In this document: positions 1 to 45,641 of the stretch, in pieces
How positions within the stretch are numbered: position 1 is the stretch's first letter
Layout of the letters: every line of letters starts with the position of its first letter
DNA from: Candidatus Aenigmatarchaeota archaeon
GTDB taxonomy: Archaea > Aenigmatarchaeota > Aenigmatarchaeia > GW2011-AR5 > JACRAC01
DNA: 45,641 nt
Assembly (NCBI GenBank): GCA_016213555.1
Contig: JACRAC010000008.1
Span: 1 to 45,641 of the forward strand
Reading direction: 5' to 3'
Program-made: the position numbers and the translations under genes
The notes under the pieces: generated by a model
What the model saw: only the letters and a program-made list of their open reading frames with translations
What the model was told of the DNA's origin: nothing
The model's database searches: none

Positions 1-248
1 CTGTAAGATCAATAAATGACATTGCAAAAGAAAATGAATCTTATTAGCAATGGATAGGATATAATTTTTCTGTTCTAGGAAGAGCCAAGCACGAATACGG
101 AGTTATTCCTAAGTGGATGAACTAGTTTTTACACACAGCCGGTGGTTTGTAAATTTTACTTATTGGTTTATAATAATTAGGAAAATATTTATAGCAAGGA
201 AAAAAGTAGATAAACTAAGGAAAGAAGGAGGGTTTGACTTAGAGAAGG

Positions 249-491
249 TTAGAACTTATCCTTTAGATATCCTGTTCTTTGCATTATTGGAAATTCATAC
301 TCTTTCTTGGATTTATCAATTTTATTAATTATCTCTGCTAATACTAATGATCTCTGTTCTATTGTAAGATCATTTATATGTTTTTCTAATATATTCATTA
401 TAATTTTCATGTTTTCTTGTGTTTCAGATCTCTTCAACATTCTTAATACATTAATAAGTAATTCAAAGGATTTTTCTTTCATAGTTAGCAC
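249..491 (-). CDS. hypothetical small helical protein
   Basis: 80-aa ORF with no recognisable motif. The overlapping + strand ORFs are low-complexity shadows. Confidence 0.3.
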   Translation of the reverse strand: MLTMKEKSFELLINVLRMLKRSETQENMKIIMNILEKHINDLTIEQRSLVLAEIINKIDKSKKEYEFPIMQRTGYLKDKF

Positions 492-516
492 CCGTTAATA
501 AAAAAATAAAATATTT

Positions 517-1800
517 TTAACCAATTGATACTACTTCTGTCATTGAAGTTGTGTTGATTTTATTTTCTCCTATATGTTCAAGTGTTTTATTAAGCCGCTC
601 ATCAACTTTTTCCTTTTCTTCTTCTAATTTGTTTGCTGACTCAGATTTGCTTATGAAAGTTATCTCTAGTTTTGCATTTGTATCTGAATTAATAGATTGT
701 TTTAGAGTTTCTAGTTTTGTCTTTTCTGATACTGTCATATTTCCTCTATTTTTTTCAGATATACTCCCATCTTTTATGGTCAATTCTATTCTTAGATCTC
801 CATCTTGTCTAAGCTGTATTTCTTCTATCAGAATATTCATGTCATCTCTTGTTTCTGAAGATATATTTCCTTCCATTTTCACATTTAATTTATCTGTTAC
901 CTTCTCTATCTTTTGATTTATCGTTTCTATATGTTTTTCTACAATTTCATTTGTTTTTTCTATAAGTTTCTCTAAGTTTTCTTCAGATTTTTGCTTCTGT
1001 TCTAATGTTGTATTTTTAATTTCTGTCAGTTTTTCTACCTTTTCTGTATTATTCTCCAATTTTGCTTTTTCTATTTCAGACTCTATCTTGTCTATTTTAT
1101 TCTCAAATCTGTTCTCAACTCTTTGGTACATACTCAGTTTTATCTTTTCTTGTAGTCTTTGTTCTATTTCTATATCTCTTTTAGTTGCATTGATGTTTTT
1201 ATTTATTGTCTTTTCTTCTACCTGTTTTTTAATTACTTCATTTAATCTTTCTTTTGATGTTTCAGGTAGTTTATCTTTTACTAATTCAAGAACCATAATA
1301 CTTTTCTGCAATACACGGTCTGTTTCATTCATTAGGGTTGATATATCTTTTCCCATTTTCCTAAGATCTTCTTTTCTCTCTTCTACATTTTTTATTTGAT
1401 CTTCATGTTCTTGTAAAGCCTTTTCTGCTAATTTATCTTCTCTTTTTTCTAATAAAGCCTTTGCTTCTGCAAGTCTCTTTTTTGCAAGATCTAGATGTAT
1501 TTTTGCATTGTTCATATTTTCAAATGCAAAGAAAAGTGATAAATCTTCTCCAAATCTTTTGAATCCATAAAATGGATGATCTGGTAATAATCCAGGATCA
1601 TTAAACTCCTCTTCAACGGATTGTATTTCAGCTTCTGTTACTGAACTGTCTTCGAAGTTTATGTTTGCTGATTGGTCTCCAATTACTTGTGCTTCAGCTA
1701 CTCCTTCTATATGTGATTCTCCTGTTCCATGTGCAAATGCTGCCAATGATAGTATCATTATAATAGACATGATGAATATGGAACTTATTTGTGTTTTCAT
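517..1800 (-). CDS. secreted coiled-coil protein, DUF5667-like N-terminal region
   Basis: N-terminal signal/TM segment (IFIMSIIMILSLAAFA). Motif PDHPFYGFKRFGEDLSLFF followed by a long K/E-rich heptad-like sequence. Strong GGTGG SD before the ATG. Confidence 0.6.
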   Translation of the reverse strand: MKTQISSIFIMSIIMILSLAAFAHGTGESHIEGVAEAQVIGDQSANINFEDSSVTEAEIQSVEEEFNDPGLLPDHPFYGFKRFGEDLSLFFAFENMNNAKIHLDLAKKRLAEAKALLEKREDKLAEKALQEHEDQIKNVEERKEDLRKMGKDISTLMNETDRVLQKSIMVLELVKDKLPETSKERLNEVIKKQVEEKTINKNINATKRDIEIEQRLQEKIKLSMYQRVENRFENKIDKIESEIEKAKLENNTEKVEKLTEIKNTTLEQKQKSEENLEKLIEKTNEIVEKHIETINQKIEKVTDKLNVKMEGNISSETRDDMNILIEEIQLRQDGDLRIELTIKDGSISEKNRGNMTVSEKTKLETLKQSINSDTNAKLEITFISKSESANKLEEEKEKVDERLNKTLEHIGENKINTTSMTEVVSIG

Positions 1801-1937
1801 TTTTTCCCACCTTTTTTATATCTTGTTAAATAAATAGAGAAAAGAAGTTTATGGAGAAGACGATTTATCTCTTTCCCCTTGGGGTGCGAAGGGTTATCAC
1901 ACAACTACTAACATGGTTCACAATTTTCTAAACTTCT

Positions 1938-1966
1938 TTTCTCTTAATTAATATATGTATGTTTCA
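1938..1966 (-). promoter_or_regulatory. conserved upstream block (TATA-like), copy 1
   Basis: tttctcttaattaatatatgtatgtttca. The 21-nt core aattaatatatgtatgtttca is identical to 4007-4027. Confidence 0.45.
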
Positions 1967-1982
1967 TACACATATAGTACTG

Positions 1983-2004
1983 TTGAAACAATTTTGAAAC
2001 AATT
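1983..2004. repeat. tandem 11-nt direct repeat TTGAAACAATT x2
   Basis: Exact tandem duplication, 17 nt distal to the conserved block and 15 nt from the stop of the wHTH regulator gene. Confidence 0.6.
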
Positions 2005-2018
2005 AAAATTAATAGATA

Positions 2019-2864
2019 TTATTTTTTGTAAAGTATTTTATTTGTTCTGCCTTTCTTTCTTTTTTCTATAAGTCCTTTTGCTTCGAATTTTTGAGATATT
2101 CTTGTCATTTTTGCACGTGAGAATTTGAATTCTTGCTCTATCTTATTTTGATATACTATAGGATTCTTTTCTAAATATTCTATAACCTTCTTTTCATCTT
2201 CACTAAACCCTTTCATAAAATCTTCTTTTGATCTTTTCTTTAATTTTATGTATACAATTAACATAACTATTATTAGAGATATTATTATTGGGATGTATAT
2301 GTTGAATCCTTTATTAAGAGGCTCAAATTTTACCGTTACTGATTCCATTGATTTATTATTGAATGACCAGTCGATGTATATTCTTCTACCATCGCTTCTT
2401 ACTTCTCCATTTTCTGGAAAATAAGAATTGTCTGCTATTCCAGATCCTTCAGGTATAGCTAATGTTATCAACATTCTTTCTGTATTTTGTTCTGTTGACA
2501 CCTCAGTAAAAAATAAACTTTTCTCACCTAATTGAAATATAAGATTTTTTGTTTTGAATTTTATAGATATTGTTTTAATAAAAGTGCTATCTATGGGGCT
2601 TATTTTTGTAGATGAATCAAATTTTTCTGTATTAAAGTTTAGTTTGTTTTCATCCCCATTTACTACAATGTTTTCAATATCTCCGTTAAAATAATAAGTT
2701 AGGTTTGACGCTAATACATTTTCTTTGAATGTTGCATCTATTGTTTCAGTTACATAAAAATCGTTTCCAATATCGAAATTTATTTTATATTCTGATATAT
2801 CTACAGCTGTAACTATGCTAGAAATAGCTGCTAAAACAAATAATACTACAAGTAGTCTTTTCAT
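2019..2864 (-). CDS. membrane-tethered winged-helix transcriptional regulator with extracytoplasmic N-terminal domain
   Basis: Signal peptide, about 190-aa exported domain, one TM (IYIPIIISLIIVMLIVYI). Cytoplasmic MarR/TrmB-like wHTH tail (SEDEKKVIEYLEKNP...KMTRISQKFEAKGLIEKRKKGRTN). Confidence 0.6.
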   Translation of the reverse strand: MKRLLVVLFVLAAISSIVTAVDISEYKINFDIGNDFYVTETIDATFKENVLASNLTYYFNGDIENIVVNGDENKLNFNTEKFDSSTKISPIDSTFIKTISIKFKTKNLIFQLGEKSLFFTEVSTEQNTERMLITLAIPEGSGIADNSYFPENGEVRSDGRRIYIDWSFNNKSMESVTVKFEPLNKGFNIYIPIIISLIIVMLIVYIKLKKRSKEDFMKGFSEDEKKVIEYLEKNPIVYQNKIEQEFKFSRAKMTRISQKFEAKGLIEKRKKGRTNKILYKK

Positions 2865-2955
2865 TTAATCACTAAGTAAGTATTGATCTTATTCTATAAA
2901 TATACTTCTAGATAGTTTTATATAAATAAAGGTTAAGAAAAGAAAAAAATTCTAC

Positions 2956-3972
2956 CTAGCCTACATTAATTTCTACATTTCCTTGACTTTCGACTCCTGT
3001 GTCTGTTGAACTATCTATACCAACACTGGCTGATCCAGAAGTGCCCAAACTACTAGAGACACCATTGTTAAAAGATACTTCACCTGAACTTTCTGAACTA
3101 CTTGAACTTTCTCCAGTTGATGTGTCTGTCTCAACTTCTGTTTTGGATTTTGCGCCTAAACCAATGCCTAAATTTGTTGTTAGATCAATGTTTGTATCTA
3201 GGGTTATTGATATAATAGTCCCTGTATTTGAATCTATTTTTACTTTAGCCATTTTTGTTAGTGTGTATCCACCTTTTGCTTCTACATCACTTGCTGTAAC
3301 AACAAAGAAAGTTGATCCACTTTCTGTTACAGTTTCAACGTTATTTACTTTAAATCCAAGTTTTTCCTTTACAAGTTCGGCTGCTTCATCTGCTGTTAGT
3401 TTACCTTCTTCTGTGTCAGATGTCAGAAGAGATAATCCTGTATGCCCTCTTACTGGTACATTTAATCCAGCTGAAATTCCTGAATTTTCTATAACACGAA
3501 CTGTGGTTTTAGCTTTTTCTTCAAGTGCTGTATCTCCATTGGCTTTTGCGTCTAATTCTATATTTTTAATTTCACTAGTCAGTCTAGTATGCTCTTTTAC
3601 AATTGCTTCATGTTCTGATTGTATAGAGCTTATTATATTTTCTTTCTCTTCTACTGACTTAGTGTTTAGTTCTGAAAGAGCTTCAGATTTTACATCTAGC
3701 CATGCTTGCTGACGTTCTTTCATTTCTAAATTTCTCTCTTTCAACAGATCTAACTTAGCACTTTCATCAAAAGTCAGTGCACTTCTTGTATTATACACAA
3801 AATCTCCAAATCCTTGACCTATTTGTTTAAATTTCAGATCTAGAGATGATAGTGTTTCTACAGATGCTTTTGTGGTTGATTGTGTGCCTATTTGTTGTGC
3901 AAATGCAAAAGGCATTGATAATACTACAATGCCCAATACAAGCGCTGTAATAAGCTTTTTCATATATCTCAC
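2956..3972 (-). CDS. secreted protein, distant paralog of 517..1800, with Ser/Thr/Gly-rich C-terminus
   Basis: Signal peptide (LVLGIVVLSMPFAFA). DUF5667-like segment FGDFVYNTRSALTFDESAKLDLLKERNLEM, then a coiled coil. Shares its promoter block with 517..1800. Confidence 0.55.
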   Translation of the reverse strand: MRYMKKLITALVLGIVVLSMPFAFAQQIGTQSTTKASVETLSSLDLKFKQIGQGFGDFVYNTRSALTFDESAKLDLLKERNLEMKERQQAWLDVKSEALSELNTKSVEEKENIISSIQSEHEAIVKEHTRLTSEIKNIELDAKANGDTALEEKAKTTVRVIENSGISAGLNVPVRGHTGLSLLTSDTEEGKLTADEAAELVKEKLGFKVNNVETVTESGSTFFVVTASDVEAKGGYTLTKMAKVKIDSNTGTIISITLDTNIDLTTNLGIGLGAKSKTEVETDTSTGESSSSSESSGEVSFNNGVSSSLGTSGSASVGIDSSTDTGVESQGNVEINVG

Positions 3973-4000
3973 CTCTTATTTAGAAGAAATGGGTTTCCAC

Positions 4001-4027
4001 TTCTCTAATTAATATATGTATGTTTCA
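4001..4027 (-). promoter_or_regulatory. conserved upstream block (TATA-like), copy 2
   Basis: ttctctaattaatatatgtatgtttca, 29-55 nt upstream of the ATG at 3972. Confidence 0.5.
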
Positions 4028-4042
4028 GAGAGATAATTTTGT

Positions 4043-4075
4043 GTTGAAACATTTATGGAACAGATAGAAACATTA
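4043..4075. repeat. three 11-nt-phased GAAACA-type repeats
   Basis: TTGAAACATTT / ATGGAACAGAT / AGAAACATTAC, 16 nt distal to the conserved block. Confidence 0.45.
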
Positions 4076-4111
4076 CAGCATCTTTAATAATTTTCTTAAT
4101 TATTATCTACT

Positions 4112-4477
4112 ATGATAAAATACAAACATGCTTTAGATGTACAGTCTAAAATTACTGATTTATCCAAGAAATTGGAAATGGAACATATTGATAATAGAGT
4201 TGTTTGTATAAGGAGTAATGGATCTGCATCCAAACGTACAATAGCTAGATGTCATTCACTACCAAGAATAATGAAATTTGCTCTTGGAACAGAAACACAT
4301 TATGTTATTGAGGTAATATCTGAACAATACGATAAACTAAATGAGGAAGAACAGCTTAAAACTCTAATACATGAACTTATGCATATTCCTAAATCTTTTG
4401 GTGGTGGGTTTAGATTCCATGGTTATGTTAATGAGGGTAATGTAAACGTCCTTTATAGAAAGTATAAAGCTAGTTAG
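4112..4477 (+). CDS. predicted small zinc metallopeptidase (HExxH)
   Basis: HELMHIPKSFGGGFRFH motif in a 121-aa protein. Resembles the small archaeal predicted-metallopeptidase family. Confidence 0.5.
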   Translation: MIKYKHALDVQSKITDLSKKLEMEHIDNRVVCIRSNGSASKRTIARCHSLPRIMKFALGTETHYVIEVISEQYDKLNEEEQLKTLIHELMHIPKSFGGGFRFHGYVNEGNVNVLYRKYKAS

Positions 4478-4522
4478 TATGATAATTTTGTTTTAAAATC
4501 TAAGTCTTTTGTATACAAATTT

Positions 4523-5272
4523 TTATAATTTCTGTCTTTCAAATTCATCTAACTTACGTTTGGCTGATTTTAACCATTTTGATGACTTTTGTTTTCTAAT
4601 TGCAAAGCTATCTGCGTATTTCTCTTCTTTATAAGAGTCATAGTGAAATCTTGCTAATAGAGAAAATGGAGTGAAGAATTTCAATATAGATATAGATGAT
4701 GTTAATAAGGAGGCTTTTCTTTTGATATGTCCAAGCTCATGAAGTATTACAGCTTCTACTTCTCTCTTTTTTAATATATCTAACAAGCCTGCTGATAAAA
4801 ATATGCCTGATTTAAATGATCTGAATGAAAATGCTAAAGGGTTGGCTGTATTTACAGTATATATTTCAGGCTTTGTTATCTTTAATCTTTTTGATTGGTT
4901 TTCTACAAACTTGTTTATTTGTATGTTTTCTAAAACACTTTTCTTATAATATACTATATATATTCCTGGAATTACAAACAAGCTAATTACTGTACCTATT
5001 ATCAATGTAGTAGGCAAAGATAATGCTATCAAAGAATACATATTGTTATAACAAGGCATACATCCAGTTCCACATAATACATTTGTTGTGAATAAGACTA
5101 TTGGAAATAAAATTGCTATAATATGTCCATATATAAGAGCTACCTTTGATTTTGTTGACAAATTAAATTTCTTTAATGGGATAAAAGTTGCAACAGCTAT
5201 TATTAGTGAAAATCCCATTAAAATTAATTTGTCTGATTCTAATGGTATCCCAGCCAAACATCCTATTATCAT
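4523..5272 (-). CDS. BlaR1/M48-M56-like membrane metalloprotease (sensor/anti-repressor type)
   Basis: Multi-TM N-terminus and an HELGH zinc motif (AVILHELGHIKRK). Sits immediately downstream of the BlaI-family gene. Cys cluster CGTGCMPC at a TM boundary. Confidence 0.65.
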   Translation of the reverse strand: MIIGCLAGIPLESDKLILMGFSLIIAVATFIPLKKFNLSTKSKVALIYGHIIAILFPIVLFTTNVLCGTGCMPCYNNMYSLIALSLPTTLIIGTVISLFVIPGIYIVYYKKSVLENIQINKFVENQSKRLKITKPEIYTVNTANPLAFSFRSFKSGIFLSAGLLDILKKREVEAVILHELGHIKRKASLLTSSISILKFFTPFSLLARFHYDSYKEEKYADSFAIRKQKSSKWLKSAKRKLDEFERQKL

Positions 5273-5280
5273 TTACACAC

Positions 5281-5658
5281 CTATTGAGCTTTTTTGAATC
5301 TTTTATTAAAATAATTGACAGCAGTAGGTCCAAAAGTGTTTATTAGTTTATTTACAGTGCTATCTATTACAGTTTCTTCAAACTCTTCTTTTGAGGATTT
5401 TGTAGAATAAATATAATGTCCTCCACCTCTACCCTTTTCAATTTCTCTATCTACAATTCCTTTTTGGTGAAGTCTATCAAGAATAACAGCTACGCTTGTC
5501 AGAGCTACTTTTCTATCTTTTTTAAGAATATTATGAAGATCTTTTACCTTTGCCTGATCTTTTTTCCATAATAAATCTAATGTCTCGGATTCTAAAGGAC
5601 TTAGTAGAGAATTCATACCTTTTTTATTGAACCTTATCTTTTCTACTTTAACCATCAC
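5281..5658 (-). CDS. BlaI/MecI/CopY-family winged-helix repressor
   Basis: LSPLESETLDLLWKKDQAKVKDLHNIL...TSVAVILDRLHQKGIVDRE matches the penicillinase-repressor fold pattern. 125 aa. Confidence 0.75.
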   Translation of the reverse strand: MMVKVEKIRFNKKGMNSLLSPLESETLDLLWKKDQAKVKDLHNILKKDRKVALTSVAVILDRLHQKGIVDREIEKGRGGGHYIYSTKSSKEEFEETVIDSTVNKLINTFGPTAVNYFNKRFKKAQ

Positions 5659-5694
5659 ACCACTTCTTATCTTTTGTTTTATATGCTATATATA

Positions 5695-5712
5695 TTTGTA
5701 AAGCTTTACAAA
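5695..5712. promoter_or_regulatory. perfect 18-nt palindrome TTTGTAAAGCTTTACAAA (candidate BlaI-family operator)
   Basis: Lies 37-54 nt upstream of the repressor start, directly distal to a TATA-like run. TGTA/TACA half-sites are typical of BlaI/CopY operators. Confidence 0.5.
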
Positions 5713-5843
5713 AATAGTAAACTATATATACTAGTTAATGCAAATTACTATAAATTTATAAATCTTTTAATTAGAATATTTCAAATATTAAAAATTTTGG
5801 GTTTTGTGGGTATAAAAGTTTTGTAATTTAATAAGGGATAATT

Positions 5844-6521
5844 ATGTCTGAAGAAAATATTCATACTTCTAAAAAAAACGCTGGCTTGTTTGAACTTATT
5901 TATAAGAATAATATAGTTTTGATATCTTTGATTGTGTTGATAACATTGATTTTTGTTAATCAGTTTATACTAATGACGTCTTTTGCAACAGCATCTATCT
6001 CCAATGTTAATTCAGTAAGTTTATCAGATGCTGATTTATACAAGGCAAAAGGAACTATACAGTCTATTGCACTTCTCTACCCTGTTAGGGAGATAAAAAT
6101 AGACTCAGATGCTATAAAGATGATGATACCAAAAGGAACTCCTGATTATGGAGAGAAAATGGGAGTCTCTTTTGATGATTCTAAGTCATTAGATAAAATG
6201 GCTAAAGCTTATAGTGCTATCAAAGCAGAACTACAAAAAGATCCTGAAAAATGGAAAAGATATTTGAATTTAGCTACAAAACCTGTTGGTATTTCATGTG
6301 AATTCTGTTGTGGCGTTGGTCCTATAGGAATAACCTCTAATGGAGATATTGCTTGTGGTTGCTCACATAATGTAGCTCTTCAAACATTGACTATGTGGCT
6401 TATGAAAAATACAGATTATACTGATGCTCAAATAACAAAAGAAGCTATGAAATGGAAATCTCTTTGGTTTCCAAAAAATATGGTGCAGCTGGCTAAAAAA
6501 GCAGCAGATGCTTTGAATTAA
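5844..6521 (+). CDS. membrane-anchored exported protein with CEFCCG...CGC motif
   Basis: Single N-terminal TM (IVLISLIVLITLIFV). C-terminal domain contains GISCEFCCGVGPIGITSNGDIACGCSHN. No family recognised. Confidence 0.55.
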   Translation: MSEENIHTSKKNAGLFELIYKNNIVLISLIVLITLIFVNQFILMTSFATASISNVNSVSLSDADLYKAKGTIQSIALLYPVREIKIDSDAIKMMIPKGTPDYGEKMGVSFDDSKSLDKMAKAYSAIKAELQKDPEKWKRYLNLATKPVGISCEFCCGVGPIGITSNGDIACGCSHNVALQTLTMWLMKNTDYTDAQITKEAMKWKSLWFPKNMVQLAKKAADALN

Positions 6522-6531
6522 TGGTGATAAA

Positions 6532-6744
6532 ATGGAAAAGAAAGAACTGCTAGTAGTAGTAATGATAGGGGTTCTTTTGCTTGTAACAGCAATGCAAACA
6601 GTGACTCTAGCGGGAATGGTTACAGCAGGACCAGCTCCTGTAAAAGCAGTAACATCTTCAAACTCTCAGTCCAGTTCATCTGGTTCAGGAAGTTCAGATG
6701 TTTCAAGTTTAGATAGTCTGCCTAGCATGGTAGGGGGCTGCTGA
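6532..6744 (+). CDS. small membrane-anchored/secreted Ser-rich peptide ending in MVGGC
   Basis: 70 aa: KKE plus a hydrophobic helix, a Ser/Gly-rich linker, then terminal LPSMVGGC-stop. Starts 10 nt after the previous stop. Confidence 0.5.
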   Translation: MEKKELLVVVMIGVLLLVTAMQTVTLAGMVTAGPAPVKAVTSSNSQSSSSGSGSSDVSSLDSLPSMVGGC

Positions 6745-6793
6745 TTTTTATTTTGTTTTAATTTTACATTATATTTTTATGTGGTGTTTTTAG

Positions 6794-8176
6794 TTGAAAT
6801 TTGATAAATTTGAAATTATTTTGTGTGTATTTGTAGCTGCTGTTATAGTTTTGTCAGCAATAAACTTCTCAATTATATATGGGGCAACCCAAAAGGTTAC
6901 AGAGACACATAAACTAGTAGAAGAATCAAAAATACCTGCAAAAATAGAACTAGTTAAGATACTAGATTCTTCATGCGATAAATGTTTTGATATTAATTCT
7001 GTAGTAAAATCTTTGAAAGATTCTAATGTTAATGTTACATCTGAAAAGGAACTGGACTTTTCTTCAACAGAAGCTCAAAATATTGTTAAAAAATATAATA
7101 TTCTTAAAATACCTACTGTGATAGTAATAGGTCAGATTAATAAAACATCTTCAATATCAGATACAAACTGGGTTAGAGATACTAAGAATAATTTTGCTTA
7201 CTACTCATCTGTTGGAGTTCCTTTTGTCGATGTAAGTACTGGAGAGGTTAAGGGACTTGTTTCTTATACTAATATTGTAGATAGTTCATGCAATAATTGT
7301 TCAAATCTTTCACAAGTCGTTTCATATCTTAAGGAAAATGGAGTAAAGTTCTCGGAAGAGCAAAATGTTGAGTATAACACTGTTGCTGGCCAAACGTTTA
7401 TTGATAGATTTGGTATAAAAGAAGTTCCAGCAATTGTTATTTCATCTGAAGTGTTAGAATACCCTGATATAAAAGACATATGGGACAAATTAAATGCTAC
7501 AGAAAAAGATGGTTATTATGCTTTGCATCCATTATCACCTCCTTACAGAGATCTTTCTACAAATAAAATAGTAGGATTAACAACTGTAGTATATCTAAAA
7601 GATTCTAGTTGTTCTAGTTGTTATGATGTATTTTTGAATAAAGAGATTTTAGAATTAAGCTTAGGAATATTTGTTGAAAATGAAACTACTGTAGATCTAA
7701 ATTCTACACTAGGTAAAGATCTTATAAGTAAATATAACATAACAAAGGTACCTATAATAATAATTTCTCCTGATGCATCTGTTTATAAATCGTTTACAAG
7801 TATTTGGCCTCAGGTTGGTGATACATCTAACGATGGATGGTATGTTATGAGAAATCCAGGACTTTTGGGAACATATAGGGATCTTAAAGAGAATAAAACT
7901 ATAACTCAAGTAACTGTCTATGCTGGAGATGATCAATATCAACCAAAAAATATAACAGTTAATTTTGGAGATACTCTAAGCATAAGATTTGTAAATGCTG
8001 GACAGCTTCCTCATACCTTTGCTATAGATGAACTTGGAGTTAGATCTGGAGTGGTTTCTCCTAAAGGATCTGAAACTATATTTGTCACAGCTAATCAAAC
8101 AGGTAATTTTAGATATTATTCTTACTATAAAGATGATAGAAGAAATGGGTTGGAAGGAGTTCTTACTATAGGTTAA
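6794..8176 (+). CDS. membrane-anchored protein with three thioredoxin-like SSCxxC repeats and a C-terminal degenerate cupredoxin-like domain
   Basis: TTG start preceded by GTGGTG. Repeats hold SSCDKC, SSCNNC and SSCSSC, each followed by K(I/V)PT/A-type Trx strands. The C-terminus (PHTFAIDELGV...GNFRYYSYY...GLEGVLTI) is cupredoxin-like but lacks the Cys ligand. Confidence 0.6.
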   Translation: MKFDKFEIILCVFVAAVIVLSAINFSIIYGATQKVTETHKLVEESKIPAKIELVKILDSSCDKCFDINSVVKSLKDSNVNVTSEKELDFSSTEAQNIVKKYNILKIPTVIVIGQINKTSSISDTNWVRDTKNNFAYYSSVGVPFVDVSTGEVKGLVSYTNIVDSSCNNCSNLSQVVSYLKENGVKFSEEQNVEYNTVAGQTFIDRFGIKEVPAIVISSEVLEYPDIKDIWDKLNATEKDGYYALHPLSPPYRDLSTNKIVGLTTVVYLKDSSCSSCYDVFLNKEILELSLGIFVENETTVDLNSTLGKDLISKYNITKVPIIIISPDASVYKSFTSIWPQVGDTSNDGWYVMRNPGLLGTYRDLKENKTITQVTVYAGDDQYQPKNITVNFGDTLSIRFVNAGQLPHTFAIDELGVRSGVVSPKGSETIFVTANQTGNFRYYSYYKDDRRNGLEGVLTIG

Positions 8177-8182
8177 ATTTCT

Positions 8183-8941
8183 GTGATCTCTATGAAGTTG
8201 AATAAGAATTTGATAATAATATCTATTTTTAGCTTGGTTGTTGCTTCGGTATTTGCATTTGTTCTTTTTTCAAAATCTTCTAATGATGATATATACAAAC
8301 TTAATACAGAAATTCAATTAAGTAGTCCAAATGCTCTCAAAACCATAGGAAATTATTACAAACAATCTAATGAGTCTTATTCGGATAAAGTTACTGTATT
8401 TTTTGTAGGTACTGAATACTGTACATTTTGTGCAGCAGAAAGATGGCCACTTGTAGAGTCATTGAAAAATTTCGGTTCTTTTGAAGGTCTTGGTTCCTTA
8501 ACAACTCCTTCTATAGGTGGGGAATACTCTGATCTACCTACATATACCTTTATTGGAGTAAAATACAATAGCAGTTATCTAAGTTTTAGCAATAAAGAGA
8601 CATATAATAAAAATTATGATGAGTTAGAAAAGCTTACACCACAAGAAGTAAAGATAGTTGATAAATATAATCCATCTGGAGGAGCACCTTTTTTAATGAT
8701 AGCTGGTAAGAAAGGAGTTTATACTCAAGTTAGTTCTGGTTATTCTCCTGCAACATTGTCTGGATTGACATTTTCACAAATTCAAGATAACCTTAAGAAT
8801 AATACTGATACAAAAGAAGTTATGTCTATAAACAAAGAAGCTGATATTATCACAGCTATAATTTGCCACAATAATGATAACCAACCAGAAAATATTTGTA
8901 CTAGGCCATCTATAAAGAGCTTAGTTGAAAAAATTATATAG
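8183..8941 (+). CDS. DUF929-like thioredoxin-fold protein (CxxCAAERW motif)
   Basis: N-terminal TM. FFVGTEYCTFCAAERWPLVESL is the motif I associate with DUF929. Alternative ATG start at 8192. Confidence 0.6.
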   Translation: MISMKLNKNLIIISIFSLVVASVFAFVLFSKSSNDDIYKLNTEIQLSSPNALKTIGNYYKQSNESYSDKVTVFFVGTEYCTFCAAERWPLVESLKNFGSFEGLGSLTTPSIGGEYSDLPTYTFIGVKYNSSYLSFSNKETYNKNYDELEKLTPQEVKIVDKYNPSGGAPFLMIAGKKGVYTQVSSGYSPATLSGLTFSQIQDNLKNNTDTKEVMSINKEADIITAIICHNNDNQPENICTRPSIKSLVEKII

Positions 8942-9001
8942 TCATATGCTAGAAAGAATTTAAAAAATCTTTCTGCAAATAAAAAATTAGAGGGTTTCAA
9001 G

Positions 9002-9511
9002 ATGAAAAAAATTATCTTAATATTGGTCTTTGCTATATTGTTAGCTATACCAGGATTTAGTCATCAATCAGCTAGTGTGAATAATTTGACTATTGAGATA
9101 GATACACAACCTAATGAACCTCCTATCGCTGGAGACACATCTATAATAACCTTTGATGTAACAAAAGCAGACGGAGAGCATCCTAATCATACTGATATTT
9201 ACTTTAATTTAACTAAAGATGGCAAGCTGATAGTAACTAACTATTATATACACAGTCATTTAGGTACTCCATCTTATGCACAATATTTTGAATCTTCTGG
9301 TATATACAAGATGGATATTCTTATAGAACCATCTGATCATTATGAAGATTCTTATAAATTTGAGCCATTTACAGTAGAATTCAATATTACTGTTAATCCA
9401 AATACTTCTAACCCTAATAGTCAGAATAATTTGGTTATGTATGGTATTCTTATTACTATAGTAATTATAATTTCTTTGATTGTTTTGTTAAGAAAAAAGA
9501 TCTTTAGGTAA
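9002..9511 (+). CDS. exported beta-rich protein with C-terminal TM anchor
   Basis: Signal peptide, His-containing Ig-like region (DGEHPNHTDIYF..HSH) and a C-terminal TM with RKKIFR tail. Confidence 0.45.
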   Translation: MKKIILILVFAILLAIPGFSHQSASVNNLTIEIDTQPNEPPIAGDTSIITFDVTKADGEHPNHTDIYFNLTKDGKLIVTNYYIHSHLGTPSYAQYFESSGIYKMDILIEPSDHYEDSYKFEPFTVEFNITVNPNTSNPNSQNNLVMYGILITIVIIISLIVLLRKKIFR

Positions 9512-9515
9512 TTTT

Positions 9516-10118
9516 ATGGAACATAAATGTGATCAATGTACTAGAACATTTGCTAGTATAGAAGGATTGAGTAGTCATAAGAAAGATAAACATACTGACT
9601 TAGTTGCTAGCAGCGAAGTTTCTAAGTCCAATTGGCATCTGTATGCTGTAATTGCAGTCATAATTCTTATTGTTATAGGATTAGGCGTTTTCTTTTTAAC
9701 ACAACCTAAATCAGATTCTCTGGATGTTATTCCATGTAATAACATGGAACAAAATGGGTTTCATATTCATGCGCATCTTGATATATTTGTTGATGGTCAA
9801 TTATATACAGTTCCTGCTGGTATAGGTATAACAAATACATGTCTTTATTGGCTTCATACTCATGATTACAGTGGAATTATTCATATAGAAGCTCCATCAA
9901 AGAGAACTTTTATGTTAGGACAGTTTCTTGATATATGGAAGAAATCATCTGTTGATTCTACTATGCCTATAGGATCACCTATAGCTTATGTCAATGGTAA
10001 AGATGTTTCTGTAGATTATAGAAATATTGAACTAAATTCTCATGATGAAATCGCGCTTGTTTATGGTAAAGCTCCTAAGGTAGTTCCTTCTTCATATGAT
10101 TTTCCTCCAGGAGAGTGA
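9516..10118 (+). CDS. C2H2 zinc finger - TM - extracytoplasmic His-rich domain protein
   Basis: CDQC-x12-H-x4-H classical C2H2 finger at the N-terminus and one TM (LYAVIAVIILIVIGLGVFFL). C-terminal GFHIHAHLDIFVDG...CLYWLHTHDYSGIIHIE. Confidence 0.6.
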   Translation: MEHKCDQCTRTFASIEGLSSHKKDKHTDLVASSEVSKSNWHLYAVIAVIILIVIGLGVFFLTQPKSDSLDVIPCNNMEQNGFHIHAHLDIFVDGQLYTVPAGIGITNTCLYWLHTHDYSGIIHIEAPSKRTFMLGQFLDIWKKSSVDSTMPIGSPIAYVNGKDVSVDYRNIELNSHDEIALVYGKAPKVVPSSYDFPPGE

Positions 10119-10182
10119 ATTTAGATTTCTTTTTAGTTAAGTTTATAGTCTAGTTTAATAAATACTAATTCTGTGGTGTTTG

Positions 10183-10210
10183 TTTCAAATCACTTGAGTG
10201 TGATTTGAAA
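10183..10210 (+). terminator. 11-bp stem hairpin downstream of 9516..10118
   Basis: tttcaaatcac / ttgagt / gtgatttgaaa. Confidence 0.35.
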
Positions 10211-10265
10211 ACTTAGTCGCATTCAAACAGAATGCTTCTAATTATTAAACGCCTTGGTGTTTAAC

Positions 10266-10784
10266 ATGGGAGAGATATATTTATTTACAGGGCCTGGAGG
10301 CGGTAAGACTACAAATGCCTTGGGATTAGCACTAAGATCTATTGGACATGATCATAAGGTTATTATAATACAATTTTTGAAGTGGTGGAAGCAAACAGGC
10401 GAGTATAAAGTACAAGACAAACTGACTCCGTTTTATGAGATACATCAGTTTGGTAGAAAGGGTTGGATTGGTCTTGAGAATCTTACAGATGATGATAGAA
10501 AACTTGCAAGAGAAGCGATGGAGTTTACTGAAAAAGCTGTAGAGGAAAAAAATCCTAATCTTCTTGTGTTAGATGAGCTCAATTTAGCAGCACATTGTAA
10601 TCTGGTTCCTATGGATGATATAATTGCTTGGTTGCAAAGACTAAAGCAAAGGAAAGATATGACAATAGCTATAACAGGAAGACATGCACCTGAGAGGCTT
10701 TTGGAGATATCAGATTATGTTAATATTATAGAGGTAAAGAAGATACCTAAAGAGTTTGGTACAACTAAAGGAATACAGTGGTAA
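10266..10784 (+). CDS. CobA/CobO/BtuR-family corrinoid adenosyltransferase-like P-loop protein
   Basis: GPGGGKTTNALGLALRSIGH, VIIIQFLK, LVLDELN and ITGRHAP motifs. ATG at 10266 has GGTG 6 nt upstream (the ORF track starts at TTG 10254). Confidence 0.7.
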   Translation: MGEIYLFTGPGGGKTTNALGLALRSIGHDHKVIIIQFLKWWKQTGEYKVQDKLTPFYEIHQFGRKGWIGLENLTDDDRKLAREAMEFTEKAVEEKNPNLLVLDELNLAAHCNLVPMDDIIAWLQRLKQRKDMTIAITGRHAPERLLEISDYVNIIEVKKIPKEFGTTKGIQW

Positions 10785-11054
10785 TGCGCTTAAATCTTTT
10801 CTATTTATTTATTCTTGAAGGTGAGTAAAACTAAGTTGCAATTCTTTCAGAACGGCTCCTTATTTTTCAACATCTCAAAAAATCCGGTGATTGAAAATTG
10901 TAGATAAGGCAGATAAGAAGAAAAAGCCAGGATGTTGTTGCTAAATTAGATTCTTTCTTTTTTGTTTTCCTATTTAAGTTCTATTATAAAATCTGATGCA
11001 CTCCTCTAGTTCATTATAGAGATCATAGATTTCTTATTCATATGCTTCGTCTGT

Positions 11055-11753
11055 CTAAACTACTACTCCTAACATTAATCCTATTCCATAGCCTGCTAAT
11101 GCAGACGCTATTCCTATGATTGCTATTTCCAAACCGCTTTTTATTGGACTGCCTGTTGTTATTCTAGCTTTCTGAACTCCTACAATGAATAAAATTATTA
11201 ATGAGAATATTATAGATCCTATTACAGCAGCTGTTACTGGCATGAATAAAAATGCTATTAATGGTATGAATGAACCTATCATCGCAGAAATTCCTACTAA
11301 TATAGCACTTTTTATAGGGCTTTGTTTTATATCATCTATAAGATTTAACTCTTCTTTCATCATTGTGTCGATCCAAAGTTTTTTGTTGGAGGTTATATGT
11401 TTTACTATGTCATTTAGTAATTTACCACGAAAACCTTTCTTGTGATATATGTCTCTAATTTCTTTCTTTTCTTCAAGAGGCATGTTTTCTATTTCCCATT
11501 TTTCTCTTTCTAACTCTGCCTTATAGAAATCTTTTTCTGATTTTGTTGAAGTGTATGCTACAGCTGCCATTGATATAGATTCTGCAAAAGCAGCTGCCAA
11601 TCCTGCTATCATTATTATTTTTAAATCTCCTGAAGCAACTGCCACTGCTAAGACAATTCCTAATACGTTTACTAACCCGTCTTGAAATCCTAGTATAAAG
11701 TCTCTTAAATCAGAACCAGATGTCTTATGCTTTTCCTTATGAAATAGTACCAT
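11055..11753 (-). CDS. VIT1/CCC1-family iron/manganese transporter
   Basis: DFILGFQDGLVNVLGIVLAVAVAS, a central helical cytoplasmic insert and C-terminal TMs. Confidence 0.8.
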   Translation of the reverse strand: MVLFHKEKHKTSGSDLRDFILGFQDGLVNVLGIVLAVAVASGDLKIIMIAGLAAAFAESISMAAVAYTSTKSEKDFYKAELEREKWEIENMPLEEKKEIRDIYHKKGFRGKLLNDIVKHITSNKKLWIDTMMKEELNLIDDIKQSPIKSAILVGISAMIGSFIPLIAFLFMPVTAAVIGSIIFSLIILFIVGVQKARITTGSPIKSGLEIAIIGIASALAGYGIGLMLGVVV

Positions 11754-11804
11754 AGTTATAGCTTGTTTAGATGATTTTTATACATTTATTACTTAGTAAA
11801 TTAT

Positions 11805-12824
11805 ATGACAATCGTTCTTGGTATAGAAAGCACGTCACATACTTTTGGGGTTGGTATTTTAAAACATGAAGATGATAAAACAGAGTTTTTAGCAAATTAT
11901 AAAAGTGTTTTTAAACCAGAAAAAGGAAAAGGTATTGATCCATCTATATGCGCACAGCACCATAAGGATGTAAGAGAAAAAGTGCTTAAAAAAGCTTTGG
12001 ATAAAGCATGTATTTCTTTGGAACAGGTAGATGTTATTGCTTATTCTTGTGGGCCTGGATTACCTCCTTGCTTGCTTGCTGGTTTAGAACTAGTTCAAAA
12101 GATTTCTTCGGATTATAATATTTCTGTGGTTCCTGTAAATCATTGTATTGCACATATCGAGATTGCAAAATTTTCTGGTGGATTAAAAGATTCTATTATT
12201 CTTTATGTATCTGGAGGAAATACACAAGTTATAGGTTATTCTGAAGGAAGATATAGAATTTTTGGAGAAACAATGGATATTGGAATAGGAAATGCATTTG
12301 ATGTTTTTGCAAGAGAAATTGGATTGGACTTTCCAGGAGGACCAAAGATAGATGAATTATCAAGAAATGGAAAAGAAAGAGGAAATTATATTGAGCTTCC
12401 TTATGTTGTAAAAGGTATGGATCTTTCTTTCAGTGGAATAGTTTCTGATGCTGTTAGGAGATGGAATAAGAGTGACAAGAGTCATAAGTTTAAGGAAGAT
12501 CTATGCTTTTCTTTTCAAGAAACTGTTTTTGCTATGTTAACAGAAGTTGCAGAAAGAGCTCTGTCACATACAAAGAAAAATGAATTTGTTTTAACAGGTG
12601 GTGTTGCAGCATCTGAAAGACTACAAGAAATGTTATCTATGATGTGTAGAGATAGAGGAGTTATCTTCTATGGATGTCCTAGAGAGTATGCTGGAGATAA
12701 TGGATTAATGATAGCCTATGCTGGATTGATTCAATATAATACTGGAAAATGTGTTATAGATGGCAACAAAGCTGACTTTAATCCAAGTTGGAGAACAGAT
12801 GAGGTAGATGTTTCATGGATCTGA
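11805..12824 (+). CDS. kae1: tRNA N6-adenosine threonylcarbamoyltransferase Kae1
   Basis: LGIESTSHTFGVGI, VNHCIAHIE, YVSGGNTQV and GDNGLMIA motifs. Confidence 0.9.
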   Translation: MTIVLGIESTSHTFGVGILKHEDDKTEFLANYKSVFKPEKGKGIDPSICAQHHKDVREKVLKKALDKACISLEQVDVIAYSCGPGLPPCLLAGLELVQKISSDYNISVVPVNHCIAHIEIAKFSGGLKDSIILYVSGGNTQVIGYSEGRYRIFGETMDIGIGNAFDVFAREIGLDFPGGPKIDELSRNGKERGNYIELPYVVKGMDLSFSGIVSDAVRRWNKSDKSHKFKEDLCFSFQETVFAMLTEVAERALSHTKKNEFVLTGGVAASERLQEMLSMMCRDRGVIFYGCPREYAGDNGLMIAYAGLIQYNTGKCVIDGNKADFNPSWRTDEVDVSWI

Positions 12825-13249
12825 AAAGAGGAGTAGATTTTATTGGAGTTAGTATAATATATTTTTGTCATGATGGAAAAGGAAATTTTCTCATGGCTAA
12901 AAGAAATAATAATACTACAGATGAACATGGAAGATGGGACATCGGAGGTGGCAAATTAGAGTTTGGAGATTCTGTTGAAAATACTTTGAGGAGAGAAATT
13001 ATTGAAGAATATTGCACAGATGTTATTAGTTTTGAATTTTTAGGTTATAGAGATGTTCACAGGATTCATAATGACAAAAAAACTCATTGGATAGGACTAG
13101 ATTTCAAAGTTCTTATTGATCCTAATAAGGTAAAAATAGGGGAACCTAATAAATTTGATCAAATAGGATGGTTTACTCTTAAAAATATACCGGAAAATAT
13201 ACATTCTCAACTTCCAAAATTCTTTGAACTTTATAAAAATAAAATATAG
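12815..13249 (+). CDS. NUDIX hydrolase
   Basis: Nudix box GGGKLEFGDSVENTLRREIIEE. Overlaps the kae1 stop by 10 nt. Confidence 0.8.
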   Translation: MDLKRGVDFIGVSIIYFCHDGKGNFLMAKRNNNTTDEHGRWDIGGGKLEFGDSVENTLRREIIEEYCTDVISFEFLGYRDVHRIHNDKKTHWIGLDFKVLIDPNKVKIGEPNKFDQIGWFTLKNIPENIHSQLPKFFELYKNKI

Positions 13250-13256
13250 TAATTAT

Positions 13257-13838
13257 CTAAATTTTTGATGTTATTGCATCTATTTCTCTTAGCGCTTGTC
13301 TAGCATCAAATATTGAAGGTTCTCCTACTAATCCTCTATAAATTTCATACAAAACTCCTTTTATGTTAGCGTCTACAACTCCTACATGTATATCATCTGC
13401 TATTTCTGCTTCAGATATGAAACATGCTGCAGAGAAATTAGTAAATCCTAATCTTTCGAAAATATATTTTATTCTTGTTATCTTTTTGGCTCTTGATGAG
13501 TATTCTGTCACATAACATAATTTTTTATCCTTCATTTTTAGTAGCTTGGGAAAATTTTCTTCTAAATAAACAAGAACTCTAGTTTCTCTTTCTCCTCCTA
13601 TGACATGTCCTGTATATGTTAAATCTTTATGAAGCAAAGCATTCCCTTTTGGATCAAAAATAAAATATTCAAGACTATTTTTACCTTTATACTCTCTTGC
13701 CCATACTTTTCTAAACCACTGTTCTGACATTATAGTGCTTCTACCAGATATCAATACACCTTCATATCCATTATCATGGACATATCTGGCTACTGAGGAA
13801 ACACCATGACTTAATATATCTATTTCGCTTCTATCCAT
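13257..13838 (-). CDS. hypothetical protein
   Basis: 193-aa ORF with normal composition and no motif I can name. Confidence 0.4.
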   Translation of the reverse strand: MDRSEIDILSHGVSSVARYVHDNGYEGVLISGRSTIMSEQWFRKVWAREYKGKNSLEYFIFDPKGNALLHKDLTYTGHVIGGERETRVLVYLEENFPKLLKMKDKKLCYVTEYSSRAKKITRIKYIFERLGFTNFSAACFISEAEIADDIHVGVVDANIKGVLYEIYRGLVGEPSIFDARQALREIDAITSKI

Positions 13839-13948
13839 AATTTTTGATTAGCCTAAATCTATTAAAAGTCATTACTCTATGCTAATAACTAATAAAATAT
13901 AAGCTAAATTATTTACAACAACTAGGTTTCTTTTTCTTATCCATAAAC

Positions 13949-14365
13949 TCACCTCACTATTAACTTTCCAGTTCCCATTCCCATTGAACAAGTTACTGGA
14001 AATTCTCCTGCCTTATTTGCAGTGAAAACTATTTTATTATCGTCGTTGCTTAGGTATTTTCTTAAGCTAAGAGATGGGATAAGAAAACTTCTGTAACATC
14101 CCGATATTGTATTCATGTCAGCCACTATAGTAACTTCATCACCAACATTAACAGAAGTTGGGGTAAATTTGTATATATTTCCTGTCATTGACATTTTTAC
14201 TGTTATATTCCCATTCTCAGATGTTTTTATTGGTTGTTTATCTTGATTAATTATAGGTAGTTCTGTTGTATTTTTAGGAGCTGATATTATTGCACTAGCT
14301 GCAACAATAAAAAAAGACACTATAACTACAATTCCTAATATTGCCACCATATTTTTTCTGTCCAT
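13949..14365 (-). CDS. exported cupredoxin-like metal-binding protein
   Basis: N-terminal TM. FTPTSVNVGDEVTI...GEFPVTCSMGMGTGKLIV is typical of Cupredoxin_1 proteins found next to CopA. Confidence 0.65.
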   Translation of the reverse strand: MDRKNMVAILGIVVIVSFFIVAASAIISAPKNTTELPIINQDKQPIKTSENGNITVKMSMTGNIYKFTPTSVNVGDEVTIVADMNTISGCYRSFLIPSLSLRKYLSNDDNKIVFTANKAGEFPVTCSMGMGTGKLIVR

Positions 14366-14458
14366 TTTATCACCTTCTAAGAAGAGGAACCCCGCTTGAT
14401 ATATTCGGTATCTTTTCGTTTATCTCTTCTACAGTATACCTCTCCTTTATAGTTTTTA

Positions 14459-16645
14459 TTATAATTTTCTGAATTTTAATAGTATTGAGTTTGACACAAC
14501 TGATACTGAGCTAAGAGCCATTGCACCGCCTGCTATTACAGGACTTAATAGTATACCTGTTGATGTATATAGTACGCCCGCTGCTATAGGAATTCCTACT
14601 ATATTATATATCATAGCCCAAAACATGTTTTGTTTTATTTTGTTAAGAGTCATTCTGCTTAGTCTAAGAGCTCTTACAACATCTGTAGTGTTGTTTTTCA
14701 TTAGTATTATACCGCCAGTTTCTACTGCAACATCTGTTCCAGATCCCATAGCTATTCCTACATCTGCCTGAGCCAGAGCAGGAGCATCGTTTATTCCATC
14801 TCCTACCATTGCTACGATAAATTTTTTCTGTAATTTTTTCACATATGCAGCTTTTTGATTTGGTAGAACTTCAAAAAATACATTTTCTATACCTACTTTT
14901 TTTGCAATAGCTTTTGCTGTTCTTTCATTGTCTCCTGTTATCATATAGACTTGTATTTTTTGTTTTTTCAAAAGTTCTATAGCTTCTATTGAACTTTCTC
15001 TTATCACATCTGCAACAGCTAACAATCCAATAACTTTCTTATTTTCTGCAACTATCATTACTGTTTTTCCTTCATTTTCCATTTCTTTTATAGCATCTAT
15101 TTGATTTACTTTTATTTTTTCATCTTTCATTAATTTTATGTTTCCTATAGTTATTTTATTTGAACCTATTTTTCCCTGTACCCCATGACCTATTATTGCT
15201 TTAAACACTGAAACATCTTTCAAAGATATTTTTCTTTCTTTTGACTTTAGTATAATAGCTTCTGCAAGAGGATGTTCTGATTTATTTTCTATGCTAGCAG
15301 CTATCTGCAACAGGTATTTTTCATCTACGTCATATGTTTCAATATCTGTAACTTTTGGGTTACCTTCTGTTATTGTTCCTGTTTTATCAAAAACAACACA
15401 GTTTACTTTGCTTGCTGTTTCAAGGACTTCTCCATTTCTTATCAATATTCCATTTTGTGCAGCTTTTCCAGTACCTACCATTATTGCAGTTGGAGTTGCA
15501 AGACCAAGTGCACAAGGACATGCTATTACTATGACTGCTACGCCTACTATAAGTGCAAAAGAAAATGTAGCTCCTAATACAAAATACCATAGTAAAAATG
15601 TAGCTAATGATATTGACACAACTGCAGGAACAAAATATGCTGATATTTGGTCAGCAAATCTTTGTATTGGAGCCCGTGACCCTTGAGCATCTTCAACCAT
15701 TCTGATAATTTGCGATAATGTTGTATCTGAGCCTACTCTTGTTGCTTTGAATGTAAATGATCCATGCTTGTTTATTGTTGCACCTGTTACTGTATCTCCT
15801 TTATGTTTTTCAATAGGCATGCTTTCTCCTGTTATCATTGACTCGTCTATTGTAGAATAACCTGATATTATTATGCCATCAACTGGTATTTTTTCTCCAG
15901 GTTTTACTATAATTTGATCTCCTATTCTTACGTCATCTATTTGTATTGTAATCTCCTTACCTTTTCTTATTACTCTTGCCTTTTTAGGTGATAACTTAAT
16001 TAAAGAGCTTATTGCTTCGCTAGCTCTCCCTTTTGCAAGAGCTTCAAGATATTTTCCAAGTATTACTAGAGTTATCAAAACTGCAGATACTTCAAAATAT
16101 AATTCTGCCATTGGATTTGTTAGCATGTTGTATATACTGAAGAAATATGCTACTGATGTACCTATAGCTATTAGGGTATCCATGTTAGCTGTCTTATTTC
16201 TTAATGCAAGAAACATACCTCTATAAAAGTAATATCCTATTCCAAACTGGACTGGTGTAGATAATATAAGAAGTATGTATTCTTTTCCTGGAAGATGCAT
16301 GAAAAACATGCTTATTACTAGTGTAGGAATGCTTAGCGCAGCGCTTGCTAAAAGAAGCATTCTCATTTTAGAAAGCTCTTTAGCTCTTTCTATTTTATCA
16401 CGATCTATATCTGCTACGTCTATAGGAGAAGCAGTGTACCCTAAATTCTCTATTATTTTAACAATATTTTCTTCTGTTATAATACTAGATTCATACTCTA
16501 TCTTAGCTTTTTCTGATGAGAAGTTTACATTTGAATATTTTATTCCCTTTGTTTTGTTAAGTTTTTTCGTTATGTTATTTGCACAACTAACACAATGCAT
16601 TCCTTTGATAGATAGATTAGCTTTTTTTATTTCTTCCTTTTTCAT
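14459..16645 (-). CDS. copA: copper-translocating P1B-type ATPase
   Basis: HMA domain [13 protein letters not shown] motif ([11 protein letters not shown]), DKTGTIT and [10 protein letters not shown]. Confidence 0.92.
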
Positions 16646-16649
16646 ATGA

Positions 16650-17366
16650 TCACACTATAGTTACTGTGAGAATTGATTTTGGACCCCATACCATTATTGC
16701 TGTTAAAATTATTGCGAACATAAACATAGCGCTTAGATAGATGGCCATATCATATTTATCGTATTTTGCTAAATTTTCTCTATGCTCCTCGTGTTCTTTG
16801 TATACCATATAGCTCATTCCAGCCAGTGTGGTTGAGCATATTCCTATCAAAATAGGCATAAAGAGTAGTATATTATCACTGATAAGCATCACTGATATCA
16901 TTGCACCCATTGTTCCTGACATCAATCCAGCCATCATGCTTTCAAGTGTTGACATTATTCCACAGGTTCTTGTACACCATACACCTATTCCTATTCCAGT
17001 AGATAATCCTACTAAACTTCCTATAAACATTCCGTTTGTTGCTCCTACAATTGCACCCATCATAAATCCTGACATCATTCCTACAGTCATTCCAATCATC
17101 ATTCCTGTAGAGCATGAGAAGTATTTTCTATAATGTTTTATATGCCATACTGCAGATCCTATGAATACAGTAGAAATTATTATGTAAATCATGAATTGAA
17201 TTAATACTACATTAAAGTGCTTTATGAAAGCAAAGAAAAACATAATTTCTGCTATTGATAGTATGATGAAGGCTATTATCGCTAGGAGGATCATATTTTT
17301 TTCTGCTTTTAGTAATTTTATTTTTGTTTCAGTCTTAATATTTTGATCTGTCAATATATTCACCAA
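16650..17366 (-). CDS. Met/Gly-rich polytopic membrane protein
   Basis: About 7 TM helices with [16 protein letters not shown] and [17 protein letters not shown] tracts. 4 nt upstream of copA. Confidence 0.55.
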
Positions 17367-17399
17367 TCTAATGTTAATAGTTTATAAGAAATAGGATAT

Positions 17400-17430
17400 A
17401 AACAATTGTATGAAACTGGTTTCATTGTTT
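17400..17430. promoter_or_regulatory. inverted AAACAAT / ATGAAAC motifs between regulator and Met-rich membrane gene
   Basis: aaacaattgtATGAAACtgGTTTCATtgttt. Confidence 0.4.
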
Positions 17431-17438
17431 TATAACGG

Positions 17439-17939
17439 TTACTTACTTTTTAATATAACAATATTACTCATGCCATGCCTTTTTCTTTCAACTAATCCTT
17501 GTATCTCCATTTTATCTAGGAGTCTGCTTACTTTTACTTTATTCATTCCTGATTTTGTAACAAGCTCTCCTTGTAGGATAGATCCTTCAGAATTTGATAT
17601 AATCTCATATATTTTCTTTGTTTCCTGACTAAGGTATTTTGGTTTAGGATAATATTTTTTAATTATAATTTCTTTTACAGTTTCCTTACTTTTAATATTA
17701 TTTATTAAAAGTATTCCTAGTCCTACAAATAATAGAATTACAGCAGAACCTAGAATGATTGTAAAATTAATATTACTTTGATCATGTAGGCATGTACTAC
17801 CTATGTAACAACTTCCTGTTTCATTCATTAGTTCTGTTGCTAAATTATCAGAATTAATTTTATTATATAAAGAGAAGAGTCCTAAGCCTAAAGATACTAT
17901 TATGAGAAAAATTCCTATATATTTTAACATTTTTTGCAT
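17439..17939 (-). CDS. membrane-tethered winged-helix regulator (small paralog type of 2019..2864)
   Basis: Two TMs flank a Cys-containing loop (GSCYIGSTCLH). C-terminal wHTH SQETKKIYEII...VSRLLDKMEIQGLVERKRHG. Confidence 0.6.
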   Translation of the reverse strand: MQKMLKYIGIFLIIVSLGLGLFSLYNKINSDNLATELMNETGSCYIGSTCLHDQSNINFTIILGSAVILLFVGLGILLINNIKSKETVKEIIIKKYYPKPKYLSQETKKIYEIISNSEGSILQGELVTKSGMNKVKVSRLLDKMEIQGLVERKRHGMSNIVILKSK

Positions 17940-18041
17940 ATAAGTTACCTTTAATATCTTTTAAAAATAGTCTTTATCTTTGAATGGCTTATGCTATTTC
18001 TTTATAGAATTTATTTATATAGCTATCATTTATTTGAATTT

Positions 18042-18056
18042 TGTAAATAATCTACA
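18042..18056. promoter_or_regulatory. TGTAAATAATCTACA near-palindrome (14/15 match to 33621 and 34655)
   Basis: In the divergent intergenic region between 17939 (-) and 18149 (+). Confidence 0.4.
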
Positions 18057-18148
18057 ACATTTATATATAGGGAAATCACAAATATTAGAAGGGTGTTTAG
18101 AATTATATTTCATTGCTAGATACTCTATAAAATATAAGGTGAATAAAA

Positions 18149-18313
18149 ATGGCAGCAGCAAAAAAACCAGCGTTTGGAGGATACTCCATTAACTTTGCTG
18201 GAAGAAAAGAAACTGTTGAGGAAGTTTTTGGAAACAAACCAATTGCACCAAGCGAAATGACAAAAAAAATTTGGGCATTTGTAAAAGGTAAGAAACTATC
18301 TTCAAAGGGTTAA
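18149..18313 (+). CDS. 54-aa basic protein with SWIB/MDM2-like C-terminal segment (not in ORF track)
   Basis: AAGGTGA SD 7 nt upstream of the ATG. Translation is MAAAKKPAFGGYSINFAGRKETVEEVFGNKPIAPSEMTKKIWAFVKGKKLSSKG. The ...P..R.EvtKKiWaYiK pattern resembles short SWIB-domain proteins. Confidence 0.45.
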   Translation: MAAAKKPAFGGYSINFAGRKETVEEVFGNKPIAPSEMTKKIWAFVKGKKLSSKG

Positions 18314-18468
18314 TTTTTTTCTGGTATAGATAAAATTTATTTTTTTCTTTTATCTGTTTCTATCATTTTTTATCTAATATTAATCTTCCGCTCTCTCACG
18401 AGCCGCTACACATCAACATACTTGCTCGTCTAGCTCGTTTGGATAAGCTTAAAAACATGACTATCAAT

Positions 18469-18545
18469 ATATAGCAATCCAAAAAGTAATAAATTATATT
18501 TTTTGGTTGCTATATGTGAAATAAAGATCTATTTCTTTATTTCAC
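18469..18545 (+). other. two adjacent strong hairpins
   Basis: atatagcaatccaaaaa/ttttttggttgctatat (one bulge), then gtgaaataaag/ctttatttcac (11 bp). Confidence 0.5.
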
Positions 18546-18586
18546 TATAACTTAATTAGATTTTCATTGTGACAAGTTGATTTTAA

Positions 18587-18865
18587 ATGGCAAAAGAAGT
18601 GAAGAAGGAAGCTGAAAAAATTGATGCAGCAGCTGTAGCTAAGCCAAAGGAGGCAAAGAAAGAGAAGAAGTCTCAAAAAGAAAAGCCTAGATCAAAGAAA
18701 AAGCATGCAAAAGTTCAAGTATGGAAGCTTTATGAGGTAAAAGACGGAAAAGCTATTAGAAAAAAGGAAAAGTGCCCTAGATGCGGTCCTGGAATATTCT
18801 TAGCAGCTTTTAAGAAAAGAAAGTACTGTGGTAAATGTGGTTGGGCTTTATTACAGCAGGATTGA
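18587..18865 (+). CDS. rps27ae: ribosomal protein S27ae with Lys/Glu-rich N-terminal extension
   Basis: C-terminal KCPRCGPGIFLAAFKKRKYCGKCGW zinc ribbon. Confidence 0.85.
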   Translation: MAKEVKKEAEKIDAAAVAKPKEAKKEKKSQKEKPRSKKKHAKVQVWKLYEVKDGKAIRKKEKCPRCGPGIFLAAFKKRKYCGKCGWALLQQD

Positions 18866-18870
18866 TTTCT

Positions 18871-19197
18871 ATGGGTCCTGAAAGTATAGAAAAAATTCTT
18901 TTATGCTATATATGCAAAAAGCCTATTGAGACTGAAAAGGCTAATTTTGACTTGATAAATAATGTAGCTGTTCATATAAAACCTAGATTAGGTATTTCTG
19001 AAAAAGTCAAAAGAATTTTTAAAGGTAATCAGATTGGTGATGATTGTACTATAAAATACATAAAAACCATATCTTCTACTGGAAGAGAGATAAGTTTCAA
19101 AGAAGTTAAAATAGATGATATATTTAGGCATTGTAGGGAGCTTTTTGTTATTATAAATGAACAAGAAGAATTACCTCCAGAGAAAAATACTGTTTAA
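18871..19197 (+). CDS. hypothetical protein
   Basis: ATG at 18871 directly after the S27ae stop (the ORF track starts at 18835, overlapping it). CYICKKP motif only. Confidence 0.35.
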   Translation: MGPESIEKILLCYICKKPIETEKANFDLINNVAVHIKPRLGISEKVKRIFKGNQIGDDCTIKYIKTISSTGREISFKEVKIDDIFRHCRELFVIINEQEELPPEKNTV

Positions 19198-19200
19198 AAT

Positions 19201-19473
19201 TTATTCTTGTTTAGGTTCTTCCTTAGGCTTGTTCATATCATCTACTTTGTTCTCTTCCCAAAGAAAGACTTTTGCTTTTGATACATGCCTACCTTTTAGA
19301 GAAAAAATATTCTTTATTTCTATTTTTTCAGCTTCTAATTTAAATTCTTTTGATAAAAGAGACTGTAATCCGGCCATTGAAGGAGTTGCACCTCCTACAT
19401 GATCTAAAGATACCATTATTTCTTTTCTCTTTAGATGTGGATTATCAATCTCATTTACTATTATAAATTTCAT
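19201..19473 (-). CDS. rps24e: ribosomal protein S24e
   Basis: NPHLKRKEIMVSLDHVGGATPS pattern. Confidence 0.88.
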   Translation of the reverse strand: MKFIIVNEIDNPHLKRKEIMVSLDHVGGATPSMAGLQSLLSKEFKLEAEKIEIKNIFSLKGRHVSKAKVFLWEENKVDDMNKPKEEPKQE

Positions 19474-19544
19474 ATAAACACCATTTTAATCTGACGCTCT
19501 CGACTAGCTCATCTTAAAATTTTTCATTGACACGTCTCGTTTGT

Positions 19545-19724
19545 CTATACCCTTAAAGCATATTTTCCTGTTGCTCCTATAGATAATTTTTTAGCTATTT
19601 CAGACTCTGTATCGAATATTATAACAGTTCCTTGGTAACTTGTAGTAGTATCGCCGGACTTACAGTTAGGACATATGTTTCCTGCTTGTATTATAGCTTT
19701 ACATATTTTGCATGCTCTTTTCAT
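19545..19724 (-). CDS. spt4: transcription elongation factor Spt4 (RpoE'') (not in ORF track)
   Basis: 59 aa: MKRACKICKAIIQAGNICPNCKSGDTTTSYQGTVIIFDTESEIAKKLSIGATGKYALRV. Has a 4-Cys zinc ribbon and sits directly downstream of rpoE'. Confidence 0.8.
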   Translation of the reverse strand: MKRACKICKAIIQAGNICPNCKSGDTTTSYQGTVIIFDTESEIAKKLSIGATGKYALRV

Positions 19725-19732
19725 CTAAACAC

Positions 19733-20281
19733 CTATTTCTTGGTTTTCTTACCCTTTTCTATATCAGCAAGAGTTCCTAAACATGGTTGTCTCATTGTTA
19801 GAGAGACTTTGTTTCTTCCTGATTTTCCTAAAGAAACTCCAACCACTCTTGTTCTTACCATATCTTCTTTTTGTAATTTTTTTCCAGATTTCTTTCCTAC
19901 AAATGTAAATGTCTTTTCATTATAACTAACTTTATCTTCCATCATTTGACTTACATGTACCATTGCATCAAAAGGTCCTATTCTTACAAAGGCGCCAAAT
20001 TCTGCTGCATCTACCACTTCTCCTAAAACAACTTCATTTAATTCAGGAACATATGCAAGTATTTTGAATTCTACAGTATAATGGATTGCTCCATCTTCTG
20101 GAAGAATTTCTCCTTCACTAACGTCTATTATCTCTGTTGTTGCTAGAAACATTCCTATATTTTGGTTGAGTTTACCCTCTATCTGCTCCTGAATACTTTG
20201 TTTTATAGATTCCATTACATCTGATCCAAACTTTTCTGGAGTTACTCTTACCTTATCCCTTACTGTTAGAATTTTGAACAT
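19733..20281 (-). CDS. rpoE: DNA-directed RNA polymerase subunit E' (Rpo7)
   Basis: MFKILTVRDKVRVTPEKFG N-terminus plus an S1 domain (GEVVDAAEFGAFVRIGPFDAMVHVSQ). Confidence 0.88.
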   Translation of the reverse strand: MFKILTVRDKVRVTPEKFGSDVMESIKQSIQEQIEGKLNQNIGMFLATTEIIDVSEGEILPEDGAIHYTVEFKILAYVPELNEVVLGEVVDAAEFGAFVRIGPFDAMVHVSQMMEDKVSYNEKTFTFVGKKSGKKLQKEDMVRTRVVGVSLGKSGRNKVSLTMRQPCLGTLADIEKGKKTKK

Positions 20282-20391
20282 TTAATAAATTCACCGAATA
20301 TTTAACTTTTGTCTAAACATATAAATAGCCATCTTTTATCAAGATGGTTATATCTATCTATTCAAATTCTTAGAATTTTAACTTTTTAAGC

Positions 20392-20922
20392 TTATTTCTT
20401 GAATTTTTTGTTGTACATCTTCTGGGAAGCTATTATCATATCCTTAGCTTTTTTTGCATTTTCCCAATCTTTGACTTCTACTTTTTTATTTTGTAACTGT
20501 TTCATTACTGAGAAAAAATGTGATATTTCTTTTAATAAATGTGGAGAAACATCTGATAAGTCTTTTATATGAGAAAATCTTGGATCACCTTTTGCTACAC
20601 AAAGTATTTTCTCGTCTTTTTCTCCTGAGTCAATCATGTTTAACATTCCTATAGGAACTGCTTCTAAAAGAACACCTGGTACTGTTGGGTTTGAGACTAA
20701 AACAAGAGCATCTAATGGATCACCGTCATCAGAAAGTGTTCTAGGTATTAATCCATATTCTGTCGGATAAAATACAGGAGAGTATAAAACTCTATCTAAT
20801 TTTATTAAACCAGTCTCTTTGTCTAATTCATATTTGTTTTGAGACCCTTTTGGTATTTCAATTATAACGTTTATAACTTCAGGAGCTTTTTCTCCTAATT
20901 CAACATCATGCCACACGTTCAT
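20392..20922 (-). CDS. ppa: inorganic pyrophosphatase
   Basis: IIEIPKGSQNKYELDKETG, YPTEYGLIPRTLSDDGDPLDALVL. Confidence 0.92.
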   Translation of the reverse strand: MNVWHDVELGEKAPEVINVIIEIPKGSQNKYELDKETGLIKLDRVLYSPVFYPTEYGLIPRTLSDDGDPLDALVLVSNPTVPGVLLEAVPIGMLNMIDSGEKDEKILCVAKGDPRFSHIKDLSDVSPHLLKEISHFFSVMKQLQNKKVEVKDWENAKKAKDMIIASQKMYNKKFKK

Positions 20923-20973
20923 AGTATCACCAATAAAAGAGAATTAGTTTATCTATCTTTATATTCTTTATAT

Positions 20974-21684
20974 TTATGCAACATTTTCTAATTCTCTACG
21001 TTCAGGTAATCTACAGAAAGGGTTTCTTCTAATTAATAAGTTAAACAAAGTACCTCCGTCATCATAAGTAACTTCAAAGCCATTTTCTTTTTCTATTTGA
21101 ATAAAATAATCCATTCCTCTTCCACCTGCGCTAAATTCGCTTAATCTTGCAGTATCTTTTCTATGTCTTAAAGTTTCTTTTACTCCTAGCTGAGCTAGAT
21201 ATCCACCTATACTAGCAAGAGACATTGTTACATCTTGTTCATAATTTTTTAGTGATTCTATTAAATTTATTTGATTTTTCATATCAAGCTCTTTTAGGGC
21301 TTTGTTTAAATCAAATCCATCTCCATTATCTTTGACTTGGAATACCATAGAGCCGTCTTCAAATATAGCTGTTGTTAAGCTTATAGGAACTCTTGGGTTG
21401 CATCTATGTGCATGTTCATATGAATTTAATACAGCCTCTCCTATTACTCTATAAGCAGCTCTTATTGTTTCTCTTGAATATCCTAAATCTCTCATAGTTT
21501 CCAATACAAAATCAGTTGCTCTTTTAGAAATATCATCAAAATATTGTGGTCTTGTGTAATGATCTACTACATCATGCTGATCCAATATTACTGGCTGCTC
21601 ACTATTCCATAATTGCTTAGAGTAACCTCTTTTTGGATGTCCTAGTTCCTGGACGATGCAATTAGTATCTCTTGCTAATACCAT
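20974..21684 (-). CDS. stand-alone GHKL (RsbW/SpoIIAB-like) ATPase-fold protein
   Basis: N-box-like GEAVLNSYEHA, G1-like VKDNGDGFD and G2-like AGGRGMDYF. Confidence 0.5.
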   Translation of the reverse strand: MVLARDTNCIVQELGHPKRGYSKQLWNSEQPVILDQHDVVDHYTRPQYFDDISKRATDFVLETMRDLGYSRETIRAAYRVIGEAVLNSYEHAHRCNPRVPISLTTAIFEDGSMVFQVKDNGDGFDLNKALKELDMKNQINLIESLKNYEQDVTMSLASIGGYLAQLGVKETLRHRKDTARLSEFSAGGRGMDYFIQIEKENGFEVTYDDGGTLFNLLIRRNPFCRLPERRELENVA

Positions 21685-21785
21685 GAAATACCTTTACACT
21701 TTATTTCTTTCTACGTGTATATAAAGTGTACTTTTTTCCCACTTTTTAGATAGATATATAAAGATGAAAGAAACACAAAAAACAT

Positions 21786-22742
21786 TTATGCTACATCTTT
21801 AAGATTTTCATCTGCAATCATTTTAATAAATATATTTGCTCTTGTTGTTCCTTCTGGAGTTGCATCGTAATATACGTTTGCATATGGTTTACCATAAGGA
21901 TTGAATGCATCATATGCAGTCCTTGTAATTCCTATAGATTCTCTTGGCCAAACAGCTGCATGCATTCTATTAGAACCTTGAGACATGTTGTTATATCCAC
22001 CTTTTTCACGAAGTTTTTTAAGTAGAGCATCTACGTCTATTCTATTTGGATCGTTTCTTGGTGTGGTTTTTATAGCAATTTGTGATAAATAAGATCCTAT
22101 ATAATTAGCTATATTTTCAGTTGTAGATTCACCATATTTTCTAATTCTTTCAGTTCTTTGAGTTTTTATCTGCTCTTTTTCTTTCTGTTCTTTTTCATCT
22201 AATTTATCTAGTAATTCAAATCCTATCTTTGTCAATTCTTCATCATCGCTTCCAATAGGTGAAATAAGATATTCTTGTGCTACTGCTCTGTATTCATAAG
22301 CCAGATCTTCTAGAGTATGAATTTTATCACGTTCTCTTAATCCATTAAGAGTTTTTTCAAATATTCCTTCTATTTCTTCTCTAGGAAGAGTACCTTCATC
22401 AGATATATGTATCATAAAACCATTTTCATATCTGACAATTTCTAGATCAACAAATGCTGAAGGATTTTGTTTGTTTCCATAATCGTTTGCATTTTGCCAA
22501 AACTCTTGTACAATAAATCTAATTCCTTGGTAAAAACGATTAAATCCAATTGGTTTTAAGAATTCCTTTAGTTCTGGGCTAGCAACGTCCATATGTTTAG
22601 TATCTCTAGGACCTGATCTTATCCTAGCATAACTATGTGTTCCAATATAAACTCCTGTTTCTCCTGCAGTTATAGGAGTTGTGTATCTAGTTATGTCTAT
22701 AGGTTGTTCTACAGATTGCTTTAAAAATTTTGAACCCTCCAT
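21786..22742 (-). CDS. paralogous GHKL-like protein with degenerate nucleotide-binding motifs
   Basis: QEFWQNANDYGN and HISDEGT. The internal segment IGSYLSQIAIKTT aligns with IGGYLAQLGVKET of the neighbour. Confidence 0.4.
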   Translation of the reverse strand: MEGSKFLKQSVEQPIDITRYTTPITAGETGVYIGTHSYARIRSGPRDTKHMDVASPELKEFLKPIGFNRFYQGIRFIVQEFWQNANDYGNKQNPSAFVDLEIVRYENGFMIHISDEGTLPREEIEGIFEKTLNGLRERDKIHTLEDLAYEYRAVAQEYLISPIGSDDEELTKIGFELLDKLDEKEQKEKEQIKTQRTERIRKYGESTTENIANYIGSYLSQIAIKTTPRNDPNRIDVDALLKKLREKGGYNNMSQGSNRMHAAVWPRESIGITRTAYDAFNPYGKPYANVYYDATPEGTTRANIFIKMIADENLKDVA

Positions 22743-22834
22743 ATTTACCCCTAAATAGCTTGAATAATAAACAAAGTATTGTATACCTAGGGTTAAATAT
22801 TTAACTGCGACTCAGTAGTATATAAAGTGGTAAG

Positions 22835-23499
22835 ATGCAAAAAGGGGAAGGTGTAACAAAGTTCAATCTTGTTTTTGAAAAAGGACCAAATGAATTCTCT
22901 AGACTTGATATTATGAATCTAATGAGCTGTAGAGAAGACCTTTATAGATTAGGCCTTATAGGAACTTCAGGAAAATATTGTGATAAAGACGATTCTGCGT
23001 GTATTACAGTAGGTTATGGTAATGTGAGTCAACTTGTTAGAAGAATTGCTGATGGTAGGCATATATTTGCAGTTAGTGGTACAAGGACAGGAAATAAATC
23101 TCAATTAACAGAATATGACTATACTACTGTTTTAGAATATGATCCACGAAGAAATTATGTTAAAGCTAGAGGGCATATAGAACCCTCCTCAGAATCAATG
23201 ACTCATGGTGCTATATATGATATTATTTCTTCTTCTGGATCTGTTGTTCATGTACATGATCATGATTCCAGATTATGGAAAGTTAGACATGAAATGGGAA
23301 TACCTATGACTGCTTTAGGTGTAAATATGGAACTCCTGAGATGGCTGAAGAAATAGAAAGGCTTTTGAGATTACCAAGAACTCTTGAAATGGGAATAATA
23401 GGGATGGAAAGCCATCCAGACGGCTTTATAACATGGGGACAAGATGTTGGCGAAGCTCAATCTAGAATTATTCAATATTGGAATAAAGCACTTAGGTAA
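22835..23499 (+). pseudogene. class II aldolase/adducin-family protein interrupted by a frameshift near 23320-23325
   Basis: Frame 1 gives ...EPSSESMTHGAIYD..VVHVHDHD... and stops at 23356. The -1 frame continues KYGTPEMAEEIERLL...GIIGMESHPDGFITWGQDVGEAQ to TAA at 23497-23499. Confidence 0.6.
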
Positions 23500-23622
23500 T
23501 TTAATACCCTTGAGTAATTAGAAATTTCTACAAAAGTAAAATATATATAATACAGTAATCCATAGCTATTTATGTTGAGTTGAATCAAAATTCAGCTATA
23601 TAAAAAATCAGAGGATTTTCAT

Positions 23623-24618
23623 ATGTCAAACTTACTTGAGAGATTGGTTAATGCTGATGGTATAAGTGGCGATGAGCAAAAAGTAAGAGATATTATTATA
23701 GCTGAGATTAAAAAATACGTTGATGAAATACATGTTGACAAAATGGGTAATGTTATAGCAAGAAAAAAAGGTAAGAAGCCTAGTGTTGCTCTTGTAGCTC
23801 ATATGGATGAAGTAGGGTTGATGGTTAAGGCTATTGAAGATTCTGGTAGAATACGTTTTATTACTATAGGAGGGCTTGAACCAGCTGTTGCCCTTAGTCA
23901 AAGGGTTGATATAAACGGTATAAAAGGCATTGTTACTACAGAGCTTGTTGAAAAAGGGGTTGTGTTAGAAACTCTACCAAAACTAGATGATATGTTTATA
24001 GACACTGGACTTGATAAAAAAGCTATTGGAAAAAGAATAAGGATAGGAGATTATGCAACTTTTTATCAAGAACCTTTTTGTATTTTAGGAAACGAAAACC
24101 TTGTTTCTGGTAAATCTCTTGATGATAGAGTTGGGTGTTATTCTCTTCTTGAGATCGCTAAAAGATCAAAGTCTATAAAATCTGAGATTATTTTTATTTT
24201 TACTGTACAAGAAGAGATAGGAATGCATGGGGCAGGTGCTTCTGTTTATGACTTAGACCCTGATTATGCTATAATAGTAGATGCTGAGAATCATGAAGAT
24301 GAGGGTGGTGAGAAATTGGTTGGTCAAGGTCCATTTATCACAATAAAAGATTCTTCAACTATAACAAGTAGAAAGTTAAATAATGTTCTAGAGAAAACTG
24401 CAAAAGAACTTTCACTAAATTTGCAAAGAGATGTTAGTGATTTTGGTTCTACAGATGCGCTTAAAATATCTTTGGCAAAAGGTGGCATACCTTCTACTGT
24501 TCTTGGATTTTTTGTCAAAAATATACATTGTCCTGTGAGTATAGCAGACATGAGAGATATAGATAGTTTGATAAAGATCCTTGAAGAGTTTTTAAAAGAC
24601 CCTCCTAAACACGTTTAG
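23623..24618 (+). CDS. M42-family (TET/FrvX-like) aminopeptidase
   Basis: LVNADGISGDEQKVRD, VALVAHMDEVGLMV, GKSLDDRVGC, FTVQEEIGMHGA. Confidence 0.85.
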   Translation: MSNLLERLVNADGISGDEQKVRDIIIAEIKKYVDEIHVDKMGNVIARKKGKKPSVALVAHMDEVGLMVKAIEDSGRIRFITIGGLEPAVALSQRVDINGIKGIVTTELVEKGVVLETLPKLDDMFIDTGLDKKAIGKRIRIGDYATFYQEPFCILGNENLVSGKSLDDRVGCYSLLEIAKRSKSIKSEIIFIFTVQEEIGMHGAGASVYDLDPDYAIIVDAENHEDEGGEKLVGQGPFITIKDSSTITSRKLNNVLEKTAKELSLNLQRDVSDFGSTDALKISLAKGGIPSTVLGFFVKNIHCPVSIADMRDIDSLIKILEEFLKDPPKHV

Positions 24619-25021
24619 GGTTCTTTTCAATAATTCTTACTACTTTTGTCTCTGCTAAGATACTAAAAGCTCTTGTTCTTTCTTCAGGTCTTGCTATAAG
24701 ACCTATTATAATATCAATAGGCAATATGAAAGCTTTTCCAAAACTTTCTATTGCTGATTGTTTTATATTTATTTTTTCTTCTCTTTTTCCTACTACTTTT
24801 ATTCTCATTATCCTTTTTCCTAAAGACATACCATCAAATCCTTCAAATATTGTCCAGTATATGAAGAAAATCAAACTTACTATAATATATTTACTCGGTT
24901 TAATAAGTTCTAACAATCTCCAATCTCCTAAAATAAACCCAGAAATTATCATTACTAGTATGAAATCTATTATCCATGAGAAAAATCTTTCCCAATATCT
25001 AGCTAATTCTATTTTTGCCAT
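24605..25021 (-). CDS. RDD-family membrane protein
   Basis: ARYWERFFSWIIDFILV and GMSLGKRIMRIKVV. Confidence 0.7.
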   Translation of the reverse strand: MAKIELARYWERFFSWIIDFILVMIISGFILGDWRLLELIKPSKYIIVSLIFFIYWTIFEGFDGMSLGKRIMRIKVVGKREEKINIKQSAIESFGKAFILPIDIIIGLIARPEERTRAFSILAETKVVRIIEKNPKRV

Positions 25022-25057
25022 GTATAATATTTATTTTTTGAGTAAATAAATGCTTTT

Positions 25058-25834
25058 TTAGACTTTTTTCTCAGCAAAAATAAACCAGTCCCATAGTTCA
25101 GGCTTTCCTTTGAACTCCAAAAGATCCTCGTCTTCATATACTTCCCATGGGTAGAAAACTTTTCTCATTCTTATGTTTTTGAAACCTGCTTTCCATAACC
25201 TATACATAAGTTCAAATTTGTAATAGTGTTTTTGTACCATATCATGGTATTTGAATGTTCCTAATACAAAGTCAAATTTATCTGCATCTATAGCTTTTAG
25301 AGTTTTTTCAAGAGCTGTTTTTTCATCATCCCCATCTTCTATAGCTTTTTCATGTTCCAGGACTGCTCTATATAATAGAGCATCCATTGAAGGAAATATT
25401 CCTATAAAAACTCCATCATCGTTTAACACATTATATATTTCCAATAGTATTTTTTCTATTGATTTTATTTCTGGAAGTAGTATAGAGTTTACTGAGACCG
25501 CAACATCAAATTGGTTATAGAATTCTTTAAGATCTCTTGCGTCTTTTACAAGAAGTTTTACATTTTCTAAGTTTCCTGCGTTTTTCTTTGCCTTTTCTAT
25601 CATTTTTGGTGAAATATCAAGGGCTACAACTTCCTTGAATTCTTTCGAAAGAAACGGTAGTAAATTTCCAATACCAGTTCCTATATCTATCACACTTTTT
25701 CTTTTAGAATAGTCTACCTTTTTCTCTATATACCAATATATAGGATTTTCAACTCCTTTTGCAAAAGGACTGACAACTTCAGTGAAATAATCTTTTGCTG
25801 TCTTGTCCCAGGCTTTTACATTTATCTCATTCAT
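25058..25834 (-). CDS. class I SAM-dependent methyltransferase
   Basis: VIDIGTGIGNLLPFL...VVALDISPKMI motif I/II. Confidence 0.8.
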   Translation of the reverse strand: MNEINVKAWDKTAKDYFTEVVSPFAKGVENPIYWYIEKKVDYSKRKSVIDIGTGIGNLLPFLSKEFKEVVALDISPKMIEKAKKNAGNLENVKLLVKDARDLKEFYNQFDVAVSVNSILLPEIKSIEKILLEIYNVLNDDGVFIGIFPSMDALLYRAVLEHEKAIEDGDDEKTALEKTLKAIDADKFDFVLGTFKYHDMVQKHYYKFELMYRLWKAGFKNIRMRKVFYPWEVYEDEDLLEFKGKPELWDWFIFAEKKV

Positions 25835-25870
25835 AACTCTATGATGTGTACATACAATATAAATAATTTT

Positions 25871-26494
25871 TTAATTGTTTGAAAGAACTGTATTATTCAT
25901 TATTACTCTCCACTTATCATTTTCAATTAGAGGTTTAGGGAAATCTTTTAACTTAAATATTATATTTGATTGTTTATCCTTCAGTCTTGCAAATGACTGA
26001 TAATCAGCTTTGTTTAATGGTTGTATATTTATTTCTTCAAAGAAATTTTTTATGTTTTTTAGAGCATCTGATTTCTTTACTCCGTTTATAGATTCTACTT
26101 CCATCTCAAAGAATGGATGAACTTTTACCAACATAACTTCTATAGAGTCGTTCTTGAATATTTCTCTTTCTCTATACATCGCGTTTCCTACATCATATCC
26201 AAATGCTGAGAAGATATTTACAAATTTCTCTAGTTGGTTTTGTTTTCCAAGATTTACAATACATTCTTCTCTGCTTTGAGATCCTAAAGCACCTTTTTTG
26301 AAAACCAATTCATGAATACCATTAGTCCATTTATATCTTATATCTAATGGATGTCTTACATCTACTTTTTCTTTGAAAAATCTTATCATGAAACGTTTTT
26401 GACTTGATGTTTTTTCCATATCCTTTGAAAGTTTTTTATTTAAGAAATTAAACTGATCTTCGCTTATTTTTGCACTAAGCTCTACTTCTTTCAT
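25871..26494 (-). CDS. hypothetical protein, possibly CYTH-like
   Basis: N-terminal EVELSAKI resembles the ExExK signature. Otherwise unrecognised. Confidence 0.3.
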   Translation of the reverse strand: MKEVELSAKISEDQFNFLNKKLSKDMEKTSSQKRFMIRFFKEKVDVRHPLDIRYKWTNGIHELVFKKGALGSQSREECIVNLGKQNQLEKFVNIFSAFGYDVGNAMYREREIFKNDSIEVMLVKVHPFFEMEVESINGVKKSDALKNIKNFFEEINIQPLNKADYQSFARLKDKQSNIIFKLKDFPKPLIENDKWRVIMNNTVLSNN

Positions 26495-26527
26495 TTAACC
26501 ACTTGTTAGAAATTGATAAAAGAAAAA

Positions 26528-26851
26528 TTACTTGTACTCTCTCCAAACGTGATTACACTTTTCACAGCGGAAGAATTGTGTTGGAGGTTCGTCTGCTGAT
26601 CTAGTTTGTTGTAACCACCAATATGCTTTGTTATGCTCACATTTAGGACATGATTTGTCTGTTGTTGGTAAAGGAACTTCATCCTTTTCCAATAGTATAA
26701 CTCCTTTTGTCTTAGTTATCTTTTCAACTATTTTTGTGTCCTTAACAGCCTTCTTAACTATTGTTCCACATTTTCTACATTTTATTACTATAGAGGATCC
26801 TTTCTTTGTAGGAATCATCATAGATTTACATTTTTTACAAAAGTCAACCAT
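26528..26851 (-). CDS. tfs: transcription factor S (TFIIS/RpoM-like)
   Basis: Two zinc ribbons (CKKC..CRKC and CPKC..CEKC) and a QQTRSADEPPT acidic loop. Confidence 0.88.
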   Translation of the reverse strand: MVDFCKKCKSMMIPTKKGSSIVIKCRKCGTIVKKAVKDTKIVEKITKTKGVILLEKDEVPLPTTDKSCPKCEHNKAYWWLQQTRSADEPPTQFFRCEKCNHVWREYK

Positions 26852-26966
26852 ACAACCACTTAAAATTTATTTTCTATTAGATCAACAGATAGGTTATCGA
26901 ACTTTATATATGTATCTATTATGAAATACAAACTCAATGGTAAAAATATGCAACTAATAAGGTGTA

Positions 26967-27304
26967 CTAATTGTGGGATTGTTTTTCTAAAGATATATCA
27001 TCTTTTGGGTCAAATGCTGGAGAACAGGTAATCAGATATTTCATTTTTCCAATAATATCATAAGGAGTATTTTTAGGTATAAATATAAGATCGTTCTTTG
27101 GTACCTTTTCTATTTATCATCAATTATAAAATCTCCTGTTCCTTCTAGAATAAAATATATTCTATCTTCTTTTATGCATTTTAATTTTCCATGCTTTCCG
27201 TTAATCTCTATAAGTGCTACATTGAATGTCTTATTTATTTTATACTCATTTATTTTCATAGATATCTTTTCTTTAAGAATAGTATCTTTTGATTTTATTA
27301 TCAT
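26967..27304 (-). pseudogene. cupin-like small protein interrupted by a frameshift at about 27110-27116
   Basis: The 64-aa ORF ends ...EGTGDFIIDDK-stop. The -1 frame continues IEKVPKNDLIFIPKNTPYDIIGKMKYLITCSPAFDP to the stop at 26967-26969. Total length is 338 nt, one short of a multiple of 3. Confidence 0.55.
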
Positions 27305-27310
27305 TTTATA

Positions 27311-27392
27311 GCTAACCCAATAAAGATTCCTGATATGATACTATTGGGTTAGCATACAGCTCAGCATGAAATTATATCTTCTTTATTTCATG
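27311..27392 (-). terminator. two hairpins between nuclease gene and cupin gene
   Basis: gctaacccaata/tattgggttagc (12 bp) and catgaaat/atttcatg (8 bp). Confidence 0.4.
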
Positions 27393-27409
27393 GTAGAGCT
27401 ATAAACACT

Positions 27410-28042
27410 TTATCTTGTTGAAGGTCTATAACCAGCGTTTTCAGCTTCTTCTATCGAATGGAAACATACTAAATTTTCTGGATTTATCCTATTTGCTTGT
27501 GTAGAGTTTGCTTGATGATAAACATCTGAGTTTTTGCTTCCTACGTATAAACAAGATGACCTTGGGTTGTTGCATAGCCAAACTCCTTTATCTTTTGCAA
27601 GATTTTCCAGAGTTTTTAGTTCTTCATAATATTTAGTATCATCTTTATATTTGTCATAGACTTTTGCATAACTTTCGTTTACTAAAAGAAAGTTTACTGA
27701 AATGTTATCTACATATACATATCTTAGCAGACGATCGTATTTGTCAATATCTGTTATATCTCTTTCAAGAAAAATTTCTTTATTTAGGACAAGAGTTGTT
27801 AGTCGTTGCTTGGCTTCTTCATAATAACATTCTCCTGTTTCTGGAGTATTTATTCCACTTAGTCTTACCTTTCTTTTATTTTCTAAAGTTAGTGTGTCAC
27901 CGTCAATAACTTTTATAACTTTGAAAGGTCCTGACTTTTCTGCTAGTTTTTGTTGGTCTAAAAACTTTTCTGTTGTTGATATTCCAAATGCTATTATTAT
28001 AATTAACACTAAAGCTATTAGAAAAATTATTCTTTTATCCAT
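27410..28042 (-). CDS. exported staphylococcal-nuclease (SNase)-like thermonuclease with C-terminal Ada-type metal-binding tail
   Basis: N-terminal TM. VIDGDTLTLENKRKVRLSGINTPE. C-terminal SDVYHQ...CFHSIEEAENAGYRP. Confidence 0.78.
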   Translation of the reverse strand: MDKRIIFLIALVLIIIIAFGISTTEKFLDQQKLAEKSGPFKVIKVIDGDTLTLENKRKVRLSGINTPETGECYYEEAKQRLTTLVLNKEIFLERDITDIDKYDRLLRYVYVDNISVNFLLVNESYAKVYDKYKDDTKYYEELKTLENLAKDKGVWLCNNPRSSCLYVGSKNSDVYHQANSTQANRINPENLVCFHSIEEAENAGYRPSTR

Positions 28043-28087
28043 ATATTTCTACCGATATCTTTATTAATTGACAGAATAAATAGGATT

Positions 28088-28318
28088 ATGAAATTAGAGA
28101 AGACTGAAAAAGTTATGGCTGTATGGTTTTTGTTAACAGGCATATTTTCTACGATCACTGGAGTTCTTGGAGTTTATTCATTTATTGCTCTAGCTTCTAT
28201 TTCTGGATCTGAAATCTTTTCATTCCTTTCTTTAATTATTCTTGGAGCATCTTTGGTTCCGTTAGCACTTGGAATTCTTGCAGTAATAGTAAGCTATGGA
28301 TTGTTTAAACAGGATTAG
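28088..28318 (+). CDS. small two-TM membrane protein
   Basis: 76 aa with two hydrophobic helices. Confidence 0.4.
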   Translation: MKLEKTEKVMAVWFLLTGIFSTITGVLGVYSFIALASISGSEIFSFLSLIILGASLVPLALGILAVIVSYGLFKQD

Positions 28319-28382
28319 TTTATAATTTTATAGTCAGTTTAGGTTCTATAAAATCATCTAGAAGATTATTATCTAAGTTCTA

Positions 28383-29099
28383 TTAAATATACTTCTTGAT
28401 AACTTCTTTTACTTCAGGTCTTGTATATTTCTTAAATTTTTTGTCAGTTATCATAGCTATTTCTACTGTCCTGCTTGTCAGCTTTTTCTCAGCTGCTTTT
28501 AGAGATCTCATAGCAAGATCTAATGCTTTTTCCTTAGAAAGATTATCTTTGTATTCTTCTATCAATAGTTTTCTAGCTTCTTTTGATCCACGACCTATTG
28601 CATGCGCTTTCCATTCTCTTAATGTTCCTGATGGATCTGTTTCATAAAGCTTTGGAATTGATTGATCAGTTCCTCCTAATAAAAGGCCTACTCCATATGG
28701 TCTTATTCCTCCCATTTGAGTAAATCTCTGTATTCTATCTGCAAGATCCTTAGATAATGCAAACATTTCTATTGGTTCGTTAAATGTAAGTTTATTTATC
28801 TGTGCTTTAACACGTGCATAATCAACTAAGTTTCTAGCATCTCCAAGAATACCACAGCTTCCTACCATTACATGCTCATCTATTTTTGCAACCTTTTCAA
28901 CACTTTCTGGTACAAGCAAGCGCTGTATTGTTTTTCCTGATGTCAATAATACTCCGCCAGCAAATGTTATTCCAAGAACTGTTGTAGCTTTTTCCACAGC
29001 TTTTCTAGCGTACTCTACTTGGTACATTCGTCCTTCTGGAGAAAAAACAACGATTGCTCTATCGTATCCCATTTGTTTCATTGGTGGAGATATTTCCAT
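28383..29099 (-). CDS. psmA: proteasome subunit alpha
   Basis: YDRAIVVFSPEGRMYQVEYA. Confidence 0.93.
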   Translation of the reverse strand: MEISPPMKQMGYDRAIVVFSPEGRMYQVEYARKAVEKATTVLGITFAGGVLLTSGKTIQRLLVPESVEKVAKIDEHVMVGSCGILGDARNLVDYARVKAQINKLTFNEPIEMFALSKDLADRIQRFTQMGGIRPYGVGLLLGGTDQSIPKLYETDPSGTLREWKAHAIGRGSKEARKLLIEEYKDNLSKEKALDLAMRSLKAAEKKLTSRTVEIAMITDKKFKKYTRPEVKEVIKKYI

Positions 29100-29266
29100 A
29101 TTAAAACCCTTTATTATCTCAAAGACTAATGTTCTTTAAGATAGAATCACAATATACAAAATTATATTTAAGGAGTTTAAATAGCTATTGTCGTTCATTG
29201 CAAATTAAATAGTTATTTGAACTCCAAATTTTAAACATTTGTTTGAAATAGTGTATTGGACTATAT

Positions 29267-30061
29267 TTAGTCTATTACTACTTGCTCTAAATGCTTTCTT
29301 AATTCATCTCCTTTTTCAATAGCTAGATCTGCTAATTTTTCAATTTCTTCTACAGAAAATCCGTAAGATCCACCTTTTTGCATTGAACAAAGCTTATTTT
29401 CCAAAGAGCCTATTGATAGTCTAGCATCTGCTGCATCTATTTCTGTAAGACCTGGATCTGTTACTATTGTCTGACCTATTTTTACAAAGGTTGTTGTAAC
29501 AGAAATTCCTCTTATTGGAAGTTTTCCTGATTTTCTCTCAAGAGATACTACAGGAGTTTCTCCATCGTATTCTATTACAGGAATCTTTGTAGTAAGCAAT
29601 GCAGCTACTGCAGCAAGACATGCTGTATCTATTAGATTTCCGTCATCATTAAGAACTTCTAGATCTACATAGACCATCCATACATGCTCTTTCTCTTTTA
29701 CACAAAGTTTTTCAGTATCTATCATTTTTGATTCTCTTATACATCTATCAACAACTCTTGCTAATTCAATAGATTGTTCTCCAGGAGGTCCTGATTCAAA
29801 TTCTGGTGATGCAAATTGAACAAGCTCAGCTGCTACAGATAGAACACCTTCGTCTGGAGAATCTGGATAAGGTTTACCTAAGCCCATTTTAACTCCTGCA
29901 ATAACTTCTGTGTTTCCTAATCTCACACGAGAGCTTCCTTCGGCTTGTCTTATTAATCCTGTCTCAATGTGTATTTCTCTATACTCATCCATTTTTCTAT
30001 TATCTAATCTTTTACCTGATTTTAACATTTCTCTTATAAGATTTATATCAACTTCTATCAT
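29267..30061 (-). CDS. rrp42: exosome complex component Rrp42
   Basis: RNase PH fold, RLDNRKMDEYREI. Downstream of rrp41. Confidence 0.9.
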   Translation of the reverse strand: MIEVDINLIREMLKSGKRLDNRKMDEYREIHIETGLIRQAEGSSRVRLGNTEVIAGVKMGLGKPYPDSPDEGVLSVAAELVQFASPEFESGPPGEQSIELARVVDRCIRESKMIDTEKLCVKEKEHVWMVYVDLEVLNDDGNLIDTACLAAVAALLTTKIPVIEYDGETPVVSLERKSGKLPIRGISVTTTFVKIGQTIVTDPGLTEIDAADARLSIGSLENKLCSMQKGGSYGFSVEEIEKLADLAIEKGDELRKHLEQVVID

Positions 30062-30122
30062 ATTTTATCACCGTTTGTTTTATTATGTAATCTGACATGC
30101 TCAGTTAATTCACTTTGCTTGT

Positions 30123-30854
30123 CTATTCAGCTAGTTCAATCTGATACCTTGCTCTTAGAGCTTTCTTTTGCTCTTCGTAAATTTTTTCACATCCTTTTAT
30201 TGCAAGATGTAATATTTTCTTAAATTGTTCTGGAGGCACTATTCCATCCATTTGCAGTAAAGTTATTTGCTTTTTCTTTGGATAGAAGGCTATTGGTAAA
30301 TCTAATTCACCTTCCATATCTTCTTTTCCAGCAACATCTAATACTACATGGTTCTCAACTATTCCAGCAGAACATGATGATACAAGATCTCTCATAGGTA
30401 TTCCTGCATCTGCTAAAGCTAGAGCAGCTGCGTTTATACCTGCACAACGAGTCGATGCATCTGCCTGAATAATTTCTATGAACACATCTATACTTGTTTT
30501 TGGAAATTCTTCCAAGAATAATACAGGTTCAATGGCTTTTCTTGTAACCATAGATATTTCAGTAGATCTTCTATTAGGACCTGGCCTTGATCTATCAGTT
30601 GTTGAGAATGGAGCCATTCTATAGTCTGTTCTTAAAATAGCTCTGTCTGCTTGCTCCATATGTTTTGGATATACTCTTCTAGGACCCATTACACCAGCTA
30701 TTGCAATTGTGTTTCCTATTCTAAAGTAAGCAGATCCATTTGCTCTTTTTAAAATACCAACCTTTGCTTCTATTGGTCTTGTTTCATCTAGTTTTCTTCC
30801 ATCTAGTCTTATACCGCTTTTTATTAGTTTTATATCTTCCATATGTATCACCAT
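30123..30854 (-). CDS. rrp41: exosome complex exonuclease Rrp41
   Basis: RLDGRKLDETRPI and MAPFSTTDRSRPGPNRRSTE phosphate-binding region. Confidence 0.92.
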   Translation of the reverse strand: MVIHMEDIKLIKSGIRLDGRKLDETRPIEAKVGILKRANGSAYFRIGNTIAIAGVMGPRRVYPKHMEQADRAILRTDYRMAPFSTTDRSRPGPNRRSTEISMVTRKAIEPVLFLEEFPKTSIDVFIEIIQADASTRCAGINAAALALADAGIPMRDLVSSCSAGIVENHVVLDVAGKEDMEGELDLPIAFYPKKKQITLLQMDGIVPPEQFKKILHLAIKGCEKIYEEQKKALRARYQIELAE

Positions 30855-31619
30855 TTAATTGAATTCATCAGATTCTTCAGAATCAAACTCTTCTGATTCA
30901 TGTTCTTCTACTATAGGCTGTTTTAATGGAGTTCTTTTTGGAGATTTTTCAAGAAAATCTTTCATAAATTCTGTAAGCCCTTTTATATGAGATTTTTCAT
31001 CTATTAACAAAATTGCTTCTGTTGCAAGATCTTCATTTTCTCCTTTAACCCAAACTAATCCATTTTGTCCTACTACTATTTGAGTGCCTGTAGTATTTTT
31101 TATTAATTCTACCATGCTTCCAGATCTTCCTATTATTCTAGGAACTTTTGAAGGAACAACTTTTATTAATCTTCCTCCTCTAAGTTTTCTACATTTTCTG
31201 GATTTCATTGATAAGTTAATCTGTTTTGACTTTGACACAGCTGATATTTCAGCAAATATCAAATCTCCTGGTTCAAAGTATTTTGTCAGATCTGTTTTTG
31301 TCAGATCTACAAACTCTTCTACAGCATCGCTTAATGTCATTGCACCTTGATAAGGTGAGTTTATACCAACTATCCATTTTGAGAATATTATTTCCTCAAT
31401 TCTTCCGATTACACCATCTCCTTTTTTTGGGCTGTAAACTCCTCCTAAAGGAATTACTATATGTAATCCTCCTCTGTCTTCTGCAAGACCTACTGATCTT
31501 GAAAATACTTTTCCATTTTCAAAATATGTACCATGACCAGATCTTCCTTCACCTAAAAGATCTCCTGGTATAACTAGTTTTCTTTGTACTTTTTCTTCTT
31601 GCTGAATATTTTCTTCCAT
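30855..31619 (-). CDS. rrp4: exosome RNA-binding subunit Rrp4 (S1/KH)
   Basis: VIPGDLLGEG N-terminus, S1 and KH (RIIGRSGSMV) segments. Its stop abuts the rrp41 start. Confidence 0.9.
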   Translation of the reverse strand: MEENIQQEEKVQRKLVIPGDLLGEGRSGHGTYFENGKVFSRSVGLAEDRGGLHIVIPLGGVYSPKKGDGVIGRIEEIIFSKWIVGINSPYQGAMTLSDAVEEFVDLTKTDLTKYFEPGDLIFAEISAVSKSKQINLSMKSRKCRKLRGGRLIKVVPSKVPRIIGRSGSMVELIKNTTGTQIVVGQNGLVWVKGENEDLATEAILLIDEKSHIKGLTEFMKDFLEKSPKRTPLKQPIVEEHESEEFDSEESDEFN

Positions 31620-31639
31620 ATTTTACACCTCAATTATTT

Positions 31640-32320
31640 TTAGTAAATACGAGCTGTTCCTTCTGTTAAACCGTTTATTCTTCTGAAAAACTGTTCTTTA
31701 AGAGCAGCTGGCATTTTAACTTTTATTATTAGTTTGTCTCCTGCCCATTGTTCTTGGAATGATCCATATTCTTTTAGGACTGTATAAACTTTTGTTGAAT
31801 ATTTTGCTTGAACTTCTGCGGTTACCTCTATTTCATCAAATGCTAAAGGTAGTACTGCTTTTATTCCTTTTACAACATCATTTAGTTGTGTTTCTGCTGG
31901 TTTGAAAGGATCTATGTTTATACGAGCTTCTTCTATAGCATTTGCTATTCTTTCTGGAGGATGAGGAAGCTTTGATCTAGGATCTATAGCAGCTCTTGCT
32001 ATTAGAGTTACTAGTTGCTTACGTTTTTCTTCAACTTTTTTTCTTCTAAAATCTGTTGTTAGCTGAAGATCTCCATCCTTCACTATTGTTACTGCTATCT
32101 TCTCAGCTTCTTGCGTATGAAATATTTTTTCTAAATCAGAAGGACTTGATTTCATTCCTTTCTTAGCGTCAGAAAAAATCTGGTTTATTGCTAACATCTT
32201 ACTAATAGAAACAGTTTTATTTTCTTTTAGATCGTATGCAATGTCTGAATCAACTAGAATTTCAAAATGCTTTCCGTCTTTATCTATTTTTGCTACTATA
32301 GCTTTTTCAACTGTAACCAT
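31640..32320 (-). CDS. SBDS/Sdo1-family ribosome maturation protein
   Basis: AIVAKIDKDGKHFEILVD N-terminal FYSH-type segment. Classical position upstream of rrp4. Confidence 0.88.
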   Translation of the reverse strand: MVTVEKAIVAKIDKDGKHFEILVDSDIAYDLKENKTVSISKMLAINQIFSDAKKGMKSSPSDLEKIFHTQEAEKIAVTIVKDGDLQLTTDFRRKKVEEKRKQLVTLIARAAIDPRSKLPHPPERIANAIEEARINIDPFKPAETQLNDVVKGIKAVLPLAFDEIEVTAEVQAKYSTKVYTVLKEYGSFQEQWAGDKLIIKVKMPAALKEQFFRRINGLTEGTARIY

Positions 32321-32481
32321 CTTTACACCGAGTAATAAAATCCCTTTTTAGTAGGCAGATAATTAGAAGCGATGTAACGCGATTTATCTGCTTTGTATCT
32401 AAAGAGATTTTTTGTAATAAAATTTTATATGCATACAAAGGTTTATAAATTGATTAGCTAAGTAATTTACACTCTAAAAAT

Positions 32482-33588
32482 GTGATAAATATGATAAATT
32501 ATGATGAATTTGGACCTGAAAAACTTATAGAATTTTATGACCCTAAGTCAAAAGTAAGAGGATTTCTTGTTATTGATAACACTACTAGAGGAGTTGGAAA
32601 AGGAGGAATGCGAATTGCTAATGTTACCATGGAAGAAGTTTTTAGACTTGCAAGGGCAATGACTTATAAAAATACTATGGCAGATCTTCCTTTTGGAGGA
32701 GCTAAATCAGGATTGATAATTCCAAATAATATAGATAAGGAAGCTGCTGTAAGATGGTTTTCAGAACAACTTAGAATAGTTATTCCAAAATACTATGTTG
32801 CAGGACCTGATATGAATTCTGGAGCAATAGAAATGGATATAATTGCAAAAATTTTAAGTAATAAGGCTTCTACTGGAAAATCTATATCTTTGGGAGGATT
32901 ACCACATGAGTTAGGATCTACTGGTTATGGGATTGCTCATTCTTTACTGGCTACTTTGAAACATTTGGAACATAATATAAATGAGACAACTGTAGCTATA
33001 GAAGGGTTTGGAAATGTTGGAACATTTACTTCTAAATTTTTGAGTGATGATGGAGCAAAAATAGTTGCTATTTCTGATAGTAAGGGAACTATTTATGATA
33101 GAGATGGTTTGGATATTGAGAAGTTGATAAAAGTTAAAAACGAAACAGGTTCTGTTATAAATTACCAAAGTTCAACTTCAAAAAAACTTACTACAGCAGA
33201 GTTATTTGGATTGCAAGTAGATGTTTTGATGCCTGGTGCAAGACCAGATTCTATAAATGATAAAAACTATACTCAAATAAAAGCTCATATCATAATTGAG
33301 GCTGGAAATGTTCCTATGACAGAGAGTTTGGAAGAAAGTTTTTATAAAAAAGGAGTTGTTGTTATACCTGATTTTGTTGCAAATGCTGGGGGAGTTATAT
33401 CTTCATGGGTTGAATATGAGAATGACAAAACTCCTACACCAAAAACTGTTATAGATTTAATGATGAGAGAAGTAAAGACAAGAGTTGGTAATAATACTAA
33501 ATTAGTTCTAGATAGAGCTGACAAGAATAACATATCTACAAGAGAAGCTGCAATGAATATTGTTAGAGAAAGACTTGTGTTGGAATAA
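32482..33588 (+). CDS. Glu/Leu/Phe/Val dehydrogenase-family protein (short form)
   Basis: GKGGMRI, LPFGGAKSGL catalytic Lys region and GFGNVG Rossmann motif. Confidence 0.82.
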   Translation: MINMINYDEFGPEKLIEFYDPKSKVRGFLVIDNTTRGVGKGGMRIANVTMEEVFRLARAMTYKNTMADLPFGGAKSGLIIPNNIDKEAAVRWFSEQLRIVIPKYYVAGPDMNSGAIEMDIIAKILSNKASTGKSISLGGLPHELGSTGYGIAHSLLATLKHLEHNINETTVAIEGFGNVGTFTSKFLSDDGAKIVAISDSKGTIYDRDGLDIEKLIKVKNETGSVINYQSSTSKKLTTAELFGLQVDVLMPGARPDSINDKNYTQIKAHIIIEAGNVPMTESLEESFYKKGVVVIPDFVANAGGVISSWVEYENDKTPTPKTVIDLMMREVKTRVGNNTKLVLDRADKNNISTREAAMNIVRERLVLE

Positions 33589-33620
33589 ATTACCCTTTAT
33601 ATTTGTTTCTGTTATCTCTA

Positions 33621-33635
33621 TGTAAATAATTTACA
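33621..33635. promoter_or_regulatory. palindrome TGTAAATAATTTACA (candidate operator)
   Basis: 7+1+7 perfect inverted repeat, 16 nt upstream of the ATG at 33651. The identical 19-mer atgtaaataatttacatat recurs at 34653-34671. Confidence 0.55.
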
Positions 33636-33650
33636 TATTAAGTGGATAAA

Positions 33651-34610
33651 ATGAAACAAGTTGCTATTTTACATCAAGGATTAGAAGGAGGAAATCCTTC
33701 TCTAATCAAGCACTCATGTTATTTGAGAGATAGTCTTGTAGAAGCTGTTAGAGATCTTGGATATAATCCGCAATCTGTTTATCTAGACGATTCTTTTACT
33801 TGGGTTTCTAGTTTAGAACAAATCAGAAATTTGCTAGTTGTTGTCAATGCTGCTGATTATGGACCGTTTTTTGATAGTACTTTAGAATCTGTTGTTCCTG
33901 CAATACTAGATAAAAAAGGTATTAGATATACTGGTTCTGATATGGGAGCTATAGATTTTACAAATGATAAACTAAGAACTAATTATGCTCTTTCGAAAGC
34001 TGGTGTATTAGTTCCTAAATGTTTTTCTATTGGAGACACAAATTCTTTTGAGTCATTAGATTTCCCACTCATAATAAAATATAGATCTGTTCATGGTAGT
34101 GAAGGAATTGATGACAGTTCTGTTGTTATGAATGAACGTGAACTGAAAGAAAAAGTAGATCGCTTAAAACAAACAAGAGATTCTCCTATAATTGCTGAGC
34201 AATATATACAAGGCTCTGGAATATATGAAGTTTGTGGAGGATTTTTAGGAAATGGTGACGATAGACTAGCACTTCCTGTAGCTTGTGTTAAATTTAATTC
34301 AGAATCTTCTCGAATAAGAACACAAGATCATAAATGGTCTGATGAAGATCCTATAGAATTTGTCGATTTGCCAGAATCACTAGAAAAAGAGATCCATAGA
34401 TATGTTTCAGACGCCGCAAATGCTATTGGAATGAGAGATTATGCTAGAATAGATTTTAGAATAGGAGTTGATGGCAGAGCTTACGCCATTGATACAAATG
34501 CAAATCCTGATTTAAATGAAGATGCAACTCTTTATAAAATGGCTTCAAAAACAGGACTTAGTTATCCAACATTTGTAGGAAAAATAATAGACTCTGCTCT
34601 TAGAAGATAA
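33651..34610 (+). CDS. ATP-grasp ligase (D-Ala-D-Ala-ligase-like)
   Basis: FPLIIKYRSVHGSEGI, IAEQYIQG and YARIDFRI...AYAIDTNANP. The ORF track starts at GTG 33642. Confidence 0.72.
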   Translation: MKQVAILHQGLEGGNPSLIKHSCYLRDSLVEAVRDLGYNPQSVYLDDSFTWVSSLEQIRNLLVVVNAADYGPFFDSTLESVVPAILDKKGIRYTGSDMGAIDFTNDKLRTNYALSKAGVLVPKCFSIGDTNSFESLDFPLIIKYRSVHGSEGIDDSSVVMNERELKEKVDRLKQTRDSPIIAEQYIQGSGIYEVCGGFLGNGDDRLALPVACVKFNSESSRIRTQDHKWSDEDPIEFVDLPESLEKEIHRYVSDAANAIGMRDYARIDFRIGVDGRAYAIDTNANPDLNEDATLYKMASKTGLSYPTFVGKIIDSALRR

Positions 34611-34654
34611 CTTTCTATAAGTAAAGTATTTAAACATTCGCTTCTACATATGTA

Positions 34655-34682
34655 TGTAAATAATTTACATATATATGTAAAT
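34655..34682. promoter_or_regulatory. TGTAAATAATTTACA palindrome overlapping a second palindrome TTTACATATATATGTAAA
   Basis: Three alternating TGTAAA/TTTACA half-sites, ending 10 nt before the GTG start and adjoining the AGGTGG SD. Confidence 0.55.
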
Positions 34683-34692
34683 AGGTGGCAAT

Positions 34693-35907
34693 GTGACATA
34701 CTCTACAACAGTTGGGGCAGAACTTGAACTTAATCTCTTAGATAGGCAAGGATATCTAGCAAATAGAGCTGATGATGTTTTGGCTGACTTGAAAAGAAGA
34801 AGCAATAGATATGTCTCAGAGTCTTCTATGACACAAGTTGAATTTAATTCTGAACCAGCTTCATCTATTCGAGAACTTTATAATAGGGCTAAAAATCAGC
34901 TTTCCGATGTTCTTGAGCCTGTATGTTTATCTCATGGAGTACAACCTGCTTCTATGAGTGAATATGGAGCTGGAAGAGGTGTTTGGAGAGATGGAAATGA
35001 AAGGTATGATGTTTATCCAAGGATTATAGGAGAAACTAGTAATAGTGAGTTAAATAGAATATCTGGAATACATCTTCATTTTTCACAACATCCTGATAGA
35101 AAATTGGATCAGTATAAAGTTCTTATTGCACTAGATCCTAGTTTTGCTTTTGCATCAACATCTCCTATTTACGATTTAAGAAATGGTCTTAATTGCCATA
35201 GAGTAAATCTGACTAGAAATATGCTGTTTTCTGAATTTCCTTTACATTGCAAACTTCCTGGTTATCCAACTTCTTTAAAAGATATAGAAGCAGAAAATCA
35301 ACTTAGACATCAGCAATGGATGCAAAAGGCAATAGAAGCTGGAATACCTGAGGAAACCTTTAAAGAACTTTTTAGTCCTGAAAATACTGGGTACCATCCT
35401 ATAAGAAAAAGAGATGAAGAAAAATTCGGCCCTACAGGAACATTTGAAGTAAGAATATTTGACTCGGCTCCTTTAGATATCCTTGCAGGTATAGCTGCTC
35501 TTTACAAGGGATTTCAGGATAGAGTTTTTAATGATCAAATACCTGTAACTGTAGCAAATGCAGATGGAAGATATTCTTTTAGTTCATCTAGAATAGTTCT
35601 TCCAACTACAGATACTCTTAGAGGATTTGAGAGAAGTGCTATATCAAGAGGACTTAGATCAAATGGCATTCAAAATTATTTAGATCAAGCATTGTGGTTT
35701 GCTTCTAGAGGACTTTCAGAAGAAGATAGAAAATATTTAGATGTTTTGAATAATAGTTTATCTGTTTCTGCAAATCCTGCAGAAGAATTGCTAAGTTTTA
35801 TGGTAGAAAAAGGAATATACGGTAAGGCCTTTACACCAGATCAATGTGCTCAAGCTAATTTATTTATGAGAGATAGGTATCTTAAAGGACTTTTATCAAC
35901 AAATTAA
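34693..35907 (+). CDS. GCS2-family carboxylate-amine ligase (YbdK/glutamate-cysteine-ligase-2-like)
   Basis: VGAELELNLLD N-terminus, SGIHLHFS, FEVRIFDS pattern. 404 aa. Confidence 0.7.
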   Translation: MTYSTTVGAELELNLLDRQGYLANRADDVLADLKRRSNRYVSESSMTQVEFNSEPASSIRELYNRAKNQLSDVLEPVCLSHGVQPASMSEYGAGRGVWRDGNERYDVYPRIIGETSNSELNRISGIHLHFSQHPDRKLDQYKVLIALDPSFAFASTSPIYDLRNGLNCHRVNLTRNMLFSEFPLHCKLPGYPTSLKDIEAENQLRHQQWMQKAIEAGIPEETFKELFSPENTGYHPIRKRDEEKFGPTGTFEVRIFDSAPLDILAGIAALYKGFQDRVFNDQIPVTVANADGRYSFSSSRIVLPTTDTLRGFERSAISRGLRSNGIQNYLDQALWFASRGLSEEDRKYLDVLNNSLSVSANPAEELLSFMVEKGIYGKAFTPDQCAQANLFMRDRYLKGLLSTN

Positions 35908-35997
35908 ATTTAGCGTATTCTAATACCTTATACTTCATTGTATTTCTCAGATTTGTTTAGTTCTTTTTGATTTAAAGTTTTCTGAGATTCTATAAAA

Positions 35998-36723
35998 ATG
36001 ATTATTGATTTTCATGTTCATTATGGACAAGATATAGATGGACAAAATACTACAATGGAACAGATTTCTAGAGGGCTTGTTACCAATGGTGTCTATAAGA
36101 CTGTTGTGTTTCCATTTAATTCTGGAAGATTGTTGGAGGATTCTAGAAAAATTTATGAAATGTCTAGAGATAGAATATCAATAATTCCTTTTCTAAGATT
36201 TGATCCAAGCAATATATCACAAGAAGATCTTCGAAAAGCTCTTGATATGGGATATAAAGGAGTAAAACTTCATCCTACTTCTCAGAGATTTTATCCAGAT
36301 GATCCTAATATAACTTGGATATATGATGAAATATCTAGGTATAAAATACCTATTTTATTTCATTGCAATACTTCTGTAAATGAACCAATGGCTCAACCTT
36401 CTCATGTGTTAAATCTAGCTGAAAGATACCCTGATCAAATATTTGTTCTAGGACATTGTATTGGCGGAGATGTTAGTCCTTTTGAAGAAGTTTCTAGATA
36501 TTCAAATGTTTATGTTGACACATCTGTGGATTCTTATAAAGTTTTGTACGAAAGAGTTTGGCAAATGTTTAAATTTGATAGATTTGTTTTTGGAAGCGAT
36601 TTTCCTTATAGCGATGTTGATATAGAGCTTCTAAAAATTCAGAGAGCAAATGTTCAAGATGATTTGAAAGAGAAAATTTTATATAAAAATGCCTGCAAAA
36701 TTCTTGGATTAAATATGTGCTAG
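35998..36723 (+). CDS. metal-dependent amidohydrolase (Amidohydro_2/TIM-barrel type)
   Basis: IIDFHVHYG, GVKLHP, LFHC, LGHC and FGSDFPY motifs. Confidence 0.72.
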   Translation: MIIDFHVHYGQDIDGQNTTMEQISRGLVTNGVYKTVVFPFNSGRLLEDSRKIYEMSRDRISIIPFLRFDPSNISQEDLRKALDMGYKGVKLHPTSQRFYPDDPNITWIYDEISRYKIPILFHCNTSVNEPMAQPSHVLNLAERYPDQIFVLGHCIGGDVSPFEEVSRYSNVYVDTSVDSYKVLYERVWQMFKFDRFVFGSDFPYSDVDIELLKIQRANVQDDLKEKILYKNACKILGLNMC

Positions 36724-36734
36724 AAAGAAATAAA

Positions 36735-37340
36735 TTATCCCAAATTTACTACAGGTACTACGTCAGCTCCGCTTGCAGCTTGGTAGTAATGTTTTTCTTG
36801 GAAGTTGAACCAGCCTGCTATTATGTTTCCTGGGAAGATTTTTACAGCTGTGTTGAAGTCACGGACTTTATCATTATATCTGGATCTTTCTACTGATATT
36901 CTGTTTTCAGTTCCTGCTAGTTCATCCATTAGCTGAGCTACTATTTCATTTGATTTTAGATCTGGATAATTTTCATACACTACAAGCAATCTGCTGATAG
37001 CTGTATCTAATTGAGTCTGGTATTTTATTTTGTCATCTATTGTTGATGCTTGAGTCCAACCACTTCTAAGGGCTGTTATGTTTGTAAGAAGATCTTTTTC
37101 AAAAGTCATATAACCTTTTACAGAACTGACTAAGTTTGGTATAAGGTCGATACGACGTTGGTATTGGGTTTCTACATTAGACCATTGGCTTTGTACACTT
37201 TGGTCTTTAGTTACAAGAGAATTATATGTTCCCCAAATCCAAACTACTATCACTAGAACTACTATCACTAGAATGATTAATGCAATTATTTTTTTTGTGA
37301 AAAAGCTTGGAGTTTCTTTTGGTATAGACTTTTTTGCCAT
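36735..37340 (-). CDS. lemA: LemA-family protein
   Basis: N-terminal TM. YNSLVTKDQSVQSQWSNVETQYQRRIDLIPNLV. Confidence 0.88.
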   Translation of the reverse strand: MAKKSIPKETPSFFTKKIIALIILVIVVLVIVVWIWGTYNSLVTKDQSVQSQWSNVETQYQRRIDLIPNLVSSVKGYMTFEKDLLTNITALRSGWTQASTIDDKIKYQTQLDTAISRLLVVYENYPDLKSNEIVAQLMDELAGTENRISVERSRYNDKVRDFNTAVKIFPGNIIAGWFNFQEKHYYQAASGADVVPVVNLG

Positions 37341-37358
37341 ATCTAATATTTACACCAG

Positions 37359-38225
37359 ATGTTTAAAAAGGTTTTTTTTCTATATATTATGATGAAGAAA
37401 TATGTAGTTCTTATAATAATTGTTGTGTTTTCATCCTTTCTTCTATCTTCTGCAGCTTTTGCTGAGTATTCTTTTCCTAAACCAAATGGATATGTAAACG
37501 ATTATGCAGGTGTTATAGGTAGTGGATCGACATACATAAACTCTATCATAACACATACAGAACAAAACACTAGTGCAGAAATAGCTGTTGTGACATTAGA
37601 TAGTATAAATGATAGTGGGTTAGACACAAAGACTTATGCGGTTGAATTATTTCAACAATGGGGCATTGGAAAAAAAGATTTGGATAACGGAGTTCTTGTT
37701 CTGCTTGTTATGGATCAAAGAAGAGTAGAAATAGAAGTTGGTTATGGATTAGAGGGTATACTGCCCGATGGAAAAGTAGGGAATATTATAAGAGCAAATA
37801 CTCCTTATCTCAAAGAAGGTAATTATTCAATAGGACTTGGAAGAATTGTTAATGACATAAGTAGTTTGATTATTTTAGATCAGAATAGTCACAATAATAG
37901 TTCTAATATAAAATCTGGAAATGACTTTGGTTTAGCTTTGTTAATATTTTTTGCTTCTCTTGGAGTTATCCTATCAGTTATTTTTATAATTTATCGATCT
38001 GTTACACAAAGAAAATGCCCTAAGTGTGGAACAAAAATGAGCTATAAAATTGCTGGGGATTTCATAGTGTACACTTGTCCTAAATGTAAATACAAAGAAA
38101 AGAAGAGAAGATTGCATACTGCTATAATTGCTGGGTCATCCGGTTCTAGTGGCGGTGGTTTTGGCGGAGGCGGAGGATTTGGAGGTGGAGGCTCTGGTGG
38201 TGGTGGAGCTGGAGGAAGTTTTTAG
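37359..38225 (+). CDS. TPM-domain (YgcG-like) protein with post-TM zinc ribbon and Gly-rich tail
   Basis: GYVNDYAGVI...AEIAVVTL...FQQWGIGKKD..VEIEVGYGLEG, then a TM. CPKCG..CPKC and GGGFGGGGGFGGGG. The start is more likely MMKK at 37389. Confidence 0.75.
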   Translation: MFKKVFFLYIMMKKYVVLIIIVVFSSFLLSSAAFAEYSFPKPNGYVNDYAGVIGSGSTYINSIITHTEQNTSAEIAVVTLDSINDSGLDTKTYAVELFQQWGIGKKDLDNGVLVLLVMDQRRVEIEVGYGLEGILPDGKVGNIIRANTPYLKEGNYSIGLGRIVNDISSLIILDQNSHNNSSNIKSGNDFGLALLIFFASLGVILSVIFIIYRSVTQRKCPKCGTKMSYKIAGDFIVYTCPKCKYKEKKRRLHTAIIAGSSGSSGGGFGGGGGFGGGGSGGGGAGGSF

Positions 38226-38353
38226 ATAAAAATCTGATTACATTATAATAGTATTTTATTATTTTTTGACTAAAAAGCTAAAGTATATATATAAGTGAAT
38301 CCAAAATAAGAGAAATTAATTCATTAAATGTGAATTATAGGGGGGCTTGATAG

Positions 38354-41300
38354 ATGGATAAAAATAAAACAAACCTTTTAAAATATTTTATAACTGCTTC
38401 TATAGTCTTATTATTCTCAGTTAGTCTTGCTTATGCAACTCCTTTACCTGGTACAAATGCTGATGTTGACAGAGTTTGGTTTAATTCTTCTTCAGATTTT
38501 TTAAATTCTACTGCAAATGCATCTAATGCTGATATAAACAATGTAAAATTCCCAAATCTTACTTCTGAATCGCTTTATCTTGGAATGGAATATATTTTCA
38601 TACAAGCCAACTTTTCTGTATCAACTGCAGGTGTTGTTGGTGCTACTGGATCACAAAATGTTAGCTGGGAATACTCAAATGGAACAAGTAATGAAAGCTG
38701 GAAATCTTTAACAATTGTAACTAATACTTGTCAAAACTTTACAGCTGCAGGAAACTGCTCTATAATATTTAATCCTCCTACTGATTGGTCAATTAACACA
38801 TGGAAAGACAGATCTTTGTATTGGATAAGGGTAAATGGTACTGGAAATTATTCAACAAATGCTAGTGTTGCTCAGATTTCTGTTATTGAATATAATGTTG
38901 CTTTTAATGTTACAGATCAATTAGGATCAGCTTTAAATGATACTGCTTTTACTACTTTCAAAACAAATGATACAAATGGAGTTTATTCTACGAGAAGAGC
39001 AGGTAAAGGATGGGAACTTGCATTACAAACAGGAGTTCAGCATGACATAAGTGTTAATACTACTGGTTATGTAAATGCTACAAAATCAACAACATCAAAT
39101 GCTAATACTTCTTTGTTTAATTTAACTAACTTTAATCAATCATTTACAATAAAAATTTTGAATATTACCGACGAGCTAGGAAATGTATTAGCTCCACTTA
39201 ACGGAGCTGCTGGTATAATTGTTTCAGATAATGGAAGTGTTACATATGAGAATAATATAGCTTACATAAATGCATCAAATGATAATAATCTTACTAGATC
39301 TATTAACCTAAACGCTTCAAAAGCTGGTTATGTTAATAAGAGTTCTTCAGTTGCAGGTGTTTCAAGTTTAGGTCAGAATGTTACAAATGTTTCAAATTTA
39401 TTGTTCACAATAAAGGTTTTGAATATTTCTGATGAATTAGATAATAGATTATTATCATTGAATGGAGTAGCTGGCATAGTTGTAACAGATTCAGGATTTG
39501 TAACATACTCAGCTGATGTAGCTTACATCAATGCAAGTGCTGCAACAACTAACTTAAACGCAAGTAAATCTGGATATGTAAATAGATCATCATTTTCAAT
39601 AGCAGGTGTATCAAATGGTGGACAAAATTCTACAAACATATCAGGATTAAAGTTTACAGTTAGAATCAATAACCTTACAGACGAGCTAGGAAATAAACTT
39701 TCTCTACTTAATGGAGTTAATGGCATAGTTGTAACAGATTCTGGTGTAGTAACTTATTCAGGTGACGTAGCTTACATCAATGCGTCAGCAGCTACAACAA
39801 ATCTAAACGGTTCAAAATCTGGATACGTTAATCAATCTTTAACAGTAGCAGGTGTCTCAAATGCTGCTCAGAATTTTACAAATATATCAAACTTGAAGTT
39901 TACAATCAGAGTAAACAACCTTACTGATGAACTAGGAAATAAATTACAACCTCTAAATGGTGTAGCTGGCATAGTTGTAACAGACTCAGGAGTTGTAACA
40001 TACTCAGCTGATGTAGCATATATCAATGCTTCAGCTGCAACAACTAACTTGAATGCAAGTAAATCAGGATATGTTAACAAGACTTTAGTAGTAGCAACAT
40101 CTAATGCTAATCAAAATTTCACAAATGTTTCAGGAGTACAGTTTACAATTAAAATCTCTAACCTTAGAGATGAGTTAAGCAACAACTTAGCACCTCTAAA
40201 TGGTGTAGCTGGCATAGTTGTAACAGATTCAGGATTTGTAACATACTCAGCTGATGTAGCTTACATCAATGCTTCAGCTGCAACAACTAACTTGAATGGT
40301 TCAAAGTCTGGATACGTAAACAGTTCATTAGCTGTCCCAGTTTCAAACTCTGTGCAGAACAATACAAATATCACAAATCTAAAATTCACAATTAAAATCT
40401 CTAACCTTAGAGATGAGTTAAGCAACAACTTAGCACCTCTAAATGGTGTAGCTGGCATAGTTGTAACAGATTCAGGATTTGTAACATACTCAGCTGATGT
40501 AGCTTACATCAATGCAAGTGCTGCAACAACTAACTTGAATGGTTCAAAGTCTGGATACGTAAACAAAACTCTAGTAGTAGCAACTTCAAATGCTAACCAA
40601 AACTTTACAAATGTTTCAGGATTGTTATTTACAGTTAAGGTATTGAATATAACTGACGAACTAGGTCATGTTATAGTTCCTCTTAATGGTGTTGTAGGTT
40701 CTATAGTAACAACAAACGGCTCTGTAACATACAACTCAAACATAGTTTATATTAATGCTTCATCAAGTCCAAATCTAACAGCATCAAGATCTGGTTATTT
40801 GAATGTAACATTATCAGGAGTAGGTATTTCAAATAGTGCTCAAAATGTTACAAGTATATCTAATCTTGCATTTACAATAAAGATAACAAATGTAACAAAC
40901 GAATTAGGCAATAGAATAGGAGATTTAGATGGTTCAACTGTTGTTTTGGTATCTTCATCAGGAGATGTTCAATACAGTGGAGGAGTTGCATATATTAATG
41001 CGAGCACTACAGCTAGTATAAATGCTTCAAGTTCTGGTTATGTTAATCAAACTAAGATAGTAGGAGTAGCATTAACTCAAAACTCTACTACAATATCAAG
41101 CTTACCATTTACTTTGAAGATATTAGTAGTATCTGATGGTGGACAGGCTCTTACAGATGCATCAATAACTTTATCTAAATCAGGTGTAACTATTACATCC
41201 ACACCTACAACTAGAGTATCAAATGCATATTATTATGCAATAAATCAATCAACATTTTCAACATTAGACTTTACTGTAACAGATGTTGGATATATAGCAG

Positions 41301-42178
41301 AAACTAGAAATACTGTTGCAATAGACACTGCAAATCAGAAATTACAATCAATTACATTGAATTCAGCTCCATCAGGAGGAGGATCATCTGGAGGAAGCAC
41401 TACACCATCTGTACCAACAGCTTCATCATCAATAGATAAGTTGACAAATGATGTTCCTTCCTCAGTTGTAAGTACTTTGAAGGAAAGTGCTTTAGTCAAA
41501 CTAGATATTACATTAAATTCAGATCAAACAGGTGTAAACTTAATATTTAGTAAACCATCTACAAACCCAGTATCAGTAGCTCCTTCAGGAAATGTTTATC
41601 AATATATATCAGTATCTCATAATATCCAAGAATCAAAATTCAAGTCAGTTAGATTTGTATTTAATGTTGATAAGTCTTGGTTAACTTCAAACAGTATAGA
41701 TACTTCAAAAGTATCTCTTGAAAGATATGAGACAGATCATTGGACAAAGTATGGTGCTAGTATGGTATCTCAAAATGACACATCTGTATCATATGAGACA
41801 ACAGTTCCTGGATTATCTAACTTTGCAGTAACAGGTGAAAAGCAACTAACAGAGTGTACATCTGGAAAGAGATGTGATGGTAACCAAATACAAGAATGTA
41901 CAAATAACTTGTGGGTAACTTCACAAACTTGTCAATATGGATGTGATAGTACAACATATAATTGTAATCCACAGCCAGTAGATCAACCAGTACAAGAGCC
42001 ACAACCAACTACAACACCAAAAGAAACAACAACAGAGACCACTCCTACACAAACAACAAGTGAGATTCCAATGACATATGTTTATGCAGGATTAGGTCTA
42101 TTGGTTATAGTTGTAATAGCAGGAGTTGCTTATTGGAAAATGAAAAAACCAGTTAAATACGCAGGCTATAAAAAGTAA
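38354..42178 (+). CDS. giant N-glycosylation-sequon-rich surface protein: tandem Ig-like repeats, PGF-pre-PGF-like domain, Cys-rich module, Pro/Thr linker, TM anchor
   Basis: GGGGGG SD and a signal peptide. About 10 repeats beginning FT(I/V)(K/R), with dozens of NxS/T sequons. Also YQYISV..VRFVFNVDKSWL..VSLERYETDHWTKY..VPGLSNFAVTG, a 6-Cys module and a C-terminal TM with a KK tail. Confidence 0.85.
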   Translation: MDKNKTNLLKYFITASIVLLFSVSLAYATPLPGTNADVDRVWFNSSSDFLNSTANASNADINNVKFPNLTSESLYLGMEYIFIQANFSVSTAGVVGATGSQNVSWEYSNGTSNESWKSLTIVTNTCQNFTAAGNCSIIFNPPTDWSINTWKDRSLYWIRVNGTGNYSTNASVAQISVIEYNVAFNVTDQLGSALNDTAFTTFKTNDTNGVYSTRRAGKGWELALQTGVQHDISVNTTGYVNATKSTTSNANTSLFNLTNFNQSFTIKILNITDELGNVLAPLNGAAGIIVSDNGSVTYENNIAYINASNDNNLTRSINLNASKAGYVNKSSSVAGVSSLGQNVTNVSNLLFTIKVLNISDELDNRLLSLNGVAGIVVTDSGFVTYSADVAYINASAATTNLNASKSGYVNRSSFSIAGVSNGGQNSTNISGLKFTVRINNLTDELGNKLSLLNGVNGIVVTDSGVVTYSGDVAYINASAATTNLNGSKSGYVNQSLTVAGVSNAAQNFTNISNLKFTIRVNNLTDELGNKLQPLNGVAGIVVTDSGVVTYSADVAYINASAATTNLNASKSGYVNKTLVVATSNANQNFTNVSGVQFTIKISNLRDELSNNLAPLNGVAGIVVTDSGFVTYSADVAYINASAATTNLNGSKSGYVNSSLAVPVSNSVQNNTNITNLKFTIKISNLRDELSNNLAPLNGVAGIVVTDSGFVTYSADVAYINASAATTNLNGSKSGYVNKTLVVATSNANQNFTNVSGLLFTVKVLNITDELGHVIVPLNGVVGSIVTTNGSVTYNSNIVYINASSSPNLTASRSGYLNVTLSGVGISNSAQNVTSISNLAFTIKITNVTNELGNRIGDLDGSTVVLVSSSGDVQYSGGVAYINASTTASINASSSGYVNQTKIVGVALTQNSTTISSLPFTLKILVVSDGGQALTDASITLSKSGVTITSTPTTRVSNAYYYAINQSTFSTLDFTVTDVGYIAETRNTVAIDTANQKLQSITLNSAPSGGGSSGGSTTPSVPTASSSIDKLTNDVPSSVVSTLKESALVKLDITLNSDQTGVNLIFSKPSTNPVSVAPSGNVYQYISVSHNIQESKFKSVRFVFNVDKSWLTSNSIDTSKVSLERYETDHWTKYGASMVSQNDTSVSYETTVPGLSNFAVTGEKQLTECTSGKRCDGNQIQECTNNLWVTSQTCQYGCDSTTYNCNPQPVDQPVQEPQPTTTPKETTTETTPTQTTSEIPMTYVYAGLGLLVIVVIAGVAYWKMKKPVKYAGYKK
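39143..41107 (+). repeat. in-frame tandem coding repeats, 8 clear units of 237-261 nt (mostly 243 nt)
   Basis: Unit starts at 39143, 39404, 39653, 39899, 40142, 40385, 40628 and 40871. Degenerate units flank on both sides. Confidence 0.85.
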
Positions 42179-42236
42179 CATTCTTTTTTATCTATTTTAA
42201 AATTTTAGAGACTAAATCTTATCAGGTAATCTTACT

Positions 42237-42584
42237 ATGAAGAATAAGATTTTATTCATTCTACTTATTATACTAGTGTTGTCTGGATATTCCTATGCAC
42301 AAACTTGCGGAAATAATGTTATAGAAAAAGGAGAAGAATGTGAAATAAATGATATAGGAAATGCATCTTGTTCTGATTATGGATTTCAAGGAGGATCTTT
42401 AACATGTAAAGGATGTGTACTAGATACTAATGATTGTATTTCTCCTGTTTATCCTTCAGGTAAGTTTATTTCTGGAAATTCTTCAGATATGGGTCTTAGT
42501 TTAACACCTTTGGACATTGCTTTAATAGTTGCTGTTATAGTTATAATAGTTGGTTCTGTTCTATATATCAGACATAATGGTTGA
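42237..42584 (+). CDS. small exported Cys-rich-repeat protein with C-terminal TM
   Basis: Signal peptide. CGNNVIEKGEECE...CSDYGF..GSLTCKGCVLDTNDC resembles the CGNG..E.GEECD cysteine-rich repeat. Confidence 0.55.
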   Translation: MKNKILFILLIILVLSGYSYAQTCGNNVIEKGEECEINDIGNASCSDYGFQGGSLTCKGCVLDTNDCISPVYPSGKFISGNSSDMGLSLTPLDIALIVAVIVIIVGSVLYIRHNG

Positions 42585-42588
42585 TTAA

Positions 42589-43176
42589 ATGATTATAACA
42601 ATTTCTGGAAAGCCTGGATCAGGTAAAAGTACTGTTGCTAAGATTATTGCAAAAAAATTGGCTTTTAAACACTATTCTATAGGAGATTTTCTAGGAAAAA
42701 TGGCAAAAGAAAGGAATATTACTTTAGAACAAATAGGTGAGTTGGCTAAGAAAGATGAAAGTATTGATAAGCAACTAGATAACTATCAGCTAGATTTAGG
42801 CAAAAGTGAAGATAATTTTATAATAGATAGTAGAATAGGATTTAATTTTATTCCTCATTCTGTCAAAATTTTCATAGATGTTGATCTTAAAATTGCTGCT
42901 GAACGTGTCTTTAAAGATCAGAGAGATGATGAAGAAGAAAAAGATAGTGTACAAAGCATGCTAAAGGCTATGAAGAAGAGGATTGATCTTGAAAAAGAAA
43001 GGTATAAGAAATATTATGGTATAGAGGATTTTCATGATTCAAAACACTATGATTATGTTATTGATAGTACACATATAACAGCTGAGCAAGTTGCTGATAA
43101 TATTATAAAGTTTATAAAAACAAGAATAGCAGAAGGAGTTAAAAATGTACTAAAGAATAACAAACAGATGGAATGA
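42589..43176 (+). CDS. cmk: archaeal-type cytidylate kinase
   Basis: MIITISGKPGSGKSTVAKIIAKKL P-loop and SIGDFLGKMAKERNITLEQ pattern. Confidence 0.75.
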   Translation: MIITISGKPGSGKSTVAKIIAKKLAFKHYSIGDFLGKMAKERNITLEQIGELAKKDESIDKQLDNYQLDLGKSEDNFIIDSRIGFNFIPHSVKIFIDVDLKIAAERVFKDQRDDEEEKDSVQSMLKAMKKRIDLEKERYKKYYGIEDFHDSKHYDYVIDSTHITAEQVADNIIKFIKTRIAEGVKNVLKNNKQME

Positions 43177-43180
43177 TTTT

Positions 43181-43966
43181 ATGGTAAAAAGAAGAAATAA
43201 TACCTGGCTATTACCTGTTATGCTTATTGTGGTTGCTGTTGCTTTTGGTAGTGGATTTTTTCTCAGTAATTTTTTAAATCCATCAAAAGTTATTGAAAAA
43301 TATATAGAAGTGCCTATTAATCAAACATTATCTTTATCAAGTTCTTCTACTAACGTAGTTGCTGTTTCTGAAGATGGTAGTGGAATTCTAGGAAAGGCAA
43401 ATATTGAATTAGTTCCTGGTAAAGGAAGAATTTTGATTAATACAGATCCTTTTATAGAAGCTGATACACAATTGTCTGCAGAGACAGCTATTAAATATGC
43501 GTTAAATTATACAAAAGTAAATATAAAAAATAATGATATTATAGTTTCTTTTAATATGACTTTTACAAATGCTTCTCAAGCAGATGTTGTAGGAGGCCCT
43601 TCTGCAGGATCTGCTTTGACAGTTGCTGCAATAGCTGTTCTTGAAAATAAGACTGTAAGAAATGATATTTCTCTTACAGGAACTGTTGAGTTAAATGGAT
43701 CTATAGGAAAGGTTGGAAGCGTTCCTGAGAAAGCTGCAGCAGCAGGAAAAGCTGGTATGAAAATTTTTCTAGTTCCTAAAGACCAGGCTCAAATAACTTA
43801 TAGTGAAAAAGTTAGTGAGACAGAAATGTCTAATGGTTTTGAGATTAAAAAAATAAAATATGTTCAGAAAACAGATAGTTTGAATAATTATACCTTATCA
43901 CAGTGGAATATGACTACTATTGAAGTTGAAAATGTTTTAGATACTTTGCAATATGTCTTTGAGTGA
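43181..43966 (+). CDS. membrane-anchored Lon-protease-like S16 proteolytic-domain protein
   Basis: N-terminal TM. GGPSAGSALTVAAIAVL (catalytic Ser) and GSIGKVGSVPEKAAAAGKAG (Lys). Confidence 0.75.
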   Translation: MVKRRNNTWLLPVMLIVVAVAFGSGFFLSNFLNPSKVIEKYIEVPINQTLSLSSSSTNVVAVSEDGSGILGKANIELVPGKGRILINTDPFIEADTQLSAETAIKYALNYTKVNIKNNDIIVSFNMTFTNASQADVVGGPSAGSALTVAAIAVLENKTVRNDISLTGTVELNGSIGKVGSVPEKAAAAGKAGMKIFLVPKDQAQITYSEKVSETEMSNGFEIKKIKYVQKTDSLNNYTLSQWNMTTIEVENVLDTLQYVFE

Positions 43967-43967
43967 T

Positions 43968-45410
43968 TTAGATTTTATCAGATCTATAGAGACGTATTTT
44001 ATATACAAAGAATGTGTATGTTTTTGATGGAATTTCTTTTAATTTTTCTACTAACCATTTTACATCATATACATAACCTACAAAACGATACATTGCTTTA
44101 GCTGGGTGTACTACTGTTAGTTTCCATGTAAGTCTTAGTAATGGTTCTGTCTCTGGTTTTGTATAGTCTTTTTGTATTTTTGGAAGAAATGCTAATGATA
44201 CTAATCTTACTATGAATGACAGGAAGAAAATTGTTGTTAGAGCTGCAACGCCCATCATTAATGATATTTCAAAATATTCTATCAAGATACTTGCTAGTAA
44301 TGTTCCACTTACTGTTGCTAATCCTGCAAACAAAGTATGGTTTGCTATATAGCCAGCTCTTTTATTTTCAGGTGTTGATGAAAGAAGAAAGTTAAATGTT
44401 ACTAGAGTCCATCCTCCAAACATAAATCCATCAAAAATATGTATCAATATTAAATGTTCTACTGTTGTTGCAAACATCCAGAACAATGGTATAAAACATA
44501 TCATAATACTAGTTATTATTAAAATTACTCTATCTCCATATTTGTCGCTGAATTTTCCCCAATATGGTTGTGATAATATTGCTATCAATGCGTTTATGGT
44601 TATTAGTACAGCATACCATATGTATCCTATATCTAAGTTCTTTATCATATAGACTGTGTAGAATGGAGATGATATTGCTATTGCAAAAGATACTATGCAC
44701 ATATAAATTGTAAACCAAACGAAATTTGAATGCATCTTCATTGAGAATGCTATGTCTTTAATAGAAAAACTAAAGGAGTGTTTATAATGAAATTCTGACT
44801 TTACAGGAGGTTCATATATTTTTAAGAAGAAGTAGACTGCGAAAAGACCTATTATAATAGATAAAAAGAATAATATTCCAAACCCAAATACGACTAGCAT
44901 TATTCCTGATGCTACTGTAGTAAGTAGTCCTGCTATTCCTGTTATCATATTTCTTTTTCCAAAATATTCTCCTCTTCTATTGGGCGGTACAATATCTCCC
45001 ATTAGACTGCTCCATGCTGGGTTTCTTATGCCATTTAGAAAACATATTGTGAAAACTATTATCATTAATAGAAGCACTTGATATATTGGAATTATTGCAA
45101 TCAATAGTATTGGAATCCATAGTAATCTTGACAGAGTATATGACATAGTCCATATTGCTTTTCTGCTCATCATACTTACTAGACGAGCTCCTGGTATTTG
45201 TCCTAGCGCACTTCCTAAACTTTGTAAAACCCCTAATAATCCTATTTCTTTATTTGTTGCGCCTAAGCTTATTGCATATGGTGATATATAGTCCCAGACT
45301 AAATGAGATGATGTTGTTCCAAACAAGCCTTCTTTTATAGAAGAATCAAGGCTCTTTTCTGTAGTATCTTCTACTTTTTTATTATATTTTTTTGGAGGAG
45401 TCGGATTCAT
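43968..45410 (-). CDS. MFS transporter
   Basis: 480 aa, about 12 TM helices, PPNRRGEYFGKRN loop motif. Confidence 0.82.
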   Translation of the reverse strand: MNPTPPKKYNKKVEDTTEKSLDSSIKEGLFGTTSSHLVWDYISPYAISLGATNKEIGLLGVLQSLGSALGQIPGARLVSMMSRKAIWTMSYTLSRLLWIPILLIAIIPIYQVLLLMIIVFTICFLNGIRNPAWSSLMGDIVPPNRRGEYFGKRNMITGIAGLLTTVASGIMLVVFGFGILFFLSIIIGLFAVYFFLKIYEPPVKSEFHYKHSFSFSIKDIAFSMKMHSNFVWFTIYMCIVSFAIAISSPFYTVYMIKNLDIGYIWYAVLITINALIAILSQPYWGKFSDKYGDRVILIITSIMICFIPLFWMFATTVEHLILIHIFDGFMFGGWTLVTFNFLLSSTPENKRAGYIANHTLFAGLATVSGTLLASILIEYFEISLMMGVAALTTIFFLSFIVRLVSLAFLPKIQKDYTKPETEPLLRLTWKLTVVHPAKAMYRFVGYVYDVKWLVEKLKEIPSKTYTFFVYKIRLYRSDKI

Positions 45411-45482
45411 GCTAATAATTGTCTTAGCAGATTAAATTTCTGATTAATTTGAGAAATTCCAATTAATACCATTTCTCTTATA

Positions 45483-45617
45483 TAAGCATTTCTATGTTTT
45501 TGGCTGTGTGTAAAAAGTCCTATAATTAGTGTGTAAAAACTAATAACGGATTCTTGTAGCAATAAGCATTTCTACAGTGAAACACGCAAATCTTGATGTA
45601 ATTTGTGTGTAAAAAGT
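45483..45617. repeat. intergenic direct repeats (ATAAGCATTTCTA x2, GTGTGTAAAAA x3)
   Basis: tgtgtgtaaaaagt at 45505-45518 and 45604-45617, gtgtgtaaaaac at 45529-45540, ataagcatttcta at about 45483 and 45562. Confidence 0.5.
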
Positions 45618-45641
45618 ATTCATGGAAAAATATTCTAGGAA

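Follow-up and report, generated by a model that had tools for sequence, protein, structure and literature searches.

What does a closely spaced row of six genes for membrane-anchored proteins with Cys and His motifs do for an archaeon, and can it do so by itself? The row lies in a 45,641-nt stretch of Candidatus Aenigmatarchaeota DNA (the window), and an earlier note suggested that it could be a self-contained, undescribed module for oxidative folding or for copper and thiol handling in the cell envelope. The best reading, a prediction, is an inducible envelope thiol module tied to copper and similar to the Scs and TlpA-Sco systems; the probability that the locus is such a module, tethered to the outer face of the membrane and most likely coping with copper, which reacts with thiols, and with its thiol damage, is put at roughly 45%. 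The six co-directional ORFs were confirmed at the following coordinates, with intergenic gaps from P1 to P6 of 10, 49, 6, 60 and 4 nt:

5844..6521, plus strand, P1, Cys-motif helical protein with an N-terminal TM anchor
6532..6744, plus strand, P2, 70-aa peptide with an LPSMVGGC tail
6794..8176, plus strand, P3, TM anchor followed by a triple thioredoxin-fold and a cupredoxin-like domain
8183..8941, plus strand, P4, membrane-anchored DUF929 protein
9002..9511, plus strand, P5, signal peptide, His-rich ectodomain and C-terminal TM
9516..10118, plus strand, P6, C2H2 zinc finger, TM and extracytoplasmic domain

The Cys and His motifs claimed for the cluster are all present in the ORF translations. 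In a hydropathy scan P1 to P6 each showed a single hydrophobic segment at the N-terminus, with an additional C-terminal TM segment in P5, and Lys/Arg counts favour an N-in/C-out orientation in the P1, P3 and P6 families. These simple hydropathy and positive-inside calculations, made with no dedicated predictor, predict membrane anchoring and extracytoplasmic domains for the products, as had been proposed.

In P1 an all-helical ectodomain comes after the N-terminal TM anchor. Its translation contains the motifs SCEFCCGVGP...ACGCSHN, with the invariant centre C152-E-x-C155-C156-G...C171-G-C173-x-H175. None of the 268 homologues has a Pfam domain, a search of 71 family members gave no Pfam match, and P1 itself matched nothing in Pfam, NCBIfam or PDB sequences. 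The AlphaFold2 model of one homologue (P0006) is all-helical with a pLDDT of 87, and Foldseek of this model against the PDB returned no real match (best E 2.9). The PCYCGC-motif (lipo)proteins of PF13798 are likewise Cys-rich and exported with a CxCGC-type motif, and one shares an operon with a distant P1-P2 pair (L096); however, their motif order and spacing differ from those of P1, and P1 family members gave zero matches to PF13798. About 90% of motif-bearing P1 members (~225/251) end in ..G[GS]C, and only 3 of the 251 share the ADALN ending of the window P1, which is a rare tail-less variant. His- or Cys-rich N-termini, counted as a further copper link, are found in 28/251 (~11%). In P2 a Ser-rich linker joins a TM anchor to a C-terminal LPSMVGGC, and a peptide of 65–90 aa with the same architecture and tail lies downstream of P1 in nearly every locus. 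The LPxMVGGC tail is common to P2 and most P1 homologues; an ending in ...GGC is shared by 167 ORFs across 85 loci, in nearly all cases as LPxMVGGC, and the distant tail variants LGGCG and VGSCS have no Met, which was counted against a copper reading. The tail is predicted to be flexible, with the pLDDT of the P1 homologue model falling below 50 over the final residues. P1 and P2 are two new, undescribed protein families, and for these two the description of the cluster as undescribed holds.

The three thioredoxin-fold modules of P3, with the CxxC motifs SSCDKC, SSCNNC and SSCSSC (C61/C64, C166/C169, C273/C276), are homologous to one another (z = 16–24 against shuffles), and Pfam matches above cut-offs were obtained for Thioredoxin_3, Thioredoxin_8, Glutaredoxin and Cupredoxin_1. 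Across 60 homologues the CxxC pairs are 98–100% conserved, bearing out the expectation of conserved cysteines, and the three cis-Pro positions are 100% conserved. The tandem array of thioredoxin-fold units with one CxxC apiece is reminiscent of PDO and PDI, weakly so for PDO (31.6 bits against a cut-off of 185 for the NCBIfam PDO model); P3 differs in its three active units, its membrane anchor at the N-terminus and its predicted location outside the cell. The usual P3 homologue is ~380 aa long and has no cupredoxin part. In the window P3, a manual reading against the neighbouring cupredoxin at 13949–14365 showed one of four type-1 copper ligands kept, with the Cys, the Met and the second His missing. 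The fusion of this domain to P3 was counted for a copper reading, its lack of copper ligands against.

P1 is encoded in at least 143 species genomes, and the P1-P2-P3 set is a conserved gene core in hosts almost entirely labelled as DPANN-type archaea. In the 43 well-flanked loci, defined by at least 3 kb on either side of P1, P2 was found in 39, P3 in 38 and a CcdA/DsbD_TM electron transporter beside the core in 36; unbiased clustering of neighbours gave the same ranking. The 268 P1 homologues, the recurring GGC tails and the conserved P3 CxxC pairs set aside chance as an explanation of the cluster. Co-occurrence in other genomes is thus true of the core, which recurs across many, and not of P4 and P5, which turned up only in the window and two syntenic relatives, so the six genes do not form a single conserved unit. 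The claim that the window has no thiol transporter stood: tblastn and HMM searches gave no CcdA or DsbB, no VKOR is present, and no polytopic membrane proteins with CxxC were found in the window besides the BlaR-like protease and CopA. The cluster is nevertheless not self-contained, because related loci pair the core with CcdA and other versions add further thiol proteins (DsbA-like proteins, DsbB, glutaredoxin or a polytopic GCPTCG membrane protein). Since CcdA usually lies beside the core and is absent here, what the window holds is derived and reduced and falls short of a complete autonomous system: CcdA and the tail of P1 have been lost, and DUF929, P5 and the ligand-poor cupredoxin domain on P3 have been gained. 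The absence of CcdA, the supplier of reducing power, was also counted against a copper reading.

P4 carries CTFCAAERW and matches DUF929 (E 5.7e-22, 78.8 bits, cut-off 24.6; Pfam), a family placed in the thioredoxin clan (PMC3091736) and detected in the Picrophilus secretome (PMC8345856); the only P1 loci in which DUF929 was found nearby are those of the window, L091 and L092. P5 gave no match in Pfam or the PDB. Its only two homologues are both within the syntenic clusters, six His residues (H21, H60, H63, H84, H86, H113) are invariant in the three sequences, and by sequence it is probably specific to this lineage. P6, in contrast, has 1493 homologues, Nitrososphaeria among them, and P6-like proteins are found at about half of P1 loci. 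It runs from C-x2-C-x12-H-x4-H through a TM segment to HIHAH...HTHD, and is modelled as a cytoplasmic C2H2 zinc finger, a TM and a putative extracytoplasmic beta-grasp-like domain, with C74, E78, H83, H85, H87, D89, C109, H114, H116, H123 and E125 invariant. Foldseek on its AlphaFold2 model (pLDDT 89) matched the zinc finger with probability 1.0 and found weak similarity of the ectodomain to MoaD/ThiS/SAMP (E 0.1–0.3); 21/57 P6 members had a weak ThiS match in Pfam.

Upstream of P1, the window contains a candidate regulatory switch:

4523..5272, minus strand, BlaR1-like M56/M48 membrane metalloprotease (Peptidase_M48 and Peptidase_M56 above cut-offs)
5281..5658, minus strand, BlaI/CopY-family winged-helix repressor (Penicillinase_R match, E 2e-15)
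5691..5716, unstranded, candidate operator, an inverted repeat in the divergent intergenic region with the perfect 18-bp palindrome TTTGTAAAG/CTTTACAAA, TGTA-N6-TACA

The flanking BlaI/BlaR1-like pair was correctly recognized, and it recurs beside P1 in 8/43 well-flanked loci as well as in L091, L092 and L095, again with the BlaR1-like gene divergent and upstream of P1. Similar to BlaR1/BlaI (MecR1/MecI), an M56 zinc protease with a conserved HExxH (H178/E179/H182) adjoins a Penicillinase_R winged-helix repressor, with palindromic TGTA/TACA candidate operators. Unlike BlaR1, the protease has three TM segments, lacking the fourth, and has no C-terminal extracellular penicillin-binding sensor domain; its sole sensor candidate is the C67 and C74 pair, 100% conserved in 16 homologues and predicted to lie in the extracytoplasmic TM2-TM3 loop, and the predicted targets are thiol/metal proteins rather than a beta-lactamase. 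The repressor scored below the cut-offs of both the CopY/TcrY and BlaI NCBIfam models and, lacking any cysteine, is not a metal-binding CopY; this lack of the CopY metal-binding cysteines was counted against a copper reading. Eighteen BlaI-like homologues adjoin P1 clusters. The site TGTAAAGCTTTACA is also present upstream of blaI in L092, near-identical sites are found in L091, L023 and L035, and TACA-N5-TGTA sites precede blaI in 11/20 loci. Membrane-linked regulators next to P1 in 81 loci comprise BlaR/BlaI (14–17), membrane MarR/DUF7343 (16) and DUF835-HTH (11).

The copper and thiol theme is backed by gene context. One locus (L089) has the order DsbA, MarR-TM, distant P1, P2-like, YHS, Cu-ATPase and P6 homologue, while another (L093) has MarR-TM, P1, P2-like, DUF411/CopG, DUF302 and HMA-CopA, and a 51%-identical P6 homologue lies directly downstream of a YHS and Cu P-type ATPase gene pair. 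In the window, a CopA operon lies 7.9 kb from the cluster, adjoined by a membrane MarR with an outer Cys pair, of the type found directly upstream of P1 elsewhere. A CopA-type ATPase was found within 12 kb of P1 in 13/80 loci (1.06 Mb of flanking DNA in all), a ~10-fold enrichment if a ~1-Mb genome has about one CopA. Counting against copper, the retrieved DNA of ~85% of P1 loci has no CopA, and sequence, Pfam and Foldseek searches detected no relationship of P1 to copper proteins; a structural zinc knuckle or a set of disulfides could account equally well for its Cys pattern.

Membrane-anchored thioredoxins are known to hold Cys-based copper proteins reduced (PMC10907172; PMC6669012). Scs of Salmonella and Caulobacter, a copper-induced envelope operon linking copper tolerance to thiol repair, comprises the DsbD-like ScsB, ScsC, membrane-anchored ScsD and ScsA of unknown fold (PMC10907172). 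The likeness lies in the set of parts: an electron transporter that spans the membrane, proteins of thioredoxin fold that include a membrane-anchored one, and a small CxxC protein that has no known fold. However, P1 and P2 have no sequence or structural homology to ScsA, ScsB or ScsC, a single P3 chain contains three thioredoxin modules, the transporter is of the CcdA type and is missing from the window, the regulators are BlaR/BlaI, membrane MarR or DUF835 rather than CpxRA, and the host is an archaeon with no periplasm bounded by an outer membrane. In the CcdA/DsbD to TlpA to ScoI/CoxB pathway, a membrane-anchored thioredoxin reduces a membrane-anchored Cys-based copper chaperone, and here too a Cys/His copper site would be served by a thioredoxin-fold reductase (PMC6669012). 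P1, however, is all-helical and not thioredoxin-fold like Sco, and in place of Cx3CP...H it carries CxxCC...CxC.H. There is no evident cytochrome oxidase target, and nothing in that pathway corresponds to the C-terminal Cys arm or the P2 peptide.

A doubtful alternative is a general DsbD-DsbC/G-type pathway of disulfide isomerization and reduction in the envelope, with no specific tie to copper, which would maintain exported proteins under oxidative stress and have P1 and P2 as dedicated clients or adaptors. It would fit CcdA and P3 being the commonest P1 partners, the glutaredoxin, DsbB, DsbA-like, FeThRed_B, pyridine-nucleotide disulfide oxidoreductase and DoxX proteins of other cluster versions, and regulator Cys pairs that could be redox sensors. 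It leaves unexplained the P1-P2 pairs repeatedly found inside CopA/CopG/YHS operons without P3 and CcdA, as well as the His- or Cys-rich P1 N-termini, and the other exported proteins of the window have zero cysteines to maintain.

It is improbable that P1 is a new catalyst that generates disulfides de novo, functionally analogous to DsbB, VKOR, Erv or Ero1, with a CxxCC/CxC centre that makes disulfides and a C-terminal Cys arm that shuttles them to P3, P4 and substrates. The all-helical ectodomain, Cys cluster and flexible terminal Cys of the model recall the helical bundle and shuttle arm of Erv2/Ero1, and DsbB and VKOR are missing from the window; but Foldseek gave no PDB similarity, sulfhydryl oxidases included, Pfam detected no cofactor-binding family, no plausible electron acceptor was identified, CcdA supplies electrons rather than removing them, and the arm is entirely missing from the window P1. 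Oxidative folding, the first direction of the earlier note, is therefore less likely, because the conserved partner CcdA is reductive and the P1 model matches no disulfide-generating enzyme. Slightly less probable still is LPxMVGGC-COOH as a C-terminal processing or lipid-attachment signal, with P1 and P2 doubly anchored in a structural role rather than one in redox or metal chemistry. The terminal V-G-G-C is lipobox-like, strictly C-terminal, highly conserved and common to two otherwise different proteins, and Lgt homologues (PF01790, E 1e-78) lie 2.5–6 kb from P1 in 8–9 loci. Yet these are never within the operon, vary in orientation and are absent from the window, the motif has no adjoining hydrophobic segment, unlike lipoprotein, sortase and archaeosortase signals, the window P1 works without the tail, and the thiol/metal context is left unexplained. 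Least probable is that the module handles thiophilic species other than copper (Hg(II), As(III), Zn(II) or persulfide/polysulfide): a vicinal CC pair as in P1 is also a classic Hg/As ligand set, and some clusters have MerT/HMA-like CC-motif membrane proteins and ArsP_1 permeases, but no MerA or ArsC-type reductase was found among annotated neighbour genes and the transporters that recur are of CopA type and are partnered by YHS, CopG and cupredoxin.

If the locus is a copper-tied thiol module, the outer-loop Cys pair of the BlaR1-like protein may sense copper or thiol oxidation, upon which the protease would cut the BlaI-like repressor bound at the TGTA-N6-TACA palindrome and turn on the six genes. 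P3, as a PDI/TlpA/ScsD-like reductase-isomerase, and P4 would then hold exposed cysteines reduced or correctly paired, while the CxxCC...CxC.H centre of P1 might bind Cu(I) or another thiophilic ligand, and the Met/Cys tail, LPxMVGGC-COOH, of P2 and mostly also of P1 could be a swinging arm that captures or passes this ligand. The His-rich ectodomains of P5 and P6 may be lineage-specific metal-binding accessories. Should this reading be true, the cluster would most likely serve to shield the cell surface against copper or thiol damage.

The six co-directional open reading frames sit where an earlier note on this DNA had placed them, and all of the motifs that it listed are legible in their translations. 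A divergent pair of regulatory genes lies upstream of them.

Features of the cluster (P1 to P6 from ORF translation, the regulatory pair from Pfam)
4523-5272, divergent, upstream of P1: BlaR-like M56/M48 protease
5281-5658, divergent, upstream of P1: BlaI-like Penicillinase_R repressor
5844-6521, + strand: P1, protein with a CEFCCG...CGC.H motif
6532-6744, + strand: P2, 70-aa peptide ending in LPSMVGGC
6794-8176, + strand: P3, triple thioredoxin
8183-8941, + strand: P4, DUF929 protein
9002-9511, + strand: P5, protein with a His-rich ectodomain
9516-10118, + strand: P6, C2H2 finger-TM-ectodomain protein

From P1 to P6 the intergenic gaps are 10, 49, 6, 60, and 4 nt, and the G+C content of the window is about 31%. 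A hydropathy scan agreed with the view that all six proteins are membrane-anchored, finding a single N-terminal hydrophobic segment in each and an additional C-terminal TM in P5. Topology was predicted from a simple hydropathy scale and Lys/Arg (positive-inside) counts; those before and after the first TM favor an N-in/C-out orientation for the families of P1 (2.7 vs 0.9), P3 (3.4 vs 1.6), and P6 (5.2 vs 0.65). Elsewhere in the window, three large proteins predicted to be exported or membrane-anchored (427, 281, and 338 aa; 517-3972, - strand) contain no cysteine at all, in contrast to the adjoining Cys-rich six-gene cluster.

One genome per species was scanned, which placed P1 in 143 species; 80 loci were fetched (loci are given here as L numbers), and partner genes were counted in the 43 loci with at least 3 kb on both sides of P1.

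Genes near P1 (43 loci)
P2: 39/43
P3: 38/43
CcdA/DsbD_TM: 36/43
P6-like or C2H2-TM protein: about 20/43
Membrane MarR/DUF7343: 10/43
BlaI: 8/43
BlaR: 7/43

Unbiased clustering of all neighbors within 6 kb of P1 returned the same partner order. These neighborhood counts resolve the six genes into a core of P1, P2, and P3, a frequent accessory, P6, and the lineage-specific P4, P5, and cupredoxin extension of P3; P4 and P5 were found with P1 only in the window and its syntenic relatives L091 and L092. The expectation that the genes keep company in other genomes is thus borne out for the core. The proposal that the set is self-contained is not, since the CcdA found in most related loci was detected by neither tblastn nor HMM search in the window, where DsbB and any other polytopic CxxC membrane protein were likewise not found. 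Within these 45.6 kb of the genome, the set has lost its usual electron supplier, CcdA. The locus L095, with the order BlaR-BlaI, P1-P2-P3-CcdA-DsbA-like-C2H2 protein, appears to show in full the arrangement that the window has in reduced form.

In L091 and L092, a 163-aa polytopic protein with the motif CPICQG is encoded between P5 and P6. Its relatives include a membrane domain with the motif GCP[TS]CG and no Pfam match, which some genomes encode as an N-terminal fusion to P1 and others as a free-standing protein (L048; L050; L005:14512-15021; L091:14176-14667; L092:10688-11179). One of the fusion loci, L050, is without CcdA, and the domain, absent from the window, is a candidate for a new transmembrane thiol relay. 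A membrane-linked regulator (BlaR/BlaI, membrane MarR, or DUF835) adjoins many P1 clusters; in 11 loci (e.g., L075:1465-3201), the gene immediately upstream of P1 encodes a membrane regulator that combines DUF835 with a winged helix. DoxX is found within 6 kb of P1 in 11 loci and, when the loci are taken in full, in 14 (e.g., L037:862-1308); it is divergently upstream in six.

No Pfam domain was detected in any of the 268 close homologues of P1 (45-60% identity), and the P1 family is compact, as an exhaustive profile search over 1.84 billion cluster representatives found only 280 members. With few exceptions, the genomes that encode these relatives bear the labels Woese-, Pace-, Nano-, Micr-, Aenigm-, and Iainarchaeota, which marks the DNA as that of a DPANN-type archaeon. 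Neither P1 nor P2 was matched in Pfam and NCBIfam scans, 71 P1 relatives scanned against Pfam at E <= 1 gave no consistent family, and PDB sequence and profile searches left P1 unmatched. Membership of P1 in the PCYCGC family (PF13798) was rejected, P1 itself having no match at E <= 0.1 and the 71 members none at E <= 1. A literature search found no mention of the MVGGC and CEFCCG motifs and nothing relevant on DPANN together with CcdA and disulfides. The P1 and P2 families and their common C-terminal motif appear to be undescribed, in agreement with the novelty suggested earlier. Invariant positions of P1 include C152, E153, C155, C156, G157, C171, G172, C173, and H175. The AlphaFold2 model of a P1 homologue, P0006 (pLDDT 87, with most of the ectodomain above 90), is all-helical, with the Cys cluster in a loop or hairpin leading into a helix and a disordered tail; in a Foldseek search against the PDB, the best match to the P1 model had an E of 2.9 and a TM-score of about 0.15. 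In 28/251 P1 relatives, the cytoplasmic N-terminus is rich in His or Cys (HHEHHEHHEH and MDCCDSKHSSHSHS are examples), which we count among the pointers to copper.

The common motif is a C-terminal tail. Most P1 homologues end in LPGMVGGC, the same tail as that of the separate 70-aa P2 in the window, and in nearly every locus a tailed P1 is followed immediately by a 65-90 aa peptide with this tail. Peptides of the P2 type have a TM anchor that contains the motif Q-x-x-Q, followed by a linker rich in Ser, Thr, and Gly that leads to the LPxMVGGC tail. In all, 167 ORFs in 85 loci end in ...GGC, almost all of them as LPxMVGGC, and about 225 of the 251 motif-bearing P1 family members end in ..G[GS]C. 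The P1 of the window is exceptional in ending in ADALN, which it shares with only its two nearest relatives (3/251). An assembly or frameshift artefact was rejected as the cause of this tail loss, because ADALN recurs in two independent relatives, L091 and L092, and a mere 10 nt separate P1 from P2.

P3 and P4 are more readily placed. The thioredoxin fold was judged by a CxxC with a cis-Pro some 45 residues further on and by profile matching, and by sequence all three modules of P3 qualify as thioredoxin-like: modules 1 and 2 match Thioredoxin_3, Thioredoxin_8, and Glutaredoxin above cut-offs, module 3 is homologous to them (z = 16-24), and the cis-Pro residues P107, P212, and P320 are invariant in 60 homologues. 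The anticipated conservation of the CxxC pairs also holds, with the six active-site cysteines 98-100% conserved in the same 60 sequences. The C-terminal domain of P3 matches Cupredoxin_1 (41.3 bits, cut-off 27), an unusual extension in a family whose typical members have about 380 aa. It has the cupredoxin fold and was rejected as a blue-copper site, as the type-1 set His...Cys...His...Met is incomplete: the ligand loop lacks Cys, Met, and a second His, and the sole remaining ligand is the H in LPHTF. P4 belongs to DUF929 (PF06053; E 5.7e-22, 78.8 bits vs a cut-off of 24.6, profile positions 1-204 of 205) and keeps the CxxC of that family as CTFC; PDB sequence and profile searches left it unmatched. 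The DUF929 family has been assigned to the thioredoxin clan (PMC3091736), and its proteins were detected in an archaeal secretome (PMC8345856).

P5 has no Pfam, NCBIfam, or PDB-profile match. Six His residues are invariant across its three known sequences, and on our own reading of the sequence the likely point of signal-peptide cleavage, between GFS and HQS, has a His immediately after it; a YcnI/CopC-like histidine-brace copper protein was considered, for which the profile searches gave no support. The N-terminus of P6 is a genuine C2H2 zinc finger, with the spacing C5-x2-C8-x12-H21-x4-H26. Its Pfam score of 21 bits is just under the cut-off of 25, 33/57 family members match C2H2 models, and Foldseek aligned it with fingers of BCL11A and CTCF at a probability of 1.0 and an rmsd of 0.5 A. 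The P6 family has 1493 matches, many in the ammonia-oxidising Nitrososphaeria. The model of P6 (pLDDT 89) shows, besides the finger and a TM helix, a beta-grasp-like ectodomain whose Foldseek matches to MoaD, SAMP1, Urm1, and ThiS are weak (E 0.1-0.7, none at or below 0.001); a weak ThiS Pfam match is found in 21/57 members (best E 0.005), and PDB sequence and profile searches matched the zinc-finger part only. The invariant residues of P6 (C74, E78, H83, H85, H87, D89, C109, H114, H116, H123, and E125) include a His/acid cluster that suggests a metal site, and, given its cytoplasmic finger, P6 may be a regulator tethered to the membrane. The architecture of an N-terminal cytoplasmic C2H2 finger, one TM, and an ectodomain (9516-9600 in the window, and the P6 family) is widespread in archaea, and in DPANN the same finger-plus-TM module also bears a thioredoxin-like ectodomain (L003:7436-7891). 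Such finger-TM-ectodomain proteins may be membrane-tethered one-component regulators.

The divergent genes form an M56 protease/BlaI pair, with Pfam matches above cut-offs and conserved HExxH catalytic residues. Classical BlaR1 sensing was rejected for the protease, which has neither the penicillin-binding sensor domain nor the fourth TM: the protein has 249 aa and three TM, stops after the cytoplasmic protease domain, and is matched by the NCBIfam blaR1 model at positions 118-219 of 585 only. Its C67 and C74, invariant in 16 homologues, lie in the TM2-TM3 loop, predicted to be outside by the positive-inside rule. The repressor (125 aa) contains no cysteines and was therefore rejected as a CopY copper sensor with a C-terminal CxCx4CxC; it scores 35.8 bits with the CopY/TcrY model, vs a cut-off of 122. 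Between the divergent genes lies a perfect 18-bp palindrome with the halves TTTGTAAAG and CTTTACAAA, and TGTAAAGCTTTACA is a candidate operator for the BlaI-like protein. Its TGTA-N6-TACA core is also present upstream of blaI in L092, L091, L023, and L035, and TACA-N5-TGTA sites are upstream of blaI in 11/20 loci. No CopY-type TACAnnTGTA box was found in the intergenic region, and the three elsewhere in the window are not above chance. A scan for sigma-70 promoters and terminators gave nothing above shuffles, the sigma-70 model being uninformative for an archaeon. In the mechanism that we propose, the outer Cys pair of the protease would sense copper or thiol oxidation, leading to cleavage of the repressor. 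Adjoining the BlaR-like gene is a small PhageMetallopep/SprT-like metallopeptidase gene (4112-4477, + strand; E 6e-21), which may be part of the regulatory unit, since it has the same position in L091 and L092.

Several neighborhoods point to a link between P1 and copper. The P1 homologue in L089, which is distant though significantly similar (tblastn E 4.6e-6 against the P1 of the window; phmmer matches to 43 family members), belongs to a co-directional block encoding a DsbA-like protein, membrane MarR, the P1-like and P2-like proteins, Cys-rich membrane proteins, YHS, a Cu P-type ATPase, and a P6 homologue (51% identical). In L093, the genes run from membrane MarR through a P1 homologue, a P2-like peptide, DUF411/CopG, membrane proteins, and DUF302 to HMA-CopA. 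In L096, a distant P1-P2 pair shares an operon (8001-10648) with genes for membrane MarR, a membrane protein with the motif MCPFC, and a protein of the PCYCGC family (PF13798); the P2-like peptide here has a Cys-rich N-terminus, MDCCNTKEKGDCC, and a GQVGSCS tail. A CopA-type ATPase lies within 12 kb of P1 in 13/80 loci, which together hold 1.06 Mb of flanking DNA. If a genome of about 1 Mb is assumed to hold about one CopA, this is roughly a ten-fold excess. The window itself has what looks like a copper-efflux operon (13949-17939, - strand), consisting of a cupredoxin-like protein (138 aa, with Cys and Met present and the His ligands absent), a CopA-type P1B ATPase (728 aa, GMHCVSCA and CPC motifs), a Met-rich membrane protein (238 aa, 8 TM), and a MarR/DUF7343 regulator of 166 aa that is anchored in the membrane and bears an outer pair of Cys in GSCYIGSTC. 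The synteny of this operon is shared by L092, and its membrane MarR type is also found directly upstream of P1 in other genomes.

At the system level, we read the cluster as a CcdA/thioredoxin-type envelope thiol system in which P1 and P2 are the novel parts. The reading with the best support, to which we give a probability of roughly 45%, is a thiol module that faces outward, is inducible, and is linked to copper stress, and in which P1 and P2 bind or relay Cu(I) or mixed disulfides; they would act through the CxxCC...CxC.H center and the flexible Met/Cys tail. This retains from the earlier interpretation the theme of copper or thiol handling in the envelope and the novelty of the components, and gives up a self-contained set and oxidative folding. 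The working mode is likened to the bacterial Scs system (PMC10907172) and the TlpA-ScoI relay (PMC6669012), in which membrane-anchored thioredoxins fed by DsbD/CcdA keep Cys-based copper-binding proteins and exposed thiols reduced. The resemblance to Scs is functional and architectural only; none of the six proteins matches an Scs-named NCBIfam model at E <= 0.1.

A wider version of the copper/thiol reading is more tentative, and we consider it somewhat doubtful. P1 and P2 would represent an unrecognised class of membrane-tethered extracytoplasmic proteins with a free C-terminal Cys on a flexible LPxMVGGC arm, paired in P1 with a new all-helical fold that bears the CxxCC...CxC.H center; together with P3 and either CcdA or the GCPTCG domain, which some genomes fuse to P1, they would make up a relay found throughout DPANN, in which tethered arms on the cell surface hand on Cu(I) or thiol/disulfide equivalents. 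To our knowledge, no such tethered-arm relay has been described in bacteria or archaea.

The main rival, a general disulfide-repair pathway without copper specificity, is unlikely in our estimation. That P1 is a new disulfide-generating oxidase is improbable: its conserved partner, CcdA, is reductive, and it shows no Foldseek, Pfam, or PDB-profile similarity to DsbB, VKOR, Erv/ALR, or Ero1, which also tells against the oxidative folding once proposed. More improbable again is a lipidation or sorting signal in the P1/P2 tail, even though the terminal V-G-G-C resembles a lipobox and a bacterial-type Lgt (PF01790, E 1e-78) is encoded 2.5-6 kb from P1 at L064:4644-5414 and in 7-8 other DPANN loci (L041, L066, L073, L024, L065, L057, and L068). 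Lgt is loosely linked to P1 and absent from the window, so Lgt-mediated lipidation was dropped; sortase, archaeosortase, and lipoprotein sorting signals were rejected because LPxMVGGC forms the last eight residues after a polar Ser/Thr/Gly-rich linker, with no hydrophobic segment after it or directly before it. The least probable of the alternatives is that another thiophilic substrate takes the place of copper.

Very little is known of the biochemistry at the surface of DPANN archaea, which have tiny genomes and rely on host-cell contact. The cluster is kept in at least 143 species, usually under a membrane-linked regulator, and it contains two unannotated protein families, one with a fold absent from the PDB, that have a strictly conserved C-terminal Cys motif in common. 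If the copper/thiol reading is true, no DPANN-specific envelope system for copper defence or thiol maintenance would have been described before this one, and its tethered single-Cys arms would be a new answer to the problem that bacteria meet with Scs, DsbC/G, and TlpA-Sco. A BlaR1-like protease that lacks the sensor and has a conserved pair of outer Cys would, in turn, carry the logic of BlaR/BlaI regulation beyond antibiotics.

Follow-up and report, generated by a model that had tools for sequence, protein, structure and literature searches.

A two-ligase cassette with a candidate hydrolase gene beside a glutamate-type dehydrogenase gene in a DPANN archaeon

The window analysed here, a stretch of 45,641 nucleotides in its whole length, comes from a tiny, symbiotic-type archaeon of the DPANN group, of Woesearchaeota/Nanoarchaeota type. 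It contains a cluster of four plus-strand genes, two of them preceded by the same palindrome (Table 1). All four open reading frames are present where the preliminary description had placed them, and HMM assignment confirmed its family calls at the superfamily level; none of the four proteins scores high enough to be placed in a curated orthologous group. The intergenic spacers measure 53, 82 and 90 bp, and a promoter-like spacer precedes each gene.

Table 1. Genes and regulatory features of the locus, in window positions
Feature	Position	Strand	Basis
ELFV-family dehydrogenase gene; short (365-368 aa), glutamate type	32482..33588	+	ORF and Pfam
TATA-like box TTTATAT, putative ATP-grasp promoter	33596..33602	+	sequence read
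Operator 1, perfect 19-bp palindrome TATGTAAATAATTTACATA	33619..33637	.	sequence read
Ddl-fold ATP-grasp ligase gene	33642..34610	+	ORF and Pfam
TATA-like box TATTTAAA, putative GCS2 promoter	34627..34634	+	sequence read
Operator 2, same 19-bp palindrome (34653-34671) and extra left half-site TATGTAAAT (34674-34682)	34653..34682	.	
GCS2/YbdK-fold carboxylate-amine ligase gene, divergent	34693..35907	+	ORF, alignment, AF2 model
Amidohydro_2 TIM-barrel metal enzyme gene, 241 aa	35998..36723	+	ORF and Pfam
Replaceable cassette	33570..36725	.	almost no nucleotide similarity to L023 (blastn)

The dehydrogenase matches Pfam ELFV_dehydrog (E = 1e-54) and ELFV_dehydrog_N (E = 2.6e-17), and alignment with the glutamate dehydrogenases of T. 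maritima and P. furiosus shows that it keeps the lysines of KGG, MTYK and GGAK, the aspartate of PD and the serine of GGVxxS. These retained glutamate-binding and catalytic residues are consistent with glutamate as the probable substrate, one of those proposed earlier. The length of its homologue in the congeneric contig L023 (365 aa) points to ATG 32491 as the probable start. The gene has its own TATA-like promoter, and only one half-site, not a full operator, was found before it.

The ATP-grasp protein shares with Ddl the C-terminal ATP-grasp domain and the Mg/ATP ligands: it matches Dala_Dala_lig_C (2.9e-15) and ATP-grasp_3 (0.0019), and aligns with Ddl at the R, D, D/E and N positions. The earlier description of the enzyme as Ddl-like thus holds for its fold and C-terminal domain, but not for the rest of the molecule: the Pfam search found no Dala_Dala_lig_N domain; its alignment with Ddl structures does not begin until residue 83; and the D-Ala-binding residues are missing, AKY of Ddl being replaced by HKW (Y216 by W) and SL by AT (S281-L282 by A-T). 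Given these losses and a score of 83 bits against an NCBIfam Ddl cutoff of 243 bits, we reject its identity as a D-Ala-D-Ala ligase. A 319-aa database entry (P0022) suggests by its length that translation probably starts at ATG 33651.

The GCS2-like protein scores 14.5 bits against Pfam GCS2, under the 21-bit cutoff, and has an E of ~6e-5 against NCBIfam; 18 of the 20 members of its family match Pfam GCS2, and the whole clade misses all NCBIfam GshA/YbdK cutoffs by far. Its AF2 model (pLDDT 93) is nearest in fold to YbdK (first matches 1TT4/1R8G, TM 0.66-0.77, E 3e-11); the glutamate-cysteine ligases of plants and E. coli come second, while PafA and Dop have the same fold at a TM of ~0.45-0.49. 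Residues E10, E12, E50, H127, H129, R238, E252 and R254 are invariant in alignment A1. The gene starts with GTG, with AGGTGG upstream.

The barrel protein matches Amidohydro_2 at 8e-23, gives an AF2 model of pLDDT 96.9, and keeps D4, H6, H8, K90, H92, H122, H153 and D201 invariant across 34 homologues. Amidohydrolase, as the preliminary description calls it, is only the name of the Pfam family. Among solved structures, Foldseek ranks decarboxylases of the ACMSD and resorcylate types highest, along with uncharacterised barrels, and its characterised structural neighbours are all decarboxylases, with no amidase among them. ACMSD and gamma-resorcylate decarboxylase, the best matches (TMq ~0.8), share its D-x-H-x-H, H, H, D constellation; they are, however, ~320-350 aa long and only 14-18% identical to the 241-aa barrel, which lacks an aromatic-acid pathway context and fills the slot held by peptidases in sister cassettes. 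Because the nearest solved structures are decarboxylases, it is from this context that we infer a hydrolase, and amide hydrolysis as its reaction.

The operator said earlier to be common to the ATP-grasp and GCS2 genes is real: identical palindromes lie 3' of a TATA-like box before each gene. Exact copies of a 15-mer core, TGTAAATAATTTACA, occur at 33621 and 34655 (chance expectation in the window, ~0.002) and extend into the perfect 19-bp palindrome at both sites. Operator 1 lies ~25-30 nt 3' of its TATA-like box and therefore over the expected transcription start, and the palindrome of the GCS2 promoter likewise covers the expected start. Equivalent promoters in L023 and in the distant Woesearchaeota-type contig L036 carry TATGCAAATAATTTGCATA, in which the change is symmetric on both arms, and TATGAAAATAATTTGCATA, respectively, each with a CTTTATAT box 5' of the palindrome; outside the promoters of these two and the window, the motif was not found among 41 fetched loci. 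No gene for a candidate dimeric repressor adjoins the cluster in the window.

Comparison with relatives supports the earlier proposal that the genes form a functional unit, since L036 keeps the order ELFV, ATP-grasp, GCS2, Amidohydro_2 at identities of 60, 40, 38 and 54%, and the proteins fall outside the curated groups. GCS2 adjoins Amidohydro_2 in four genomes (window, L036, L039, L041), and ATP-grasp adjoins GCS2 in at least nine distinct loci, homologues of the window ATP-grasp doing so in L009, L010, L019, L024, L025, L035, L036 and L039; overlaps of 4-35 bp between genes in L004, L019, L025 and L036 suggest translational coupling. At nearly all of ~28 distinct archaeal loci a hydrolase stands beside the GCS2-like ligase, with C39, DUF3335, EgtC-like GATase_4, C45 or Amidohydro_2 fold; many of these loci also have an ATP-grasp gene and a regulator of the Lrp/AsnC type. 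Stand-alone C39 peptidases with intact catalytic Cys and His, accompanied by an MFS exporter, lie 3' of GCS2 in six loci, and GATase_4 is adjacent to the ligase in 17 distinct loci. The GATase_4/EgtC class cleaves gamma-glutamyl amides; EgtC is the best NCBIfam match of the L004 protein (2e-16, under the EgtC cutoff), and Cys2 is cleanly readable in two N-termini (L004 and L007, both starting MC).

The ligase/hydrolase cassette is replaced in two pairs of close relatives, between flanks 71-95% identical. Blastn blocks between the window and L023 stop at 33569 and restart at 36726, the sole match inside being a 300-bp patch in GCS2 (69% identical), and the bordering dehydrogenase and LemA genes are conserved. 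In the other pair, the slot between GCS2 and an MFS gene holds C39 in L009 and Amidohydro_2 in L039 (flanks 93, 78 and 71% identical). The presence of different cassettes at the same site in close relatives, missed in the preliminary description, is the most unusual feature of the locus.

The dehydrogenase gene is part of the conserved flank rather than of the replaceable cassette. Its protein is 81% identical to that of L023 and 60% to that of L036, with a ligase cassette immediately downstream in both. Its membership of one unit with the ligases, as first proposed, is favoured by the order kept in L036, but not by its flank position or by its lone half-site; the linkage, seen in three genomes only, could be positional within one lineage. 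Amino-acid dehydrogenases do recur at such loci (ELFV in the window, L023, L036 and L007; AlaDh_PNT in L020 and L033).

We propose, with a probability of roughly 45%, that the locus is an operator-controlled, modular cassette beside a glutamate dehydrogenase, and that its two ligases and one hydrolase make a small peptide of the gamma-glutamyl type and trim it. The dehydrogenase would interconvert 2-oxoglutarate and glutamate, supplying or reclaiming the latter; the GCS2/YbdK-fold enzyme, consuming ATP, would convert a carboxylate (most likely that at the gamma position of glutamate) into an acyl phosphate and couple it to an amine; and the Ddl-fold ATP-grasp would form a second amide bond to give a gamma-glutamyl di- or tripeptide or, alternatively, act on a gamma-glutamyl-protected amino acid. 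The barrel would trim or recycle the product, a role that in relatives may fall to papain-like C39/DUF3335 enzymes or to EgtC-like GATase_4 or C45 Ntn hydrolases. A putative dimeric repressor at the palindromes would switch both ligase genes together. As the cassette is exchanged among close relatives, different strains probably make different products. Against this proposal stand the sub-cutoff scores of the GCS2-like protein and its clade, the decarboxylase neighbours of the barrel, and the flank position of the dehydrogenase gene and its want of a full operator; much of the synteny in relatives, that of GH3 and glutaredoxin genes included, may also stem from common descent and not from function.

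The peptide could instead be a low-molecular-weight thiol, with the GCS2-like enzyme making gamma-glutamylcysteine, the ATP-grasp adding a third residue in the role of GshB, a glutathione analogue as product and the barrel degrading it. The structural proximity to YbdK and glutamate-cysteine ligases fits this, as does the Haloferax GshA of the GCS2 family, which makes gamma-Glu-Cys, alongside noted but uncharacterised DPANN matches to GshA families (PMC7278568). Relatives add a glutaredoxin-like gene near the ligase in at least nine loci (directly adjacent in L021), a DsbA/thioredoxin protein in L007, ATP-grasps in L004 and L007 that weakly match glutathione synthetase, and the GATase_4 resemblance to EgtC. 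The glutaredoxin-like genes lend a little weight to the thiol product suggested at first; their proteins, however, are of the YruB/NrdH type, with CPWC, and with VGF in place of the GSH-binding GG.DD, and the genes sit in a block syntenic across relatives, so the link to the ligase may be positional. They have no homologue in the window (BLASTP), whose sole Trx/Grx-domain protein (6794-8176) is encoded ~25 kb from the cluster; the window ATP-grasp is Ddl-like rather than GshB-like; and a housekeeping redox buffer is not expected to show strain-level cassette replacement. We therefore regard a thiol as unlikely.

An envelope or muropeptide role, in which the ligases would build a D-amino-acid or gamma-linked peptide, or rebuild it from scavenged bacterial wall fragments, is quite improbable. 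The Ddl fold is consistent with it, and relatives encode a MepA-like M74 endopeptidase with an MFS transporter (L009, L010, L024, L035, L039), and also a NagZ-like GH3, an M55 D-aminopeptidase and an amino-acid racemase passing the CuyB/asp_race cutoffs (L007). None of these accessory genes adjoins the window cluster, however, and the only MFS gene in the window (43968-45410) lies ~7 kb away; the ATP-grasp lacks the Ddl features named above, the cluster contains neither a Mur-type ligase nor a glycosyltransferase, and purely catabolic salvage would not be expected to need ATP-dependent ligases.

Modification of a peptide or protein, by Pup-like tagging or RiPP maturation with the hydrolase removing the modification or cleaving a leader, has slightly less to recommend it again. 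Reversible tags typically use ligase and hydrolase pairs, the ligase shares the PafA/Dop fold, and the C39 proteins with their exporters would suit such a scheme; but PafA is a far more distant match than YbdK and the glutamate-cysteine ligases, the window carries Amidohydro_2 rather than C39, its spacers are too small for a precursor gene, and no conserved tag-like small ORF was found in it. Nor are Ddl-type ATP-grasps known to be of the graspetide type. That four unrelated housekeeping genes are neighbours by chance would suit their separate promoter-like spacers, the dehydrogenase gene without a full operator and the Amidohydro_2 homologue standing by itself in L040, yet it is very improbable, being contradicted by the identical operators of two genes, the four-gene order of L036 at 38-60% identity, and GCS2-Amidohydro_2 and ATP-grasp-GCS2 adjacency, with overlapping reading frames, in many divergent loci.

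The proposed gamma-glutamyl cassette has partial counterparts among known systems. In ergothioneine biosynthesis, a gamma-glutamyl handle is added by the GCS2 ligase EgtA and removed by the GATase_4 Ntn hydrolase EgtC; the same add-then-remove logic would fit the relatives whose ligase stands beside GATase_4, whereas an EgtB/EgtD partner is seen at none of the loci examined, the GATase_4 score is under the EgtC cutoff, and the window has Amidohydro_2 in place of GATase_4. The GshA and GshB glutathione pathway, including the haloarchaeal GCS2-type GshA, likewise pairs a GCL/YbdK-fold ligase with an ATP-grasp ligase and uses glutamate, the likely acyl donor here (PMC7278568 for haloarchaeal GshA). 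The window ligase clade, however, lies far under all GshA/YbdK model cutoffs, its ATP-grasp is not of the GSH-S kind, and the locus has a dedicated barrel enzyme, a palindromic operator and a cassette swapped among close relatives. Iyer, Abhiman, Burroughs and Aravind reportedly described in 2009 ‘peptide synthetase’ neighbourhoods, in which ATP-grasp ligases and COOH-NH2 (GS/GCS-like) ligases occur with enzymes that process peptides and which are predicted to make novel peptides. That amidoligase neighbourhoods of this sort exist is cited, with bacterial examples, in PMC2938197, whereas the window set is DPANN-specific, pairs with Amidohydro_2 and glutamate dehydrogenase, and shows cassette replacement; the locus is best taken as a variant within this general kind.

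Our comparisons indicate that the segment between the dehydrogenase and LemA genes, which holds the ATP-grasp, GCS2-like and Amidohydro_2 genes, is a cassette replaced between close relatives. Against the contig of a congener of the window organism (L023), thirteen flanking proteins are 67–95% identical (dehydrogenase 81%; LemA, on the other side, 82%), and nucleotide similarity ends at window position 33569 and returns at 36726. Between these points L023 carries a GCS2 gene (45–47% identical), another ATP-grasp gene, a gene for a 119-aa protein and one for a C45 hydrolase; its ATP-grasp, 22–28% identical to that of the window, belongs to another lineage and groups with bacterial sequences in a neighbour-joining tree. 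The LemA/TPM pair is the right-hand conserved flank of the cassette. Two further archaeal loci, L009 and L039, are a second, independent instance: their flanks are closely similar (regulator 93%, MFS 78%, M74 71% identical), whereas within the cassette the ATP-grasp is 36% and the GCS2 46% identical, Amidohydro_2 stands in place of C39, and no nucleotide similarity extends across the segment.

The four plus-strand reading frames named in the preliminary description lie exactly where it had placed them, and the Pfam families it proposed were matched by ELFV_dehydrog with ELFV_dehydrog_N, Dala_Dala_lig_C with ATP-grasp_3, and Amidohydro_2. Their synteny, which it had made a test of the proposed pathway, is also borne out: the same gene order recurs in L036, a 5.5-kb contig of 36% G+C, with identities of 60% (ELFV), 40% (ATP-grasp), 38% (GCS2) and 54% (Amidohydro_2), and the genes upstream of the four differ between the two contigs. 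The window has a G+C content of ~31%, and an archaeal gene string on the minus strand (proteasome-alpha, Rrp42, Rrp41, Rrp4, SBDS) lies directly upstream of the cluster. All taxonomically labelled close homologues of the cluster proteins come from Woesearchaeota/Nanoarchaeota (DPANN) metagenome bins, with five exceptions (four “uncultured Methanosarcinales” bins and a Bdellovibrionales bin, the last with a partial protein); this places the window organism among the DPANN archaea of that group. No Rfam family reached the gathering score in the 45.6-kb window, which argues against a riboswitch, and ARAGORN found no tRNA in it. PADLOC defence models matched neither the four window proteins nor the C39, DUF3335, GATase_4 and C45 proteins, and a defence-system reading was dropped for want of a match to known anti-phage models.

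Positions of genes, sites and neighbouring features in the window and in comparison loci
Sequence	Position	Strand	Feature
Window	32482-33588	+	ELFV dehydrogenase
Window	33642-34610	+	Ddl-fold ATP-grasp
Window	34693-35907	+	GCS2-like ligase
Window	35998-36723	+	Amidohydro_2 barrel
Window	36735-38225	-; +	LemA (-) and TPM-domain/zinc-ribbon (+) pair, directly downstream of cluster; kept in L023 (82% and 67%)
Window	33621; 34655		Exact copies of 15-mer TGTAAATAATTTACA
Window	32457		Operator half-site before dehydrogenase, 3 mismatches
Window	18042-18056		TGTAAATAATCTACA, operator core with 1 mismatch
Window	17439-17939	-	Membrane-anchored DUF7343/MarR winged-helix protein
Window	35945-35951; 35982-35988		Inverted repeat TCTCAGA ... 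TCTGAGA
Window	38354-42178		Predicted 1274-aa surface protein
Window	6794-8176		Thioredoxin/glutaredoxin-cupredoxin fusion protein
Window	13949-14365; 14459-16645		Small cupredoxin-like protein; apparent P-type copper ATPase
L036	1020-1084; 2185-2302		CTTCTGAGT, upstream of both ELFV and ATP-grasp
L036	5231-5482		Second GCS2-like copy, beginning at contig end
L008	5062-6294; 7001-8227		Tandem GCS2-like paralogues
L020/L033	5509-6774; 9997-11136	-; +	AlaDh_PNT-type homologues
L037	832-3540		ATP-grasp relative and neighbours
L038	4965-10336		ATP-grasp relative and neighbours
L001	7153-7749		DUF3335 papain-like protein
L007	4581-5186		DUF3335 papain-like protein
L009	5466-5936		Stand-alone C39 protein
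L019	5121-5600		Stand-alone C39 protein

The comparison set, ~28 distinct archaeal loci with a relative of the GCS2-like ligase, contains the following architectures: (a) a DUF3335 papain-like protein, GCS2 and GATase_4, usually followed by GH3, a small unknown gene and a glutaredoxin-like gene; (b) a divergent Lrp/AsnC-type double-wHTH regulator, Ddl-like ATP-grasp, GCS2, stand-alone C39, MFS and M74 peptidase; (c) the same with Amidohydro_2 instead of C39 (L039); (d) regulator, GCS2 and Amidohydro_2 (L041); (e) regulator, GCS2, GshB/RimK-like ATP-grasp and GATase_4 (L004); (f) ELFV, GCS2, a different Ddl-like ATP-grasp, the 119-aa unknown protein and a C45 Ntn hydrolase (L023); and (g) ELFV, ATP-grasp, GCS2 and Amidohydro_2 (window and L036). 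Of the complete loci, L006 alone has no hydrolase beside the ligase. Cassette genes overlap by 4–35 bp in four loci (L004, L019, L025 and L036), which fits co-translation. In DUF3335 proteins encoded beside GCS2, T, A or S takes the place of the catalytic Cys that stand-alone C39 proteins retain, and the His and Asp positions are unchanged; these DUF3335 proteins may rely on a different nucleophile or may lack catalytic activity.

By HMM the GCS2 assignment is the weakest of the four, yet it still holds. The window protein's own Pfam score lies under the cutoff (PF04107, 14.5 versus 21 bits), with an NCBIfam E value of ~6e-5, but the name proposed earlier is upheld by relatives and by fold: 18 of 20 family members match GCS2, relatives lie above the cutoff (L023, 25.1; L039, 33; L041, 57.3 bits), and Foldseek with the AF2 model (pLDDT 93.2, built on 20 homologues) placed YbdK at the top (1TT4/1R8G, E 3e-11, TMt 0.75–0.77), followed by plant and E. 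coli glutamate-cysteine ligases, with clearly lower scores for PafA, Dop and glutamine synthetases. A PDB sequence search with the GCS2 profile had given a single, non-significant match, to plant GCL (E 0.64), hence the recourse to fold comparison. The modelled ligase has a GCL/GS-like fold, and the residues invariant among 20 GCS2-like sequences (E10, E12, E50, H127, H129, R238, E252 and R254) form an acidic/His/Arg set that would fit the Mg-ATP and acyl-phosphate chemistry of GCL. Among 1.84 billion representatives of 50%-identity clusters, the family profile retrieved only 442 at E<=1e-3; ten sampled members (E 2e-49 to 4e-24) all fall far under every curated GshA/YbdK cutoff, and the clade is a small, divergent, uncharacterised branch of carboxylate-amine ligases. 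Its tree is star-like, with 38–47% identity between almost any two architectures. A bacterial match, L022 (190 bits), was set aside: it is a canonical GCS2 whose gene context is unrelated. Second GCS2-like copies occur in L008, where each tandem paralogue is ~33% identical to the other's group, and in L036.

The ATP-grasp protein belongs to its superfamily (Dala_Dala_lig_C, 2.9e-15), and its RIDF...IDTN lines up with the Mg-ligand motif RvD...mEvN of Ddl. The description “Ddl-like” is right as to fold, but a D-Ala-D-Ala ligase identity was rejected: the protein scores 83 bits against a cutoff of 243 with the Ddl family model, has no match to the Ddl N-domain (PF01820), aligns to Ddl structures only from residue 83, and shows HKW for AKY and A-T for S-L in a HMMER alignment to 3R23, replacing the D-Ala binders of E. 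coli Ddl (Y216, S281 and L282). By this comparison it is a Ddl-fold ligase with some other substrate. In L037 and L038, relatives of this protein lie beside a lysine 2,3-aminomutase-type radical SAM enzyme and a GNAT, to which L038, from a Geothermobacteraceae bin, adds a second ATP-grasp and an HDAC-like deacetylase; these genes look like an uncharacterised beta-lysine peptide cluster.

Both ELFV domains are present in the dehydrogenase, which keeps five residues found in the GDHs of Thermotoga maritima and Pyrococcus furiosus: Lys in KGG, MTYK and GGAK, Asp in PD and Ser in GGVxxS. Their counterparts in C. symbiosum GDH are K89 and S380, which bind the gamma-carboxylate, K113, which binds the alpha-carboxylate, and the catalytic pair K125 and D165; with these residues retained, the protein looks like a true glutamate dehydrogenase. 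Its equivalog score is far below the cutoff (212 versus 750 bits), and it is shorter than GDH structures by ~28 residues at the N-terminus; L023 (365 aa) and L036 (366 aa) share this short form. The ligase repeatedly has an amino-acid dehydrogenase nearby, of one of two unrelated folds: ELFV (window, L007, L023, L036) or AlaDh_PNT (L020, L033). In L020/L033, two AlaDh_PNT-type homologues flank a DUF3335-GCS2-GATase_4 core.

The fourth protein passes the Pfam cutoff for Amidohydro_2 (PF04909, 82 versus 26.4 bits) and is modelled as a compact 241-aa TIM barrel (pLDDT 96.9). D4, H6, H8, K90, H92, H122, H153 and D201 are invariant in 34 homologues, and the metal-ligand set (D4, H6, H8, H122, H153, D201) is complete. 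The nearest structures, at 14–18% identity, are gamma-resorcylate, 2,3-DHBA, LigW and ACMSD decarboxylases and uncharacterised small barrels, so “amidohydrolase” stands as a family name but not as an activity. A putative hydrolase role is suggested by the positional equivalence of the barrel with C39, GATase_4 and C45 in sister cassettes.

An operator common to the ATP-grasp and GCS2 genes, as the preliminary description had it, is indeed present: at both promoters the 15-mer, of which ~0.002 exact copies are expected in the window, extends to the identical perfect 19-bp palindrome TATGTAAATAATTTACATA. It lies ~25–35 nt downstream of a TATA-like box and hence over the expected transcription start; the GCS2 promoter has an additional half-site. 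TATGNAAATWATTTNCATA was found in only 2 of the 41 fetched loci, both times at the equivalent promoter; the L023 version, TATGCAAATAATTTGCATA, is changed symmetrically in both arms, and that of L036 is TATGAAAATAATTTGCATA. The palindrome looks like a conserved, predicted binding site for a dimeric regulator. No operator site precedes the barrel gene, and one before the dehydrogenase was dismissed as a half-site without counterpart in L023. No regulator gene adjoins the cluster in the window, and BLASTP of the window found no homologue of the ~320-aa Lrp/AsnC-type regulator flanking relatives' cassettes, nor of C39, DUF3335, GATase_4 or glutaredoxin. The window palindrome is absent from regulator-bearing loci (L009 type), which have a different conserved promoter region. 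The near-operator TGTAAATAATCTACA (~0.08 such matches estimated by chance) lies ~100 bp upstream of the DUF7343/MarR gene, and the protein that this gene encodes is a candidate regulator of the cluster. Upstream of the Amidohydro_2 gene, the inverted repeat TCTCAGA/TCTGAGA flanks a TATA-like TTTAAAG and may be a second regulatory site; the L036 sequence CTTCTGAGT is akin to it.

We propose that the GCS2-like enzyme probably forms a gamma-glutamyl amide, given its GCL/YbdK fold, the adjoining glutamate-type dehydrogenase and the frequent presence in relatives of an EgtC-like Cys2 Ntn hydrolase, a class that cleaves gamma-glutamyl amides. The ATP-grasp would add a second ATP-dependent amide bond, and the third gene would supply whichever hydrolase trims, releases or recycles the product. 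The end product would be either a gamma-glutamyl di- or tripeptide, or a compound for which the gamma-glutamyl group is only a transient handle. An envelope or muropeptide component as product would suit the M74, M55, GH3, racemase and MFS accessory genes of relatives, none of which adjoins the cluster in the window. The low-molecular-weight thiol suggested in the preliminary description is a weak proposal: glutaredoxin-like genes do neighbour the ligase in relatives, but their products are of the YruB/NrdH type, the genes sit in a block syntenic for other reasons, and none adjoins the cluster in the window. Whereas the glutathione GshA+GshB pathway uses a GSH-S-type ATP-grasp, that of the window is Ddl-like; BLASTP found no counterpart of the relatives' glutaredoxin in the window, and the window's sole Trx/Grx-domain protein lies ~25 kb from the cluster. 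Peptide tagging or RiPP maturation matches the C39/MFS cassettes better than the window, for which the RiPP reading was dropped because the intergenic spacers leave no space for a precursor gene.

The fusion protein with this Trx/Grx domain, the cupredoxin-like protein and the apparent P-type copper ATPase, the last judged by eye from translation, appear to form a set for copper handling that has no relation to the cluster. The predicted surface protein carries a membrane anchor at its C-terminus. N-x-S/T sequons abound in its many ~90-aa repeats, a region that shows 65–71% nucleotide identity when aligned to itself and to L023.

The reduced genomes of DPANN archaea encode very little biosynthesis, yet this cluster commits two ATP-consuming ligases under tight regulation and varies from relative to relative; it is therefore likely to matter for their lifestyle. 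A bolder and rather improbable extension of the gamma-glutamyl amide proposal is a hypervariable, repressor-controlled locus of Woesearchaeota-type DPANN, in which each strain carries its own ligase/ligase/hydrolase cassette and makes a different gamma-glutamyl or other amide-linked peptide whose role would lie outside central metabolism (a signal in host interaction, a Trojan-horse antimetabolite or a surface decoration, for instance); if true, this would be the first locus of a diversifying, “natural-product-like” kind in such reduced episymbionts. The system comprises three or four genes and a single 19-bp operator, a size at which one can ask directly which small molecules, thiols or others, DPANN make. 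That non-homologous hydrolases have repeatedly replaced one another at the same position is a natural experiment for the function of Amidohydro_2, DUF3335 and stand-alone C39 proteins.

A review notes GshA-family matches in DPANN, none of them characterised (PMC7278568). Our literature searches on YbdK with ATP-grasp, and on Woesearchaeota with Ddl or peptidoglycan, found nothing relevant; so far as could be checked, there appears to be no earlier description of the DPANN-specific GCS2-like clade, of its association with a short GDH and Amidohydro_2, of the palindromic operator and its conservation or of the repeated cassette replacement between close relatives. The transient-handle option for the cassette is modelled on EgtA/EgtC and butirosin biosynthesis, both of which use such a gamma-glutamyl group. 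More broadly, Iyer and colleagues reportedly described in 2009 neighbourhoods that join ATP-grasp and COOH-NH2 ligases with peptide-processing enzymes, and the window cassette is of the same general kind as these amidoligase neighbourhoods.
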